Virus record (IMG/VR): IMGVR_UViG_3300045922_000122
Span: 21,622-85,621 of that record
Strand: one strand, 5' to 3'
DNA length: 64,000 nucleotides
From: a virus
Below, in pieces: positions 1-64,000 of this stretch; within the stretch, counting starts at the first letter, position 1, and each line of letters starts with the position of its first letter. Made by a program: the position numbers and the translations under genes. The notes under the pieces are model-generated. The model had not been told where the DNA came from. It saw nothing but the letters and a program-made list of their open reading frames with translations, and searched no databases.

Positions 1-1712
1 TAGGAGATAAAACTGGTGAAAACCAGTTTTTATTTCCTTATAGTAAAGAAAACATGTCTGCTTTAAAACCAATATTAGAAAATAATAATAAAACATTTAT
101 ATTTCAAAATTCACAATTTGATTTAAGATTTTTAAGAAGAGATAATATTATAGTTACAAATATATTTGATGTATTTTTAGCAGAATGTTTATTAACTACA
201 AGTGTTCCAGAAAAAGAAAGACAATTAGGATTAGACTACTTAGTATTTAAATATACAGGAAACACATTAAATAAATCAGTAAGAGGAGTTATACATAGAG
301 AAAATCTAAGTTCAAGAGTTATAGTTTATGCTTGTGAAGACGTTAAATATATGTCTCAAGTAAAAGCTAAACAAATAGAAAAACTTAAAGAACTAGATTT
401 AATGAATGTAATGGATTTAGAAAATAAAGCTGCAATAGCTTTTTCTGCAATGTGTTATAATGGAATTAAATTAAATCAAAGTAAATGGAAGGAGGTTTCA
501 ATTAATGTAGAAAAAGATTTAAAGAAACAAATAGAAATTCTAGATAACATAGTTATTAAAGAGAAGAAGCTTATAAAATATTGTAGTAGATTTACTCAAT
601 CTAAGCTTTTTGATGGATTCAACGAAAGAGTAGTAAAAATTAATTGGGCTAGTGATTTACAAAAAAAGAAAGTTCTTATAAGTTTATTCGGTGATAGTAT
701 TGAAGATAGTTCTGATAGAACTTTACAAAAGTATAAGAAAAAACACAAATTAGTAGGTGAACTTATAAAGTTTAACAAACTTTCAAAATTACAAAGTTCT
801 TTTGGAAATGAATTTTTAAAACATATAAATCCAGTTACTAATAGGATACATCCAGAAGTATGGCAAATACTAAGTACAGGTAGAATATCTGTAAGCAATC
901 CAAATTTAAATCAAATTCCTGCTAAAGGAGAAATAGGAAACATAATCAGAAGTTGTTTTATACCTGAAGAAGGTAATGTTATTGTAGGTGGAGATTATTC
1001 AGGTATGGAATTAAGGATAATAGCTGAATTTAGTGATGACCCTGTATGGGTTAATGCTTTTATAGAAGGTAAAGACTTACATTCTTTATTATGCTCTATG
1101 ACATTTGGTATTCCAGAAACAGATGTTAAAAAACCATTTCCTTTAAAACCAGAAATGACTTATAGAGATGTACAAAAAACTATTAACTTTGGATTAGCTT
1201 ATGGAATGTCAGAATTTAAACTTGCAGATACTATAGATATATCTACTAAAGATGCTAAATCTATTATTGATAAGTTTTTTAGCCAAGTTCCTAAAGTAAA
1301 AAAGTTACTAGATACTTTTGGTAATTTAGCTAAAACTTATGGTAGAATAAGAACAGCTCCTCCATTTAGAAGAATTAGAGAATTTGAAAACTGGCAATTA
1401 GCTGTAGAAACTCAAGATTTTAAAAGGCTTGGAGAAATAGAAAGAGCTGGTAAAAATTCTCCTATTCAAGGTACAAACTCAGATATTATAAAATTAGCAA
1501 TGCACTTATTACAAACAGAAATAGATAGAGATAAGTTACCTATTAAGATTATTCTATCTGTATATGATGAAATAAGATGCGAAGCTCATAAATCTATAGC
1601 TGAATATTGGAAAGATAGAATGAATACTGTTATGCTAGAATCAGCTAAAACTGTAATAAAAAAAGTTCCTATAGTTGTAGATTGTAAAATTACTGATTGT
1701 TGGATTAAATAA
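1..1712 (+). CDS. polA: Family A DNA polymerase with 3'-5' exonuclease domain; 5' end lies outside the window
   Basis: Motifs NSQFD (ExoII), YACED (ExoIII), TGRIS..NPNLNQIP, DYSGMELR (motif A), RxxxKTINFGLAYG (motif B) and VYDE (motif C). The frame is open from position 3 to the ATG at 54 (GDKTGENQF...) and ExoI is missing, so the gene starts upstream. Confidence 0.97.
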   Translation, partial: GDKTGENQFLFPYSKENMSALKPILENNNKTFIFQNSQFDLRFLRRDNIIVTNIFDVFLAECLLTTSVPEKERQLGLDYLVFKYTGNTLNKSVRGVIHRENLSSRVIVYACEDVKYMSQVKAKQIEKLKELDLMNVMDLENKAAIAFSAMCYNGIKLNQSKWKEVSINVEKDLKKQIEILDNIVIKEKKLIKYCSRFTQSKLFDGFNERVVKINWASDLQKKKVLISLFGDSIEDSSDRTLQKYKKKHKLVGELIKFNKLSKLQSSFGNEFLKHINPVTNRIHPEVWQILSTGRISVSNPNLNQIPAKGEIGNIIRSCFIPEEGNVIVGGDYSGMELRIIAEFSDDPVWVNAFIEGKDLHSLLCSMTFGIPETDVKKPFPLKPEMTYRDVQKTINFGLAYGMSEFKLADTIDISTKDAKSIIDKFFSQVPKVKKLLDTFGNLAKTYGRIRTAPPFRRIREFENWQLAVETQDFKRLGEIERAGKNSPIQGTNSDIIKLAMHLLQTEIDRDKLPIKIILSVYDEIRCEAHKSIAEYWKDRMNTVMLESAKTVIKKVPIVVDCKITDCWIK

Positions 1713-1724
1713 AATCTAAAGAAT

Positions 1725-2015
1725 ATGAAAAAACAAAATTTTGATAAATCAATAGAAATTATAAAAAAAGCAGTATCTGAATTATTACCTATTAAAGATT
1801 CTAGAAATAATGAAATTAGAGAGATTATAAATTATCTACTTGATTGTGCTGAAAATGGATATTGTTTAATTCCATTTCCAAATTCACAAGAATACATGGA
1901 AGAAGAATGGTTTGACAAAGAAGCTATTCTTGCTCTAGGTATTGAGTATAAAATAGGAGGTAGTGCTTATTTTATACCTATTAAAAGAATCATAAATAGT
2001 ATAAATAGTAAATAA
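1725..2015 (+). CDS. Hypothetical phage protein
   Basis: 96-aa ORF tightly packed in the + strand operon; FPNSQEYM..WF...SAYFIP motif. Confidence 0.75.
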   Translation: MKKQNFDKSIEIIKKAVSELLPIKDSRNNEIREIINYLLDCAENGYCLIPFPNSQEYMEEEWFDKEAILALGIEYKIGGSAYFIPIKRIINSINSK

Positions 2016-2049
2016 ATAATAGTTATAAAAACAATAAAATAAGTTTATT

Positions 2050-2265
2050 ATGGAAAGAAATAGAGTTATTTGGGAAGGTTGGACAGTAAATGATTTTATA
2101 TCTAAATTAGAACCTATGTTCAATATGATAATGAAAAATCAAAGTCGTCAAAAACCTTTTACTTCTAAAGAAGAATTAAAAAAATGGTGTAAAGATAATC
2201 AACCTTATTACAAAAAACATATACCTGAAGTTTATAAATATTTTAAGAAAAAGGCAAATTTATAA
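2050..2265 (+). CDS. Hypothetical phage protein
   Basis: 71-aa ORF with IWEGWTV...WCKDNQPYYK; A-rich leader. Confidence 0.75.
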   Translation: MERNRVIWEGWTVNDFISKLEPMFNMIMKNQSRQKPFTSKEELKKWCKDNQPYYKKHIPEVYKYFKKKANL

Positions 2266-2276
2266 AAATACTACAA

Positions 2277-2525
2277 ATGAATAAATTAGATGAAATAATA
2301 GAGAAAAATAAGATTCAATTTTTAGAATCAAATAACAATATAAGCATAAATGATTTATGTAAAACAGTAGCAATAGAATTTGCTAAATACATTCTTGAAG
2401 AAGCTGCTGAAAATGTTAAATTTGAAACTGAATATTATGTAAATGATGAAGGTTTATGGGATACAAGACTAACAAATAAAATAGCAAAAGAGTCAATCAC
2501 ATCAGTAATAAATAAATACTTATGA
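2277..2525 (+). CDS. Hypothetical protein
   Basis: 82-aa ORF with an ATGA overlap to the next gene. Confidence 0.7.
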   Translation: MNKLDEIIEKNKIQFLESNNNISINDLCKTVAIEFAKYILEEAAENVKFETEYYVNDEGLWDTRLTNKIAKESITSVINKYL

Positions 2526-2773
2526 GTAAAATATTAAAAAACTTAAATTATCAGTTAAAAACTGAATTTAAACATGATGCTGAAAAAGTTAAAGTTATTT
2601 ATGATTACTTAATTAAGAAATATGACGGACACATTTGGGAAAGTAAATGGAATCCTTTAGTAAGTACTAATTTTATTGGTAAATACCCTTATTATAAAAA
2701 AGTTTATAGTTTAACTGATATTGGTGAAATGGTTTTTAAACAATTAACAAATGAAAATACTAATAAACAATAA
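2522..2773 (+). CDS. Hypothetical protein
   Basis: 83-aa ORF, translationally coupled to the previous gene. Confidence 0.7.
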   Translation: MSKILKNLNYQLKTEFKHDAEKVKVIYDYLIKKYDGHIWESKWNPLVSTNFIGKYPYYKKVYSLTDIGEMVFKQLTNENTNKQ

Positions 2774-3371
2774 AGAACAAGATACTATTAAAGCTATTCA
2801 AGTAGACGATTACTGGGTAGTTGTTGATACTAAAGATACTTATTATCAGAAAAATAAATTTGTTTACTCTTTAAATGGTGGAATTGGGTTTTTAGATAGA
2901 GATAATGAAAAATCTTATGTAATAAAAAATAATACATCTGATATTTGTTATGAGTTTACTTATACGGATAGTTGGTATAAAATCATAGCTTCAACTAAAT
3001 TCATTGACAAATCTATTCCTGTAATTAAGTTTGTTGAGAAAAGTGTTAATGAATTAGCTAAAGAATATCAAAATTCTTGGGGTAAATTTGAAAAAACTGA
3101 AGAATCTTATTATGCTTTTATAGAAGGTTTTAATCAAGCTAAATCTTCTGATAAGAAATATACAGAAAAACAATTAGAAGATGCTATTATAATGGCATTT
3201 GATATATCTGAATTTGGAATATTTAGAATATCAAGAGATAAATATAAAAATAGAATCATTCAATCAATAAACGAATCTAAACTACCTGATGTAATTAACT
3301 TAGAAATGGAAGATTCAAAACTTAAAACTAAATCAACTCCAGAAGGAGAAGTTATAGAAATTAAAGTTTAA
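2751..3371 (+). CDS. Hypothetical phage protein
   Basis: 206-aa ORF containing KIIAST and YTEKQLEDAI segments. Confidence 0.8.
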   Translation: MKILINNKEQDTIKAIQVDDYWVVVDTKDTYYQKNKFVYSLNGGIGFLDRDNEKSYVIKNNTSDICYEFTYTDSWYKIIASTKFIDKSIPVIKFVEKSVNELAKEYQNSWGKFEKTEESYYAFIEGFNQAKSSDKKYTEKQLEDAIIMAFDISEFGIFRISRDKYKNRIIQSINESKLPDVINLEMEDSKLKTKSTPEGEVIEIKV

Positions 3372-3417
3372 ATAAATTATTATTTGATGGTTGTTTAAAA
3401 CATAAATAAGAAAGATT

Positions 3418-3744
3418 ATGTACACATTTAAATTAAATTGTGATAAGTGGTTTGAAGACGATAAGATAAAAATAATATATTTAAAATACTATGATAATAA
3501 AAGACTTGCTGTATACATTAAAGACAAAGACGGTAAGGATTATTGTATTATAAAAAAAATTCTTATTGATAAAAATAATGAAAGTTTTGATATAGCAACC
3601 GATAAAATCAGAAATTTTGTACGAGATAAACTTCAAGAATGGATAACAGAAGAAGATGAAAAAGAGAGAGCAAGACTTGAAGCTATTGAACGTGAAAAAC
3701 TAGAGGAAAAAGAAAAAATAAAGAGATTAATGGATTTATTTTAA
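3418..3744 (+). CDS. Hypothetical protein with C-terminal coiled coil
   Basis: 108-aa ORF preceded by the TTTAAAACATAAATAA leader. Confidence 0.75.
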   Translation: MYTFKLNCDKWFEDDKIKIIYLKYYDNKRLAVYIKDKDGKDYCIIKKILIDKNNESFDIATDKIRNFVRDKLQEWITEEDEKERARLEAIEREKLEEKEKIKRLMDLF

Positions 3745-3771
3745 ATCTTTAAAATTTAAACAAATAATAAT

Positions 3772-4002
3772 ATGTCAAAAAATAACGAAATTAAACTATT
3801 TAAGCAAACTACTGTTATCAACAGTTCTTATTTAGATAAACTTGCAAAAGATTAAGTCAGCAAAAGAATATCAAAGACTTTGCAGTATGACTTGGAAACA
3901 ATACTTTCAGGAGTTTATTTCAAAGAATTGTCAGATAATTTAGAGTTAACTAAAAAAGAATAAGATAATATTAGTGATGAAGAAAAATATGAGATACTAT
4001 AA
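3772..4002 (+). pseudogene. Probable pseudogene (76 codons) with two in-frame TAA stops
   Basis: ATG at 3772, TAA at 3853 and 3961, terminal TAA at 4000-4002 overlapping the next ATG (TAATG). The frame fills an otherwise empty gap. Confidence 0.5.
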
Positions 4003-4211
4003 TGGAAAATAATTTATATATTAGTCATAAACTAACAGAAGAAAATAAAAAAGCACTTTATAGCATGAAGCTACATGAAACTAAAGTTTTTAGCTGTGAG
4101 TATAATATTTACTTAATGGTAACCAGAGTACCTGGTGGTTGGATTTATGAATACAATGCTGAAAGGTTACATTATGCTATTTTTATTCCGTTTGATAATG
4201 AATTTCAATAA
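4002..4211 (+). CDS. Hypothetical phage protein
   Basis: 69-aa ORF with VTRVPGGWIY. Confidence 0.7.
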   Translation: MENNLYISHKLTEENKKALYSMKLHETKVFSCEYNIYLMVTRVPGGWIYEYNAERLHYAIFIPFDNEFQ

Positions 4212-4277
4212 GATTAACCAGTCGGCTATTGTTGAGAGGGCATTTTTGGATTATTTAAAACATAAATAATATTTAAT

Positions 4278-4547
4278 ATGAAAACATTTACAATTAAAAA
4301 AACTGACAATGATAATAATAATTTAGAAAATTTTAATAAAGCTATTGACAATGCAATTAATGATTTTATATTAGAAAATCACCGAATGCCTGAAATTATT
4401 ATTATAAATCCTGTCGATTTTGAAAAGTTTATACAGGCAATATGCCAAAAATATAGCTACTATGGTATACAGAATTTTTTCAACTATAAATGGTTGAGAA
4501 TAATTAGGTCGTATGATATTGATGAAGGATGTTGGGCTGTTTATTAA
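4278..4547 (+). CDS. Hypothetical protein
   Basis: 89-aa ORF with the same 16-bp leader as the gene at 3418. Confidence 0.7.
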   Translation: MKTFTIKKTDNDNNNLENFNKAIDNAINDFILENHRMPEIIIINPVDFEKFIQAICQKYSYYGIQNFFNYKWLRIIRSYDIDEGCWAVY

Positions 4548-4581
4548 TTGTTTGATTGTTTTAAAAATAAAAGTTAAAAAT

Positions 4582-4746
4582 ATGGAAAATATAAATTTAA
4601 GTAAAAAATTAGAAAATCTTAAAAGAGATTTTGAAAGTATTATTGATGATGTTATTGAAGAAATTGAAAGTCTTGAAAACAAGTTAGAAGATAAAGAAAG
4701 TGAAATTGAGTTATTGGAAGAAAGAATTTCAGAATTAGAACAGTGA
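4582..4746 (+). CDS. Small acidic coiled-coil protein
   Basis: Likely start at MENINL (4582) after an A-rich leader, not at 4513; E-rich heptads. Confidence 0.65.
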   Translation: MENINLSKKLENLKRDFESIIDDVIEEIESLENKLEDKESEIELLEERISELEQ

Positions 4747-4761
4747 AATTAAAATCATAAA

Positions 4762-4995
4762 ATGAGCAAACAAGCAAAATTTAAAGACCTTATTAATTTG
4801 TGTAATAAATTTGGTTGGGATAATATTATATCTGAATTAGAAAAGATTGTTTTACATTACGAAAACATTCAAGCACATTTATTTAGTGGTACTCCACAAG
4901 AGGTACGTCAGGCTGTAAAACTTCGTAAGACAATTATTAAGCAAAATTTAACAATTGCTAAATTAAAAGAATATCGTAAAAAACATGGACTTTAA
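4762..4995 (+). CDS. Hypothetical protein
   Basis: 77-aa ORF within the operon. Confidence 0.7.
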   Translation: MSKQAKFKDLINLCNKFGWDNIISELEKIVLHYENIQAHLFSGTPQEVRQAVKLRKTIIKQNLTIAKLKEYRKKHGL

Positions 4996-5064
4996 TAAAA
5001 ATTATAATAAAAGTAGAAATAATTAAAATTATAATTTAAACTAAACCTTTAAAACAATAAAACT

Positions 5065-5364
5065 ATGAACACAAAAAAGATTCAAGAAAAAGAATATGAT
5101 ACACCTGTAATTCGTCAACCTGAGTTTCAAATAATTATTGAAACGTTACAAAGTGCCGTAGCTCGCTATGATGCTATTGTATCCGAAACAAAAAACAAAC
5201 TGCAAATGATTAAAACGTACAATGAACCTTCAACACTAAACGAAGCTGTAAAAGAAAAAGAGACTGAAAGTGTAACAGAAGAAATTAATCGTTTGCTTGA
5301 ACAATTAAATCTACTTAATGAAAAAGCAGAAGGAAATTTAAGGCACTTGAGAGAAATAGTTTAA
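5065..5364 (+). CDS. Hypothetical coiled-coil protein
   Basis: 99-aa ORF with helical heptads. Confidence 0.7.
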   Translation: MNTKKIQEKEYDTPVIRQPEFQIIIETLQSAVARYDAIVSETKNKLQMIKTYNEPSTLNEAVKEKETESVTEEINRLLEQLNLLNEKAEGNLRHLREIV

Positions 5365-5397
5365 TTTTTTTAGCTTTAATTAAACAAAGCAGTAAAA

Positions 5398-5607
5398 ATG
5401 AAAATCCATATTTATAAATTAGTAAAAGAAATACTGAAAAATCCAGAGTTATATCATCAATGTATAGCTTGTAAAAATCCAGTTGATAAAAGACATGCTC
5501 AAGATGGTTGTCCTACTTGTGGTGGACATTATTTTGAAGCTGAAAAAGATAAAGATTTTTCACATTTAAAAGATATTTTAGAAGATAATCAAGAAATAGA
5601 AGTATGA
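5398..5607 (+). CDS. Small zinc-ribbon protein
   Basis: CIAC...CPTC motif pair. Confidence 0.7.
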   Translation: MKIHIYKLVKEILKNPELYHQCIACKNPVDKRHAQDGCPTCGGHYFEAEKDKDFSHLKDILEDNQEIEV

Positions 5608-6155
5608 TAAACTCAAAAGAAAGACAATTTAACGTATTTAAATTAACAAGTGGGGATATTATATATGTTCCTATTTTAGAATTTGCTATTTTTAAAAATT
5701 ATAAAATAGTAAAAGAAGGAGTAAATAAAGACAGAGAAGTTATTATAAGTATAACTTATTATTCATTACTTAATTCAGCTAAATATCATACAAGAACTAG
5801 ACATTCTAGATTTAGAAGAGTTGCAGCAGCACATATAAATAACTTAAATTTAGAAGAAATAGCTAGAGCTTCTAGTATATATAGTAAGTACAAAGAAGAA
5901 TTTGAATATAATCCTATAACAAATGCTACTCCTATTAAAGATAAAGTAAGTGAAATTATTGAAGATTTATATTTAAAAAATAAATCTAATACTTTAAATG
6001 AAGAAGAATATCTATTTGAAATGGTAAATAAGTTAACTGATTTCACTAATTATAAAGATTTTATGTTTGAAAATTTTAAGTTAAAAGAAGATTATATTTT
6101 TCAATTAATACAATATGCAGATATTTATAGAGAAGTTAGGGGAAAAGTGGTATGA
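5604..6155 (+). CDS. Hypothetical protein
   Basis: 183-aa ORF with an ATGA overlap. Confidence 0.7.
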   Translation: MINSKERQFNVFKLTSGDIIYVPILEFAIFKNYKIVKEGVNKDREVIISITYYSLLNSAKYHTRTRHSRFRRVAAAHINNLNLEEIARASSIYSKYKEEFEYNPITNATPIKDKVSEIIEDLYLKNKSNTLNEEEYLFEMVNKLTDFTNYKDFMFENFKLKEDYIFQLIQYADIYREVRGKVV

Positions 6156-6801
6156 AAAACTAGAAGACTATTTACTATCTAACTCTTTTAGAGAGTTAGG
6201 TAGTAAAATAGTTAATGAATATAAAATTAAAACTATATACCCTGAATATAATGATATTTTTAAAGCTTATAAACTTACAAACTATGATGATGTTAAAGTA
6301 GTTATTTTAGGACAAGACCCTTATCCTAATGGTGAAGCTGATGGATTAGCTTTTAGCGTCAAAGAAGATGATTACATAATAAAAATACCACCTAGTCTTA
6401 AAGCTATATTTGATGAAATAGAAAAAGATGTTTATGGTGGATTTAGAGTAGAACAAGATTGGAACTTAGAGAGATGGGCTAAACAAGGCGTTTTTTTACT
6501 TAATACTATATTAACTGTAGAAAAAGGAAAACCTAAATCTCATGCTTTATATGGTTGGGAAGAATTTACTAAAGTAACAATAGAAAAATTAAATGAAAGT
6601 GATAATCCTATATGCTTTATGTTATGGGGTAAAGATGCTAAATCTTATAAGAAATTTATAACTAATGAACATCATTTAGTTTTACAAAGCGGTCATCCTG
6701 CTACTAAATATTATGAAACAGATTATTGGTCAGGAAATAGACATTTTAGTAAGTGTAATAAATTTTTAATTCAAAACAATAGAGGTTCAATAGAATGGTA
6801 A
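6115..6801 (+). CDS. ung: Uracil-DNA glycosylase (family 1)
   Basis: VVILGQDPYP, GLAFS, PPSL, QGVFLLN, LWG and GHP motifs. Confidence 0.96.
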   Translation: MQIFIEKLGEKWYEKLEDYLLSNSFRELGSKIVNEYKIKTIYPEYNDIFKAYKLTNYDDVKVVILGQDPYPNGEADGLAFSVKEDDYIIKIPPSLKAIFDEIEKDVYGGFRVEQDWNLERWAKQGVFLLNTILTVEKGKPKSHALYGWEEFTKVTIEKLNESDNPICFMLWGKDAKSYKKFITNEHHLVLQSGHPATKYYETDYWSGNRHFSKCNKFLIQNNRGSIEW

Positions 6802-6805
6802 AATT

Positions 6806-7030
6806 ATGGAAAAAGAAAAAAATGAATTTGTAAAAGAATTAGAAAATAAAATATTACTATTACAAGAAAAATGTGATATTTTACAACAAATAGTTGACAT
6901 AAATAATAAAATCATTTATGATAAACATAATAGTTTAAGTAATTTTAAACATAAAGTTGAATCTATAAGTATTTTTGAAAGGTTATTTAATTATAAAAAT
7001 ACTATAAGAAAAATATGGGAGAAAATTTAA
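6806..7030 (+). CDS. Hypothetical protein
   Basis: 74-aa coiled-coil ORF. Confidence 0.65.
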   Translation: MEKEKNEFVKELENKILLLQEKCDILQQIVDINNKIIYDKHNSLSNFKHKVESISIFERLFNYKNTIRKIWEKI

Positions 7031-7227
7031 ATAAAGGAAGAAAATATTTTAAATTTGAATGTATACCTATAATAATAGCAGCATATTCTGTTGAAGCTGC
7101 TATTAAGAAGGCTAAAGAAATATTTGGAGAAAAGTTATACGAAGATAGAGTTGTTTGGGAACAACTAGCTACAATTAAAAAAATGGATTTTAATTTTGAA
7201 GATAGAAAGGATATAATAGAAGTATGA
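7015..7227 (+). CDS. Hypothetical protein
   Basis: 70-aa ORF with IxAxSxEAAIKKA motif. Confidence 0.65.
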   Translation: MGENLNKGRKYFKFECIPIIIAAYSVEAAIKKAKEIFGEKLYEDRVVWEQLATIKKMDFNFEDRKDIIEV

Positions 7228-7466
7228 CTATAACAATAGAAATAATTAAAGAAGCTTTAGAAGAAGTCTTAAAAAAGACTTTTTCTGAAAAAGAAATAAC
7301 TGAAGATACTAATCTATATATAGATTTAAGTATGTCAGAAATAGATAAAACAGAATTAGTGTTGGCTTTAGAAGATAAGACTAATTTAATGATACCTTAT
7401 GAAGAAGAAGAATCTTGGGTAAAAGTTAAAGATATATTAAACACGTTAAACAAATTAAATAAATAA
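7224..7466 (+). CDS. Acyl carrier protein-like protein lacking the canonical phosphopantetheine Ser
   Basis: 80-aa acidic protein. ITEDTNLYIDLSMSEIDKTELVLALED...IPYEEEESWVKVKD aligns by eye with the ACP pattern DLGxDSLDxVELVMALEE...IPDEEAEKIxTV. Confidence 0.8.
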   Translation: MTITIEIIKEALEEVLKKTFSEKEITEDTNLYIDLSMSEIDKTELVLALEDKTNLMIPYEEEESWVKVKDILNTLNKLNK

Positions 7467-7470
7467 AATT

Positions 7471-8019
7471 ATGGGAACATCTAATTTTCACAATGTTAAT
7501 GCAAGTAAAATTTATGCAATTCTAGAAGATTCTGAAAGTATGGTATCTGATTTTATACATACTATAGATAACATACAAGAAGATTTAAAAGAAAAAGGTT
7601 ATAAAGAAGTTGATGAAAAAGCTATTGATGAGTTAAGAGCTTATCCTGCTAGAGTAATAGCTGAAAAAACAGAAATTAAAACTATTGAAAATATAGATTT
7701 AGAAATATCTATTACTATATGTGCTGTTGTTAGGTCTGGATATTATGAAGGATTTAATTTAGATTGGTATATTGTATATTCAGACTCTAATAACTATAAT
7801 TTAAAAGAATTAGATATAGAAACTATTTTTAATAATAATGATTATGAATTTGAAAATAAAGAAAAAGAAATAGAAGAAACTAAAAATTGGATTGAAAATA
7901 CTAAAAATAATCTTATAAAAGAACTAGAAGAAATATATGAAAGTATTTCTACAAGTTTAGTAGTAACTGCAAGATTTAGTAATGGAGAAACTATATACGA
8001 AAAAGCTAATAATAATTAA
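7471..8019 (+). CDS. Acidic hypothetical phage protein
   Basis: 182 aa, D/E-rich; RSGYYEGFNLD and C-terminal RFSNGETIY motifs. Confidence 0.8.
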   Translation: MGTSNFHNVNASKIYAILEDSESMVSDFIHTIDNIQEDLKEKGYKEVDEKAIDELRAYPARVIAEKTEIKTIENIDLEISITICAVVRSGYYEGFNLDWYIVYSDSNNYNLKELDIETIFNNNDYEFENKEKEIEETKNWIENTKNNLIKELEEIYESISTSLVVTARFSNGETIYEKANNN

Positions 8020-8021
8020 TT

Positions 8022-8585
8022 ATGAGTAAAGAATTAAATCAAGTAAAGGAATTTCAAAATTCTTTTGGTCAACCAATTTTAAGTTTTAAAGATAATATTT
8101 CTGCCGATAGAGCAAGACTAAGGCTTGGTTTGATACTAGAAGAATTACATGAGCTAGCAATAGCTTTAGGAGAAGAAATTAATTTTAGATGGCAGCTAAA
8201 AAAACTATTAGAAGAAGAACCTATTAGTACACCTATAATGTCTAAAGTTAGTCAAGCAGATGCTTTAGCTGATTTAGAATATGTAGTTAAAGGAACTATA
8301 TTAGAATGTGGACTAGGAGATGTTTTTGATGAAGTGTTTGATGAAGTTCATGCTAGTAACATGAGTAAAACTATATCTGAAGAACAAATAGAAAAAGAAA
8401 AAGAAATTTTAACTAAATCTAATATTGATTATAATATGGTAAAAACTAAGAATAACAGATATATTATTATAAGAAAAGAAGATGGTAAAGTAATTAAACC
8501 TTCTACTTATAAAAAAGCAGATATAGCTGGTATATTAGAACGCTTTAAAATAAAGTTATCTGCACAAAGACCTTTGGACATTTAA
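8022..8585 (+). CDS. MazG-like / PRA-PH family NTP pyrophosphohydrolase
   Basis: LILEELHEL, DALADLEYV, FDEVHASNMSK and DGKVIKP motifs. Confidence 0.9.
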   Translation: MSKELNQVKEFQNSFGQPILSFKDNISADRARLRLGLILEELHELAIALGEEINFRWQLKKLLEEEPISTPIMSKVSQADALADLEYVVKGTILECGLGDVFDEVFDEVHASNMSKTISEEQIEKEKEILTKSNIDYNMVKTKNNRYIIIRKEDGKVIKPSTYKKADIAGILERFKIKLSAQRPLDI

Positions 8586-8597
8586 AATATTGGAATG

Positions 8598-8620
8598 TAG
8601 AGGGGCTTAACTTCCCTCTA
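8598..8620. terminator. Hairpin at the convergence of the two transcription arms; probable bidirectional terminator
   Basis: TAGAGGG(G)-loop-(T)CCCTCTA between converging stop codons (8585 and 8621). Confidence 0.65.
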
Positions 8621-11600
8621 TTACTTCCAGTATTCTTCTCCAGACCATATAGTTATATTTCTAACAGCTTCACTTGTAACAGGAAATAATTTACCTATAT
8701 ATTTAATAGGTTTGTACTTCTTTTGCATTTCTTCGCTTCCTACAAGTACACCAACAGTATTACCAGTAAAATGAGCTGTAAAATTAACAACATCTGTAAG
8801 TGTAGCTGTTACAGCAAATGGACTTTTTACAATAGCATTAAAAGAAATAGGGTTAACAAAAAATGCTAATTCGTCTTTAAATCTAGTAACTGTTTTTATA
8901 GTAAATTTTCTAAAACCATCTAATTCTTCATCATCATCATCTCCGCCTTTTACTAATACTACTAATGCAAATACACTTAGAAGTGCTTGAAGCTCCATTA
9001 TAGAAGCTTTTACATTTCCTTTCATAAGAGATACATAAGCTTCTTTAGCTCTTTTTATATCTTCAGGGTTATTAATATCTCCACCCATTTTCGTTATTAA
9101 AAAATTTCTATTCTCTTCTTGTAATAAATCAAATTTATTTTCAAATATCTCATCCAAATTAGTACCTATACCAACAATCATACCTAAAGTTTTAGTAGCA
9201 TTTTTAATTATGTTATCTGATATAAAATCTTTAAAAGCTCTATATCTTCCTATTTCAAATTCCTCTGTATTAACATTATATTTTAAACTACCTCCTCTTG
9301 TAGAAAGTAATCTAGGAATCCAATTTCTAAATTGCATTAATGCTCTACCTAATATATATTGATTAACTAACATTATATCATAAGTAGGAGCTACACCCAT
9401 TATAGTTTTAGATACTTCTAATACTTTTCTTCTAAATTTTAAATATTCTTCATTAGAAGCAGCATCAGTAAGACCTTTAATATATAAAGTATCACCTTTT
9501 ATTTCAGTTAAATCTTTTATAGACTTAGAACCTTTAGGAAGTTTACTTAAATGTTTTATCTTACCATCAGCATCAATACCATGAGATTGTAGCATTGCTA
9601 ATAATATTGAATTTATAATAAGGCTATCTGTACCTTTTTGAAGAGCATATATTTTATCATAGGTAAAAAATTTCTCTGCTGCACTTACAGAAAGATTATT
9701 AGCTTTATTAAATCCTTCCATATCACCCATAATATCAAAATATCTTAAAGTAGCAAGTAAATCTTTATTCAAAGCACCTGAAGTAAATGCTCCTATACCA
9801 TGTAAAAATTGACTTCTTGTATAAAAAGTACCTTTAGCTCCTTCTATCAAAGCATTAGTAATACCACCAAAAGCATTAGCAGAAGCTGATACAAAGTTTA
9901 ATCCTAGAGCTTTAGCAGAAACATATTTTAATATTTTATTAAATACTTTAAAAGCACTAATTTCAAAATCATAATCCTCGTATATTACATTACCATCAGC
10001 ATCTCTTTTTATATTACCTTTATCATCGTAAACTGGTCTTTTTCTTTTTATTGTAAAAGATTTATCTGTTTTGATATTCAATCCATAAATAGCTTCAGCC
10101 ATAAAATCTCTAAAGGCTTCTAAAGTATTACTTTCTAAAGCACTTTTAGTTTTATATACACCGTTTTCTTTTTTAGGTCTACCTAATAAATCTGTTACAT
10201 ATAGTTTTTCTAGTTTTAAAGCTTCATATAATAAATGTGCAGAATCTTCTATTTCTCTCATGTGAACGTTATTATAATATTGCATTGCCCACAAAGAAAG
10301 AACTTTTCCTAAATCTGTTGAAGCTTTTTGCCCTAACTTTTCAGTATAAGGTATAGGTATTTTATAATCTATTTCTCCTGTAATAGTATTAAGCTCACCG
10401 TAATTACCTTGATAACTAGCACTTATTTCGTTGAAAAATCTATCTTTAAGTCCAGATATAGCACCTATTCCTACATTATTTAATTGCTCTATAAAGCTTT
10501 GCATTATTTGCGGTATAAAATTTCCTTCATATTCTAGACCTAAATCTTTTCTACTTTTAATTATAAAGTCAGTAAATAAATCATAAAATTCTTTTAATTC
10601 TGGAGTTTTTTGAATAGTTTCATATTCTTTAGACTTAGGTAAATCTTCTTTAAGTCTTAAATAATAACTATTTTTATTTAAATAAACATAAGAATATTTT
10701 TCTGCATTGTATTTTTTATCAAAAAGTTCTACTTTTTCTTTTACTAATTTTTCTTTTTGTTCTTTAGGTTCATTTTTAAAATACTCTTCCCAGTATTTTT
10801 TATTAGATTCAGCAGCTTTATTAAAAGCTTCTTTATCAAAATTATAAAACTTCTTTAAAGTATTGTAATCTTTTTCTTCTCTAGCCTTTTTTATAGCTTC
10901 AAATATACTTCTATCGTATTTATCTATTAAGATAATATTACCTTTATAATCTCTTTTTATCATGTAATTAAACATGTCTTTTAAAGGTATACCTCTAGAA
11001 ATAGAATATTCTTCTAATTTTTTAACAGCACTTTCTATCTTTTTATTAAATTCATCTATAGCTACTTTTGTTTTATTTTTACTACCTATTACTAATTTAT
11101 AAAGAGCTTGTATTTTTGGATGCTGTTGAGTAGAAAAACTATTAAATAATTTTGTCCATATTCCTATATCAGCTTGAGGTAAATCGCTACCAGTAATATT
11201 TTCATTAGCTAAAATTCTTTTTACTTCTGTTTTTACTTTGTCTTCAAATAAGTCCTTACCTTCTTCTATAAGTTCTCTAAACCTATTTATCTTTTCTCTT
11301 ATAGTATTATAATGTTCATCTGGTATATTTTTTCTATATTGATTAAAGTTTATAGATTTATAAAATTCAAAAGAAGAGTTCATTGCTGCTAATCTACTAA
11401 TGTTAGTTTCTAACATCATATTTTGCAACTCGTAAATAGCAGTATTTAAAAACTTATCTATATTTTTAGTAAGCTGTAAATTTGTAATAGTTTCATTTAA
11501 AGTCTTTATTCTATTTGTATTTTTAACTTTTTCTTCTTCTGTAGTAGCAGGTACTTTAAGTATCTTATCTCTTTCTTTAATTAAACCATCTATAATACTA

Positions 11601-13618
11601 TCTATTGTTTTATTTCCTGTACGTTCTTCTTCTATAGGAATTGGATTTAAATACTTTTTATCTTCATTGTATTGTAAATTTCCTATTTCAATTCCTGTAA
11701 CTTCCCAATCAACTGGTTTTTTATCTTTAAAAATAGTCTTAACATTTAAGTTAATAGGTATAAGTCTAGTTTTACCTTCTTGATTAATACCATAAGCTTT
11801 TTCAAGTATGTTTCCATATTCTTTTGCTTGGTTAAGGTATTCTTCTTTTTTAGTTTTATATAAAGTATCGTATATAACTTTACCGTCTTTTTTAATAAAT
11901 TCTGTAAATTTATAATCTATTATATCTCTTTTTAATTTACCATTTTCTTTATATATTACTATTAAGTCTACAGTACCAGCGACCTTTTTTTCTTTATCTC
12001 CTATAATTTGTTCTGTTAAAAATATACTTCCTTTAGGATATTTATTTACTAAAAGTTCTGCAAACATTTCAATTTTAGCAACATCTTCTATTAATATACC
12101 ATCTACAACTTCTCTAGGAATGTTAATATTCTTCTCTCTCATTTCAACAGCTCTATTAATAGCTTTTTGTAGCTGTTGATGCCCTAAAATACCATATCTT
12201 TTATTTACATCATCGTGAATACGTTGCAAATCTGACCTATTTATATCTTTATTGCCTTTGACTTTTCTTGTAACAGTAGTTTTAAATTCTACACCATCTT
12301 CGCTATAATAAAATTCTTCTTCTCCTTTAGAGTTTATTCTTGAGTTTCTAACAATCCTCCTTTCTCTTATCTTATCGGCAGCATTTTTAATTTCCCTTAA
12401 ATCTTCTTCTGAATATTCACTAACTTGTAAAGCACTTAAATCGTTTTCTATATTACTACCATCTGTTATTAAATCGCTAGTATCTTCAAACAGAATTTTC
12501 ATTGCTGTATAGTCAAAAGTATTAGTCTTAAATTTATTAAATAGATTAGTTAAATATTCTATTATTTTATCAAAAATACTTTTAACTTTATTTATTTCTT
12601 TAGTAAGTCTATCAAATTGTTCTTTAGTTAAATCTGTTCTACCTGCCCTATACTGACGCATTATACTTGCAGTTATTAATTTAACAGCAGCTTCTTCTTT
12701 AAATTCTAATTCTGTTGTATATATACCTGCATAATCTTCAAGTACTTGTTTATAAGTTTCAGTATTTTTAACTTCGCTCATCATTTTTTGGTACAAATAA
12801 GTACCTCTCATCATCCATAAAATAACGTGAGCAGTTTCTTCTGGTATAGTATCTGCATTTCTATTTTTTTCTAAAACTTCTACTATATATCTAAGATTTC
12901 TTTTTAAATATACAGCTCTACCAAAAGCATCAGGTATAGGATTTCCTTCAGCATCTTTTATGCTATCTAATCCTTTAACATCTACACCTAATTTTCTAAG
13001 AAAATTTACCAATTTATACTCTAAATTAGCATCTTTTCTTGTAGGATAATTATTTTTAATTTCAGCAGTAACTCTATTATATTCTCCAGTAACAGATACA
13101 TTTATATTTAATAAAGGATATTTTGCTTCAAATTCTTTTTTAAGTCTAGCTGGACTAATTCTATAACTAAATGTACGATTTTCACTATTAAATTGTTCTA
13201 ATTGTTTTTGTGCAGCAGAACTTTTAATGCTATAACTAATATCTTCTTTTATATTTTTAGCTACATTATCCATTTCTTTAATATAAGCTTGCTTTAAACT
13301 TTCAATATCTAAAAGTTCTATTTTAGGACTGTAAGTTAATTTTATTTTACCTTTTTCAGCAGGTTCTGTAGTTACTGAAATAGCTGGATGGTTTTTATAT
13401 TTAGCTTTTTCTATACTAGCTACATCTTTATATACAAGTATACTTTTTATACCATCATTAAGTTTTTTAAGTATTTCTACAGAAGGTATAGTATTAACAT
13501 CTGTATTTGTCTTTTTGTTATAGTCTAATATTATAGCATCTATAACCAAAGAAGGTAAATTGTAATATCTTTGTATTTCTTTGTATCTAGTATGATTTCT
13601 ATTATAACAAATATTCAT
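8621..13618 (-). CDS. Giant virion cargo protein with degenerate zincin, PD-(D/E)xK nuclease-like domain and C-terminal membrane segments
   Basis: 1665 aa; EETAH...EE (12827-12841); AGTVDL...IIDYK (about 11910-11980); hydrophobic C-terminal helices; located next to the crAss-type RNAP. Confidence 0.8.
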   Translation of the reverse strand: MNICYNRNHTRYKEIQRYYNLPSLVIDAIILDYNKKTNTDVNTIPSVEILKKLNDGIKSILVYKDVASIEKAKYKNHPAISVTTEPAEKGKIKLTYSPKIELLDIESLKQAYIKEMDNVAKNIKEDISYSIKSSAAQKQLEQFNSENRTFSYRISPARLKKEFEAKYPLLNINVSVTGEYNRVTAEIKNNYPTRKDANLEYKLVNFLRKLGVDVKGLDSIKDAEGNPIPDAFGRAVYLKRNLRYIVEVLEKNRNADTIPEETAHVILWMMRGTYLYQKMMSEVKNTETYKQVLEDYAGIYTTELEFKEEAAVKLITASIMRQYRAGRTDLTKEQFDRLTKEINKVKSIFDKIIEYLTNLFNKFKTNTFDYTAMKILFEDTSDLITDGSNIENDLSALQVSEYSEEDLREIKNAADKIRERRIVRNSRINSKGEEEFYYSEDGVEFKTTVTRKVKGNKDINRSDLQRIHDDVNKRYGILGHQQLQKAINRAVEMREKNINIPREVVDGILIEDVAKIEMFAELLVNKYPKGSIFLTEQIIGDKEKKVAGTVDLIVIYKENGKLKRDIIDYKFTEFIKKDGKVIYDTLYKTKKEEYLNQAKEYGNILEKAYGINQEGKTRLIPINLNVKTIFKDKKPVDWEVTGIEIGNLQYNEDKKYLNPIPIEEERTGNKTIDSIIDGLIKERDKILKVPATTEEEKVKNTNRIKTLNETITNLQLTKNIDKFLNTAIYELQNMMLETNISRLAAMNSSFEFYKSINFNQYRKNIPDEHYNTIREKINRFRELIEEGKDLFEDKVKTEVKRILANENITGSDLPQADIGIWTKLFNSFSTQQHPKIQALYKLVIGSKNKTKVAIDEFNKKIESAVKKLEEYSISRGIPLKDMFNYMIKRDYKGNIILIDKYDRSIFEAIKKAREEKDYNTLKKFYNFDKEAFNKAAESNKKYWEEYFKNEPKEQKEKLVKEKVELFDKKYNAEKYSYVYLNKNSYYLRLKEDLPKSKEYETIQKTPELKEFYDLFTDFIIKSRKDLGLEYEGNFIPQIMQSFIEQLNNVGIGAISGLKDRFFNEISASYQGNYGELNTITGEIDYKIPIPYTEKLGQKASTDLGKVLSLWAMQYYNNVHMREIEDSAHLLYEALKLEKLYVTDLLGRPKKENGVYKTKSALESNTLEAFRDFMAEAIYGLNIKTDKSFTIKRKRPVYDDKGNIKRDADGNVIYEDYDFEISAFKVFNKILKYVSAKALGLNFVSASANAFGGITNALIEGAKGTFYTRSQFLHGIGAFTSGALNKDLLATLRYFDIMGDMEGFNKANNLSVSAAEKFFTYDKIYALQKGTDSLIINSILLAMLQSHGIDADGKIKHLSKLPKGSKSIKDLTEIKGDTLYIKGLTDAASNEEYLKFRRKVLEVSKTIMGVAPTYDIMLVNQYILGRALMQFRNWIPRLLSTRGGSLKYNVNTEEFEIGRYRAFKDFISDNIIKNATKTLGMIVGIGTNLDEIFENKFDLLQEENRNFLITKMGGDINNPEDIKRAKEAYVSLMKGNVKASIMELQALLSVFALVVLVKGGDDDDEELDGFRKFTIKTVTRFKDELAFFVNPISFNAIVKSPFAVTATLTDVVNFTAHFTGNTVGVLVGSEEMQKKYKPIKYIGKLFPVTSEAVRNITIWSGEEYWK

Positions 13619-13621
13619 ATT

Positions 13622-14017
13622 TTAATAGCATTTATCTAACATTTCTTTTGTTTTATCTACACCATGTACAGCAGCAAATATTCTAATAGCAGCTTCAGCT
13701 TCTTCTATTGTATTAACATTAAATGCTTTTAATGTTATTTCTTTAACAATGGGCGAAGATAATAATTTTTGTTTAAAATTACTAATTAAATTTTCAATAT
13801 TATTTTTATCAAATTGACTGGTTTCTGCTTTAGTAATATTATTATTTTTAACAAATTCTCTAAACCCTTCTATATCTTTTCTACCTGTTTGATTTACATA
13901 ATCAGTAAATGTTTGTATAGCTTGTTGTTTTTGTTCAGGTGTTATAGTATTAACACTTTTATATAATTCTTCTAAAGAATTATATCTTACTCCTCTATAT
14001 GTTGGTTTGCAGCTCAT
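13622..14017 (-). CDS. Small protein sharing the KDIEGFREFVK module with the RNAP C-terminus
   Basis: 131 aa; ATGA overlap with the upstream gene; contains one copy of the 43-bp repeat. Confidence 0.75.
   Translation of the reverse strand: MSCKPTYRGVRYNSLEELYKSVNTITPEQKQQAIQTFTDYVNQTGRKDIEGFREFVKNNNITKAETSQFDKNNIENLISNFKQKLLSSPIVKEITLKAFNVNTIEEAEAAIRIFAAVHGVDKTKEMLDKCY
13836..13878 (+). repeat. 43-bp direct repeat, copy 1
   Basis: ATATTATTATTTTTAACAAATTCTCTAAACCCTTCTATATCTT; 40/43 identical to 16665-16707. Confidence 0.9.
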
Positions 14018-16314
14018 TGTTTTTCTGTTTTATTATTTTGTTGATTTAAAAGACCTATACCAATAGCAGGAGGAATTATACCAAAAGCTTTTATTTCTCC
14101 TTTACCTTCTTTAAACTTTTTAGGTATATCAAATTCATACCAAGTATTACCTTTACTATCTGTAACTTTTTTAGGTTCTACGCCAAATAATTTTTTAATA
14201 ATCTTAGGTTGTTCTGCATATTTTTTAAGAATAGTTTGATGTTCAGGAGAATAATTTACTGAAGTTTCTTTTTTTCTATATCCTTGCACTTTAGCAGCAG
14301 TTTCAGGAGTAGGCAATCTTACTTTATTTATATCGCCTCTTTTACCTGCATAATCTACTAACTCTTGTAAATATCTTTTCTGATGATTTTTATCTAATAG
14401 TTGTTTTTGAGTAAAGTTTTCTATTTCTGCTTTTTTCATTAAATTAAATTCTTTTTGTTTTTTAGCCTCATTAAAAGCTCCTAACTTTAAAAGTTCTTTT
14501 TCTTGATTTTCCATATTCATTAAAGCTTTTAATTCAAAATCTTTATCAAAAGATTTTGGCATAATTCTATGAGTACCTTGAAAAGCATCAGATTGTATTT
14601 GAGTTACTGTTAATACATCAGGAGTTTCCTCATCTCTTAAAAAATGAATATGACCTAATGTTTCATCTGGATTACCATGAGCATTTGAACCTCTACCAAA
14701 TTTATTTTTATTTCCTAATATAAGAGTTTTGTTTTCTAATGGTAAAGATTTTGTATAATTTATAGCTGCCTCTTTATTTGGAAAATTTAAACCAAATATT
14801 CCTTCTATTTCATATTTACCCGAATTTTTATGAAAATATATTCTACTAGGGTCTTCAATAGCTTGTAAAATTTCTTTTTTATTACTAGGATATCCTATGT
14901 TCTCTAAACCATAATCACTCCTATAGTCAACAAGTCGTCTTTCTAAAGGAATAAGGTTTTCTTGTATTAATTTTCTAAAATCATTAAAATCCATTTTTTT
15001 AGGAATGTTTTCTCCTAACCATTGTTTAACTAAAGCTACTTTTTCAGCACCTCCTGATTCTTTACCTATAATTGATAAAGCTTGTTCTATGTTTATTAAT
15101 CCTGTTTTAGGTTCTACTATTTTACTAATAGGACCATCAGACATTGTAGATTTTAAATGTAGTCCAGGTAATTCTTCTAATTGCCAAGTTTTATCTTGTT
15201 TTTCAGTAGTATTATATTTTTGTATTAAAGCTTTGTTATCTAATATTTCTTTATCAAGTTTAGAAATAGCTTCTTCTTTACTTAATCCTTTTACAGCATC
15301 ATAGGAATCATCTAACTTTTTAAATTTACCTGTTTTGTATAATTTATTCCATATACTTAATCCAACAAGATTTAAAGGGTCTGTTACAATATCTTCTACA
15401 ATACCAGCTTTATTCTTCTTACCTTTAATAGCATCACTAAAAGAATAATCATCTTTATAAGCAGCTTGTACCATTTTAGAAGGTATAGTTAATGGATTTA
15501 GTATTTTAGAAGCATCACCTAATTTACTCATTATAGGATTATCAGCATACTCTTTTAACATTTCTTGCTTTTCTCTATCACTATAATCAGGAGAATTTAA
15601 AATGTTTTTAATTGTTTGTGATGGATTTTGTTCTATTAATGAAGTCAAACCTCTTTTAGTATCTGCCCATAAAGAAGATTGATATTTAGGATTTCTTTTA
15701 ACGAATTCTTCTTCTTTACTCGTCATTGAATTTAACCATTCAGCTCTACTTAAATTTCCTTGCGGTTTATTTTTAATTAATTGTTCAGAAACATAATCTA
15801 ATGATTTTTTTTCATATTCTTCATCAAGTCTTTTTGGATAATTTGTTTCTGTATTACCAAGACTTTTTGCAAAAGGTGTTAAATATTTTTGTATATAATC
15901 ATATTTAGGATTTGTTTTTTCATATTCTCTTTTATACTTTAACCAATCAGGAGCTTTATCTTCTACTACAAGTTCTTTTAAAGGAGTAGCTATATAAGTA
16001 TTAGTATTTTTATCATAAGTCATTAATTTACCTGAATTATATAAATCTTTATATTCTTTAGAAGATATATCATACTCTTTAATAATACCTTTTTCATCTT
16101 TAACTTTAATTTTCTTACTAGGAATAAGACTACCATCTTCTGCATAATCAGACATTACTGGTAATGTATCTACAAAAGCATCTACACAACTCCAGCACTT
16201 ATCTTTAATCATACTTTCTACTTTTGCTCTATCTTTTTTAGGTATAATTACAATATCTCCGTATGAATTACGAATTGCTAATTCACCGCCTTCTACTTCT
16301 ATTTGTTTTTTCAT
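14014..16314 (-). CDS. Putative virion cargo/effector protein (EVEGGE N-terminus, DPLNLVG segment, H-x-H...QIQSDxxQ domain)
   Basis: 766 aa; IEVEGGE at the start, YAEDG, TDPLNLVG, GHIHF...TQIQSDAFQ and a hydrophobic C-terminal tail. Confidence 0.7.
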   Translation of the reverse strand: MKKQIEVEGGELAIRNSYGDIVIIPKKDRAKVESMIKDKCWSCVDAFVDTLPVMSDYAEDGSLIPSKKIKVKDEKGIIKEYDISSKEYKDLYNSGKLMTYDKNTNTYIATPLKELVVEDKAPDWLKYKREYEKTNPKYDYIQKYLTPFAKSLGNTETNYPKRLDEEYEKKSLDYVSEQLIKNKPQGNLSRAEWLNSMTSKEEEFVKRNPKYQSSLWADTKRGLTSLIEQNPSQTIKNILNSPDYSDREKQEMLKEYADNPIMSKLGDASKILNPLTIPSKMVQAAYKDDYSFSDAIKGKKNKAGIVEDIVTDPLNLVGLSIWNKLYKTGKFKKLDDSYDAVKGLSKEEAISKLDKEILDNKALIQKYNTTEKQDKTWQLEELPGLHLKSTMSDGPISKIVEPKTGLINIEQALSIIGKESGGAEKVALVKQWLGENIPKKMDFNDFRKLIQENLIPLERRLVDYRSDYGLENIGYPSNKKEILQAIEDPSRIYFHKNSGKYEIEGIFGLNFPNKEAAINYTKSLPLENKTLILGNKNKFGRGSNAHGNPDETLGHIHFLRDEETPDVLTVTQIQSDAFQGTHRIMPKSFDKDFELKALMNMENQEKELLKLGAFNEAKKQKEFNLMKKAEIENFTQKQLLDKNHQKRYLQELVDYAGKRGDINKVRLPTPETAAKVQGYRKKETSVNYSPEHQTILKKYAEQPKIIKKLFGVEPKKVTDSKGNTWYEFDIPKKFKEGKGEIKAFGIIPPAIGIGLLNQQNNKTEKQ

Positions 16315-16315
16315 A

Positions 16316-19300
16316 TTATTTTAAAGTTTTTGAATTAATAACTAAACCATTTTTTGCTTTAATTTGACCTTGTTTACCAGTCATTTTAATAGTTCCATTA
16401 CTTATTTCTATATCAATACCTCCTCTTTCATGGGAAGCTCCTTTAAATTCTTTAACAATTTCCCATTTACCGCCTTTTGTAAATTTATTAAAACTCATTC
16501 CATCTTTAGCACAAGGATTACCTTCTTCATCTGTATATGTTATTTCAGATTCATCAATAACATCAAACCCTAAAGTTTTATATATTTCATTAGCTAATTG
16601 AAGATTTTTATCAAATAATTCTTCTACCTGTTGATTAATATTTTCATATTGATTATTTTCTACTATATTATCATTTTTAACAAACTCTCTAAAACCTTCT
16701 ATATCTTGTTTACTTCCTAGTATATGAACTTGTTCTGGTCTAAATACTACAAAAGATTCATCATTAGTCCCTTCTCCTGTATTAATATATACAAATCCAT
16801 CAAATTTTGAATTTAATAATTTATTTTCAACTATTTTTTTATCATTAATATCAGGAATTTCTTTTCCATTAAAAGTAGATTTATTAGGGTAATTATTTTT
16901 TACTTTAAACCAATCATCACCTTTTGGAACATCATAATCTTGATTTATTCCAGTTTCAAAACCAGCATTTTGTATATCTTTTATAAACCTTGCAGGAGAT
17001 TCATCTCCAGAATCTCTTTTAAATAGAGGATTTTTAATGTTTATAATACTCAAATACAATGATTTACCTTTTTCTTCAGCATATAATTTTCTAGTTAAAG
17101 CAGCTTTTTTAGAACCAAAATGAATAAAATTATTATTTTTTGGTATATATCCATAATGATAAACAATATCTTTAACTTTACTATCAGGAAATATAGTATC
17201 TAAATAAGCAGAATATTGTTCTAGAGTTCCAATAGAGGCTAATTCACGATATTGATTAAATAATTCTTTTACTCCTGTTTTAATCTGATTTTCTCTTTGA
17301 TTAAAAATACCACTAGCTCTATTTTGAAGTTCTCTTAATCTTTCAGAACTAAAACCAACTTCACCTGTTTCTAAATCAACTCTTTTTAGAAAAGCATCTG
17401 TAAGTATTTGTGTTAGTTCTTGTTTTTGTAGTTTAGATAATGAATTAAATTTATCCATTATCCATTTTACAAATTTAGTCCACCAATTCCAAGCTTCACC
17501 TCTTTGTTTAACAGCTTGTTCGCCAATAGACTGAACAAGAGCTTCTTCACTTCCCCACTTTCTAATAGCTTCTTGAACTATTGGTGTGTTTCTAAACCAA
17601 GCTATATAATGGTGAGCGTATTCGTGTGGTAATGTATCTATTCTTTGGTTTAAAGCATCTATAAGAACAGTACCGGCTTTAATATTAGCTTGACCTATTA
17701 TTCTATTAAGTTCATCTTTTTGAAATTGTATATTTCCAATTTTTTCAAAATATTTATATTTTCTAATAGCTTCATTAGAAATTACTTGATATAAATAAGA
17801 AGCATCAAAATTTGTAGATTTTAAAAAGTTTAAAACAGTATTATATTTATTAAATTGAGAATGAGCTTTATATCTATTTAAGATTAAATCTGAAAAAGTA
17901 TCTACTTTACTTATAGTATCTAATTTATTTATAGATAGATTTTTTACAATATTGTCTTTATTACTCCAATATTGTTTTAATAAAAATGCTGCTTGTTCAT
18001 TTGATTTATATTTAGATAAAATATTATAAGGTAAGTATGACCTTAAAGTATATTGTTGATTTTTATCAAACTTTTTAATAGCATTTTCTATACCTTCAAG
18101 TTTTACTTTTTTAGTAAAAGAAGCAAATAATCTTGAAAGCGAATAAACTTTATTTACATATTCATTTATTGATTTTAATTTTTGTAAATACTTCTCTCTT
18201 TTATCTAATAAATCATTTATAAAATCTTCAGATTTTAAATACTTATCTAAAGATTGTAAAGATTCTTCAAAATTATTGTAAGATATACGATTTTCAAAAC
18301 TATCACCTATTACTGACTTAACTAAAGAACGTAAACTAAAAGTACTTGTTTTTTTAGGTAGATATTCCCTAGTTTTTAATTTTAACTTGTTTTCATAATA
18401 TTTAATAACTTGTTTTTCTTCTTTTGAAGATAAAGGCTTTTCTTTAACTTCTTTTTTTCTGTTTTCTATTTCTTTTATATATTCTTCTATATAATTTTTT
18501 TCTTCATATTCAGAATTTTTTATTTCATTTTCTAAAAGATTAATATATTCTTTTGGATTACTAATATTTTGTTCAATGTATTCTCTAAACGGAGGCGTTG
18601 CATCCGCACCTGCCCATCCTTGAGCTTCTAATATACGATATATAAATCTACCTGCTTCTTTTGGACTTAGATTATAGTTAGCTTGAATATCATCTAATGT
18701 TAAAGGAATAAGTCTTGGTTTATATGTTTCTTTAACTTTTACATGTGAACCTAATCCAAAAAATTCATTAGATATAAACTCATGTTGAGGCATATCATAA
18801 ATATAAATAGCATTATTTATAGCTACAGCAGAAACATAATGAGTTATATCAAAATTTCCAAGAGGTGATTTTACAAAAACACTTAATTGGTCTCCATTAG
18901 GAGATGAAGGGTAAGGATTTAAACCTATTTTTTTTAAATATTCTGTAGATTCTTTTGCTGTAAAATTACAAATACCGTTAGGACATAAAGTATCTTGGTT
19001 TTCAAATAATTCAAATTTATTTATTTCATCTGGTATTGTTTGATTGAAAACATTTTTATCTGTTTCCCATGTAGGATTATTAGTAATATTTAATCCTAGT
19101 TCAGGATAAAGAGATTGTATTTTTTCTTGTAATTCTTTTACTAAGTTTAAATCTAAAGGATAATAATTATTATTACTAATTTGATTAAATGTTTGATTAT
19201 TACTTTTATTTATATATAAACCAACGCCGTTAAACGGTTGATATTCTAATCCTTTATCTAATAAATATTTTCTAATAGCACCTTCTCCAACAGAATTATG

Positions 19301-22300
19301 ATTAGAATTTGCATCATTTTCGTTATCAGCGATAAAAAATTTAACTCCTTGAGATAATGCTAAATCAATAGCTTTTTTAGTTTTTTCTAAATTTTCAGCT
19401 TGATTAGGTCTACCTTTACCATTTACAGAAATCATTATAGTTTCACCAGCTTTAAATGAAGTTCTAGTACCACCAAAAGCATTGGCATATTTATATGTAC
19501 TTGTACCTGGTTCTCCATAAGCTATAATACCATCTGCATAATCAGCTTTTATTTGGTCTTTTGGAAATTTAGCATTAATATTTATAGGATTTGATTTTTT
19601 AATTGGTAAATTAGTAAATTGTTTATTAGAATAAATCTCAGAAGCTGTTTGTCTTTGTCTATTGGGTTCACTTAACAAATTTTGATTATTACCTACTTCA
19701 TTAATTGTATTAGTAGAATTAATACTACCAGAATTTAAATTATTAATATCAGTAGTCCATATTTTACCTTTTATATTAGCTATAACAGGTAAAGGTATTT
19801 CTTGATAAATATAAAATCTACCAGAGCCATCTAATCCAATTCTTTCATAAAGTCTGTAAATATCATTATTGTCTGTTGTTTTTATAAAAGGAGCTGCTTT
19901 ATAATCATTTACTCTTAATATTAATTTAGAAGCTTTACTATAACTAACATAAGGAACTATATCTGAATTTCTCCAGTTGTTTATGTAAAAATTTCTTCTG
20001 AATATATTAAAAGTATTAATATGTGCATTAATATCTATTTTATCTAATATAGTTTTAACTACCTTTCTAGAAATTACTGCTGGAAGTATTTGATTTATAC
20101 TAAATTGCGTAAAGTTATAACCAGATTGAAGCATAGAAAACTTAATTAAATCTGTTGCTAAGCTTAAATCTTTACCTCCTCTATTAAACATATCTTCTAT
20201 AGCAGAAGCTATTTCTTGCATAACATAAGCATTAAAGTTTCTATTAGATAGTCTTATATTATCTATACCATCTCCATCTGGATTTATCATAGGTATTAAA
20301 TAATCAAGTCTACTATCTTTAACTTCTTCTTGATATTTTTTAAGTCTTTTAGGTAAACTTTCATCTCCTTTAAATAAAGATTGCCAATTAGCAAATTTTT
20401 CTCCAGATGTTAATATAGATATTTTAAAATCATTCTTTAAAAGTTTAGATACTTTATTTCTATTTTTAGATTTAAAAACTCTTTCTAAAAGTTCTTCTCT
20501 AAAAGAATCTAGACTATAAACAACTTCATCAAATTGTTCTGTAAAAATAAGGTCTTTAAATGTAAATAAAGAAGCATTATATACTTTTTTAAACGAATCT
20601 AAAAATGTAAATTGTAAATATCTATCTAGATTTTTAAAATTACCACTAGTTAAAATTTCTCTATTTGTTTTTAATAAATCTTTTACAGCATCTGTACTTC
20701 CTAACCCTCTAGTATCAAAAGAAAATGCACTTCGCATTTGACTTATTTTAAAAGCAACTTTTTTATAGGTTAAGAAGTCTTCTAATATATTTTGTTGTAC
20801 TTGTCTATTAAATTGTTGTAATTGCTCTAATGTAAGTTTATTGTATTTATAATCACCATATTTAGTTTTTAATTGTTCTAGTTCATCTTCTTTAGTAGAA
20901 ATCATAGTAGATATTGATTTATGTCTACTTATTATTTCTACATATTCTCTTATTATAGGTTGGCTTATAAAGTATAATGCTGTTTGAGAAGGTAATCCTG
21001 CTGAAACTAAGAATAGAAAAACATCTGCTGTTTCAGCATTTAGATTAAACCTTTCCATAACTTCTGGGTTCTTTACAACGTCTACTGCTAAAGAAACACC
21101 TTGTCCTAATACATTAGATATTTTTTCATTAGTAGGATTACCATTTTCATCTACTGTATATATATTACCTAGACTGTAATATCCATTTGAGTCTTTTTCT
21201 ATTCCTTTAAAATTTATAGAAAAGTTTAAAACTTCATCATCAAGTTTAAGATTACTATTTATTCTAATATCAGCTATTTGAAATAAAGGATGACTTTTGT
21301 TAGCTAAAGCAAATATACCAACTAATCCTTTACCATACCAAAACATATTTCTAAGAGTAGAAATTGTTTTGAAATTAAGTAAATCTGTAAAGCTATAATT
21401 ATTAATAACTCTATCAGGATAAAACTCTTGTAATTTCTTTTCTATAACTAAAGATAAATCTTTATATTTACTAATACTGTTAGGTTCAAGTTTATCTTTA
21501 GGACTTCTACTTTCTAATAAAGCTATTGTATATTCCAGTATTTTATTTTGCAAAGCTTTTTCTCTAAGTTCTGGATTATTTAGATTTTCTTCATTAGGTT
21601 CTACATAAATATATTCATATTTTTTAAGATTTTTATTTTCTTCATTTTTTCGTCTATTAAAATTAATTAAAGCTAATTTAAGATTAGATATAGCTGTTTT
21701 AGTATCTTCACTATATGATTTATATGCTTTAGATTCTTTAAGTTTACCTAATTCACCTTTATCACTTTTTAAACTATATGAATTTAAAGCTTGTAATAAT
21801 TCTGTAAAGGTATAATTACTAGATTTTAATAAATTTTTTATAGCAATTCTATCATCTTCATCTGTATAATTAAAATACTCATAACTATTTTCAAAATCTT
21901 CTAAATCTATTTTATCTACTTTTTTTCTTATAAAATTAGGAAAATAAATATTAATTTTATCAAAGTCAAAGTCAGAACCTACTTTTTTAGTAATACCGCT
22001 AGGAACAATACAAGTATTACCGTAAGACTTAGGTAAAAATCCTTTAACAACTATACTTTCTAAAGAGTTAAGTTGCTCTGTAGGAATACGAAAGCCATAC
22101 ATTTTTAAATTATTAGGGTCTATCTTATTTATAGTTTGACCTTCAGAAAGAATGTTACCAAAATAATAAGGTAAATATATTTCCATAGTTTTACCATTTT
22201 CATAAAACTTTAATCCATTAGATTTATATTTACCATTAATTCTTTCTCTTACTTTTAATTCTGTTCCTGTATCTGGAAATTGAACTAAAGATTTACCAAA

Positions 22301-25300
22301 TCTTTTTTGATTAACTGCTTTATTTTCAAATATAGAATATAGAATTGGTTCTAATTTGTTATAATTAACTAATAAATCTAAATATACAGGTTTTCCTTTT
22401 TCAAGACCTTCTAATTCCAATATAAGAGCTTCTATTTGATTATCAGGTATTTCTCCTCTTGAATTAATTTCTTCTATTAATAATTTCTTTAAAGCTTCTC
22501 CACCATCAGAAAATACAGCTCTACCATTTTCATATTTTAAATTTAATTCTTGTTTTACTTTATCTAAATAATAATCTGTTAAATCAGATTGTGCTTTAAA
22601 TAAATCTCTTACAGCTTCTTCTATAGTTAGAACTTTATTTTTAATAGTAATAGTACCTTTTTTAAATGTTCCTTTGTCTGCTAAATCTGTAGCAATGATA
22701 GCAGCTTCTTGCGTACCTCTAGAAGTTTCTTTTGCATCTTTAGGAGAATTTTCTACTTGTATTCCTATACTTTCTATTGGTATTTCTGTAACAAGTTCAT
22801 TGTCTATATCTGCTATTTCTCCAGATTCATTATAAAGAGGTTGACCTTGATATTTACCTTTTTCTCCTTTTTTTAATTTAAACCCTATTTTATTTCCACT
22901 TCTAAATACACCAATATCAATTTGGTTATTCCTCATTTTTTCCAATAGAGAGTAAAGAGCAGGGAAAGCTTCTGAATCCTCTTTAATAGCTTTTATTAAA
23001 GTAGGACTTAATCTAAGTAAAGCAAATTTAACATAAAAAGGTTTTAATTCTTCTTCACTAGAATTTCCATATATAACAGGTTTAATACTAGGTAATATAG
23101 AATTAGCTTCTTCTCCTTTACTTTCTAATTCCCAAGCTTTATTCATTTCTTCAGACCAACTATCTGACCTGAATAATAAATCTCTATATAAATCATCTAA
23201 TATAATACCGAAAGAATCAGTTTCATCTATTTCATCGTAACCTTTTACACCTAAAATACTTAATTCTTCTTTTACTGAAACTATGTCTTCAAATGTAACT
23301 ACTTTTACTTTTAATCTGTCTTCTCCTGTTTTACCATCTACTCTAGGCATATAAGTATCCATATATTCATTTATAACAGGAGTATTAATAACTTGTTTAG
23401 TAGTAGCAACAGCACCTGCATACCTTTTAAACATATCTATAAAACTAGCTGTTAAATCTGGTATATTACCTTTATATTTAGTAATATAATAAGCAGGATT
23501 TCCAAAGAGTACTTTTGTTTGTTCTATTGCACTTATAATATAATTAGTAGTAAAAGCAGTAACTACTTTTTCTATTTGTTCTTCTGTTAATTCTTTTTCT
23601 TTACCTTCTTTTATATTTAATACCTCTCTTAAAATTTCTTTACTTACATTAATTTTATTAGATTTAATTATTCCATTATTTTTAAATAAGTTATAATTAG
23701 ATGTAATTTGAAATTCTACATAATCTTTTATCTTATTTTTTACAACTTCTTCACTATCAATTATATTTATAGTATTACCATTTTTATCTCTAATATTTTT
23801 AAATATAACTAAATCGTTTAAAAATTGTTCTCCATTTACTATAATTTTATCTTTATTTTTCTTTTGTTTTATAATTTCTAATTCAGTTAAATAATATTTA
23901 TATAACTGGTCTACAGTTTGCTTTACCATATCAAACTTACTATAACCAGATATATTTATAAAAAAGTTATCTAAACTAAATGTTCTAAAACTTTTCTTAT
24001 CTCCTGTAATTAAAAAGCTAAAGTTTTTAGATAGTATATTATTAAGTTCTACAATTAGAAAATCTTTAAAACTTAATTGTGAAACATCTTGACCTGTTTC
24101 AGCAGCTTTACTCATACCATTAGTAATACCTACTCTTATGGCATTTTTCTTTTTTGAAATTCTTTCTAATATTATACTATCTCTAGCGTATATATTAGTA
24201 TTTTTATTTAAAAAGTTAGGTATTATCCCTGAAGAAAGTTTATATACTAATCTAGATATGTAATTATGTAGAGTAATAGAATAAATCATTTCTCCTTTTG
24301 AAGTAACAGCTACGTTTTCTACAACATCTTCATTAAAAGAAGATTCTAATTCTACTAATCTCTTTAATCTACTTAAAGAAGTATTAGTATAGAAATCTTT
24401 ACTTCCTAATTTATCTAAAGTTATCTTTTCTGATTTTAAATCGTTTATTAATAGAGTTATACTTTTTAAATCTTCTATTCCATTTTCAGAATTTAAATAA
24501 TTTTTAACAGCTTCTTTATTTTCAAATTTTATACCTAGTTTTTCTAGAAAATCTAATTGTTGAGTTGTAGTAGAAGCTAAATATTCTTTTCCTTTTTTAG
24601 TTAATCTTATTGTTCCATTTTCTCTATAAACTAAATCATTATTTATAGTTAATAGATTATTTAACCACTTTCTTAAAGTAATATCTTGAGTTTTAGTGGT
24701 ATTTGTATTAACTCTATTTACAGTACCGTCTCTATTTACTATTAAATTTTCAAAGTTTTCTTTATGTTTAGAAAAAGAATTGTAAAAAGAAACTATAAAT
24801 TGTGCACTATAATAATCTCCATTTTTAGCTCTATCTTCTAATAAATTTAATAGATTATAAAGTTTTCTAAAGCCTGTATCTTTACTATTTAAAAGCCTAC
24901 CTTTAATTTCTTCATAACTAATAGAATTAGCTAATTTATTCATTAGCTTATTTATAAATTTATCATATTCATAAGTATCAGCAAAAGAAGCTAAAACTAA
25001 TCTTAAAGGAGTTTTTATTTTAGATTTTTGATTTATTAAATACGCTTCTTTATAACTTTCATTAGATACTTCTTTACTAATAACCTCATCTTTACCTAAA
25101 GATAAATCTGATTCTTCTTCTGAAATGTCATCTTCTTCTATATCTTCCTCACTTGGTTGTGTATAACCTAAAGCTTTTATAAAATCTTTATGAATAACTA
25201 CTGCTTGTTGTAATATTTCTTTCTTTCTTTCATAAGGAAGTTCTTCAAATTTTTGTGTTAACCCATCTTCTTCTAACATTTCTTTAAATGAAGCGTTATA

Positions 25301-28300
25301 TATAGGTCTTATTATTTCCTTAAAATCATCAGAATTAAAAAGATAAAGAATTTTTATATCATTAGCTAATAATTTAGATATTACTTTATTATGTATTCTT
25401 TTAGCTACAGCAGCATTATTAATATTTCTAACAGAATCTAATTTAGAAAACATTAAATTTTCTCTTACTTTTTTAGCATTTTTAAATTCTCCTCTTTCTA
25501 TTCTTGCATAAAAATCTTCTATTTTTTTATTAGTATTTAAAGAAAAAGCAGCTTTTATTAAATTTAATATTTTTCTAAATAGACTTTCTTGTTTTTTAGA
25601 CTTAGCTTTTTTGTTCAGCATATAAATAGCAAACCCTTCAGCTAGTCCTTCTTCTGCTTCTTTATCAGTAGCATCAGGTTTATTATTTATTAATCTCCAT
25701 TCATCCCATAATTCTTTTTGTTCTTCTTTAGATATTAATAAATTTGATACATAGTGAAACGCTTCGTGGTATTCTGTTCCTTGTTCTCCCATCGTAGATA
25801 GAAGTATTTTACCATTACTTAAAATTCTACCACTAGCTATACCTTCAATAAGATTATCTACTCTTTCATAAGATTCTCTATCTGTTATATCTATACCTAA
25901 AGTTTCAACCAACCAATTTTCAGCTTCTTCTATATTTATAGTATCTAAAATACCTGTATAAATTCTAAAAGCAGAATTGATAGCATCATCAATAGCTTTA
26001 TCAATATCAGAAAAATTATTAGAATTAGTTTTAGGCTTAGCTTCAGGATTTATATTAGGGTCATTTAAATCAACTTTAGGAGCTTCTCCAAAAAACCCTT
26101 CTAAACTTGCTTCATTTTTTATATTAGATTCTTGAGCTTTTTTCTCTAAATTTTGTTCAAATTCTTTAGTAATTTTAAAACTATATTTAGGTTTTCCTAA
26201 AATAGGTAAAATATTATCTTCTATTTCTTTAATAATTTGTTCTACAGATTTGGTTTCCATATTATTTCCACCAAAATCTAAATTTATCTTATTTTCAAAT
26301 TCATCTACTTCAGGAATCCTTTCTTTAGTTTCTATTTTAAATTTTCTATTTTTAACATCTACTATAACATTAAAATTATTATCTTCTCTAATTGCAGTTA
26401 TTTTAGTAACTTTAGATTTATTATCTTCTGTTTGAGGAATAGTATTATTTATGGTTTCTTTACTTTCTCCCGATAAGGTAGAATCAGGAGAAAGTGGATT
26501 AGGTTCAAATGTAGCATACCCTTGTTGAAATCTTCTAACTTTATCGTTTATAATATCATCTTCAGTAGCATCTTGCTTAATCCTTAAAAATGTAGTCAAT
26601 GGAATATCTTCTATTTGCCTAGTAGTACCATTAGGCATTAATGGAGAAGTTAAATAATGTTTATAACTATCCCATTCTGTTTCTTCAAAACTATAACCAT
26701 TCCATAAAACTGATTTATACTTAGGTAAGTTTTCTTCTTTATTTTTATTATTAAGTAGAGCTAAAATTCTATTATTTACATTTAGTACTTTTTTCTGTAA
26801 AGTTTCAATTATTTCATCTTTATTTTCTTCTAAAGTATCTAAAGTTATAACTTTATTTTGTAATACTAAAACATCTTCTTTTATATCAAAAGGAATTACA
26901 GAATTTTCAGATAAATAAACTATATTTTCTATATAAGTAATTAAATTTTTATAACTTAAATTTAAACTTTCAGTTGTCTTTGCCTCTTTTGCTTTTTCAC
27001 TAGCTGTATTAGGTAAAGTACTTCTATAGTTTTGTAAGTAAGCTTTAACTAATTGATATACAGTTTCTGCTTCTTGTCTATTTATTTTTCTAGTAATAGC
27101 AGGTATCCAAGTATTTCCAAGTTTAAATAACACTCTACCAGCAGGATATACTATTCTTCTTTCGCCAGCAGTTATAGTTCTATTTGTTTTACCTTTTTCA
27201 GATTTCTCTCCTATAGATACTAATATATTTAACTTATCAGCTATATCACTTTCTTTTTCTACAATAGTACCTACTACAGAATTTTTAGTTTTATTACTTA
27301 TAGGTTTACCAGGATTAAAAGATGTTATATTAAAAAAGAAGTTCTTATTACTATTCTTTTTAATAATATCTCTAATTTGTTTATGTACTTCTAGAGCATT
27401 ACTTAATATTTCAGCTTTAGTTTCTTTGCTAAGGTCTTTGTTAAAAAAGCTATATCTAGGAGAATTAGTATCTTTAAAATTTAAAGATAAATCTCTAAGT
27501 TTAGCATATACAACACCTCCATAAGCTATAACTGGTTTGTTTTCAGAATCTACTAAAACAAGTCTTATATCATCTTCATTATGATTTACTCCTTCTATTT
27601 TAGGGTCATTATAAACAGAATTAGGCTTTCCTAAACCATAAACTTCATCGTTTATAGTAACAGACATGAATTTATAGTTTTTAGGGTCTTCATTTATTCC
27701 TATATTCTCTAACCATCTAAAAAATCTACGTTCTTCTATAACTGGATTAGAACTTTCACCAGGTTTACCATAATCACCTCTTTCACTATCTCTACCTGTA
27801 GAAACAGCCCAACCGTATAAATCTACATAAGTAGCTTGATATAAGTATGAATCATTTTCTAAATCCTCGTCTAATTCATTATCTAAAGTCTCTATAACTC
27901 CTTTATTGGCAACACTAAATTTCTTTTGTACTTCTTTTTCAGTTTTAGCTTTTTCTTCTACTAAATTTTTATATTCTTTTTTCAAAGAATCTGCTTGTAC
28001 TTTAAAGCTAGATAAACTAGACAATTTCTTTAAAAGAGAGTTATAATAACCTAACTTACTTTTTTCTTCAAGTATAGCAACTTTTCTTCCTTCTAAAAAG
28101 TTTATCTTACCAAAATAATCATAACTTAATTCAAATAAAGCTTCTATATCTTTTTCTAAATCTTTATCTAATATTTTATTACTTGTAAAATAAGCATGAA
28201 GTCCATCTATAGTTTTTTCAGGTAATAGTCCTTCAGGTATTCTTTTAATAATATCAGATAATAAAGAGTTAAATCCTTTCTTTAAATCAGTAGTTTGACT

Positions 28301-31300
28301 ATTTATAGATTCTAGTTCAATATTTAATTTATCTATAATAGTTTTAATGTCTTCTTCATATTTACTTAAATCTTCTTTTACTTTGTCAAACTTATTTAAA
28401 GTTTCTTCATATAATTTTATTTTATCTTTTATTTTCTTTAAGTATTCAGGATTATCTACATTTTTACCAGTAGGAGCTGCTTTTTTAAATTCATTATATG
28501 AAGCTTTAACTTCTTCTAATTCTTTATTTAAAACTTGTAATGCTTCATAAACATTAGAATTTTCTTGTTGAATTAAATTAAGTCTTTCTTGTTTAATTGA
28601 TTTTAAATTTTCTAATTGTCTTAAAATTTCAAGTCCTCTTTGAAGTAGTCTGTAAGTTTTATCTTTAGCTTGTTTAGAATTAAATCTATTAGAAGAAGTT
28701 CTTTCAGTATATTCTTTATTAACCTCTTCAAATTCTTTTTGTAAAGTATCTATATTTTCATTAATTGTAGATAGATTTATTTCTTTTAAATTATTAACAG
28801 CATCTTGTTGTTCTGCAATTAAAGATTCTAAAGAAATTATTCTAGCTTGATACTGTCTATTTATTCTATTTATTTCATCTTGACGTTGTAAATATTCTGA
28901 ATTTACATAACTTATAGTATAACGTACTGTTATTTTTTCAGATTTATTTTTATCTGTAGTTTTTTCTGTTTCTTGTGTTTCTTCTGCTTCTTCTAATTCT
29001 TCTGGTGAAGTTGTATAATTTCCTTCTTCTAATCTTTTTTTATATTCTTCTCTATCTTTTTTACTGTAAAAAGATTCTTCGTAAAAAGCTACACCTGTTT
29101 TTTCTAAATTTTCTCTTACTTGTTTTACAAAATTAGCAGCAGATTTTGTTTTTATTCTTTTAAAAGTAGTACCATCTTTTTTTCTATAAGTAAGTTCTAC
29201 AAATATCCAATTGCCCTTACTATCTTTTACCTGTTCATATAAAGTATTAGGGTCTCCTTCTTTGTAAAAAAGTCTTTTTACAGGACCTTTATCAGTACTA
29301 AGAACAATAGCACCAGATAAAAATTTAGAAGATAATTCAGAACTAGCTCTCTTTACTATTGGTGTTTTTAATTCTTTAGCTTCCTTAGTAAGAGCTTCTA
29401 CTTCTGGAAAATAAGTCTTTTCTAAAACATCATCTCCATCAACATAAGTATTTAAATTTTTATATAACTGAGCTACTTCACTATTTACAGCCTTTTTTTC
29501 AGCATCTTTTTCTTTTTTCTTTTCTAGTAAACTTAAAGCTTTTTTCTCTCTTCTGTACTCTTCTAGTTCTTCATTAGTAACCATTTTATAATAAGCTTCT
29601 ACTAATTTAGTTCTAAAATCAGAGAGAGTTAATAAGTCTAATCCTTTTTCTGCTTCTTTTTTACCATTTTCTTTATCTTTTTCTATTAATGCTAAATCTT
29701 CTAGAAAAGCATTTCTACTATCTTTATCTAACATTACTCTAGAAAAATCTTGTAAATCAACAGCACTTCTCCAATCTCTTTCTTGTTCAAATTCAGATTG
29801 TTTTTCTAGTAATAAATCTCCGTACTTATCAATACTTTCTTTTAAAGCATCTCTTAAATCTTCTAAATTAGTATATCTTTTACCTTTAGTAAAAGATATT
29901 AAATCTAATAAATCATTTCCTTCTTTTTGTAGTTCTTCATCTATAAATTCATTATTGCTAAGTTTGTCTAAAACTCTTTTTAGTAAGTTTTCGTATTCAG
30001 CTTTAGCTTTAATTTCTTTTCTAAAATTATATCTAGAGCTTGTTTTTCCTTTAGTAGCTATTTGTTGTAATTCTCTTAATAATTTGTTACCTCTTTCTAA
30101 AACATCTTCTGTTTGTACAACGTTTAAGAATAATGACTTTCTAGTATCTTCTGAATAATTAGAAAATCTATAATTTATACTTTGATATAATTCTTCAAAT
30201 TTATCTATTCTTTCAGATATTTTCTTTAATCTATTTCTCATTTTGCTAACTAGAGCTTCATCACTCAAGTCGTCAAAAGGAGATTTAGTAACTTCAGTTT
30301 CTTTACCGTTAATATTTTCAGTAACAGTATAAGAAAGCATTTTTCTTAATTCAGAAGCAGCTTTTTCTATACCTATTTTAGGTTCTTTTTGTAATTCTTC
30401 TCCTAAAGATAATTTATTTTTAATTTCATTATATCTATTTATTAAATTAGCTATAACTCCATCTTTTTTTATATTAGATAAGTTTCTAGGGCTTTCATCC
30501 AAATTTTCTACATTTTCAGGTAGGTCGCTAAAATCTAAAGATTCTAAGATTTGTATACTCTTTTCTATAAATTCTAATTCTTCTTTATATTTATTAATAG
30601 TTTCAGCACTAGAACTACCTTCTAATATAGAATTTAAATCATTTATTTTTTCTTTTAAAACATCTAATTGACCTATATCAGAAAAAGCAGCTACCATATT
30701 AGCTAGTTGTACTTTTTCTTGAGTTCTTGCTACTGCTTCAAATCCTTTAGCGTATGCCTCATTTTTTGATTTTTGTATTGCAGCATCACTTACCATGTAA
30801 TCGAATAAACTTCTAAATTTATCATTAGTAGCATATTCGTTAGCTTTAGCAATAGCAGCATTTGTAGCTTTTAAGCTTTCATTATATTCTCTTATTCCAT
30901 TAGCAATACCACCACCAATTCCAATTCTTAAATTACCTTTATCATTTCTTTTAATATAAGGCAATCCTAATCCGCCAAATATAAAACCACCGAAAGCATT
31001 TTCCCAACCTTCAGCACTTCCATAAGCTTCTTCAAGTCCTTTAAATATAGAACCTATTATAGTTTTAGTATTTTCTAAAGCCTCTTTATCTGTTCTTAAA
31101 TCAAAGTAATCTTTAGTTCCCTCTGCTGTTGCAAACTGTAATTGTTCTTGTGTCATTTCAGCAAATGGATTTTTACCGCCAGATATTATATATTTAGCTA
31201 TCTTTTCAGCTTTTGACATTTGCTTAGTAGCAAAAGAAAGCCCTTCTTTAGTTGTAGATTTTGTTATTATATCTGTAAGAACTTTGGAATTTAGTTTTAC

Positions 31301-32287
31301 TCCACCAGTTAATAAATTTTTAAACTGAACATAATCAAAAAGACTTAATGCAGCAACATTAATTCCAAATATAGTATTTTGTAAATATTTCTTTTCTTCT
31401 TCTAATCTTTTTAATTCAAATTCAGGTATATTTTCACCATATCTATATTTTAAATTTTCTAATTGTTCTTGTTCCCATTCTCTACCATTAGATAAAGCTT
31501 CTATTCTAGCTTCACCCATTTTTCCTAAAATACTACTACCTATTTGATTTATAGCTGTCCTAGTTTTTATTTTACCAGCCATTTGTATAATATCATCTGC
31601 TATTTGTTCTACTCTCATAGGATTAGCTTCCATAGCAGTTAACATTCTTTTAGCGGTAGTTTTTAAAGTAGTGCTGCCTTGACCTTCTATCTTAGCTAAA
31701 GCATTTACAACTTTACTATATTTTCCTAATTTATTTAATGATAATAAAGCCCCTAAAATATTACCAGTTAAAACTGTTGCTCCTAAAGCACCTACTAAAA
31801 ATCCAGCATTTTCAAATTGATGTAGCCAGAAATTAGCAGTACTAAGTTTTTCATAAAAAGGTTTATTTTTATCTGCTTCAGTATCATAAAGTATATTATT
31901 AGTTCTAACTTCTTCTAACCATTCATCTAAACTAGAAGAAAAAGGATTATCTACAAAATCATTAAATTCTATCTCACCATCCTTACCACCTTTTGCCAAA
32001 TTTGCAATACCAGCTACAGTTCCTACAAAAGTATCTAAAAATGTACTACCTGCTATAGCTCCAAATACTTTTCCGCTTCTCCATAATTTATTAGAAAACG
32101 GTTGTAATAAAGCTGCTTCTTCATAAAGATTAGCAGTAGGCATTATATTATTAACGCCAAAATTATACAAATCTTCTTGAAGCTTTTTATTTACATTATA
32201 GTAAATAGGAGCACCTGATTCTTTAGTAATATCGTATTTAACTGTATCTTTTTTTGGAGTAATGTCTGAACTTCTAATGATTTCCAT
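16316..32287 (-). CDS. Virion-packaged RNA polymerase polyprotein (crAss-type) fused to N-terminal membrane/cargo region, two zincin domains and C-terminal effector domains
   Basis: 5323 aa; RIP...GSDFDFDK catalytic DxDxD (21959-21973); HEAFH (25754-25768) and HEYAH (17612-17626); Gly-rich hydrophobic N-terminal helices. Confidence 0.9.
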   Translation of the reverse strand: MEIIRSSDITPKKDTVKYDITKESGAPIYYNVNKKLQEDLYNFGVNNIMPTANLYEEAALLQPFSNKLWRSGKVFGAIAGSTFLDTFVGTVAGIANLAKGGKDGEIEFNDFVDNPFSSSLDEWLEEVRTNNILYDTEADKNKPFYEKLSTANFWLHQFENAGFLVGALGATVLTGNILGALLSLNKLGKYSKVVNALAKIEGQGSTTLKTTAKRMLTAMEANPMRVEQIADDIIQMAGKIKTRTAINQIGSSILGKMGEARIEALSNGREWEQEQLENLKYRYGENIPEFELKRLEEEKKYLQNTIFGINVAALSLFDYVQFKNLLTGGVKLNSKVLTDIITKSTTKEGLSFATKQMSKAEKIAKYIISGGKNPFAEMTQEQLQFATAEGTKDYFDLRTDKEALENTKTIIGSIFKGLEEAYGSAEGWENAFGGFIFGGLGLPYIKRNDKGNLRIGIGGGIANGIREYNESLKATNAAIAKANEYATNDKFRSLFDYMVSDAAIQKSKNEAYAKGFEAVARTQEKVQLANMVAAFSDIGQLDVLKEKINDLNSILEGSSSAETINKYKEELEFIEKSIQILESLDFSDLPENVENLDESPRNLSNIKKDGVIANLINRYNEIKNKLSLGEELQKEPKIGIEKAASELRKMLSYTVTENINGKETEVTKSPFDDLSDEALVSKMRNRLKKISERIDKFEELYQSINYRFSNYSEDTRKSLFLNVVQTEDVLERGNKLLRELQQIATKGKTSSRYNFRKEIKAKAEYENLLKRVLDKLSNNEFIDEELQKEGNDLLDLISFTKGKRYTNLEDLRDALKESIDKYGDLLLEKQSEFEQERDWRSAVDLQDFSRVMLDKDSRNAFLEDLALIEKDKENGKKEAEKGLDLLTLSDFRTKLVEAYYKMVTNEELEEYRREKKALSLLEKKKEKDAEKKAVNSEVAQLYKNLNTYVDGDDVLEKTYFPEVEALTKEAKELKTPIVKRASSELSSKFLSGAIVLSTDKGPVKRLFYKEGDPNTLYEQVKDSKGNWIFVELTYRKKDGTTFKRIKTKSAANFVKQVRENLEKTGVAFYEESFYSKKDREEYKKRLEEGNYTTSPEELEEAEETQETEKTTDKNKSEKITVRYTISYVNSEYLQRQDEINRINRQYQARIISLESLIAEQQDAVNNLKEINLSTINENIDTLQKEFEEVNKEYTERTSSNRFNSKQAKDKTYRLLQRGLEILRQLENLKSIKQERLNLIQQENSNVYEALQVLNKELEEVKASYNEFKKAAPTGKNVDNPEYLKKIKDKIKLYEETLNKFDKVKEDLSKYEEDIKTIIDKLNIELESINSQTTDLKKGFNSLLSDIIKRIPEGLLPEKTIDGLHAYFTSNKILDKDLEKDIEALFELSYDYFGKINFLEGRKVAILEEKSKLGYYNSLLKKLSSLSSFKVQADSLKKEYKNLVEEKAKTEKEVQKKFSVANKGVIETLDNELDEDLENDSYLYQATYVDLYGWAVSTGRDSERGDYGKPGESSNPVIEERRFFRWLENIGINEDPKNYKFMSVTINDEVYGLGKPNSVYNDPKIEGVNHNEDDIRLVLVDSENKPVIAYGGVVYAKLRDLSLNFKDTNSPRYSFFNKDLSKETKAEILSNALEVHKQIRDIIKKNSNKNFFFNITSFNPGKPISNKTKNSVVGTIVEKESDIADKLNILVSIGEKSEKGKTNRTITAGERRIVYPAGRVLFKLGNTWIPAITRKINRQEAETVYQLVKAYLQNYRSTLPNTASEKAKEAKTTESLNLSYKNLITYIENIVYLSENSVIPFDIKEDVLVLQNKVITLDTLEENKDEIIETLQKKVLNVNNRILALLNNKNKEENLPKYKSVLWNGYSFEETEWDSYKHYLTSPLMPNGTTRQIEDIPLTTFLRIKQDATEDDIINDKVRRFQQGYATFEPNPLSPDSTLSGESKETINNTIPQTEDNKSKVTKITAIREDNNFNVIVDVKNRKFKIETKERIPEVDEFENKINLDFGGNNMETKSVEQIIKEIEDNILPILGKPKYSFKITKEFEQNLEKKAQESNIKNEASLEGFFGEAPKVDLNDPNINPEAKPKTNSNNFSDIDKAIDDAINSAFRIYTGILDTINIEEAENWLVETLGIDITDRESYERVDNLIEGIASGRILSNGKILLSTMGEQGTEYHEAFHYVSNLLISKEEQKELWDEWRLINNKPDATDKEAEEGLAEGFAIYMLNKKAKSKKQESLFRKILNLIKAAFSLNTNKKIEDFYARIERGEFKNAKKVRENLMFSKLDSVRNINNAAVAKRIHNKVISKLLANDIKILYLFNSDDFKEIIRPIYNASFKEMLEEDGLTQKFEELPYERKKEILQQAVVIHKDFIKALGYTQPSEEDIEEDDISEEESDLSLGKDEVISKEVSNESYKEAYLINQKSKIKTPLRLVLASFADTYEYDKFINKLMNKLANSISYEEIKGRLLNSKDTGFRKLYNLLNLLEDRAKNGDYYSAQFIVSFYNSFSKHKENFENLIVNRDGTVNRVNTNTTKTQDITLRKWLNNLLTINNDLVYRENGTIRLTKKGKEYLASTTTQQLDFLEKLGIKFENKEAVKNYLNSENGIEDLKSITLLINDLKSEKITLDKLGSKDFYTNTSLSRLKRLVELESSFNEDVVENVAVTSKGEMIYSITLHNYISRLVYKLSSGIIPNFLNKNTNIYARDSIILERISKKKNAIRVGITNGMSKAAETGQDVSQLSFKDFLIVELNNILSKNFSFLITGDKKSFRTFSLDNFFINISGYSKFDMVKQTVDQLYKYYLTELEIIKQKKNKDKIIVNGEQFLNDLVIFKNIRDKNGNTINIIDSEEVVKNKIKDYVEFQITSNYNLFKNNGIIKSNKINVSKEILREVLNIKEGKEKELTEEQIEKVVTAFTTNYIISAIEQTKVLFGNPAYYITKYKGNIPDLTASFIDMFKRYAGAVATTKQVINTPVINEYMDTYMPRVDGKTGEDRLKVKVVTFEDIVSVKEELSILGVKGYDEIDETDSFGIILDDLYRDLLFRSDSWSEEMNKAWELESKGEEANSILPSIKPVIYGNSSEEELKPFYVKFALLRLSPTLIKAIKEDSEAFPALYSLLEKMRNNQIDIGVFRSGNKIGFKLKKGEKGKYQGQPLYNESGEIADIDNELVTEIPIESIGIQVENSPKDAKETSRGTQEAAIIATDLADKGTFKKGTITIKNKVLTIEEAVRDLFKAQSDLTDYYLDKVKQELNLKYENGRAVFSDGGEALKKLLIEEINSRGEIPDNQIEALILELEGLEKGKPVYLDLLVNYNKLEPILYSIFENKAVNQKRFGKSLVQFPDTGTELKVRERINGKYKSNGLKFYENGKTMEIYLPYYFGNILSEGQTINKIDPNNLKMYGFRIPTEQLNSLESIVVKGFLPKSYGNTCIVPSGITKKVGSDFDFDKINIYFPNFIRKKVDKIDLEDFENSYEYFNYTDEDDRIAIKNLLKSSNYTFTELLQALNSYSLKSDKGELGKLKESKAYKSYSEDTKTAISNLKLALINFNRRKNEENKNLKKYEYIYVEPNEENLNNPELREKALQNKILEYTIALLESRSPKDKLEPNSISKYKDLSLVIEKKLQEFYPDRVINNYSFTDLLNFKTISTLRNMFWYGKGLVGIFALANKSHPLFQIADIRINSNLKLDDEVLNFSINFKGIEKDSNGYYSLGNIYTVDENGNPTNEKISNVLGQGVSLAVDVVKNPEVMERFNLNAETADVFLFLVSAGLPSQTALYFISQPIIREYVEIISRHKSISTMISTKEDELEQLKTKYGDYKYNKLTLEQLQQFNRQVQQNILEDFLTYKKVAFKISQMRSAFSFDTRGLGSTDAVKDLLKTNREILTSGNFKNLDRYLQFTFLDSFKKVYNASLFTFKDLIFTEQFDEVVYSLDSFREELLERVFKSKNRNKVSKLLKNDFKISILTSGEKFANWQSLFKGDESLPKRLKKYQEEVKDSRLDYLIPMINPDGDGIDNIRLSNRNFNAYVMQEIASAIEDMFNRGGKDLSLATDLIKFSMLQSGYNFTQFSINQILPAVISRKVVKTILDKIDINAHINTFNIFRRNFYINNWRNSDIVPYVSYSKASKLILRVNDYKAAPFIKTTDNNDIYRLYERIGLDGSGRFYIYQEIPLPVIANIKGKIWTTDINNLNSGSINSTNTINEVGNNQNLLSEPNRQRQTASEIYSNKQFTNLPIKKSNPININAKFPKDQIKADYADGIIAYGEPGTSTYKYANAFGGTRTSFKAGETIMISVNGKGRPNQAENLEKTKKAIDLALSQGVKFFIADNENDANSNHNSVGEGAIRKYLLDKGLEYQPFNGVGLYINKSNNQTFNQISNNNYYPLDLNLVKELQEKIQSLYPELGLNITNNPTWETDKNVFNQTIPDEINKFELFENQDTLCPNGICNFTAKESTEYLKKIGLNPYPSSPNGDQLSVFVKSPLGNFDITHYVSAVAINNAIYIYDMPQHEFISNEFFGLGSHVKVKETYKPRLIPLTLDDIQANYNLSPKEAGRFIYRILEAQGWAGADATPPFREYIEQNISNPKEYINLLENEIKNSEYEEKNYIEEYIKEIENRKKEVKEKPLSSKEEKQVIKYYENKLKLKTREYLPKKTSTFSLRSLVKSVIGDSFENRISYNNFEESLQSLDKYLKSEDFINDLLDKREKYLQKLKSINEYVNKVYSLSRLFASFTKKVKLEGIENAIKKFDKNQQYTLRSYLPYNILSKYKSNEQAAFLLKQYWSNKDNIVKNLSINKLDTISKVDTFSDLILNRYKAHSQFNKYNTVLNFLKSTNFDASYLYQVISNEAIRKYKYFEKIGNIQFQKDELNRIIGQANIKAGTVLIDALNQRIDTLPHEYAHHYIAWFRNTPIVQEAIRKWGSEEALVQSIGEQAVKQRGEAWNWWTKFVKWIMDKFNSLSKLQKQELTQILTDAFLKRVDLETGEVGFSSERLRELQNRASGIFNQRENQIKTGVKELFNQYRELASIGTLEQYSAYLDTIFPDSKVKDIVYHYGYIPKNNNFIHFGSKKAALTRKLYAEEKGKSLYLSIINIKNPLFKRDSGDESPARFIKDIQNAGFETGINQDYDVPKGDDWFKVKNNYPNKSTFNGKEIPDINDKKIVENKLLNSKFDGFVYINTGEGTNDESFVVFRPEQVHILGSKQDIEGFREFVKNDNIVENNQYENINQQVEELFDKNLQLANEIYKTLGFDVIDESEITYTDEEGNPCAKDGMSFNKFTKGGKWEIVKEFKGASHERGGIDIEISNGTIKMTGKQGQIKAKNGLVINSKTLK
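16665..16707 (+). repeat. 43-bp direct repeat, copy 2
   Basis: ATATTATCATTTTTAACAAACTCTCTAAAACCTTCTATATCTT. Confidence 0.9.
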
Positions 32288-32327
32288 TTATTTTATTTTA
32301 TTTATTTAATTACTTACTTTGTTAACT

Positions 32328-34646
32328 TTATTTTTTATTTTTAGTAGCTTCGTAAGCTTCTTGGTCTTTTAAAGTAAAACCACTTCTATCTTCGTCAAAA
32401 ATCAACCAATATTGTTTTTTACTTAAATCTATTTGTTTACCACCTACATTAATAACATCATTCATTAAAGGAAGCTTATATTTATTTGCATTTTGTGCTC
32501 TAACGTAATCTAAATAAACATCAAAAGGAGTTTGATTACGAATTATATTTTGCAACATATTATTATAAACCGAACTAGCTGGTATAAATATTTTTTTGGT
32601 ATTATTTCCACTAGTTACATTAAGTATAACTCCTGGCTCTAACCCTTCTTTAGTCATTAAAGGAGCTTTAACATAACCAGCTGTAACTTGTATACTTTCT
32701 TTTAATTTATCATCACTTTTAAAAGGGGTCATTGAAGATAATATACTTTTTAAAGTAAGTCTTTGACCTAAAGTATTATTAGATAATTCATAACCAGTTA
32801 TATCTCCAAGCCTACCAAATAAATTATTTTTATCAGATAGTTGTTTTAATAAAGTTTCAGAACTTTCTAATTCTTGTTGAGTTTGACCTATTTTTGTATA
32901 AGTTTTAATAACAGATACTTGATTTTTGTTATCATTAAATTCTTTAGTATATTTTTCAATTTCACTACTTATTCCTTTTATTTCTTTAGGAACTGTTGTA
33001 AATTGTGTCTTTACTTCTAAATTATCTGATTTTGTAATTGAATACCAATCTCCAAAATTTCTAGGCTGTTCTTTTTTATTCTCTTTATATTCTTTTAATT
33101 TTTCTTCTTCAGTTTTAAGATGATTAAAATATTTATTTAATTTATCTTTACCTATTTTTTGTTCTAAAAATTCTCTATATTCATTAGCAGTATTAACATA
33201 ATCTTGATATTTTAAATCATCAAATTTTAATTTTTCTATAGTAGAAGCTATTTCGTCTCTTTTAGCTTTATCTTTTACATGCGGCAATGCTCTTTGTAAA
33301 AGTTCTATAGCTTTACTGATAGGAGTTATTCCTTTAGCTTCTTCTTCTGGTGTAGTTTTAAATTTTTCTAAAGTAACTTTTGCTGATATATTCTTAATAT
33401 ATTCAGGAGCAGTTTTATCTACACCATTTATAGCTTCTGCTACTTTAACTAAAGCAGAAATTGCTAAATTATCTTTATTTTCATCTTTAAATAAAATATC
33501 AGAACTTAAATCATATTCTTTTTTAACTCCTGGTTGTGGATAAACTATAACATCTGAATCAGGTGTACCGCCACCTTTACCACTACCATCAAGATTAGAA
33601 TAAGTAGTACTAGTTTCTCTTTCAATATTACCATATTTATTATATGCAAATCCAAACAATTCTCTACTTTTATCTTCTTTAATTCCTTGTTCTACTATTA
33701 AAGGTGCTAATCTAGGTTCTTGTATTACCTTATTGGCTATATAATCCACATCTAAACCAGAATTTTTCATCATTAATTTAGCATCTCTTTCAAGAGCTTT
33801 TTCATTATTTCTATATTTTCTAGGTTCTTTTCTTAAAAGTTCTAATTTTGTTTCTTGCAAATTTTTATTTAAATAAACTAAAGCTTGCTCTGGAGTAGCA
33901 TTATGAGATTTAACTTTTGCCCAAAAATCTAAATAATCTTTAACTTCACTATCATTTAATACTCCTTTAACTATACTTCTAATAGTATTCTCAGGTATAA
34001 ATTTAATTAATGATTGAATTTTTGCTACCTTACCATTAAAATCAGAAGTAGGGTCTTTTACTATTTTTTCATATTCTTCTTTAAATTTATAGTCAGTTAC
34101 ACCTGAAAAAGCATTAGTTAATTTTTCTATAAAATTTACAGTTTTAGGAGGTTGTAGAGTATAATTACTATAACCTATAATATTACCACTAACAGGGTCT
34201 TTACGAAATCCTTTATTTTCTTTATATAAATTATCTACATAAGCTTTAATAGTTTCAGCTTCAATAGTAGTTATATCTTTTCTTTTATCTATTTCTTCTC
34301 TATACTTATTTCTATCTTCTACTTGCTGTATTATATCTTTATAATCTTTAGCAAAATCTTTAATTGCTTTTCTAACAATTCTTCCTCTATTTTCATAATC
34401 TCCTAGTTTAGAAGCTTCTTCTATATAACTATAAGCTTTTTCAAAAGCTGCTTTTTTTGCAGCAATATCATTTTCAGCATTTAAAGATTTCAAATTATCA
34501 GCAGCTTCTTTTAAAGAATCATATAAAGCTAGATTTTCATCATAATCTTTTATTAATCTATCTTGAAGTTCTTTGTATTCTTTATGAGAGCCTTCAACAT
34601 AAGGTTTAACAAAAGGAACATATTGCAAAGGTTGTACTAAACTCAT
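32328..34646 (-). CDS. Putative virion cargo (internal) protein
   Basis: 772-aa helical protein directly upstream of the virion RNAP, matching crAss-like gene order. Confidence 0.6.
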   Translation of the reverse strand: MSLVQPLQYVPFVKPYVEGSHKEYKELQDRLIKDYDENLALYDSLKEAADNLKSLNAENDIAAKKAAFEKAYSYIEEASKLGDYENRGRIVRKAIKDFAKDYKDIIQQVEDRNKYREEIDKRKDITTIEAETIKAYVDNLYKENKGFRKDPVSGNIIGYSNYTLQPPKTVNFIEKLTNAFSGVTDYKFKEEYEKIVKDPTSDFNGKVAKIQSLIKFIPENTIRSIVKGVLNDSEVKDYLDFWAKVKSHNATPEQALVYLNKNLQETKLELLRKEPRKYRNNEKALERDAKLMMKNSGLDVDYIANKVIQEPRLAPLIVEQGIKEDKSRELFGFAYNKYGNIERETSTTYSNLDGSGKGGGTPDSDVIVYPQPGVKKEYDLSSDILFKDENKDNLAISALVKVAEAINGVDKTAPEYIKNISAKVTLEKFKTTPEEEAKGITPISKAIELLQRALPHVKDKAKRDEIASTIEKLKFDDLKYQDYVNTANEYREFLEQKIGKDKLNKYFNHLKTEEEKLKEYKENKKEQPRNFGDWYSITKSDNLEVKTQFTTVPKEIKGISSEIEKYTKEFNDNKNQVSVIKTYTKIGQTQQELESSETLLKQLSDKNNLFGRLGDITGYELSNNTLGQRLTLKSILSSMTPFKSDDKLKESIQVTAGYVKAPLMTKEGLEPGVILNVTSGNNTKKIFIPASSVYNNMLQNIIRNQTPFDVYLDYVRAQNANKYKLPLMNDVINVGGKQIDLSKKQYWLIFDEDRSGFTLKDQEAYEATKNKK

Positions 34647-34662
34647 AATTTTTTAATCTTAT

Positions 34663-35481
34663 TTAATCTGAATTTTTATTTCTTTTTTGTTTATTTTCTT
34701 GCTCATTTTCTTCTTTCTTATTTATACCGTATAAATAACGTAATATAAAAGGTAAATACGCATCACTTCTTTCTGCTGTACCTCTACCAGCATTCATTCT
34801 AGCTATTTGAATTTTTTCTTTTTCAACATCGTAAGCTCTTGAAGAAGCTAAATTACCCATTAACCCTTGTAACCAAGCATTAGCAGCAGCTTGTTTATTA
34901 GCAAGTTTAACATTTTCTCCTAATGTCTTCATTTCAAGATACTTATTTAAAGCATCTGCTTTTCTAAGTCTATATTCATTACTTATTTGAGTATTAGTAT
35001 TATTAATAGCAGCATCAGTTTGCATTTGATTTACTGTAGCTTGATTCATTTTATCCATAGCTTCTCCAGTAATAGCTAATCTTCTAGCAAACCTATCTTG
35101 AACATTACTACTAGACCTATCTATATTAACTCCAGCAGTTTGAGCTTCTTTACTAATCATGTATTTATTATACGGTAATAAATTTAAATTACGCATATAT
35201 GCAGGTTGAGGAATATCAGGCATATAAGCAGATTGTTGTCTATCAGCATTTTTTAAATTAGCTAGATAGACTATTGTATTCATGGCTTGCTCTGGAGATA
35301 GAATTTTATTAATATCGCTATAATCTCTATAAACTTTTTCTTCTTTTACATCAGGTCTAGGTAAGTAGCTAGGAACTTCAAATTTAGGAAGCTTAAATTC
35401 TTTAATATTAGGAATATTAATATTAGCTTTTCTTGGTTCTATAGGTTCTATTTTAATAGGCTTTCTTTTAATTGGTGGCAT
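34663..35481 (-). CDS. Putative cargo protein (A/N/Q-rich helical)
   Basis: 272 aa with a composition typical of ejection proteins; located between muzzle and RNAP. Confidence 0.55.
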   Translation of the reverse strand: MPPIKRKPIKIEPIEPRKANINIPNIKEFKLPKFEVPSYLPRPDVKEEKVYRDYSDINKILSPEQAMNTIVYLANLKNADRQQSAYMPDIPQPAYMRNLNLLPYNKYMISKEAQTAGVNIDRSSSNVQDRFARRLAITGEAMDKMNQATVNQMQTDAAINNTNTQISNEYRLRKADALNKYLEMKTLGENVKLANKQAAANAWLQGLMGNLASSRAYDVEKEKIQIARMNAGRGTAERSDAYLPFILRYLYGINKKEENEQENKQKRNKNSD

Positions 35482-35485
35482 TATT

Positions 35486-36511
35486 TTAACCTTTCTTTTT
35501 TAAAATATTTTCAACTTGTTTTTGTAATTCTTGGTCTTGAAAAGCAGCTTCTATTAAACTGTTTATTCTTGTTACCATAGCTTGACCTGTTTTAAAAGTC
35601 AATGGATTATTACTATCAAGCTTCTTTTCAAATTTACCTTTATAACTTCCTAACTTACTAGCTATATTAGCATAAGTTGGATTTTTAGGGACTTTTATTT
35701 TTATTGCCGATAAAGCAGAAATAAGGGCTGGAGATGCTTTTAACCTATCACTAAACACTCGTTCTCCTCCAATTCCCATTACTCCTCCATTTTCATGAGT
35801 TTGACCAACAGCTCTAGTCATATCAGAAGCCAGATTTTCTTGACCTTGCAATTGAGCATCTGCTCCTTGTACTACTTCATTATCTTCTACTTCATATTGA
35901 GGTAACATGCCACCATTAGAAAATATATAACCACCTTTTCTATACATACTAGTATATACTCCAGTAGGTTTAAATCCTTGAGCTATAGCATTTTCATTAT
36001 TATTAACAGCCATATCAGAATATTCTTTATTTCTACGCAATCTAGCTCCTTCTATTTCTCTATTAACTTTAGCTGTATTTTGGGAATTAGTAATAAGGCT
36101 ATATGTACCATAACCTAAAGCACCAACAATAGCACCTATTGGACCACCAATAGAAGCACCCATAGAAGCTCCTTTTAAAGCACCACTAGCAAAAGCAGAT
36201 AAATTATCTTGAACTTTATATTCTCTACCGTAAATATCTGTTTTGGTTTGTTGTGTAACATTATCTAGAATACCACCTGCAACTCCAGCTGTTGTACCAA
36301 CAGCACCCATAGTATTAAATTCTTGTGCAGATGCAGGTATAGCCTTATTATTATTAATATAAGGTTTACCAAAAGTTACATTATTTAAATAATCAGGATT
36401 TCCTTGTATGTTTAAGTTAGGAGTATAACTAAACATAGATTTATTAGGATTTCTCCAACCAAATCCTTGTCTTATATAATCTATATAAGGGTCATTATTA
36501 TTAACAGCCAT
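35486..36511 (-). CDS. Putative cargo protein with glycine-zipper membrane helices and THENGG domain
   Basis: GASMGASIGGPIGAIVGALG; YRKGG, FSNGG, EVEDNEV, THENGGV and GGERVFSDRLK motifs. Confidence 0.65.
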   Translation of the reverse strand: MAVNNNDPYIDYIRQGFGWRNPNKSMFSYTPNLNIQGNPDYLNNVTFGKPYINNNKAIPASAQEFNTMGAVGTTAGVAGGILDNVTQQTKTDIYGREYKVQDNLSAFASGALKGASMGASIGGPIGAIVGALGYGTYSLITNSQNTAKVNREIEGARLRRNKEYSDMAVNNNENAIAQGFKPTGVYTSMYRKGGYIFSNGGMLPQYEVEDNEVVQGADAQLQGQENLASDMTRAVGQTHENGGVMGIGGERVFSDRLKASPALISALSAIKIKVPKNPTYANIASKLGSYKGKFEKKLDSNNPLTFKTGQAMVTRINSLIEAAFQDQELQKQVENILKKKG

Positions 36512-36513
36512 AT

Positions 36514-39500
36514 TTATCTAGTTACAGGTAGTATAGAAATTTCAATGTGCAATATACGAAATTCTTTTGATTTTTGCAAATTTAAAGCATTATTATAAGA
36601 AAGTTTTATTGCAAACCATTGGTCAACAAGTGGTGTAATTTGAGATTTAGGTTTATTTAAATCTATTTTACTAGTATCTAATTTTGAAAATTCAGTTATA
36701 AATGGTTGACCTGAATTAAATACATTTATAGCTAACCAATCTTTTAACTTGTTAAAATTCCAAAGTCCTTTTATAAGACGAATATTTGAAGAAAATAAAT
36801 TAGAAGGAGATAAAAGTACTACTGTATTTTGTATAGGAGTTGATTGGTAGCTGTTAAAAACTAAAATTGTAGTAGGCGGAGTATTTTGATAACGACCTTC
36901 TGCTCCAAGTCCTTTAAGTTCAGATAATATACTATCGGTTTGAAAACTAAGATTTACAAGCTGTACTCTATTCGTTTTAAAGCCGATAACTGGAGTAATA
37001 CTAAACTCATAGGGCGTAGCCGTTTCAGAAACAGGGTTGTCTACATCTGTAATAACTGTATTTTCATAAATACCTTTATTATCCTGATTCATTATAAAAT
37101 GATTAGAGCTATATATAAAGCTGAAGTTTATTATAGGAGGACTAATTGAATTATCTGTTTCTATTATTTTGTTACTTACTGCAATTAAAGATTGCCTCCT
37201 AACCATATATCTTATAGGAAAATAATCATGAAAGTAGGTAAAAACTTTATTGCTTATATCATAAGATATAGTAAAAGACTTATTAATAAAATAAGTTGTA
37301 TTATCATAACCTACTTCTACTTTTGTTCCAAGAGGACTATATAAAACCCATATATTATTTTCAAATCTTAATCTAGTACCTACATTGGCTTCAAAAGCAG
37401 TTTTTCCTGCTTCTGTTAATTCATAATATTTTTTAGTTATTATAAATCTATTAAACTCATAATCTATACCACAATGTATTCCAAACCCAGAATAAGGATT
37501 ATCTGGGACAGTAGCAGTTCTGTTAATATTAGTAAATGTTCTAGTTTTTATATCTAGATTTTCAAATAACCATCTAGACATACCTGAAAGTGATATTATT
37601 TGAGGAGTTTCTCCTATTAGTACGACTGCACCTTTTTTTCTATCTACAAATAAATATCCAAAAGAAGATAGTAAACAGCTAAATCTATCTAAATTTCCTA
37701 TACTACCTTCTTTTGAAGGAACATACTCCATAGCAGGTCTTTCAAATATATTACCTGCTCCTATAAAAGCTGTACTATTTCCTATATTTAATTGCTCATT
37801 TCCTACTGTTATAAAAGTAGAATTTTCTGTATTTATAATTAAATTTCTATCTACTCCTTGTATATTTGTTATAACTCCTTTATTTCTAGGTATTTCATAG
37901 TAATCATTTACCAACCATGTTTTCCAACCAATATCAGTAGATTCAGATTGTTCTGCTATTGTTCTATGTATTCTATAAGGAAATTCATCAATATTTTTAA
38001 GATAAGGATTATAGCATAATAAAGGTTTAATATCATTAATACTACTATAATCCATGTTATATTGTTTATTAGTTTCTATAACATAACTATCTATGTGCAT
38101 GTGATATTGAGAACCATTCTTAGGATAAAATTGTAATTCTGGTTTATTACCATTAGAAGTTCTTAAAGCATAGTTTATTAAAGATATATTTGGATAAACC
38201 CATAATGCTCTAACTCCAGCAAAGTTTTGACCTATAGGTTTATGTAAATTATTAGAAGTAATACCACCCCAACCTGTTGTATGAAAAGATGATATTGTAT
38301 TAAAGCAATCTCCTTTAAAAATATTTCCAGAAATATTATTATTTTTATCGTAATATATACCTGTATTTACCAGAGTTTGGTCAAACATATTTTCATAAAC
38401 ATTATTAGGTAAAGCCATTAAAAAGCTTAAATATGTTTGATTATATATACCATTAAAAGTACTAGCACTTCTAAAATTTATATTATTAGGATAAATTGAA
38501 CCAGTATTTATAGTTTCTATAGGAAATGTTTTATTATGATTTACTTTATTTGAAGGAGAAGGTGTAGAACAATTTACATCTACTAATAAAGTATCTTCTA
38601 AGAGTTCGTTTAATTCATTACCACTATTACTGTTTTTTACTAAGTATTTATAAGAATTTATTTTTCTTATTCTAACATCTATATTAATATTATTACTATT
38701 AGGTGTAAAAGTATTAGTATCTGAAACTTCTACTTGACTAGTTCTATAAGATTTTTGATAGTTATTAGTTCCTATAAGACCAGAATAATCATAAGTAAGA
38801 GCAACTTGTTTTTTATTTTGACCGTTATGCTGTATACTGTTAGGAACTGTTGCTATTCCAGTATTTAAAAGTAATTCATTTGATATAAATACAGGATTAA
38901 TATCTGGAGTATTTTTAAGTAAATTTAAATCATAAAATCTTATTAAAGCATTTTGAATATTATAGTTTGAGTCTCTATTTAAAACAAATGGAGTAAAAGG
39001 TTCTACAAAAAAATCAGAGTTACTATTATTATAATCTTCATAAAAAATATAATTTGCTCCACTGTACCAACTTTTATCGTACATTGCTACACCAGAATAA
39101 GATTGTCTAGCAGTACTTTGAAATGCAATAGCAGAACTTCCTATAACTGTGCTATTATTATAATCTCTTTTTGCATAAGATATAAACCAAGATTTTACAA
39201 AAGGTTTTATATTATTAGGTATGTCTACATTCTCTACTTTAATTCCTAAAGTAGGTAGCCATGTAATTCCTAAAGCATCATTATTAGCAGGTGAAATATT
39301 AAAACATAGATTTTCTCTAAAAAAATTAATAGAAGGAAATCTATGATGTCTAATAGGTTTATTTCTTAAATCTATTCCTCCTATACCACTACTATCATAT
39401 TCTGGTAAATTTGGATAAGTTTCAGTATTTTCCCAAAGTCCCATTTCTCCTACTGCTAACGGAGAAGTAGGAGTCAATATACTACAAGTATCTTCTACTT

Positions 39501-40848
39501 GAAACCTTTTACAATTTATATCTTGAGCTACTCCTAAATGATTTGTAGTATCTCTGTAACCTCCGCTTATTATATTAGCTTCAGTTAAGTTACTTAATGC
39601 AGGTATATGAAATCCTTCTGTAATAGTACCATCTATTAATTCTAAGTGTATATAAAAAGCATATACTTCTCTAGGTTGAAATGTCTTTTCAATATGATTA
39701 AACTCATGTTTTGCTGTTGAATTTTGCTGACCTACATATTTCTGTTTTGCAACCCATTTTATCCTTACTTTATTGGCATACTTTTGAAAATCTCTGAATT
39801 GATTTATTTTTACTCTTGCAGCATAAAGTCTTTTTACAACTTGTGTAAAAGCATAAACTTTAGTAAAAGTTATTGTAGGAGTAATTAAAGATTTATAATC
39901 TACATCTATTCCTTTATCATTAGTTAAAGTTACATTTATAGTGGAATTTCCTGATATAGTTACATCTTTTAATTCTTTACCATAAAGTACACCTTGACGT
40001 TTTATAATAGCATAAATTTTTATTCCTTTAAAAGTAGTATTTACTCCAGTTAAAGTTATGTTTATAGATTTTGAAGTTATCTTATCTTCTAAATCTCCTT
40101 GAACAGAATCTATACTAGAATTGGTATTACCTAAAGCAGATTCATATATATATATAGGATTAACAGTATTTAGTCCATTAGTAATAGCAAAATCTTCTGT
40201 ATAATATTTATATACTAAATAATAAGTACCATTAGGTAAATTACCACCAAAATCAGATATAGAAGTAACATTAGTATTAGGATTAGATAAATCAGGAAAC
40301 ATTAATATACTATTAATGTTAAATACGTTAGATAAAGCTGGATTAGCTAGAAAATTATCTACATTAATAAGCATAGGCTTATTATTATAATCAGTAGCAG
40401 CTACAATAGTCTGACCTAAATAATTTTTAGTATAATCTCCAGTAACAGGAAATTCTAAGCTAAAATTTAATTTGTTATTACTGCTAAATAAAATATCTCT
40501 TATTAATGGTATATATTTACCTTCTTCATCTAGTAATCCTATTTCACTATGAGTTGCATTGTTAATAGGTAAAGTATTATTATATAAAACAGAAAATATT
40601 AAAAATCTATCTTTATCTAATTGTACTTCTCCGCATTGTTTTCTGTAATAATTAACTCCTCCAGTACCTTGTACGGCTAAAGCATATTTATTTTGTCTAT
40701 TAGTTCCTTTTTTTTGAAAAGCTTTAAAACCACCTTCATTTATTGCTGCTCCTATAAGTTTAGAATTAATTCCATTTTTAGCATCAATTCCAAAACCTTC
40801 AGGCATATCTGAATTAGGAACATCTCTATTTAATCCTATATATTTCAT
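36514..40848 (-). CDS. Tail muzzle / stabilization protein (crAss-type)
   Basis: 1444 aa, beta-rich; N-terminal GLNRD, EVYAFYIH..G..S/T.GFHIP, PIRHHRFP and FTISY...FHDY motifs; located after the ring proteins. Confidence 0.8.
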   Translation of the reverse strand: MKYIGLNRDVPNSDMPEGFGIDAKNGINSKLIGAAINEGGFKAFQKKGTNRQNKYALAVQGTGGVNYYRKQCGEVQLDKDRFLIFSVLYNNTLPINNATHSEIGLLDEEGKYIPLIRDILFSSNNKLNFSLEFPVTGDYTKNYLGQTIVAATDYNNKPMLINVDNFLANPALSNVFNINSILMFPDLSNPNTNVTSISDFGGNLPNGTYYLVYKYYTEDFAITNGLNTVNPIYIYESALGNTNSSIDSVQGDLEDKITSKSINITLTGVNTTFKGIKIYAIIKRQGVLYGKELKDVTISGNSTINVTLTNDKGIDVDYKSLITPTITFTKVYAFTQVVKRLYAARVKINQFRDFQKYANKVRIKWVAKQKYVGQQNSTAKHEFNHIEKTFQPREVYAFYIHLELIDGTITEGFHIPALSNLTEANIISGGYRDTTNHLGVAQDINCKRFQVEDTCSILTPTSPLAVGEMGLWENTETYPNLPEYDSSGIGGIDLRNKPIRHHRFPSINFFRENLCFNISPANNDALGITWLPTLGIKVENVDIPNNIKPFVKSWFISYAKRDYNNSTVIGSSAIAFQSTARQSYSGVAMYDKSWYSGANYIFYEDYNNSNSDFFVEPFTPFVLNRDSNYNIQNALIRFYDLNLLKNTPDINPVFISNELLLNTGIATVPNSIQHNGQNKKQVALTYDYSGLIGTNNYQKSYRTSQVEVSDTNTFTPNSNNINIDVRIRKINSYKYLVKNSNSGNELNELLEDTLLVDVNCSTPSPSNKVNHNKTFPIETINTGSIYPNNINFRSASTFNGIYNQTYLSFLMALPNNVYENMFDQTLVNTGIYYDKNNNISGNIFKGDCFNTISSFHTTGWGGITSNNLHKPIGQNFAGVRALWVYPNISLINYALRTSNGNKPELQFYPKNGSQYHMHIDSYVIETNKQYNMDYSSINDIKPLLCYNPYLKNIDEFPYRIHRTIAEQSESTDIGWKTWLVNDYYEIPRNKGVITNIQGVDRNLIINTENSTFITVGNEQLNIGNSTAFIGAGNIFERPAMEYVPSKEGSIGNLDRFSCLLSSFGYLFVDRKKGAVVLIGETPQIISLSGMSRWLFENLDIKTRTFTNINRTATVPDNPYSGFGIHCGIDYEFNRFIITKKYYELTEAGKTAFEANVGTRLRFENNIWVLYSPLGTKVEVGYDNTTYFINKSFTISYDISNKVFTYFHDYFPIRYMVRRQSLIAVSNKIIETDNSISPPIINFSFIYSSNHFIMNQDNKGIYENTVITDVDNPVSETATPYEFSITPVIGFKTNRVQLVNLSFQTDSILSELKGLGAEGRYQNTPPTTILVFNSYQSTPIQNTVVLLSPSNLFSSNIRLIKGLWNFNKLKDWLAINVFNSGQPFITEFSKLDTSKIDLNKPKSQITPLVDQWFAIKLSYNNALNLQKSKEFRILHIEISILPVTR

Positions 40849-40853
40849 TATAA

Positions 40854-41753
40854 TTAATATATAAATCCTGTTAATTGTTCTGTTTTATCAAATAATTGAA
40901 TAGGTAAATCTCTTCTAAATCTAGCTTGTTCCCACATTCTTGTAAATCTTTCAGCTTCTTGTATAGAAGGTATTCTTACATTATTTGCAGCTCTTGCTCT
41001 CCAACCCATAGGTTCTATTTTAGAACCTCCCCAAAACATAGCATAAGCGTCTTGATAATTCATAAAAGGATGTTTATATCCTTTTTGCATAAGCATTAAT
41101 AATATATACCATTCTATTGCTTGTATATAATATTCATTATCTAAAACTCTTATAAATCCTTCATCGTCTACAGGAAAAGCAGTATATAAAATATCTATAT
41201 AACCTGACTCAAAAGAAGTTTGTAAATAATCTAATTTAGTATTATAATAATCTCCTTTAACTGAAGAACCTCTATTTATTTGATATTGAGCAGAAGCACT
41301 TATAAACTTTTCTTTAGCATCTATTTTAAAAGCTACTTCATTTATTTTATCTGCTAATTCTTGTGTAGGAGTAATAGCATAAGCAGCAATAAGTTGTTGA
41401 CTTTGTTGTTTAAGTTTATTTATTTCTAAAATTAAATATTGTGAAGCTATAGGTTCTATACTACTAAGATTTCTAGTCATAGGTATTCCAGCTAAATTAC
41501 TACCTAAAGGTAATAAAAATCCTTTATATAGTACAGCTAACAACCCTTCCATATAAGCAGGATAACAAGTTTTATAATTTTCTACAAATACATTTGTACA
41601 AATCTTTATTTCAAATCCTGCATGTTTACCTATAAATCTAACAGCTTGAGCAACCCAATCTTTAGCATCGTTGACCCAAGCTGAATTATTTATAGTATGA
41701 TTTGCAAAAAGTCTTTGTATTATGTAATTAGATGATATTGTTTTTACTTGCAT
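40854..41753 (-). CDS. Tail ring / tubular protein
   Basis: 299 aa; YTAFPVDDEG...DNEYYIQAIEWYI motif; upstream of the muzzle gene. Confidence 0.7.
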   Translation of the reverse strand: MQVKTISSNYIIQRLFANHTINNSAWVNDAKDWVAQAVRFIGKHAGFEIKICTNVFVENYKTCYPAYMEGLLAVLYKGFLLPLGSNLAGIPMTRNLSSIEPIASQYLILEINKLKQQSQQLIAAYAITPTQELADKINEVAFKIDAKEKFISASAQYQINRGSSVKGDYYNTKLDYLQTSFESGYIDILYTAFPVDDEGFIRVLDNEYYIQAIEWYILLMLMQKGYKHPFMNYQDAYAMFWGGSKIEPMGWRARAANNVRIPSIQEAERFTRMWEQARFRRDLPIQLFDKTEQLTGFIY

Positions 41754-42312
41754 TGTCTAAAGGTATATTAAGTCTATTAACTAATCCTTGCTTTTCGTAA
41801 TTCATAAATCTTTTTAAAGCTTTTGTATTTTGTTTCTTTATCCAAGCTGTTAAACTTCCAGGTTTATATCTACCATCTTCATTATGTAAAACTCTAACGT
41901 GCATTTCCATTATTACATAATAAGGGTCTGTATGAAAAACCATCCATAGTTCACCATCATCAAATATAGGCATACCTTCTGGACTAGTATCAATCCTAGT
42001 AGCAAGTTTACCTCCTCTGGCTAATATTTCAGCTTTTCTTTTATTAGATTCACCAAAATTTACAGCCATTTTACTAAAATTTCTTTCTACTCTAACAAAT
42101 CTAACATCAAATAATCCTGCTAAATCAAAAGTATAGTTTTCTAGTATCATTTTATCTAATACTTCATCATATACTCCTTTTAAAAATTTATTAATTGTAG
42201 ATTCTTTTAGTTTAGTATCTGTAGTTTTTACATAATTTTTTGTAAATATACCTAAAGTGTATATACCTTTTCTAAGCTGTTCCATCTTCGTTAACTTTAA
42301 TTTGTCTATCAT
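41728..42312 (-). CDS. IHF/HU-like protein of the crAss tail module
   Basis: Helix followed by FDLAGLFDVRFVR and VNFGES; crAss-like gene order. Confidence 0.5.
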   Translation of the reverse strand: MIDKLKLTKMEQLRKGIYTLGIFTKNYVKTTDTKLKESTINKFLKGVYDEVLDKMILENYTFDLAGLFDVRFVRVERNFSKMAVNFGESNKRKAEILARGGKLATRIDTSPEGMPIFDDGELWMVFHTDPYYVIMEMHVRVLHNEDGRYKPGSLTAWIKKQNTKALKRFMNYEKQGLVNRLNIPLDNASKNNII

Positions 42313-42916
42313 TATTAGGAGCTATTTTTGGTAAAACCATTTTTGTAATTGCATCTTCCCAATGTCCTTCTATAAAAGAATTACTTTCTAAATCAAAACA
42401 AGGTTTATTTGTTTCACAATCTATAAATTCTGTTAATTCTACTGGATTAGCAGGTACATATCTAATTCTAGATTTTTCTAAACCATTAACATTAAAATAT
42501 ACTAGTCTTTTATTTATCCATGTATAGTAAGGTAATTTAGAAGTAAACTTTCTATATTTTATTAAAGGTACTTCTGAAGGTTTTAAATAACCAAAAGGAA
42601 ACATACCTATAATATCTCCTACAAATTCAAATATAACTTCATCTTTTACATCTATAGGTAAAGGTATTTCTTTTTTACTTATTACTAAATTACATCCTAA
42701 ATCTATACCACAACATTCTGTACTAGATTTTTCTTCTACTTCTATACATAAACTAACTAAAGAACTTGTAGGAAAAGTTCTAGTTTTTTCATATTGTTGT
42801 CTTATTAAAGCTTGTCTTGCAGTTATAATTAATTCTCTAGCTTTAACTTGAGTAGGATAATCAAATGGTTTTCCTGCAATATCTGAAAGTATAGCTATAT
42901 AAGTTGATAAATTCAT
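42272..42916 (-). CDS. Tail ring protein
   Basis: Probable start at MNLSTY (42916, ATGA overlap); SKKEIP..IP..KYRKFT..P motifs; ends in TAG. Confidence 0.65.
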   Translation of the reverse strand: MNLSTYIAILSDIAGKPFDYPTQVKARELIITARQALIRQQYEKTRTFPTSSLVSLCIEVEEKSSTECCGIDLGCNLVISKKEIPLPIDVKDEVIFEFVGDIIGMFPFGYLKPSEVPLIKYRKFTSKLPYYTWINKRLVYFNVNGLEKSRIRYVPANPVELTEFIDCETNKPCFDLESNSFIEGHWEDAITKMVLPKIAPNNDRQIKVNEDGTA

Positions 42917-43308
42917 AGTAATTGTATAATTAATAGAGTTTCTAAAAATAACAATATTGATAGCCCATAACAAATGTTAGTTAATCTGTTATTCTTTTTA
43001 ACTTCTGTTGTATATTTAGTATTTAAAATATTAAATTCTGTTTTATACCTATTTATTTCTTTTTTCGATTCGTTATGAGCAGAATCTTTTACTGAATAAC
43101 GTATACTCATATCTCTAATTATAGTATCTTTTTCTTTACTATTTTCTTCACAATCTTTTAAATCTCTTATAAGTAATCTTATTATTTTTTTATCATCTTT
43201 ACTTAAACAATCCAGCGTACCTTTGTTTTGCCCATTCAAATTCAATGGCAAATAAACTATCTGTAGTAATACTATCTGAATTAATAATATCTTTTTTTGC
43301 TTTTTCAT
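42913..43308 (-). CDS. Spanin-like protein (signal peptide, coiled coil, C-terminal TM)
   Basis: Overlaps the upstream gene by 110 nt; N-terminal hydrophobic signal ending NG|Q; C-terminal hydrophobic helix. Confidence 0.5.
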   Translation of the reverse strand: MKKQKKILLIQIVLLQIVYLPLNLNGQNKGTLDCLSKDDKKIIRLLIRDLKDCEENSKEKDTIIRDMSIRYSVKDSAHNESKKEINRYKTEFNILNTKYTTEVKKNNRLTNICYGLSILLFLETLLIIQLL

Positions 43309-43558
43309 TTTTATATATATTAGTAATGTAAGTGTTATTTATTCTTGCCGATAAAGAGCGATTAAGAGCAGAGTCTATTTTTTCATAATATAACTGTTTT
43401 AAGTCATACATTTTTTCAGCTTCATTATATTTCATTTCATATCTTTCTTTTTCTTTAATTATTAAATGCAATTTCCAATTTAAATATAAATTAACAATTA
43501 AAGATAGTATAAGTATAATTGTAGCAAATAATACTATTATTTTGGTTATTTTTTCCAT
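43199..43558 (-). CDS. i-spanin-like protein (N-terminal TM plus coiled coil)
   Basis: IIVLFATIILILSLIVNLYL followed by a helical region; located in the lysis cassette. Confidence 0.55.
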   Translation of the reverse strand: MEKITKIIVLFATIILILSLIVNLYLNWKLHLIIKEKERYEMKYNEAEKMYDLKQLYYEKIDSALNRSLSARINNTYITNIYKNEKAKKDIINSDSITTDSLFAIEFEWAKQRYAGLFK

Positions 43559-43566
43559 AATTAAAT

Positions 43567-44082
43567 TTATTTAAAATAGTATTCAATATCATTAGGTGCA
43601 GTTCTATTTCCACCAAAATAACCAGGAAGTTTAATAGATATACTTGTAGGTCTTTTCATTGTTTCGGTCATTCTTGTAAGTATGATTTTGTCATCATATT
43701 TATCTTTTACCATTAGCATATATCCTGACCTTATCTTTGATATTTTAACAACATAAGTTCTACCTGATATTATTGAGACCCCATCTTTTGTAACGTGTCT
43801 TTTACCGTTAACATAAGTATAACTCGCTATTTGAAACTTGCCGTTTACATATCTCCACCCAACTCTGCAACTTTGTATATGAGCAGGATTTTTCAATTTA
43901 CCATTGAGAAATAACTTGAAGTCCGCTATTCCTGCAAGTTTATTCAAATCATATTGGTCTTCTGACTTCAAATCGTACTTTGCAGTTTCGCAAAATGAAA
44001 ACTCAAAGCAGTATTTGTTCCTGAATAGTAACCCATACAATTGATTACTCCAATGATTTCCTTTTTTAATTTTTACTATCAT
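43567..44082 (-). CDS. Hypothetical beta-rich protein in the lysis cassette
   Basis: Probable start at MIVKIKKG; DLNKLAG...SCRVGWR...PGYFGGNRTAP motifs. Confidence 0.7.
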   Translation of the reverse strand: MIVKIKKGNHWSNQLYGLLFRNKYCFEFSFCETAKYDLKSEDQYDLNKLAGIADFKLFLNGKLKNPAHIQSCRVGWRYVNGKFQIASYTYVNGKRHVTKDGVSIISGRTYVVKISKIRSGYMLMVKDKYDDKIILTRMTETMKRPTSISIKLPGYFGGNRTAPNDIEYYFK

Positions 44083-44083
44083 G

Positions 44084-44638
44084 TTATCTCCATTTACTAA
44101 AAACACTTATACCTTTTCGCATCCTTCTTTTTTTCCAAAAGCCATACCCATTTCTATCAGCTTCGCTGCCTATTGCAGCAGTAGGGCTTGTGTTACCTTC
44201 GATTGTGATTATGTAAGTAGGCTTCTTTTGAAGTACATAACCAACGTGTCCAATCCTGCCTAAATTCTGGTAGTACAATCCAAAGAAGTAAAACCCGCTA
44301 TCTTGAACCTGACTATAATCAACAACTTTACTTTTGGGAAACCAGCTTGGTGTCCATACATTACCGTATGGCTTCAATCCGCATACTACAAACCCATGCA
44401 CCATAAATGCCGCACAATATGAAGCCCTACTCTTTGGGTTTAATCCTGCACTTTTTAATACTGCTTCAACGTAAATTCCGTCATTCCTTCCTGTTAGTTC
44501 GGTTTTACCTATGAATTTTGATAATTCATTGATAAAACATTTAGCTTCACTTGTTACAGTGCTGCGGCAATAACCAACGCTGACAAGGCTAAGTAATAGA
44601 TACAGCGCACTGCTAAGGAGTATTTTCGTATTTCCCAT
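44084..44638 (-). CDS. Endolysin, CHAP/NlpC-like cysteine peptidase with N-terminal hydrophobic signal
   Basis: GKTELTGRNDG, SYCAAF, GHVGYV and TIEGNT (Cys-His-Glu/Asn). Confidence 0.85.
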   Translation of the reverse strand: MGNTKILLSSALYLLLSLVSVGYCRSTVTSEAKCFINELSKFIGKTELTGRNDGIYVEAVLKSAGLNPKSRASYCAAFMVHGFVVCGLKPYGNVWTPSWFPKSKVVDYSQVQDSGFYFFGLYYQNLGRIGHVGYVLQKKPTYIITIEGNTSPTAAIGSEADRNGYGFWKKRRMRKGISVFSKWR

Positions 44639-44913
44639 GCCGTAAGTTCGTTTAACTTATTTTGGTTGTAGTTGTTTTTGTACGCCCGATAAAGTGAAGG
44701 GTAATTAAATGCCATCATCAGTTGCACTAATCCTTCAAATACCACAATTCCGGCAATAACAAATATTATCTTTTGATATTGCCCAACTGTTAACACCTCT
44801 GCCGTTGGGTCTAATACGTGTATAAATTGTGGGCTGTAATAGAATATTAACAACCCTACTGGTGTCATCCAAAGGTTTGAGTAAAACCTTAACCAATTAA
44901 TTAATTTTTTCAT
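44554..44913 (-). CDS. Putative holin (3 TM)
   Basis: Three hydrophobic segments; overlaps the endolysin gene. Confidence 0.6.
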   Translation of the reverse strand: MKKLINWLRFYSNLWMTPVGLLIFYYSPQFIHVLDPTAEVLTVGQYQKIIFVIAGIVVFEGLVQLMMAFNYPSLYRAYKNNYNQNKLNELTAWEIRKYSLAVRCIYYLALSALVIAAAL

Positions 44914-44916
44914 GTT

Positions 44917-45192
44917 TTAATCCTCGTATTTTCTTTTAATTTTGGTTTCTTTTGGCAGTATCATTTCTTTAAGTATAACTAACTTTTCGTCTTGTTCTTT
45001 TTCTTTTTGAGTATGAGCTTCTACATTAGTTTCTAACTTATCTAACCTGTATCTAATTAAACTATACTCTGCCTTTATTTCGGCCAAATCATTCTTAATT
45101 GATATTATCCCGCCAACTAAGGCAACACCAACTAAGTTTAATATCCAATCCTTGAATTTGTTAAAGGTTTCCATTTGTTTGTATTGGTTCAA
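44917..45192 (-). CDS. Single-TM coiled-coil protein (holin/antiholin-like)
   Basis: WILNLVGVALVGGIISI followed by a coiled coil. Confidence 0.55.
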   Translation of the reverse strand: MNQYKQMETFNKFKDWILNLVGVALVGGIISIKNDLAEIKAEYSLIRYRLDKLETNVEAHTQKEKEQDEKLVILKEMILPKETKIKRKYED

Positions 45193-45415
45193 ATTCTATA
45201 TTATCAAAACTTACACAGTCATTTATATCTACTAAACTAACTACTTCGGGATTTACCACAAACCAGTAGTTGCCATGTTTGTCAATGATAGGTTTAGCGT
45301 ATTGTTCCGTACCTTCATTAGGCATACCAAGTAATTGCCCAGCTTGTTGGTTTAACTGATTAAATTCAGCTTGAGTTGAACATTGATAGAATAGAGGGTA
45401 ATTAACTTCATTCAT
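45161..45415 (-). CDS. Small protein following the fibre gene (possible fibre chaperone)
   Basis: 84 aa; position directly downstream of the fibre gene. Confidence 0.5.
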   Translation of the reverse strand: MNEVNYPLFYQCSTQAEFNQLNQQAGQLLGMPNEGTEQYAKPIIDKHGNYWFVVNPEVVSLVDINDCVSFDNIEFEPIQTNGNL

Positions 45416-45419
45416 AATT

Positions 45420-47033
45420 TTACAAGTTAAATTTTGTTTTCAATAAATTGTAAATTGCTGTGCGTTCTGCTGTGGTTAATATACCACTAATTACTATATC
45501 TCCTAAAAATAGGGTATTACTCCAAACTAAACCTGCATTATTTCGGGCTAATATATTGTACCCTGTACCGTTCATATTACCTGTATTATCAGCAGCTGCA
45601 AATTGCTGAATAGTTGTTGCTGCTACATTATTACTATACAATAATGTTTCAGGATTCGGTCTTGAAAAATCCCAGTCTCCCATAATTATTTGAACGTTTA
45701 AATTGCTGTTATTATAACTTGATACATTTTGACCTACATTTGCATTGACCCCAAATGAAAATGATGAATTATTAAGGTCGTTTATAGCAGCAGAAAAACC
45801 TTGATTTGAATTAAAGTTATTAGACAATTCTGTTAATACCCCAATAGCACTGTTTGAATTGCTGAATTTTCTAAACACAATAAAAATAGTAAATGCTCCT
45901 TCATTTATATTTAAACTTGGGGCTTGCATACCGTATGATGTTCCATCTCCTTGTATCATCGTCTTATCAACAACAGTAGCCTTTAACCCTGTTGTATTTG
46001 TATTTGTGCTTATTGTCCATGTTTCACCAGTAGCACTTACCCAACTATTTTGATTGTTGGCTCTGTTGTATTCATTCGGATTGAAGTCAACTAATACCGT
46101 GCCGTTAAAATCTTCACTTAACACAACTCTATAAATATATCCGCCTAATAATCTTGTGACTGAATTAACATTCATTAAAGCTCCTATACATAGAACATCT
46201 GGAGTTGCGTGAAGTGTTGGCACGGGAAATTGCGCTACTCCACTTTCATTTGTTGTCCAATTAATTGAATTAATATCGGTATCTACACTGTCATTAGATA
46301 ATCTGAACGTGTAATTACCTGAAACTGTATCAAACGTAAACCCAACCCAACCTGTATATACAGTACCGAATGTGGGTAACAAGTTGCTTGATGTTATTAC
46401 CCGAACAACACCAGCATTAATATCCCGATACACAAATCTTATTGTTCTATCTTGAAAACCTAATGCGTAATTGTCATTATTCCCCGCATTACCTTTACCA
46501 AGAATACATTTAGTAACTCCGATTGTGTTCCTTGACAGATAAGATACATAAGCAACAATGTTTATTTTGTTTGTAAAAGTATTTGCGGCTGAACTTGGTG
46601 TGGTAAAGTGATTAAAGCCAGTGGTAAAATCTGGTATGTAAGCATAATTTTGCCCTGTATGTCTTAATAATAGGGGTTGAGCAGTAGCTGTATTTTGAAC
46701 CACATCACCGACCGCCCCACACAAGTTGTATATCTTTGAACAAGCCCTACCGCCGGCAGTCTGACCAGTTCCGGTAGCATTTTTGTTACCCCAATGGGGT
46801 ATTAACATACTCTTGACACGCGAATGGATATCAGTAGTGCCAAGGATTGTTTTAAGTTGTTTGATTGTTTTATTAATGTCCGCTTTAACGCTATTGCTTA
46901 TAATAGCTCCATCTGCTTCCATTCTGTCAATAAACGCTTGCGCTTGCGGGTCTATCAGCCCTCCAACTTTAAAAGTTCTAAATCTACTTCTTACATTAGA
47001 CCTAGATGTTCTAGCTTTATTTTTTAAAAGCAT
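45420..47033 (-). CDS. Putative tail fibre / receptor-binding protein with lectin (LamG-like) beta domains
   Basis: DPQAQAFIDR N-terminus; N/T/G-rich beta strands; C-terminal LTTAERTAIYNLLKTKF helix; elevated GC. Confidence 0.65.
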   Translation of the reverse strand: MLLKNKARTSRSNVRSRFRTFKVGGLIDPQAQAFIDRMEADGAIISNSVKADINKTIKQLKTILGTTDIHSRVKSMLIPHWGNKNATGTGQTAGGRACSKIYNLCGAVGDVVQNTATAQPLLLRHTGQNYAYIPDFTTGFNHFTTPSSAANTFTNKINIVAYVSYLSRNTIGVTKCILGKGNAGNNDNYALGFQDRTIRFVYRDINAGVVRVITSSNLLPTFGTVYTGWVGFTFDTVSGNYTFRLSNDSVDTDINSINWTTNESGVAQFPVPTLHATPDVLCIGALMNVNSVTRLLGGYIYRVVLSEDFNGTVLVDFNPNEYNRANNQNSWVSATGETWTISTNTNTTGLKATVVDKTMIQGDGTSYGMQAPSLNINEGAFTIFIVFRKFSNSNSAIGVLTELSNNFNSNQGFSAAINDLNNSSFSFGVNANVGQNVSSYNNSNLNVQIIMGDWDFSRPNPETLLYSNNVAATTIQQFAAADNTGNMNGTGYNILARNNAGLVWSNTLFLGDIVISGILTTAERTAIYNLLKTKFNL

Positions 47034-47037
47034 ATTT

Positions 47038-47328
47038 TTATTTTTCTATTAATAAGTGAACAGTAATACTACCATTACCTGTTTTTCTAGCTAATTTTAT
47101 ATCAGATAATTTTTTAACCATTATAACTCTATCTTCTCCATCTAAAATTGGAAAATCGTCTGTATTATTAGGTATTACTAATATATCTTCACCTGACCTA
47201 TTTTTAACTTCTACTAATTTACAGTCTATATCGCCACCATTTATAGTAGGTGTTACAAAAGTAGTATTTGTTAGAGTTTGCTTTAAACAATAAGTTACAT
47301 CAGTAACTAATTTATCTAAAATTTCCAT
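47038..47328 (-). CDS. Small beta-sandwich structural protein
   Basis: 96 aa; VEVKNRSGEDILV motif; preceded by a promoter-like element. Confidence 0.6.
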   Translation of the reverse strand: MEILDKLVTDVTYCLKQTLTNTTFVTPTINGGDIDCKLVEVKNRSGEDILVIPNNTDDFPILDGEDRVIMVKKLSDIKLARKTGNGSITVHLLIEK

Positions 47329-47334
47329 AGTTTA

Positions 47335-47350
47335 CAAATATAATAAATTT
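47335..47350 (-). promoter_or_regulatory. Bacteroidota-type -7 promoter element
   Basis: AAATTTATTATATTTG on the - strand (TAnnTTTG), intergenic, 6 nt before the ATG. Confidence 0.55.
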
Positions 47351-47373
47351 TATTTAATTTTTTATAAAAATTT

Positions 47374-48402
47374 TTAAACATATACAATTAAAACTGCAAT
47401 ATCTGCATCTACTGTTATGTCTGATGCTCCTGTATTATGAACAATTAAATCAATAGTATTATTACCTACATTTGTCATAGTACCAGTACAATAATGTAGA
47501 GAATAATAAGAATCGCCAGTATCATATTTTATATTAGCAGAATAAAGAGGACCGCTATTATTATTAACTGCAACCTTGTAATTAATAATTGTATCACCTT
47601 GAGGGTCAATTTTAATTCCACCTGTAATGTATAGTTTAAAATTAGTATTTTTAGGTTGGTTTATAGTTAAAGTAGCACAAGTTACTGTATCTCCTGCTCC
47701 TACATTAACATTATCATCAAAAACAGAATTACAATTAGAAACAGCATAAACACTTCCTGCTGTTATTTGAGAATTATCTGATAATGTTAAAATTAAAATT
47801 CCGTCAGTATCTATAATAGCAGAAACTACAGAAATTCCATTTGTTCCATTTTGACCAGCTGGACCTTGAGGACCTTGTGGTCCAGTTTGACCTACAGGAC
47901 CTTGTGGACCTTGAGGACCAACAGGACCAGCTGGACCAGTAGGACCTATCTGTCCTTGAGGTCCTTGAGGTCCAGTTAAACCAGTAGGACCCATTGGACC
48001 AGGAGGACCAGCTGGGCCATCATCTCCTTTATTAACTGTAATTACAGAACCATCTGAGAAAGTAATTAAAGTATTACCTAAGTTATCATTAGTAGAACTT
48101 ACTATTGTTATAGATTGTCCATTTTGACCAGGAGGACCAGGAGGTCCTTGTATTCCTACTCCAGCTGGACCTTGAGGACCTTGTGGTCCAGGATTACCTT
48201 TTTGAACAATTATTTTAGTATTATCAGATAAAATAAAATAAGAATCTCCATTAGGTTCATAACCAGTTTCTATTACTTTAAGTTCTGGACAATCACAACC
48301 ATTGTCTTTTTCTTTATTAATAGAAGGAAATATATCAAATCCAACTGACTTTGTTTGAGGTGTACTATTTTTATTAGTTTTACCAAATATGTTAAATTTC
48401 AT
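47374..48402 (-). CDS. Collagen-like fibre protein
   Basis: Two Gly-X-Y tracts (GPQGPAG...) and a C-terminal beta domain. Confidence 0.85.
   Translation of the reverse strand: MKFNIFGKTNKNSTPQTKSVGFDIFPSINKEKDNGCDCPELKVIETGYEPNGDSYFILSDNTKIIVQKGNPGPQGPQGPAGVGIQGPPGPPGQNGQSITIVSSTNDNLGNTLITFSDGSVITVNKGDDGPAGPPGPMGPTGLTGPQGPQGQIGPTGPAGPVGPQGPQGPVGQTGPQGPQGPAGQNGTNGISVVSAIIDTDGILILTLSDNSQITAGSVYAVSNCNSVFDDNVNVGAGDTVTCATLTINQPKNTNFKLYITGGIKIDPQGDTIINYKVAVNNNSGPLYSANIKYDTGDSYYSLHYCTGTMTNVGNNTIDLIVHNTGASDITVDADIAVLIVYV
47846..48200 (-). repeat. 9-bp-period collagen (GGT CCw nnn) repeats
   Basis: Recurrent ggacc on the + strand in two blocks (about 47846-48025 and 48120-48200). Confidence 0.85.
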
Positions 48403-48405
48403 TTT

Positions 48406-48693
48406 TTATGTAATTAAAAACTTTATACGTTCTATCATTATATTAAAGTCAGCTAAAGAAATTTTATTTTTGTTTTCTATAGGAGTACCATCACTATGCT
48501 GTTTCCAATGCGTTAATACCCATTGATACATAACTAATTCTTTATAAATTTTAGCTTTATCTGGACATAACTTAACTTTATATCTAAATTCATTAAAATA
48601 TTCTTTTCCTAATTTAGAAAAATATACAGTTAAGTTAGATTTTATAATATCTAAATCTTTAGTTGATATTTTATTATTAACATTTACAACCAT
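48406..48693 (-). CDS. Hypothetical structural-module protein
   Basis: 95-aa ORF in the virion operon. Confidence 0.6.
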   Translation of the reverse strand: MVVNVNNKISTKDLDIIKSNLTVYFSKLGKEYFNEFRYKVKLCPDKAKIYKELVMYQWVLTHWKQHSDGTPIENKNKISLADFNIMIERIKFLIT

Positions 48694-49498
48694 CTGAATT
48701 ACAAATCTTTAGCAAAGTTTTTATATTAGAATTAGCATCAGTATAAAGTTCACTTTCAAATTGTGCATATACAGAAAAAAGTCCTAAAAATAAAGAATTT
48801 AAAGTACTAACATCATCAGTTTTACATCTAGGACAACAATCTTCTTCTTTGATACTTGTTTTAGCTATTTTAGGTTGAAAGCATTTTAAAAATTCATAAT
48901 CAGATAAAGCATATAAATCTATTTCATAACCTGCATAAACTTTAACATTAGTTTGGTTTAAGATAAAAGTATTAGGAAGATTTTCAGATAATGTAACATT
49001 GTTAGTAGTAAAACTATTTACTGTTGTTATTTTAGAATTAGAACCTTGTACTACTTTAGTAATAGAAGTATCTGCAAAACCATTTCTTATACTTGTAAAA
49101 TTATTACCTGAAAATGTAGCATTTATTACATTAAGAGAAGTTAATGTACAGTTATTAGAATTGCTAGTTTCTATTAAAAACCAAACATAAGCTTTTAATT
49201 TATATATTCCTACATTAAACCCATTACTATAAAGAAAATTTCCTGAAAGTAAAGTTTTACCATTTACATAAAAATTATTCAAATCAGCAGAAAGAATAGT
49301 TAAACTAGAGTTTTGATAATCTGGATTTACTAATTTTAAATCTATATGGTCAACAGCAGATAGTAATCTATTAGTATTAGTATTACCATTACTGTACTTA
49401 GTAGAATTTGCTAAGTTATCTACTCCTGTAGTATCTTTATATGTTAAAATTTGATTAGTTTCATCAAACTCTAAAGTACCTTTTAATTCTATCGCCAT
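48677..49498 (-). CDS. Putative tail/collar protein with Cys-rich C-terminus
   Basis: 273 aa; CCPRC...C..GCKC. Confidence 0.55.
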   Translation of the reverse strand: MAIELKGTLEFDETNQILTYKDTTGVDNLANSTKYSNGNTNTNRLLSAVDHIDLKLVNPDYQNSSLTILSADLNNFYVNGKTLLSGNFLYSNGFNVGIYKLKAYVWFLIETSNSNNCTLTSLNVINATFSGNNFTSIRNGFADTSITKVVQGSNSKITTVNSFTTNNVTLSENLPNTFILNQTNVKVYAGYEIDLYALSDYEFLKCFQPKIAKTSIKEEDCCPRCKTDDVSTLNSLFLGLFSVYAQFESELYTDANSNIKTLLKICNSDGCKC

Positions 49499-49502
49499 TT
49501 TA

Positions 49503-50246
49503 TTAAGTTTGTTGTGCTATTAGTTGTATTTTATTGGGATTTTGTTCTGCCAATACAGAAGCGTAAATCAGCGTTGTTTTTATAATCTGAAAAACTACTT
49601 CTTCTGGAAACTCTATTTGAGCAGAAGCATTTATATTAGTATCGTTAGAACTATATTCGTATTTAATAGGTTGTTTAATATAATCTATAAAAAGTTGTTT
49701 TACATTAAAAAGTTTTTTACCTTTATATGAAGCAAATACAGTTATAGTATCTCCGTATATACTTGAAATAGGACTTTCTGAAACTGTTTTGTATATTGGA
49801 TTTTCTAGTTGATTATAAAGCTCATCTTGTTCTACTAATCTATTAGGAATTGTTTGTTCTTCTCCATTTTTACATCCTATAAGCAAAACAATGCTTCTAG
49901 AATTAAGAAGGTGTCTATAAGAAGGTTGTAAAAAATTAGGATTATTTGTTGGTTTAGGTAAGCTACCTGTAAAAAGAGTATAACCATTAATAGTACTTTC
50001 TGTTAATGGTGTTATTTGATGATTTACTACAGTAATAGCTCTAAGATTATCTAGAGAAGTTTGTATATCAGAATATCTTTCGTTTTCTCTTAAATCTTCT
50101 CTATCTGGAAAAACAAGTCTAATAAATTTATTAGTGCCACTATACCATAACCAATCTAATTCCCAAGTTTCCCAATCCCTTCCAACAAAGGCTGCAATAT
50201 TTTGCAGCCCTTGTTGTAAATGGATATAAGCTTCTTGTAAAGTCAT
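49503..50246 (-). CDS. Head-tail ring/adaptor protein
   Basis: 247 aa; DYIKQP...EFPEEV motif; position two genes after the capsid-associated gene. Confidence 0.65.
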   Translation of the reverse strand: MTLQEAYIHLQQGLQNIAAFVGRDWETWELDWLWYSGTNKFIRLVFPDREDLRENERYSDIQTSLDNLRAITVVNHQITPLTESTINGYTLFTGSLPKPTNNPNFLQPSYRHLLNSRSIVLLIGCKNGEEQTIPNRLVEQDELYNQLENPIYKTVSESPISSIYGDTITVFASYKGKKLFNVKQLFIDYIKQPIKYEYSSNDTNINASAQIEFPEEVVFQIIKTTLIYASVLAEQNPNKIQLIAQQT

Positions 50247-50247
50247 A

Positions 50248-51609
50248 CTAGAAATTATACAAAGCTTGAGTTACAGGAGCTAGTTCTTTAATAATCGCTT
50301 CAAAAGCAGTAATTACGTTAGTTTGAGTTGTAGGTATAAAAATAGTAATTGAACTATTTTCAGACCTATTATGAGGCGCACCAGTTACTTGTGTAGACAT
50401 TGTAAACTGGATATTGTAACTGGTATAATTAAGGGAAGTATCAGCATATTTAGGTAATTGCTTCATACGTTTATCAACAGTATCAAACTGACCTCTATAT
50501 GCAATTAACCCATTTTCAATAGCAGCTACAGCATCTCCAGTACCTAAACCTTTAGAAGGAGCTTGTACTTGAGTATTAGTAGTATCGCCTACATAATATG
50601 CAGTTACAGGTGTGTTTTGTAACAATCCTTGAACAGCATAATTATAAACTCTATCTGTAAAATCAGAAATTAATTTAATACCCCAAGAAGTTGTTGCAGT
50701 CAACAAAGCAATATGACCTGCTTGAACGTTAGCTTGGCTAATAGTACCAGAAGAACCTTGATATTCTCTGTCTAAAGTTAAGGTAGTACCGCTAATAGAT
50801 ACAATTCTATATACAGTACCGTTAATAGCACTTGCAGGAGCATTAGCTAAGTTACCTTCTGGAGTATTAGCTATAGATATATATTGATTAACAGCAGCAG
50901 TCCAACCACCACCAGCAGGTAAAGCAGTAGCAAAGCTTAATACTTTAGAACCATTGGTTAAAGTTAATGTACCTGTATTAGTAGTGGTAGCTCCAAAAGT
51001 ACCATTACCTACTACAAAAGCAGTATGAGTTTTATCTAAAGCCTTGTTAACTTCATTAACAACACGGCTTAATACAGTATACTCATTTGCAGAAGCCTCA
51101 ATATTACCAACTCCATAATCTTCTTGATTGCGAATTTGGTCAGCTGCACTAGCTTCTTGCTGTACTGCTAATAAAGTAGCTTCACTACCTTGAGTTATAG
51201 TAGGCATATTAGTACCGTTTGTTACGCCATTAAACCCGATAAAGCTAACTTGTTTTACAGGTGCAACATAAGCTTGTTTAGTAACTCTAGTAATACCTCT
51301 ACGATTAATAGCATAAACTTGGACAGGAGTAGTTTTTCCCCCTTGAGAAATTGTAATAGTAGAATTTCCTCTAGCTGCAAAATCAGCAGCAGCTACAAGT
51401 GAGGCACTATTAGTTCCGTTTGTAATTAAGGTATCTTTACCTACTACAGCAGAGTTAATATTACCTCCTCCTGCATCTACAAAACCATAGATTGCTAAAC
51501 TTCCACTAGCTAACAGAGTAATATCAGTAGCTGTGTTTGGTGTTGATAATTGACCTTTGGCTGCGCCATATTCTGTAACGCCACCGCCTAAAATTAGTAC
51601 TTTTTTCAT
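50248..51609 (-). CDS. Auxiliary capsid / structural protein
   Basis: 453 aa, A/T/G-rich; YVAPVKQVSFIG and GLGTG motifs; crAss capsid-module gene order. Confidence 0.65.
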   Translation of the reverse strand: MKKVLILGGGVTEYGAAKGQLSTPNTATDITLLASGSLAIYGFVDAGGGNINSAVVGKDTLITNGTNSASLVAAADFAARGNSTITISQGGKTTPVQVYAINRRGITRVTKQAYVAPVKQVSFIGFNGVTNGTNMPTITQGSEATLLAVQQEASAADQIRNQEDYGVGNIEASANEYTVLSRVVNEVNKALDKTHTAFVVGNGTFGATTTNTGTLTLTNGSKVLSFATALPAGGGWTAAVNQYISIANTPEGNLANAPASAINGTVYRIVSISGTTLTLDREYQGSSGTISQANVQAGHIALLTATTSWGIKLISDFTDRVYNYAVQGLLQNTPVTAYYVGDTTNTQVQAPSKGLGTGDAVAAIENGLIAYRGQFDTVDKRMKQLPKYADTSLNYTSYNIQFTMSTQVTGAPHNRSENSSITIFIPTTQTNVITAFEAIIKELAPVTQALYNF

Positions 51610-51649
51610 CTTTTTTTCCTTTTAAATTGTTTTACTTTATACTTATATT

Positions 51650-52603
51650 TTAATAAGTAATCTCTTTAAGTTGTGCTTTCATCTTTACTACAAACATACT
51701 TTTAGTAGGGTCTGACAAAAACACTATACATTCTTTTTCTGTAGAACCTACTAAGGTATCACCAAAGAAGTAAGATTCTCCTTCTTTAATTACAATACCT
51801 GTTTGTATTAATCTATACAATAAGGCTCTATTTTCTAAGTTTTTATCTTCTAAAGCATTTAGAAAAGCACCAGGATTAGCTTCTGCTTTTTCTGTTAATG
51901 CTATACATTTATCTATATATTTAACAGAATAGAATAGTTCATTAGGTTCTTTTAATACTTCTAATAACCAATCTATTTTTTCACAAGATTGTTCAGAAGA
52001 AGATTTAAATAAATCTGCAAGAGCAGAAGTAGCTCTAGTTTTAAGTTTAAAGTTTTCTTCTTTAGTTTTTTCAGCAATAGATAAATCTTCTAAAACAAAA
52101 TCATATAAATCTTTATTTTGTTTTTCTAATTCTGTAAAAGCTACTCTGCTATTTTGTTTAGCAAACATAACTTTTATATAATCTTCTAAATTTACAGGAA
52201 CTTTTATTTCTACTTCTGTACCATCTAATTTTACTTTTTCTATGGTATAAGAAGCATCTAATTGTAATTCTCTATCTACAAAAATAGTAAAATCTGCCCA
52301 ATATTGTGTCATTGCTTCATCATAACCAAAATCTTTAGGAGTTTTGTTTATTAATCTAGAAGCAAAATATCTTTCCTGATTAGTATCAAGTCCTCTAATA
52401 ATAGCTCTAGATACTTGACCGTTATAAGTAAGAAACTGGCTTCCTATTTTACCTTCATTTTTTCTTTCTTTTTTAGGCAAAGGATGATAGCTATTATCTT
52501 TATTAATTAATTTAAGAACATACTTTTGTTTAATTACTTTAGGAGTTCTTTCAGTAGTCTCTATTGCTACTTTTTCTGATTTTTTAATTTCTGCTGTTTC
52601 CAT
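51650..52603 (-). CDS. Conserved crAss-like capsid-module protein
   Basis: 317 aa directly downstream of the MCP; YWADF...PVNLEDYI motif. Confidence 0.65.
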   Translation of the reverse strand: METAEIKKSEKVAIETTERTPKVIKQKYVLKLINKDNSYHPLPKKERKNEGKIGSQFLTYNGQVSRAIIRGLDTNQERYFASRLINKTPKDFGYDEAMTQYWADFTIFVDRELQLDASYTIEKVKLDGTEVEIKVPVNLEDYIKVMFAKQNSRVAFTELEKQNKDLYDFVLEDLSIAEKTKEENFKLKTRATSALADLFKSSSEQSCEKIDWLLEVLKEPNELFYSVKYIDKCIALTEKAEANPGAFLNALEDKNLENRALLYRLIQTGIVIKEGESYFFGDTLVGSTEKECIVFLSDPTKSMFVVKMKAQLKEITY

Positions 52604-52632
52604 ATTATTTTAAGTTAAATGTTTAGATTTAG

Positions 52633-52710
52633 TGGTAGCATAAGGAATTGAACCTATTATCTTTAGATTAAATTCATAATCTAATGTTTTTCCGTTAAAC
52701 TATTACTACC
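52633..52710 (-). tRNA. Degenerate tRNA-like element (tRNA-His-like, apparent anticodon AUG)
   Basis: GGTAGTA/TGCTACC acceptor stem, D arm GTTT-AACGGAA-AAAC, TTAGA-TTATGAA-TTTAA/TCTAA arm, AGG-TTCAATT-CCT T arm; imperfect T stem. Confidence 0.6.
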
Positions 52711-52742
52711 AAAAAAAGAGGAGAGAGATAACTCTCTCCTCT
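52711..52742 (-). terminator. Intrinsic terminator after the major capsid gene
   Basis: Perfect 11-bp stem AGAGGAGAGAG-TTAT-CTCTCTCCTCT followed by a T run, 5 nt after the MCP stop. Confidence 0.9.
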
Positions 52743-52747
52743 AATAA

Positions 52748-54262
52748 TTAAGCAAGCCCGCATAGGAGTTTAAAGCAAGAACTAGGTCTCATGATTTGAA
52801 TACCACCAGTACGAACATTTTCAATACTAGTTTCATCTCTATCAGTAGCTCTGTAGACAGATTCTGGATAACCTAAAGGAGTATGAACGCCAGCTACAAC
52901 AAAGTTAATATTTTCACGACCTTCTTCAACTATATATTGTAAATTAGACTTGCCTTGATATACAGTTTGGTCAATGAAATAAAAATGGTGAGATGTTATA
53001 GGAAGACCTGTAATAGGATGTTTAGGAGAAGCTTGAGCTATAAGACCTCTATCAAACATAGGGTGATAATGTACAGTAAGCATTTGTCCGTCAACATGAC
53101 GAAAACTTGTAAAAAAAGAACCGTAAGTCATGTTGTAACTATTAGAACCTTGTGTAAATTGCTTACTGTCTATAAATTGAGTAAATCCTTTTAATTCATT
53201 TTTAATCATTTTATCAAAATCAGCCATACCACCTTTACCAGTGTAAATATGAATATCGGCTAATTCGTCAGTAATATTAAAAGTAATATCACGAACTAAA
53301 TTAAAGAATTTGTTATATGACAAAAATGAATATGTATCAGCATTACTTGTAGGAATTTGCTGGTCAATACCAGCACCAGAAGTAATAGGAATTTGAGTTT
53401 CAGCATCAACTGTATAAAAATCTCCTGTAGTAGATTTACCATATTGTGAAAACCAGATGTCATTTTCCCTTTGTTCGTTAAAGTTTAACATTGCCATATA
53501 AAGCTCATAATCCATATAAGATTTAAAAACTTTACCGTCAATAGGAATTTCAAACATCATTGTTTTTTTCTGTAGATTACCAGAGTACTTATAAGAACTT
53601 CTCATCAGAGAAATCATATTAGTAGCCATGCTAGGTAATTGACTTCTGCTTTCTACACCTTTAGATTTTTCAAAAGGAACTTTAGCAACACCACCTGCCC
53701 AAACAGCACCTTGTTGAACGCAACTTAAAGGTAATGAAAGTGTACTAGTAGAAGCAAATATTTTTAAAGTATATTCCCAACCATCACTAACACTAACAGG
53801 GTCTCCTACAACTATACATTGTAGTTTAGCTGATTCTGAATGAGGAGGATACAATAATTGTTGTCTGTAAAACCAACGGTCTGCAAACACAACTTTAAAG
53901 AGAGAACCTCCTGAACCAACTTTACCATTACTATAGCTACCAACTAACCTAACTACAATAGAAGTCTTTTTTGGAGCACCCATAACTGGATACTTGTACT
54001 CCATGTTAGCGTTGTCTAGTTTAACTCTACTAATAGTAGCAACACCTTTTCTAGCAGCATCTAGATTACCTTCTGTGTAAGCTAATACTGGGAAATTCTT
54101 TTTACCGTAATCCTTGTCGTTATACAACAAGTGAGTTACAACTGGAGATAGTAAAGCAGCTTCACTTTGTAAAGCTCTTGATAGTTCAGTTATTGAACTA
54201 TAGTCTTTATCACGATAAAAATCTTGATAAAGTCTTAATTCTGGATTTAATTTACCTGCCAT
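52748..54262 (-). CDS. Major capsid protein (crAss-type)
   Basis: 504 aa; order portal, scaffold, MCP; GAGIDQQI and IYTGKGGMADF motifs; strong terminator downstream. Confidence 0.85.
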   Translation of the reverse strand: MAGKLNPELRLYQDFYRDKDYSSITELSRALQSEAALLSPVVTHLLYNDKDYGKKNFPVLAYTEGNLDAARKGVATISRVKLDNANMEYKYPVMGAPKKTSIVVRLVGSYSNGKVGSGGSLFKVVFADRWFYRQQLLYPPHSESAKLQCIVVGDPVSVSDGWEYTLKIFASTSTLSLPLSCVQQGAVWAGGVAKVPFEKSKGVESRSQLPSMATNMISLMRSSYKYSGNLQKKTMMFEIPIDGKVFKSYMDYELYMAMLNFNEQRENDIWFSQYGKSTTGDFYTVDAETQIPITSGAGIDQQIPTSNADTYSFLSYNKFFNLVRDITFNITDELADIHIYTGKGGMADFDKMIKNELKGFTQFIDSKQFTQGSNSYNMTYGSFFTSFRHVDGQMLTVHYHPMFDRGLIAQASPKHPITGLPITSHHFYFIDQTVYQGKSNLQYIVEEGRENINFVVAGVHTPLGYPESVYRATDRDETSIENVRTGGIQIMRPSSCFKLLCGLA

Positions 54263-54284
54263 TTTGATTATTATTTATATTTTT

Positions 54285-55364
54285 TTACTTGCTCATTAAA
54301 AGCTTCAGTTCTGAAAGAGTTATACTATTATTTTTACCAGAACCGCCACCTTCAGATTTAAGTTTAACTCTTGGAGAACCTGCTGATTGTTGTATTTGCT
54401 TATTTTCTAATCCTTTTATTTTAAAGTCTTTAAAAATAAGATAATCTAAAAACAATCTTTGTTCATAAGTAAGATTTTGATATTTTTTACCAAGTTCTTC
54501 ACTTAATATAAAATTGTTAAACTCTTTTCTTTCAGATTCTGGTATTACATAATTATTAACTAATTTACCTTTTTTTACAATATCAGTAACAGTTTTAACA
54601 GTTTCTTCTATTTCTTTTTGTCTTCTTTGCTGTTCTTCGTATTCAGCTTGTTTTTTAGCATTAATTTTTTCAGATAAAGCTTGTTTTATTCTATTAGCTT
54701 CTTTTTCTACCTCATCTTCAAATTCATCATCATCTTTTAGAGCTTCAATTAAAAGTTTTGCTCTTCTTTCTGATATTCCTTTTTGTTTATAAACATCAAT
54801 TAAAAATTGAGTTTTTTCTTCATCGCTTTTATCTTCAAAAGATAAATCCATTTCATCTATGGCTTTTTCTTCTTTCCATGTAGAAATAGAACCGCCTTTT
54901 TGTAAATGTTCTATTAAATCTTTTACTATTGGGGCAGCTTCAAACAATTCATTAACAGCTGATTGTTTTACTTTTTCTTCTCTCTTGTCATAGAACTTTT
55001 TAATAGTATCTATACTATCGTCATTTAAATCTAAATCTTTAAAATCTTCATCTTCTTCAATGTTTATACCATAAGTCTTAGCTAAATAAGACAAAGGACT
55101 TGAAACATCACTGTCATCATCATTATCATCATCATTATTGTTACCACTTTGATTTTTACTTTGAGAAGTAGTACTTACGTTGCTTTTACCTGTATTACCT
55201 TGATTTGAACCTTCGTTGTCTTCATCATCATCATCTACATCATTATCTTCTTCTAGTTCAACGTCTACTAAAGAACTTGCAAACTTAGATTTTAAGCCTT
55301 CGGCTAAACTTGAAGGTATCGCTCCACCTTCGTTTACATCTGAATTTCTGTTAATTGTGTACAT
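54285..55364 (-). CDS. Scaffold-like acidic protein
   Basis: Poly-D/E N-terminus and coiled coil; between portal and MCP. Confidence 0.7.
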   Translation of the reverse strand: MYTINRNSDVNEGGAIPSSLAEGLKSKFASSLVDVELEEDNDVDDDDEDNEGSNQGNTGKSNVSTTSQSKNQSGNNNDDDNDDDSDVSSPLSYLAKTYGINIEEDEDFKDLDLNDDSIDTIKKFYDKREEKVKQSAVNELFEAAPIVKDLIEHLQKGGSISTWKEEKAIDEMDLSFEDKSDEEKTQFLIDVYKQKGISERRAKLLIEALKDDDEFEDEVEKEANRIKQALSEKINAKKQAEYEEQQRRQKEIEETVKTVTDIVKKGKLVNNYVIPESERKEFNNFILSEELGKKYQNLTYEQRLFLDYLIFKDFKIKGLENKQIQQSAGSPRVKLKSEGGGSGKNNSITLSELKLLMSK

Positions 55365-55394
55365 ATAATTTTAATTTAAGAGTTTGTACTTGTG

Positions 55395-55410
55395 CAAATT
55401 TAATAAAATT
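55395..55410 (-). promoter_or_regulatory. Bacteroidota-type -7 promoter element
   Basis: AATTTTATTAAATTTG(C) in the 100-bp gap upstream of the scaffold/MCP genes. Confidence 0.55.
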
Positions 55411-55463
55411 TTTATAATAACTATACATTTTTGTTCATTAAAATTTAGAACTTTATAGACCTT

Positions 55464-57785
55464 TTATTTTGGTTTATTACTTTTTGCTCTATCTTTTTTT
55501 AATTTTTCAATTTCTATTCTTTCATCTGATTTTCTTTTTTCTCTAGCTTCTGCTAATTTTTCTCTTTCTATTTGAATTTTAGCTAATATTTCTTCACGTT
55601 TTAGCTGAATCATCTGGTCATTATTAACTCTAATTTCATCTGGTATTCCGTTACTATTAGCATCGTTAAGTAACAAATCTACCTCTAATTCCATAGCTTT
55701 AAGTTCTCTTTCTCTAGCATCTTCTGTATCTATATCATATTGTTTTAAATTTAACTCTCTTTCTTTTAAAGAAAGTTCCATTTGTTTTGCAGCTTGTTCT
55801 GCTTCTAGATTTGCTTGTTGTTGCTCCATTAGCTTTTGTTCTAACATATCCAATTCTTTAGTTAATTCTACTATGTTAGTAGCAGCAGCTATTCTAGGTA
55901 ATATAGATAATTGTTGTGTTTGTTGTGCAATATTACCAAGTTGAGCCTTCATCATTTCAAGCTCTTTTTGATTTTTACTACTATTTTCACAAACCACTCC
56001 ATATTCTACTAATGGATATATAGTAGGGTCAATTTCATAATAAACTTCTTTAAATTTACTATTTAGGTAAGTTCCTTTTTTACCATTTCTCCAAGCAGCT
56101 TTACTTAACGTAATAAGACCGTTTAAATCTTCTAATATAGTATCTTCATGTTGTCTATATAATTCTTCTGTAGCTGTACTACTTCTATACAAAGCTTCTT
56201 CTGTTACAGCCTTACCGTCAGAAGCCATAGTTAATCCTTTTCTTTGTCTATTAAATCCTATAGCATCATCCCAATCTTCTTTTATAGCTCTTAAAATAGC
56301 ATAAAGTTCTTTTATGTATTGATATAAACTCATATCAAGAACTTTCATGTATTGCATAGCACTAATAGCTTGAGGATTAGTTTCATCTAAGAAGAAATAA
56401 CCATGAGCATCTGCATAGTACATTACAGTAAATTCATCCCAACCTTCTTTTTGAGGAATAAGACCTAAAGGAAAAAATGTTATTTTATCTTTATTCTTAT
56501 TTAGAACTTTTTCTAGATGATAATGAGCTATATTATATTTAATTTGATAAACTATACCTTTTTCTCCTATAGATTCTGGTATAATATAATTATTACCAAA
56601 AACTCTACCGTTATATTCTTTTACAGCTTTATTAGGATTACTCCAAGTACCTCTTTGATAAGGTATAGGTTGTACTCCTAATATCCATTTATTTGCTATT
56701 CTATAACCTTCCCATTCTTCTTTAACCCATTTTTCTTCTACTTCTTCAGTAGGTAAAGGTATATAATCTTCATCATAATATTCTACATATTCGTTACCAA
56801 AAGGGTCAATTCCTTTAACTTTTTTAATTAAAGCCATACTAGACCATTGTACATGCTCTACTATAAGACCCTCTATTTGTTGGTTCATCATATTATTAAA
56901 ATTACCAGTAACCATACCTCTAAGCATATCACTGGTAATACCACCACTTACAGATTGAAATCCTACTACGGCAAGTTCTTTTTCTAATTCTCCTACTATT
57001 TCATGAAATCCTTCTACTTCATAAAAAGTGTCTAGTATTTCACTCATAGTCATCATTACTGTTCTTTTTACAGCTTCTGATTCCTGAATATATCTTAAAT
57101 TAGGAGTATTAATAAAACTAATTTCTACAGGACTAATACATTCATATTCTAATTCTTCACCATTTACTCTTTTATAAGTTACAAATCTACCTAATACTAT
57201 AAATTCATATAAAGTTTCTCTTCTTATTTGGTCTATTTTATTATCTCGCATTATTACATTTAATGCGTGTTGACCCATTAAACTTAGTTCATTTTGTAAA
57301 TTACTTACTTGTTTATCTATTATTTCTTGAGGTAAAGGAGTTTGAGCTATATCTTCAGGTAATACTCCTTCAGCTATAAGACCATTAACAAAATCTCTTT
57401 TAAGTTTTTCTAAAGTTAGCTTATATTCTAAATCTTCTTTTTTATTTTTTATAAGACTATTAATAGCAACTACCATAGGATTAAAAAATCTTTGAGATAG
57501 TTCTCCCATTAGTCTTTGTATATTAGGACTTATAATATCTATATTTCTAATTCTAGAAGGATAGCCTTTTAATTCTGGTCTATCCATATTTAATGGATTA
57601 GTAACGTATGTATATACGCTTTCATCTAATTTACCAGCACAAGCTTGATGTAGAATAAAAGCATCAGTCCTACTCATTGGATAAAAGTTAGTTCTTCCGC
57701 ACCAATATTCTACATTTTTATTTTTCCATTCTTCTGTATTCTTTTCTTTTCTAGATACTTTTTGTTTTGGTCTTGATAAATTCAT
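55464..57785 (-). CDS. Portal protein
   Basis: 773 aa after TerL; PKQKV N-terminus, LMGE..R, WEGYRI, GFNRQRKG and C-terminal coiled coil. Confidence 0.88.
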   Translation of the reverse strand: MNLSRPKQKVSRKEKNTEEWKNKNVEYWCGRTNFYPMSRTDAFILHQACAGKLDESVYTYVTNPLNMDRPELKGYPSRIRNIDIISPNIQRLMGELSQRFFNPMVVAINSLIKNKKEDLEYKLTLEKLKRDFVNGLIAEGVLPEDIAQTPLPQEIIDKQVSNLQNELSLMGQHALNVIMRDNKIDQIRRETLYEFIVLGRFVTYKRVNGEELEYECISPVEISFINTPNLRYIQESEAVKRTVMMTMSEILDTFYEVEGFHEIVGELEKELAVVGFQSVSGGITSDMLRGMVTGNFNNMMNQQIEGLIVEHVQWSSMALIKKVKGIDPFGNEYVEYYDEDYIPLPTEEVEEKWVKEEWEGYRIANKWILGVQPIPYQRGTWSNPNKAVKEYNGRVFGNNYIIPESIGEKGIVYQIKYNIAHYHLEKVLNKNKDKITFFPLGLIPQKEGWDEFTVMYYADAHGYFFLDETNPQAISAMQYMKVLDMSLYQYIKELYAILRAIKEDWDDAIGFNRQRKGLTMASDGKAVTEEALYRSSTATEELYRQHEDTILEDLNGLITLSKAAWRNGKKGTYLNSKFKEVYYEIDPTIYPLVEYGVVCENSSKNQKELEMMKAQLGNIAQQTQQLSILPRIAAATNIVELTKELDMLEQKLMEQQQANLEAEQAAKQMELSLKERELNLKQYDIDTEDARERELKAMELEVDLLLNDANSNGIPDEIRVNNDQMIQLKREEILAKIQIEREKLAEAREKRKSDERIEIEKLKKDRAKSNKPK

Positions 57786-59968
57786 TATTTAAAAAATTGA
57801 TGTGTAAGTATTCTACTTATTTTTTGTTCTTTTCTTGTTTCAAGTCTTTTATAAATTAGTTCTCTTGAATGAAATCTTTGTATCCTAAAAGCAGCTATTC
57901 TATCAAAGTTTCCTTCACCATAACTTTCTAATTCTTTTAAAAGACCTACATCATATATTGTATGTAAATTTAATTTTACATTACCGTTTTCATCTACACT
58001 TCTTCTAGTTTCCAACCAATCTTTTATATATTCATCTCCAGTAAGTTTACGTTCATTATTTTTACCAGAACCAATGTGCATTCCAAATCCTCTTCTAACA
58101 CCACTATTAGCTGTTTTTATTCTTTCATCGTATGCTAATTCAAATTCAGTTTCCAGAAAATGTAAAAGTTTAAATCTTTTAGCATAATCTACTAAAGTCA
58201 TATCATCATTTTCAAAACCTATTTTAGCATTATAATACTCAGCTAATTCAAAAACTATCTTACAAAAAGCATCTTTACCTTTAGAAGGTCTTCCTACAAA
58301 CTGCGCAACAATTCTATCATCTAATCCTCTAGCTACAATATTATTAGGTCTACAATACACATAACAAGCTCCAACAGATACTCCAGTAGCAGTATCATCA
58401 TATCTATAAGTATCCACGTCTACAATATACATGTTTTTATAAACCTGATTTGTAGCAGGGTCTTTTGCTGGAGGATACCATATAACTACAGCACTTTCTG
58501 CCTTAGCACCTTTACTAACAGGATAATCCCAAAATGTAGGTAATTTTTCATTGACTACAAACTTTAGTTTTCCTTCTTGCGTTCTACAAAACTCTCCAAC
58601 AGTACCTAAAGCTATATGTAAATTATTAGCTTCTACATGATTACGCCATTCTCTTATACTAATAGTGTCAAATATATTATTACCATTTATAGCAAAGGCT
58701 TCAGATGGAGTAAAAGGGTGTTCCATTTTTCTTGCAATTAACCCTTTTGTATCTCCTTTATCTATAAAATTTACTTTTTGGTATTCTTCTTCATATTCTC
58801 TAGCTAGCCTAATTAAACTTTCACCTTTAGAAGTTATAAATCCCACATTATTCCAATAGTCAGGAATAAAAAGCCCGCAATAAGTTCCAGAAGCTCCTTC
58901 ATCCCAGACATTCTCAAATTCAAGTGCATTATATTTATCGCAATGAAAAAATATTTCTTTAAATCCTTCCCAGTCAGTATTATCACCGCCACCAGTACCA
59001 AACCATATAATTTGACCTGATGAATAAATACCATCACCTAAAGTATCCATAGTGGCTTGAGTAAAGTCCATAAGATTAGGAGCTTTACCTGATTCTTCTA
59101 CATATATTTCATCAGCATCTTTACCTCTAGCAACAGACTTATTTGCTCTAAAAGATACAGCTATAATTTGACTTAAATAACCTTGTTCTACTTCTACACC
59201 TCCTGGAGTTTTTTCTTTCCAACCTGCTTTTACATGGTCATCTAGATTTATAAGTCTTCTTTTAGTAAACGCAGTATGTTTATCTATAAAATCTAAGTTT
59301 TCTTTACACTTAGACATAATAGCATCATCTGTAAGATAAACCATATCATAAGCAGTATATAAAGTAGTAGATTTAGGATATAAATGATACCTATAAGAAC
59401 CGCTAAATGCTAATTTGTAACTAGCACCAAATCTTCTCTTTTTAGCTACTACTAAATTTTTACCACTACCATATAAAGTATATTTAACACCATTTTCTTC
59501 AAAATAATAAGGTCTTATTCTAATACAATCTGGTAATCTTAGATTTTTAAACTGTTCCAGACTAATACCTCCATCTCTAATTATATTAGGATAATCGCTA
59601 GCACCATATCTAGCAATTCTTTTTACCCAATAAAATATATAATCTCCATCCCAAAAATCAGGAAATGAATAACCTTTAGTTACTGCTTTTTTGTATAGTA
59701 TCTTTTTTTGTTTATGTTTATCTTTATCAGCAGTAAGTTTTATCCTACAAAAATTTAAATAACCATAATGCTCACCAGTTATAGTTAATCCATCTACAGT
59801 ATATCCTTCTATAAGCCTTTTTCTTTGTTCTAACCACCAGTCTCTATCAGAAGGATAACTACCATGTTTATTAAAATAATTAGCAGCTTCACTAAAAAGC
59901 TCTGTTCTAACATCGCTTAAGTCTATTAGTTTATCGCTGGAACTTATTTTCATATTATGGTCTTTCAA
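57785..59968 (-). CDS. terL: Terminase large subunit
   Basis: ITGEHYGYLNF, Walker A-like KKRRFGASY, Walker B YVEESG, GTGG, nuclease VDVD, FEN and GNFDRI motifs. Confidence 0.93.
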   Translation of the reverse strand: MKDHNMKISSSDKLIDLSDVRTELFSEAANYFNKHGSYPSDRDWWLEQRKRLIEGYTVDGLTITGEHYGYLNFCRIKLTADKDKHKQKKILYKKAVTKGYSFPDFWDGDYIFYWVKRIARYGASDYPNIIRDGGISLEQFKNLRLPDCIRIRPYYFEENGVKYTLYGSGKNLVVAKKRRFGASYKLAFSGSYRYHLYPKSTTLYTAYDMVYLTDDAIMSKCKENLDFIDKHTAFTKRRLINLDDHVKAGWKEKTPGGVEVEQGYLSQIIAVSFRANKSVARGKDADEIYVEESGKAPNLMDFTQATMDTLGDGIYSSGQIIWFGTGGGDNTDWEGFKEIFFHCDKYNALEFENVWDEGASGTYCGLFIPDYWNNVGFITSKGESLIRLAREYEEEYQKVNFIDKGDTKGLIARKMEHPFTPSEAFAINGNNIFDTISIREWRNHVEANNLHIALGTVGEFCRTQEGKLKFVVNEKLPTFWDYPVSKGAKAESAVVIWYPPAKDPATNQVYKNMYIVDVDTYRYDDTATGVSVGACYVYCRPNNIVARGLDDRIVAQFVGRPSKGKDAFCKIVFELAEYYNAKIGFENDDMTLVDYAKRFKLLHFLETEFELAYDERIKTANSGVRRGFGMHIGSGKNNERKLTGDEYIKDWLETRRSVDENGNVKLNLHTIYDVGLLKELESYGEGNFDRIAAFRIQRFHSRELIYKRLETRKEQKISRILTHQFFK

Positions 59969-60506
59969 ACATACCTACATCTCCACCACCTCTAATTTTA
60001 GTAGTTAGAGAGGTTTTCTTAAATATTTTTTCTCTTAAAGTTTTTAAAGATTCTATAACAGAACCAGATTCTTTTATAACTTTAACAACATCTGCTGGTT
60101 TATACAATAAATTACCTTTATTATCTCTAGCAGAATAATCTACATTTTCAAGATATTTTATTGTTTTTTCAGCAGCTATAATATTACTGTTTAAATATTT
60201 ATAATCAAAATCATCTTTAATTTCTTCAAGATAAAATTCTATAGCTTCATCTATTAAACTATCTTTTTTCCAACTTTCCGGTAATCCTAGTAATACTTTT
60301 ATCTTCTCTTCCCTTATATCTAAATCCTGATAACTTTCAACATAAGAACTTCTAGGGTCAGCAAAGAAATATATAAAAGCTAGTTCTTTACTAGCAAATC
60401 CTTTTTTGTTTTTATTTCTATCTATAATTGCCTTAAAAGGCAATATCATTCTTAATTCAGGATTAAATACAGGAAACTCTCCTTCTAGTACTATTAATTT
60501 TATCAT
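59955..60506 (-). CDS. Conserved protein upstream of TerL (small terminase candidate)
   Basis: 183 aa helical; ELAFIYF..DPRS.Y and C-terminal IRGGG; overlaps the terL start. Confidence 0.5.
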   Translation of the reverse strand: MIKLIVLEGEFPVFNPELRMILPFKAIIDRNKNKKGFASKELAFIYFFADPRSSYVESYQDLDIREEKIKVLLGLPESWKKDSLIDEAIEFYLEEIKDDFDYKYLNSNIIAAEKTIKYLENVDYSARDNKGNLLYKPADVVKVIKESGSVIESLKTLREKIFKKTSLTTKIRGGGDVGMFERP

Positions 60507-60730
60507 TACTTAAATACTCTCTCTAAATTTTTATCTATATCATACTTAACTTCATCATAAGTAGTTACTATAATTACAGCAAAGCATAAAAACCTGTAAG
60601 ATACAGGTCTATAACCTTTACCATCAATAATATAATTTAAAGTTTCTTTGTAAGGTATAATTGTAAAAAAAGATAAATCTATTTTAACATTTATTCTTTT
60701 CAGCGACTTTAGCCCTATTTTCTGTAGCAT
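60506..60730 (-). CDS. Hypothetical protein
   Basis: 74-aa ORF coupled to the next gene. Confidence 0.5.
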   Translation of the reverse strand: MLQKIGLKSLKRINVKIDLSFFTIIPYKETLNYIIDGKGYRPVSYRFLCFAVIIVTTYDEVKYDIDKNLERVFK

Positions 60731-60956
60731 CTCTATATTTATTTAAGTGTTTAACAAATGTTTTAAGCTTTTTCTCACTAAATACAAATCTAGCTATATA
60801 AGGAACTCTTACTTCAGCATAAGTTCCATTATATACACTTAGTAATTGTATTGATAATTGTCTACGATATTCTTTATATATCTTAAAAGCTTCTTCTTTA
60901 TCTATACCATTCTTTTCAGCATGCTTTATAATTATTTGTTCTAAAATAGAATCCAT
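60684..60956 (-). CDS. IHF/HU-like DNA-binding protein
   Basis: Helix-helix followed by EVRVPYIARF, resembling HU 'V.l.gfG.F'. Confidence 0.55.
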   Translation of the reverse strand: MDSILEQIIIKHAEKNGIDKEEAFKIYKEYRRQLSIQLLSVYNGTYAEVRVPYIARFVFSEKKLKTFVKHLNKYRDATENRAKVAEKNKC

Positions 60957-60967
60957 TTATACCCCCA

Positions 60968-60998
60968 CAAAAATAATAAATTTAACTGTCATTTACAA
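60968..60998 (-). promoter_or_regulatory. Bacteroidota-type promoter (TTG-N20-TAnnTTTG)
   Basis: TTG at 60998-60996, 20-nt spacer, TATTTTTG at 60975-60968; upstream of the packaging genes. Confidence 0.65.
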
Positions 60999-61026
60999 GT
61001 TTTTTTTATTGCATTAAATTTCTACT

Positions 61027-61284
61027 TTATAGACCTACTTTATATCCATAAGAACACACTTTACAAATAGCATACAACCCATCCTCTCTTTTTATTTGAT
61101 TATGAGGAGTTTCTTTCACACACATATCACAGTACTGGTACAAACTACTATTAACTTCTTCAATAACATTTATCTTTTTCAACTCTCTTTTTTCTGCCGA
61201 TAAGGGCAAGATAAGGCTGCGAATGTTAGTAACAGTACTATTCTTACTATCTTGTTTTAATTCATTTACATTAATATTTATCAT
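61027..61284 (-). CDS. Zinc-finger protein
   Basis: CDMC..ETPH...CKVC. Confidence 0.7.
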   Translation of the reverse strand: MININVNELKQDSKNSTVTNIRSLILPLSAEKRELKKINVIEEVNSSLYQYCDMCVKETPHNQIKREDGLYAICKVCSYGYKVGL

Positions 61285-61511
61285 TTTATTTTATTAAGTT
61301 CTATATTTATCTTTTTTAGTATTTCTTTCCATATATCTTTATTAACATATTCTGTTTTTATAACTTGAGTTTCTGTATAGAACTCTATCTTATAATATCC
61401 AGATTCACTAATCCAAGATTGTATTCCTACCAAATACCCAAATATATATAGATGTAAAGTACCATCTATATATATTTTGAGTATTTTAGGTAGTTTTATT
61501 ACTTTTACCAC
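61281..61511 (-). CDS. Hypothetical protein
   Basis: 76-aa ORF with an ATGA overlap. Confidence 0.6.
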   Translation of the reverse strand: MVKVIKLPKILKIYIDGTLHLYIFGYLVGIQSWISESGYYKIEFYTETQVIKTEYVNKDIWKEILKKINIELNKIK

Positions 61512-61551
61512 TTTTACTTTAAGTTTATTTGTATAATTTCTTTTTGAATTT

Positions 61552-61974
61552 TCATTTGATTATCTTTTCTTGCCTTAATTTAATATTTTCTTCTATTCTA
61601 TCTGCAATACTAGTATAATCAGCTTCATATTCTTCTGTATAAATAACCTTAGCTGCAATAGCATAAGCAGGAACAATTATAGGATTTTTCCATCTTCTTT
61701 CTGGGTCAAACCCTAAAAGTATAGCAGAGTGTTTAAACTCTTCTTTAATAAACACCATGTCCCCTCTTTTTAGTTCCATAGTAGTTTCATCTTTACCTAC
61801 ATTTTCTCCAACTTTAGCTACTACAAGAGGTCTTGCATAAGGAAATTCTTTGTTAATTTTATCTCTTGTAGCTTTGTCAATAATAAGAGATGTTGCTTCT
61901 GTAGCTGTAGGAAAAGCTACCACAATCAAGTCATTTTTGTTGATTTCTAGATTAAAGTTTTCTAAGTATTTCAT
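61552..61974 (-). CDS. GroES-like co-chaperonin
   Basis: NDLIVV...SLII...VVAKVG...LKRGDMV pattern of the GroES fold. Confidence 0.6.
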   Translation of the reverse strand: MKYLENFNLEINKNDLIVVAFPTATEATSLIIDKATRDKINKEFPYARPLVVAKVGENVGKDETTMELKRGDMVFIKEEFKHSAILLGFDPERRWKNPIIVPAYAIAAKVIYTEEYEADYTSIADRIEENIKLRQEKIIK

Positions 61975-62198
61975 ATCTGTTTTGTTTTATTAAGTTTAAC
62001 TAATTTCATTATTCCATTTTCTCTAATTAAATCATAATCATGATTTTTAACATATTCTCTAGCTAATTCTAAACCGCCTACAGTAATTCTATCTATAGCT
62101 ATTAAAAGAATTGCATTAATTTTTGCCATTTTATTAGCTTCTTCTTGAGTTTTAAGAAGAGCATTATACTCTTCTATTGGCATTGTTACTGTTACCAT
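61971..62198 (-). CDS. Hypothetical protein
   Basis: 75 aa; VTMPIEEYNAL. Confidence 0.65.
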   Translation of the reverse strand: MVTVTMPIEEYNALLKTQEEANKMAKINAILLIAIDRITVGGLELAREYVKNHDYDLIRENGIMKLVKLNKTKQI

Positions 62199-62512
62199 TA
62201 ATTTAATCTCCTCCTTATTATATTAGTGTTTAAAGATTTTTTGTAATTTATATAAATTCTATTAAATTCTTCTAAAGGTGTAAGTACATATCTTATATCT
62301 CCATTTATATAATTTATTACTGTTATATCTGAATTATCTATATCACTTAATTCATATTCAAGAAATTCCTTTAAATCAAAAGTACATTGAAAGTAATCTA
62401 GAACTTCATCTAAATTAATATATCCATCTACAATACAATTGTTTTGTACAGAATATTCGTCTTCACTTATTAATTCTGATACTATCATTTTGAATTTATA
62501 TTGATTGCTCAT
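62198..62512 (-). CDS. Hypothetical acidic protein
   Basis: 104-aa coupled ORF. Confidence 0.65.
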   Translation of the reverse strand: MSNQYKFKMIVSELISEDEYSVQNNCIVDGYINLDEVLDYFQCTFDLKEFLEYELSDIDNSDITVINYINGDIRYVLTPLEEFNRIYINYKKSLNTNIIRRRLN

Positions 62513-62973
62513 ATTAATCCTTTTTGTTTTAATTCCTCACTTTTATAATATGCCCATCCAGAAGAATATTTTAACTTTACTGCTAAATATTCTAAATGCT
62601 TTCTTTCAGTCATATAATTATTATTTTCTAAAAATTCTACAAATTTAAACCAAGTTATTCCTACTTTTTTGCCAGATTTTATTGCACCATCAAATATACT
62701 ATCAATAACATATTTTGCCATTTCATAATCTAGCTTTTCTCTTTTCGGAGTAGAATTAAAATTACATTTATTTTCATAACTTTTATTAACTACAGGAATA
62801 TAATTTGTTTTCTTAATATAGTCCCATTCTAAATTTAATTGCTGCATTTCTCTTAAATCACCACCTTTATCTGGGTGTAAAGATATTGCTAATTTTTTAT
62901 ATTTATCTTTAGCTTCATCAATACTACTATAATTAGTAAGATACTTAAAGTTAGGTTTTCTAAGAAATCTCAT
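62509..62973 (-). CDS. J-domain (DnaJ-like) protein
   Basis: YKKLAISLHPDKGGD..MQQLN (HPD motif). Confidence 0.85.
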   Translation of the reverse strand: MRFLRKPNFKYLTNYSSIDEAKDKYKKLAISLHPDKGGDLREMQQLNLEWDYIKKTNYIPVVNKSYENKCNFNSTPKREKLDYEMAKYVIDSIFDGAIKSGKKVGITWFKFVEFLENNNYMTERKHLEYLAVKLKYSSGWAYYKSEELKQKGLI

Positions 62974-63436
62974 TATTTTCCTGTAGTAAATTTTTATTTG
63001 TATGTTCAGCTTCTAAATTCATTTTTATCAAATACTCTCTATTATTATCATTATTTTTACTAAAATACATAGGATTAACTTGATAATAACCTCTACCTAC
63101 CAATAATAAAAGATTTTTATCTTTTAATTTTTTAAAAGCCTTATTTACAGTATCTACACTATAACTAATATTAGCTTTTTTCATAATTTCTATAAACTCT
63201 TTTATAATATGTTTATTAGAAACTACATTATTATTACTATCCATTTTTTCTACTAAAAACTCTATCAAATTTCTAGGACATCCTTGTAAATCTGCTAATA
63301 TCTGCAAACAATTATGATACCTTTTACTATGTGAAGTTGTTACTTTTATATCATTAAAAACAGGAACACAAATACCATTATCATACTTATACTTTTCCAC
63401 ATATCTTATGTTTAAAACTTTTTTATTAACTGACAT
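62960..63436 (-). CDS. RepL-like winged-helix replication/DNA-binding protein
   Basis: SVDTVNKAFKKL...GRGYYQVNPMYF. Confidence 0.75.
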   Translation of the reverse strand: MSVNKKVLNIRYVEKYKYDNGICVPVFNDIKVTTSHSKRYHNCLQILADLQGCPRNLIEFLVEKMDSNNNVVSNKHIIKEFIEIMKKANISYSVDTVNKAFKKLKDKNLLLLVGRGYYQVNPMYFSKNNDNNREYLIKMNLEAEHTNKNLLQENNEIS

Positions 63437-63447
63437 TTTTTTGGAGT

Positions 63448-63652
63448 AAGTTATTGTACTCTGATTACAACAAAGGTAACCAAATTACAATAACTTTTGT
63501 ATTATTTTCTATTAACATTACTATAACTCATTATAAATCAAATACTTAAAAATTTATTTGTTTATTTCTAAAATTTTATTATCTTACGACCCTGAAAAAT
63601 TCAAAATAGTTGTAATCTGAATCCGTACTGAATTGTAACCAGAGTACAATAA
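63448..63652. repeat. Inverted-repeat / iteron cluster upstream of the repL-like gene
   Basis: 20-bp IR at 63451-63470 and 63633-63652 (1 mismatch); 11-bp perfect IR at 63448-63458 and 63486-63496; extra TTGTAATCTGA at 63610. Confidence 0.75.
63471..63478 (-). promoter_or_regulatory. Bacteroidota-type -7 promoter element for the repL operon
   Basis: TACCTTTG on the - strand about 35 nt upstream of the ATG at 63436. Confidence 0.55.
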
Positions 63653-64000
63653 GGACACCCTCTCAAGCCCAGTAAAATCTCAAAAGTTGCAATTTTTGAC
63701 CTTTTACTAAGTAGCTGACCCCGCCTCAAGGCTGGATGCAGTATTATATACAGAACTTACTGGTAGTACATACTGGTTAATTCTCTGGAAATAACTAAAT
63801 TAACTTTTTTAAAATCCTATTGGCAAAACAAAAGCTGCAATTTTATGCCGATAGAGAAGAATGAAAGCTGGTCGGTCAAATCAGCTAATAACGTTCTTAT
63901 TAAATCATGATAGACAATGTCTGGTTGATGATAATGCGATTTTTATTTTTTTTTTTTTAATTTTACAAAGTTTGGGTATGATAAAAAAGGTGTAACAACT

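What the first reader, a model, noticed from the sequence alone, without database searches (positions are those of the whole stretch)
13622..17290. Swappable effector-cassette system at the C-terminus of the injected RNA polymerase
Seen in the sequence: the RNAP polyprotein ends with a helical module, VKELF..YRELA.IGT.EQYSAYL-[insert]-GSKQDIEGFREFVK. A second copy then begins (VEELFDKNLQLANEIYKTLGF) and breaks off. A matching second half with no insert (ITPEQKQQAIQTFTDYVNQTGRKDIEGFREFVK) lies about 2.6 kb downstream in the 131-aa ORF. The two KDIEGFREFVK-coding stretches form a 43-bp direct repeat (40/43 identical; 13836-13878 and 16665-16707) that brackets the 766-aa gene. Recombination between them would delete that gene and fuse the RNAP in frame to the 131-aa ORF's tail (...EMLDKCY). 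Inference: a repeated helical scaffold serves as a landing site where effector domains and whole cargo genes are gained, lost or swapped. This resembles a polymorphic-toxin-like payload system attached to a virion-delivered enzyme.
Basis: partly seen in the sequence, partly recalled or inferred. Interest (0 to 1): 0.85.

Follow-up and report, generated by a model that had tools for sequence, protein, structure and literature searches.

The report
Boundary motif of injected phage enzymes
The 43-base repeat encodes a short peptide that normally ends an ADP-ribosyltransferase domain in injected phage proteins. It occurs once on the polymerase with that domain and once in a small neighbouring protein without it, so this is a case of known domain shuffling and not an active switch.

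Summary
The 43-nt repeat (13836-13878 / 16665-16707, 40/43) is real and non-random, and an independent contig reproduces it.

The repeated peptide (DIEGFREFV) is the conserved C-terminal cap of that unit, found in 132 of 149 family representatives. The DNA identity needs no recent exchange. Given this phage's AT-rich codon use, two independent encodings of the shared residues would differ by 3.6 nt on average, and 3 are seen.

The 131-aa ORF is a real gene. It belongs to a family with an invariant 20-residue leader (MSCKPTYKG.RYNSLEELY) and payloads from 88 to 2145 aa. Relatives carry the ART between the same flanks ("filled"); this phage and others lack it ("empty").

Similarity to relatives starts and stops at these boundary motifs, so evolutionary module swapping is supported.

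The proposed deletion-fusion was not seen. It would remove elements conserved in all eight relatives.

The 766-aa gene carries a mobile GNAT-like domain.

Overall this is a new variant within the published "polyvalent protein" class. This scan has noted similar cassette swapping on other crAss-like genomes.

The parts
16316..32287 (-). 5323-aa giant virion-RNAP-type polyvalent protein
   Evidence: ORF. GSDFDFDK at residues 3437-3444. tblastn of residues 3200-3700 hits 128 crAss-like phage records, some annotated as RNA polymerase. No Pfam or PHROG hit.
17612..17626 (-). HEYAH (HExxH) motif, candidate zincin metallopeptidase unit upstream of the ART
   Evidence: Regex hit at residue 4888. Motif only; no family hit.
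17201..17272 (-). N-terminal flank 'A' of the ART unit (VKELFNQYRELASIGTLEQYSAYL)
   Evidence: Family consensus GVxELFxxNPELAxIGTxEQYSQYL. Most of the 149 hits align from query residue 2-3.
16712..17200 (-).
   Evidence: 1346 representatives at E<=1e-3. 27 of 43 aligned homologues hit PF18760, while the window copy itself has 0 hits. AF2 pLDDT 79. Best structural matches are ART folds, Z 5-7.1 over model residues 36-193.
16665..16713 (-). Repeat copy 1: C-terminal cap 'B' of the ART unit (KQDIEGFREFVKNDNI)
   Evidence: A matching motif is present in 132 of 149 family representatives.
16319..16627 (-). Conserved tail module starting with A' (VEELFDKNLQLANEIYKTLGF) and ending with ...GGIDIEISNGTIKMTGKQGQIKAKNGLVI
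   Evidence: 50-75% amino-acid identity to the ends of the tail-bearing proteins of L018-L025. blastn similarity starts at 16627 in L018, L019 and L022.
14014..16314 (-). 766-aa cargo gene with a conserved N-terminal 64 aa (MKKQIEVEGGE...) and a variable body
   Evidence: N-terminus 49-91% identical in L018-L025; the rest is not alignable there.
14122..14955 (-). Mobile GNAT-like (acetyltransferase-fold) domain with a helical insert
   Evidence: Residues 376-744 recur at varied positions in 796-2043-aa proteins of 13 loci. AF2 pLDDT 79.5. Foldseek best match NAT9, E 9.9e-4, and the list is dominated by GNATs. VIA Z up to 6.6 over model 85-362.
13622..14017 (-). 131-aa gene: leader + A + B + unique tail
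   Evidence: Start overlaps the 766-aa gene's stop (ATGA). Family found.
13958..14017 (-). Invariant 20-residue leader MSCKPTYRGVRYNSLEELYK
   Evidence: 18 of the first 19 positions are invariant or nearly so in 13 aligned proteins. The same start is found on proteins of 88-1657 aa, and it or a close variant (MSCNP, MACLP) on open frames of up to about 2140 aa in 8 IMG/VR loci.
13836..13884 (-). Repeat copy 2: 'B' peptide (RKDIEGFREFVKNNNI) directly after helix A, with no ART core
   Evidence: The same 'empty' junction occurs in P0154-P0158, P0166 and L018.
8621..13618 (-). 1665-aa last cargo gene (starts MNICYNRN)
   Evidence: Weak similarity to the proteins that follow the leader protein in L003, L021 and L022. 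Its single Cys is at residue 4.

Best explanation
This is the 3' end of the virion-RNA-polymerase 'polyvalent' gene of a crAss-like phage from a hot-spring or microbial-mat metagenome, plus the three cargo genes that follow it.

The repeated 43 bases encode one boundary peptide (DIEGF[R/K]EFV). This peptide is the conserved C-terminal cap of ART-PolyVal ADP-ribosyltransferase units. On the polymerase it closes a complete unit: N-cap helix, ART core, C-cap. In the 131-aa protein the N-cap helix runs straight into the C-cap with no ART core. That 'empty' form recurs in other phages. Orthologous leader proteins of relatives have the ART between the same caps.

The DNA-level repeat follows from the shared peptide and extreme AT codon bias. 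It is not a dedicated recombination site.

Over evolutionary time the conserved boundary elements are the points where related phages exchange modules. These elements are helix A, cap B, the A' start of the tail module, and the invariant gene starts MSCKPTYKG... and MKKQIEVEGGE.... The payloads they flank (ART, GNAT-like and others) therefore differ from phage to phage.

Inferred, not shown: the proteins are packaged and injected with the DNA, as shown for crAss001 cargo proteins. There the ART would ADP-ribosylate, and the GNAT-like domain would acylate, host targets early in infection.
For: - ART identity: 8 of 10 homologues hit PF18760 at E<=0.01, 5 above the cut-off; 27 of 43.
- Cap B is a family signature: 132 of 149 representatives; consensus.
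- Codon-bias test: 3.6 differences expected, 3 seen, P(3 or fewer) = 0.49.
- Peptide comparison: the two copies share 13/16 residues, while unrelated family members reach 12/16 against the RNAP copy and 11/16 against the 131-aa copy. The two copies are therefore only marginally closer to each other.
- Leader family with variable payloads.
- Filled versus empty slot: ART lies at residues 33-179 of the L019 leader protein and 40-216 of the L025 leader protein. It is absent in the window, in L018 and in P0154-P0158.
- Mosaic boundaries: versus L018 there is 87.9% nt identity over 16627-16123 and 84.6% over 14043-13830, with nothing in between.
- Conserved gene order (tail, then MKKQIEVEGGE gene, then MSC-leader gene) in 8 distinct related loci: L003, L018-L023, L025.
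- Structural-gene context (capsid, portal, terminase) on the same strand.
- Packaging and ejection of crAss001 RNAP-associated cargo proteins: passages of PMC10172136.
- The polyvalent-protein concept, ART fused to virion RNAPs, and the cassette idea: passages of PMC5512222.
Against: - The window's own ART copy gives no direct Pfam hit. Its Tyr position reads His in the alignment, so activity is uncertain.
- All relatives are distant: at most 56% amino-acid identity in the 766-aa protein, and no match in INPHARED. Breakpoints at motifs could therefore simply reflect domain boundaries under different constraint, not recombination events.
- Both copies have Arg in GF[R]EF, which is rare in the family (9 of 143 motifs), and both have KN[D/N]NI after it. 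This leaves room for a short gene-conversion patch.
- Packaging and injection of these particular proteins are untested.
- Only assembled contigs could be laid, not raw reads. Rare deletion variants cannot be excluded.
Confidence: 0.6

Rival explanations
1. One reading: the two 43-bp repeats are an active switch. Recombination between them recurrently deletes 2829 bp (tail module, 766-aa gene, leader) and fuses the polymerase-ART to the 131-aa ORF's tail, producing alternative payload forms within populations.
For: - The repeat is real and in frame.
- Giant RNAP-bearing relatives that end in a terminal Cys, as the fusion would, exist in other lineages: P0083, P0114, P0118, P0138.
- Both copies share the rarer Arg and the KN[D/N]NI continuation.
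Against: - DNA identity equals the codon-bias expectation.
- No contig joins the two repeats.
- No protein in the searched collection carries the 131-aa ORF's tail behind anything else. All hits cover only its first 30-56%.
- The deletion would remove three elements conserved in all 8 related loci.
- 43 bp with 3 mismatches is a poor substrate for homologous recombination (established knowledge, recalled).
Confidence: 0.07
2. The boundary peptides are functional tags at the protein level: cleavage sites for the adjacent zincin-type peptidase, or docking or ordering signals for loading into and ejection from the virion. They are kept in the 131-aa protein for that reason. This adds to the best explanation and does not exclude it.
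For: - Extreme conservation of short junction peptides next to hypervariable bodies.
- The leader varies at some synonymous sites while the peptide is kept: TGC/TGT 4:4, CCA/CCT 5:3, GAA/GAG 4:4 in 8 sequences. This points to selection on the protein.
- An HExxH unit lies about 300 residues upstream.
- Iyer et al. propose autoproteolytic release by MPTase domains (passage).
Against: No cleavage, binding or packaging data exist. Several codons of the leader are also invariant at the DNA level (TCT 8/8, TTA 8/8), which codon bias may or may not fully explain. No structure of the caps in a complex is available.
Confidence: 0.25
3. The 131-aa ORF is only a decaying remnant of an ART gene whose core was deleted, and it has no function of its own.
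For: - It has caps A and B but no core.
- Its last 70 residues have no detectable relative.
- It has no Pfam or PHROG family.
Against: - The same empty A-B junction is kept in at least 7 other divergent proteins with intact frames: P0154-P0158, P0166 and L018.
- The start codon is coupled to the upstream stop.
- The leader is invariant.
- Its only two cysteines sit at residues 3 and 130, following a family-wide end pattern.
Confidence: 0.08

Closest known systems
Polyvalent proteins of phages and conjugative elements (Iyer, Burroughs, Anand, de Souza, Aravind 2017, PMC5512222; passages read). One example is the Roseovarius Plymouth podovirus 1 virion RNAP fused to an ART domain.
   Same: A giant virion-polymerase protein carrying a zincin-type motif and an ART of the polyvalent type. 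Neighbouring genes carry further enzyme domains (GNAT-like). Domain content varies between relatives. The paper already floats cassette-like recombinational variability for one system.
   Different: The polymerase here is the crAss type, not the N4/T7 type. The conserved cap peptides, the filled/empty slot, and the invariant MSCKPTYKG and MKKQIEVEGGE gene starts were not mentioned in the passages I read. The terms 'linker', 'cysteine' and 'crAssphage' have 0 occurrences in that paper. Its supplements were not seen.
RNA-polymerase-associated cargo proteins of crAss001 (gp45, gp46, gp47, gp49, gp50; Bayfield et al. 2023, PMC10172136; passages read)
   Same: A block of very large proteins next to the virion RNAP. 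In crAss001 they were detected in virions by mass spectrometry and are thought to be ejected partly unfolded before the DNA.
   Different: No sequence match between these particular genes and crAss001 cargo genes was tested, except in the RNAP core. crAss001 splits the RNAP module into several genes. No ART or leader family is described in the passages read.
Polymorphic toxin systems with orphan cassettes (Rhs, CdiA).
   Same: A constant part and a variable payload are separated by a short conserved demarcation peptide. A downstream partial copy shares that peptide, so a crossover would swap the payload and delete what lies between.
   Different: There is no immunity gene after the payload (ORF map). 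Delivery is by virion injection and not by secretion. Several payloads sit side by side instead of one at the end. No recombinant was observed.
T4 internal proteins and Alt, with their N-terminal capsid-targeting sequence. Alt is described in the Iyer 2017 passages; the targeting sequence is recalled.
   Same: A short conserved N-terminal peptide sits on otherwise unrelated, fast-evolving proteins that travel in the head and enter the host. One of them is an ADP-ribosyltransferase.
   Different: There is no sequence similarity. No prohead protease site was identified here. A targeting role for the MSCKPTYKG leader is only a hypothesis.

Membership tests
ART-PolyVal (Pfam PF18760; Tox-ART-HYD2-like clade) | Sequence homology to family members over the ART core, directly or through intermediates | tested here: met
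   phmmer finds 1346 representatives at E<=1e-3 and 706 at E<=1e-10. 27 of 43 aligned homologues hit PF18760 at E<=0.001. 5 of 10 tested pass the curated cut-off over the region aligned to the window. The window copy itself gives no direct PF18760 hit, so membership is transitive.
ART-PolyVal (Pfam PF18760; Tox-ART-HYD2-like clade) | ADP-ribosyltransferase fold | tested here: met
   AF2 model with pLDDT 79. VIA-align ranks 1-3 and 5-21 are all ART-fold chains (diphtheria-toxin homologues, NatT, MbcT, ParT, RES, PARPs), with Z 5.0-7.1, rmsd 2.9-5.9 and 90-126 aligned residues over model 36-193. Z is middling. Foldseek gave no match at E<=0.001, but its weak list is also mostly PARP and DT chains.
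ART-PolyVal (Pfam PF18760; Tox-ART-HYD2-like clade) | H-Y-D active-site configuration (as stated in Iyer 2017, passage) | tested here: inconclusive
   His of VYH is present in a nearly invariant column. The aromatic position of strand 2 reads His in the window (IHFGS), as in some homologues. An Asp is present in FDGF. I did not map these residues onto a solved structure.
ART-PolyVal (Pfam PF18760; Tox-ART-HYD2-like clade) | NAD-dependent ADP-ribosylation activity | not testable with these tools
   Needs an enzyme assay.
Polyvalent proteins (Iyer et al. 2017) | Several unrelated effector-type domains in one phage or plasmid polypeptide | tested here: met
   RNAP motif at 3437, HExxH at 2174 and 4888, and an ART unit at 5030-5192 in one 5323-aa ORF.
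Polyvalent proteins (Iyer et al. 2017) | Encoded with virion or late genes of a phage | tested here: met
   Major head protein, portal, large terminase and a virion structural protein lie on the same strand downstream in the window. The record is an 85.6-kb virus contig.
Polyvalent proteins (Iyer et al. 2017) | Delivered into the host with the DNA | not testable with these tools
   Inferred from crAss001 virion proteomics.
crAss-type virion RNA polymerase (phi14:2 gp66 type) | Homology to crAss-like RNAP genes around the catalytic Asp motif | tested here: met
   GSDFDFDK at residue 3437. tblastn hits 128 records of crAss-like, Bacteroides, Flavobacterium and Cellulophaga phages at 23-42% identity, with features annotated RNA polymerase or RNAP catalytic subunit in several. 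The catalytic role of the motif is recalled, not read.
crAss-type virion RNA polymerase (phi14:2 gp66 type) | Match to the solved structure or a two-barrel fold | tested here: inconclusive
   phmmer of residues 2701-3999 against PDB sequences gave 0 matches at E<=0.01. No fold prediction was made.
Polymorphic toxin systems with orphan cassettes | Constant region and variable payload separated by a conserved demarcation peptide | tested here: met
   Leader plus helix A (plus cap B) is constant and what follows is unrelated in 13 short and 8 longer proteins. Of 159 helix-A occurrences, 134 continue into ART, 12 directly into B, 6 into SLNKPNTNP, 2 into IGVTDIGYHH and 5 into something else. The sample is biased towards ART.
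Polymorphic toxin systems with orphan cassettes | Cognate immunity gene directly after each payload | tested here: not met
   The ORF map shows the 131-aa gene followed 3 nt later by the 1665-aa gene, and the 766-aa gene overlapped by the 131-aa gene. No small ORF lies between them.
Polymorphic toxin systems with orphan cassettes | Observed recombinants between the main gene and a downstream cassette | tested here: inconclusive
   No joint in contigs and no fused protein in the databases. Only contigs and distant relatives were available.
GNAT acetyltransferases (for the 766-aa protein, residues about 454-731) | GNAT fold | tested here: met
   AF2 pLDDT 79.5, pTM 0.77. Foldseek rank 1 is NAT9 with AcCoA (E 9.9e-4, prob 1.00), and nearly all listed rows are GNATs. 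In VIA, 43 of the 50 rows are GNAT-type acyltransferase chains, Z 5.1-6.6. No Pfam hit.
GNAT acetyltransferases (for the 766-aa protein, residues about 454-731) | Acyl-CoA binding motif and catalytic residues | not tested
   Not examined.

The most novel reading that the evidence does not exclude
The invariant gene starts (MSCKPTYKG.RYNSLEELY and MKKQIEVEGGE), the cap helices A, B and A', and the terminal cysteines together form an address-and-junction code for crAss-type injected cargo. Whatever enzyme lies between two tags would be loaded, strung in order and delivered. The tags would double as the crossover points by which phages trade payloads, making this a plug-and-play effector delivery system that could be reprogrammed experimentally.
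Probability: 0.25. Interest if true: 0.7.

Novelty: new variant of a known kind. Interest (0 to 1): 0.42.

Why it matters
Crass-type phages are thought to inject megadaltons of protein with their DNA, but how cargo is chosen, ordered and diversified is unknown. This locus gives concrete, testable sequence elements: a 20-residue invariant leader, two cap peptides around an ART domain, and filled and empty forms of the same slot in related phages. These could be used to test whether short tags direct loading or processing of cargo. They also give a way to catalogue the enzyme repertoire these phages deliver. The finding also shows that short DNA repeats in very AT-rich phages can arise from conserved peptides alone.

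Tried and rejected
- Close relatives for a presence/absence test were not found.
  - INPHARED megablast of 12500-18500 gave no match. tblastn with the 131-aa protein, the 766-aa protein and the RNAP C-terminus (360 aa) also gave no match.
  - IMG/VR scans with the 131-aa and 1665-aa proteins confirmed no locus.
- Deletion junction. Only Logan contigs could be laid, not raw reads.
  - No contig joins the two repeats.
  - The three listed joints rest on 21-57-nt sides from other contigs. I read them as unrelated organisms or a diverged strain.
  - Contigs cannot show rare variants, so this says nothing about absence.
- Direct family assignment failed. Pfam and PHROGs gave nothing usable for the RNAP C-terminus, the 766-aa, 131-aa and 1665-aa proteins or either RNAP half. 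The only results were a weak phrog_21376 hit and noise-level Pfam hits on the 131-aa protein.
- PDB sequence search of the RNAP core gave 0 matches.
- Foldseek of the ART model gave nothing at E<=0.001.
- I considered that the 131-aa and 1665-aa genes form one read-through gene. They are in the same frame, separated by TAA plus one codon. I dropped this because TAA reassignment is not expected and the 1665-aa gene has its own conserved-type start.
- I considered the 43-bp repeat to be a recent duplication or conversion tract. I rejected this as unnecessary after the codon-bias simulation, but it is not excluded.
- Literature searches found no paper describing these cap peptides or leaders.
  - 'ART-PolyVal' occurs in 2 records of one work.
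  - 'Crassvirales' + 'RNA polymerase' + 'ADP-ribosyltransferase' + 'domain' gave 0.
  - The nine 'crAss-like' + 'ADP-ribosyltransferase' papers listed (ten hold both terms) were seen as listings only.
  - Subscription papers and supplements were not searchable.
- Rows left out of counts:
  - The window's own proteins (P0001-P0004) were left out.
  - L024 (near-identical to L023) and the own-genome loci L001, L002, L027 and L028 were left out.
  - The samples were gathered by similarity to the ART module or the leader. They over-represent ART-containing proteins.


Full report
**What is there**

The window is bases 21622-85621 of an 85.6-kb IMG/VR virus record. The same DNA is held by runs labelled hot-spring and microbial-mat metagenome.

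Four consecutive minus-strand genes fill 8621-32287:
- a 5323-aa ORF (16316-32287)
- a 766-aa ORF (14014-16314)
- a 131-aa ORF (13622-14017)
- a 1665-aa ORF (8621-13618)

Further along the same strand lie a virion structural protein, the major head protein, the portal and the large terminase.

The giant ORF has GSDFDFDK at residue 3437. Its residues 3200-3700 match 128 records of crAss-like phages by tblastn, several annotated as RNA polymerase. Pfam, PHROGs and a PDB sequence search gave nothing.

**The observation**

The repeat is real. It is 49 nt at 90% identity at 13836-13884 / 16665-16713. The 43-mer recurs once with 3 mismatches, against none in 100 shuffles.

In codons, the island is exactly 14 codons, DIEGFREFVKN[D/N]NI. 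It has 38/42 identical bases, with three synonymous and one non-synonymous change. Similarity stops abruptly on both sides.

Both copies are in frame, so the predicted fusion would be in frame. A 39.8-kb Logan contig reproduces the arrangement with no difference, though probably from the same sample. In the whole 85.6-kb record the module matches only these two places.

**What the 'insert' and the flanks are**

A full HMMER search with RNAP residues 5000-5260 found 1346 cluster representatives at E<=1e-3.
- Eight of ten homologues tested hit Pfam ART-PolyVal (PF18760) at E<=0.01, five above its cut-off.
- 27 of 43 aligned homologues hit it at E<=0.001. The window copy itself does not.
- An AlphaFold model (pLDDT 79) finds ART folds as its best matches. 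These are diphtheria-toxin homologues, NatT, MbcT, ParT and PARPs, at Z 5-7.1 over model residues 36-193.

The flanks are that unit's own conserved caps. 132 of 149 representatives carry a motif like HILGSKQDIEGFKEFV at the end of the unit. The alignment consensus in front of the core is GVxELFxxNPELAxIGTxEQYSQYLDTIFPDSKVKDIVYHG.

**Is the DNA repeat more than a shared peptide?**

No. The window has 26.9% G+C. With its codon usage, two independent encodings of the 13 shared residues differ by 3.6 bases on average. Three are observed, and P(3 or fewer) = 0.49.

At the peptide level the two copies share 13 of 16 residues. Unrelated family members reach 12 of 16 against the RNAP copy and 11 of 16 against the 131-aa copy. 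The two copies are only slightly closer to each other than to strangers. Both have the rarer Arg (9 of 143 motifs), so a small conversion patch cannot be ruled out. Nothing requires one.

**The 131-aa ORF**

It is not debris. Thirteen proteins of 88-207 aa share its first 20 residues almost letter for letter (MSCKPTYKG.RYNSLEELY). They also share helix A and, in most, cap B, and then diverge completely.

Eight longer proteins (254-1657 aa) begin the same way. They continue into ART domains, HExxH units and other modules. One of them (P0164) joins the leader to the C-terminal tail of the 766-aa protein.

In eight IMG/VR loci the leader gene sits in the same place (L003). The order is:
1. a giant protein ending in a conserved tail module
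2. a gene starting MKKQIEVEGGE-like
3. the MSC-leader gene
4. a gene starting M.KC.N

In L019 and L025 the ART core lies directly after the leader, between helix A and cap B (residues 33-179 and 40-216). In the window, L018, P0154-P0158 and P0166, helix A runs straight into cap B.

Across the sequences I held, helix A is followed by:

| Continuation after helix A | Count (of 159) |
|---|---|
| ART core | 134 |
| Cap B directly | 12 |
| SLNKPNTNP continuation | 6 |
| IGVTDIGYHH variant | 2 |
| Something else | 5 |

These counts come, and the sample is biased towards ART.

**The 'second copy that breaks off'**

VEELFDKNLQLANEIYKTLGF is the start of the conserved tail module. Protein similarity to all eight relatives begins there. 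Nucleotide similarity begins at base 16627 in L018, L019 and L022, and within 15 nt of it in L020, L021 and L025. The same ELFxxNxxLA...LGF element also opens other modules in other proteins.

**Evidence for swapping**

Against L018, the window is 87.9% identical in DNA from the first codon of A' through the first 64 codons of the 766-aa gene (16627-16123). It is 84.6% identical from the leader through cap B (14043-13830). There is no similarity in between or beyond.

The body of the 766-aa protein (residues 376-744) occurs at different positions inside 796-2043-aa proteins of 13 other loci. Patches reach 85-91% DNA identity. Its model (pLDDT 79.5) has a GNAT acetyltransferase fold with a helical insert (an Atlas lead).

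The content of this block therefore differs between relatives, and the seams fall at the conserved motifs. Because all relatives are distant, I cannot separate true crossover points from ordinary domain borders.

**The proposed deletion**

No contig, locus or database protein shows the RNAP-ART fused to the tail of the 131-aa ORF. The deletion would remove the tail module, the MKKQIEVEGGE start and the leader, which all eight relatives keep. I give the active-switch reading about 7%.

**How it most likely works**

Shown:
- domain identities by homology and fold
- conservation of caps and leaders
- variable payloads
- seams at motifs

Inferred:
- These proteins are packed in the capsid and ejected ahead of or with the DNA, as reported for the RNAP-associated cargo proteins of crAss001 (passages of PMC10172136).
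- The ART modifies host proteins on entry, as argued for ARTs of polyvalent proteins by analogy with T4 Alt (passages of PMC5512222).
- The caps and leaders persist because they serve folding, processing or loading. As a by-product they provide the short homologies at which co-infecting phages exchange modules.

**Comparison and novelty**

The closest published frame is the polyvalent-protein class. It already includes ARTs fused to virion RNAPs and a remark that nearby small ORFs may act like polymorphic-toxin cassettes. What I did not find in the passages read or in six literature searches are:
- the cap peptides
- the filled and empty slot
- the invariant leaders

Earlier notes of this scan report module swapping at linkers on other crAss-like genomes (e1-5347233, e1-6051891, e1-5894292). 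They also report terminal-cysteine patterns (e1-5780228, e1-5997569, e1-6123287). I saw these only after forming my reading.

My verdict is a sound example and a new variant of a known kind, of moderate interest.

Noticed in passing
window 13622-14017, 13607-13618, 16510-16512; proteins P0005-P0172: Cysteines sit at protein ends. The 131-aa protein's only Cys are residues 3 and 130. The 1665-aa protein's only Cys is residue 4. The 766-aa protein has only C40 and C43. The RNAP has 4 Cys in 5323 residues, one of them 65 residues from its end. Among 161 related proteins that start with Met, 107 have a Cys in residues 2-6, 93 have one in the last 6, and 74 have both. Overall Cys content is 0.17%. 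Earlier notes of this scan suggest end-to-end links.
   Followed up: partly
window 16319-16470 and 16240-16314: The end of the RNAP (ASHERGGIDIEISNGTIKMTGKQG...) and the start of the 766-aa protein (IEVEGGELAIRNSYGDIVIIPKK) look like two copies of one roughly 25-residue strand-rich motif lying across the gene border. Both are conserved in all eight related loci.
   Followed up: no
window 13619-13624: The 131-aa and 1665-aa genes are in the same reading frame, separated only by TAA and one codon.
   Followed up: partly
L023:11345-12106: In one relative, a gene starting MKQGIYKIENPKGSIYIGQS lies directly after the leader-family gene. It looks like a GIY-YIG homing endonuclease (a name I recalled, not tested) and may be a mobile insertion in the cargo block.
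   Followed up: no
window 15362-15625: A 1709-nt contig in the same runs matches this part of the 766-aa gene, with 12 differences in 124 nt and 6 in 57 nt. A diverged strain or relative therefore coexists in the sample.
   Followed up: no
window 13958-14017 and L018-L025 leader starts: The leader is nearly invariant in DNA as well: TCT 8/8, TTA 8/8, AGA 7/8. Upstream sequences are unrelated. Codon bias may explain this, but a nucleotide-level role was not excluded.
   Followed up: partly
P0164 (102 aa): A natural chimera: the MSCKPTYKG leader plus helix A is joined directly to the conserved C-terminal tail of the 766-aa protein family (..WYEFDIPKKFKEGKGEIKAF..).
   Followed up: no
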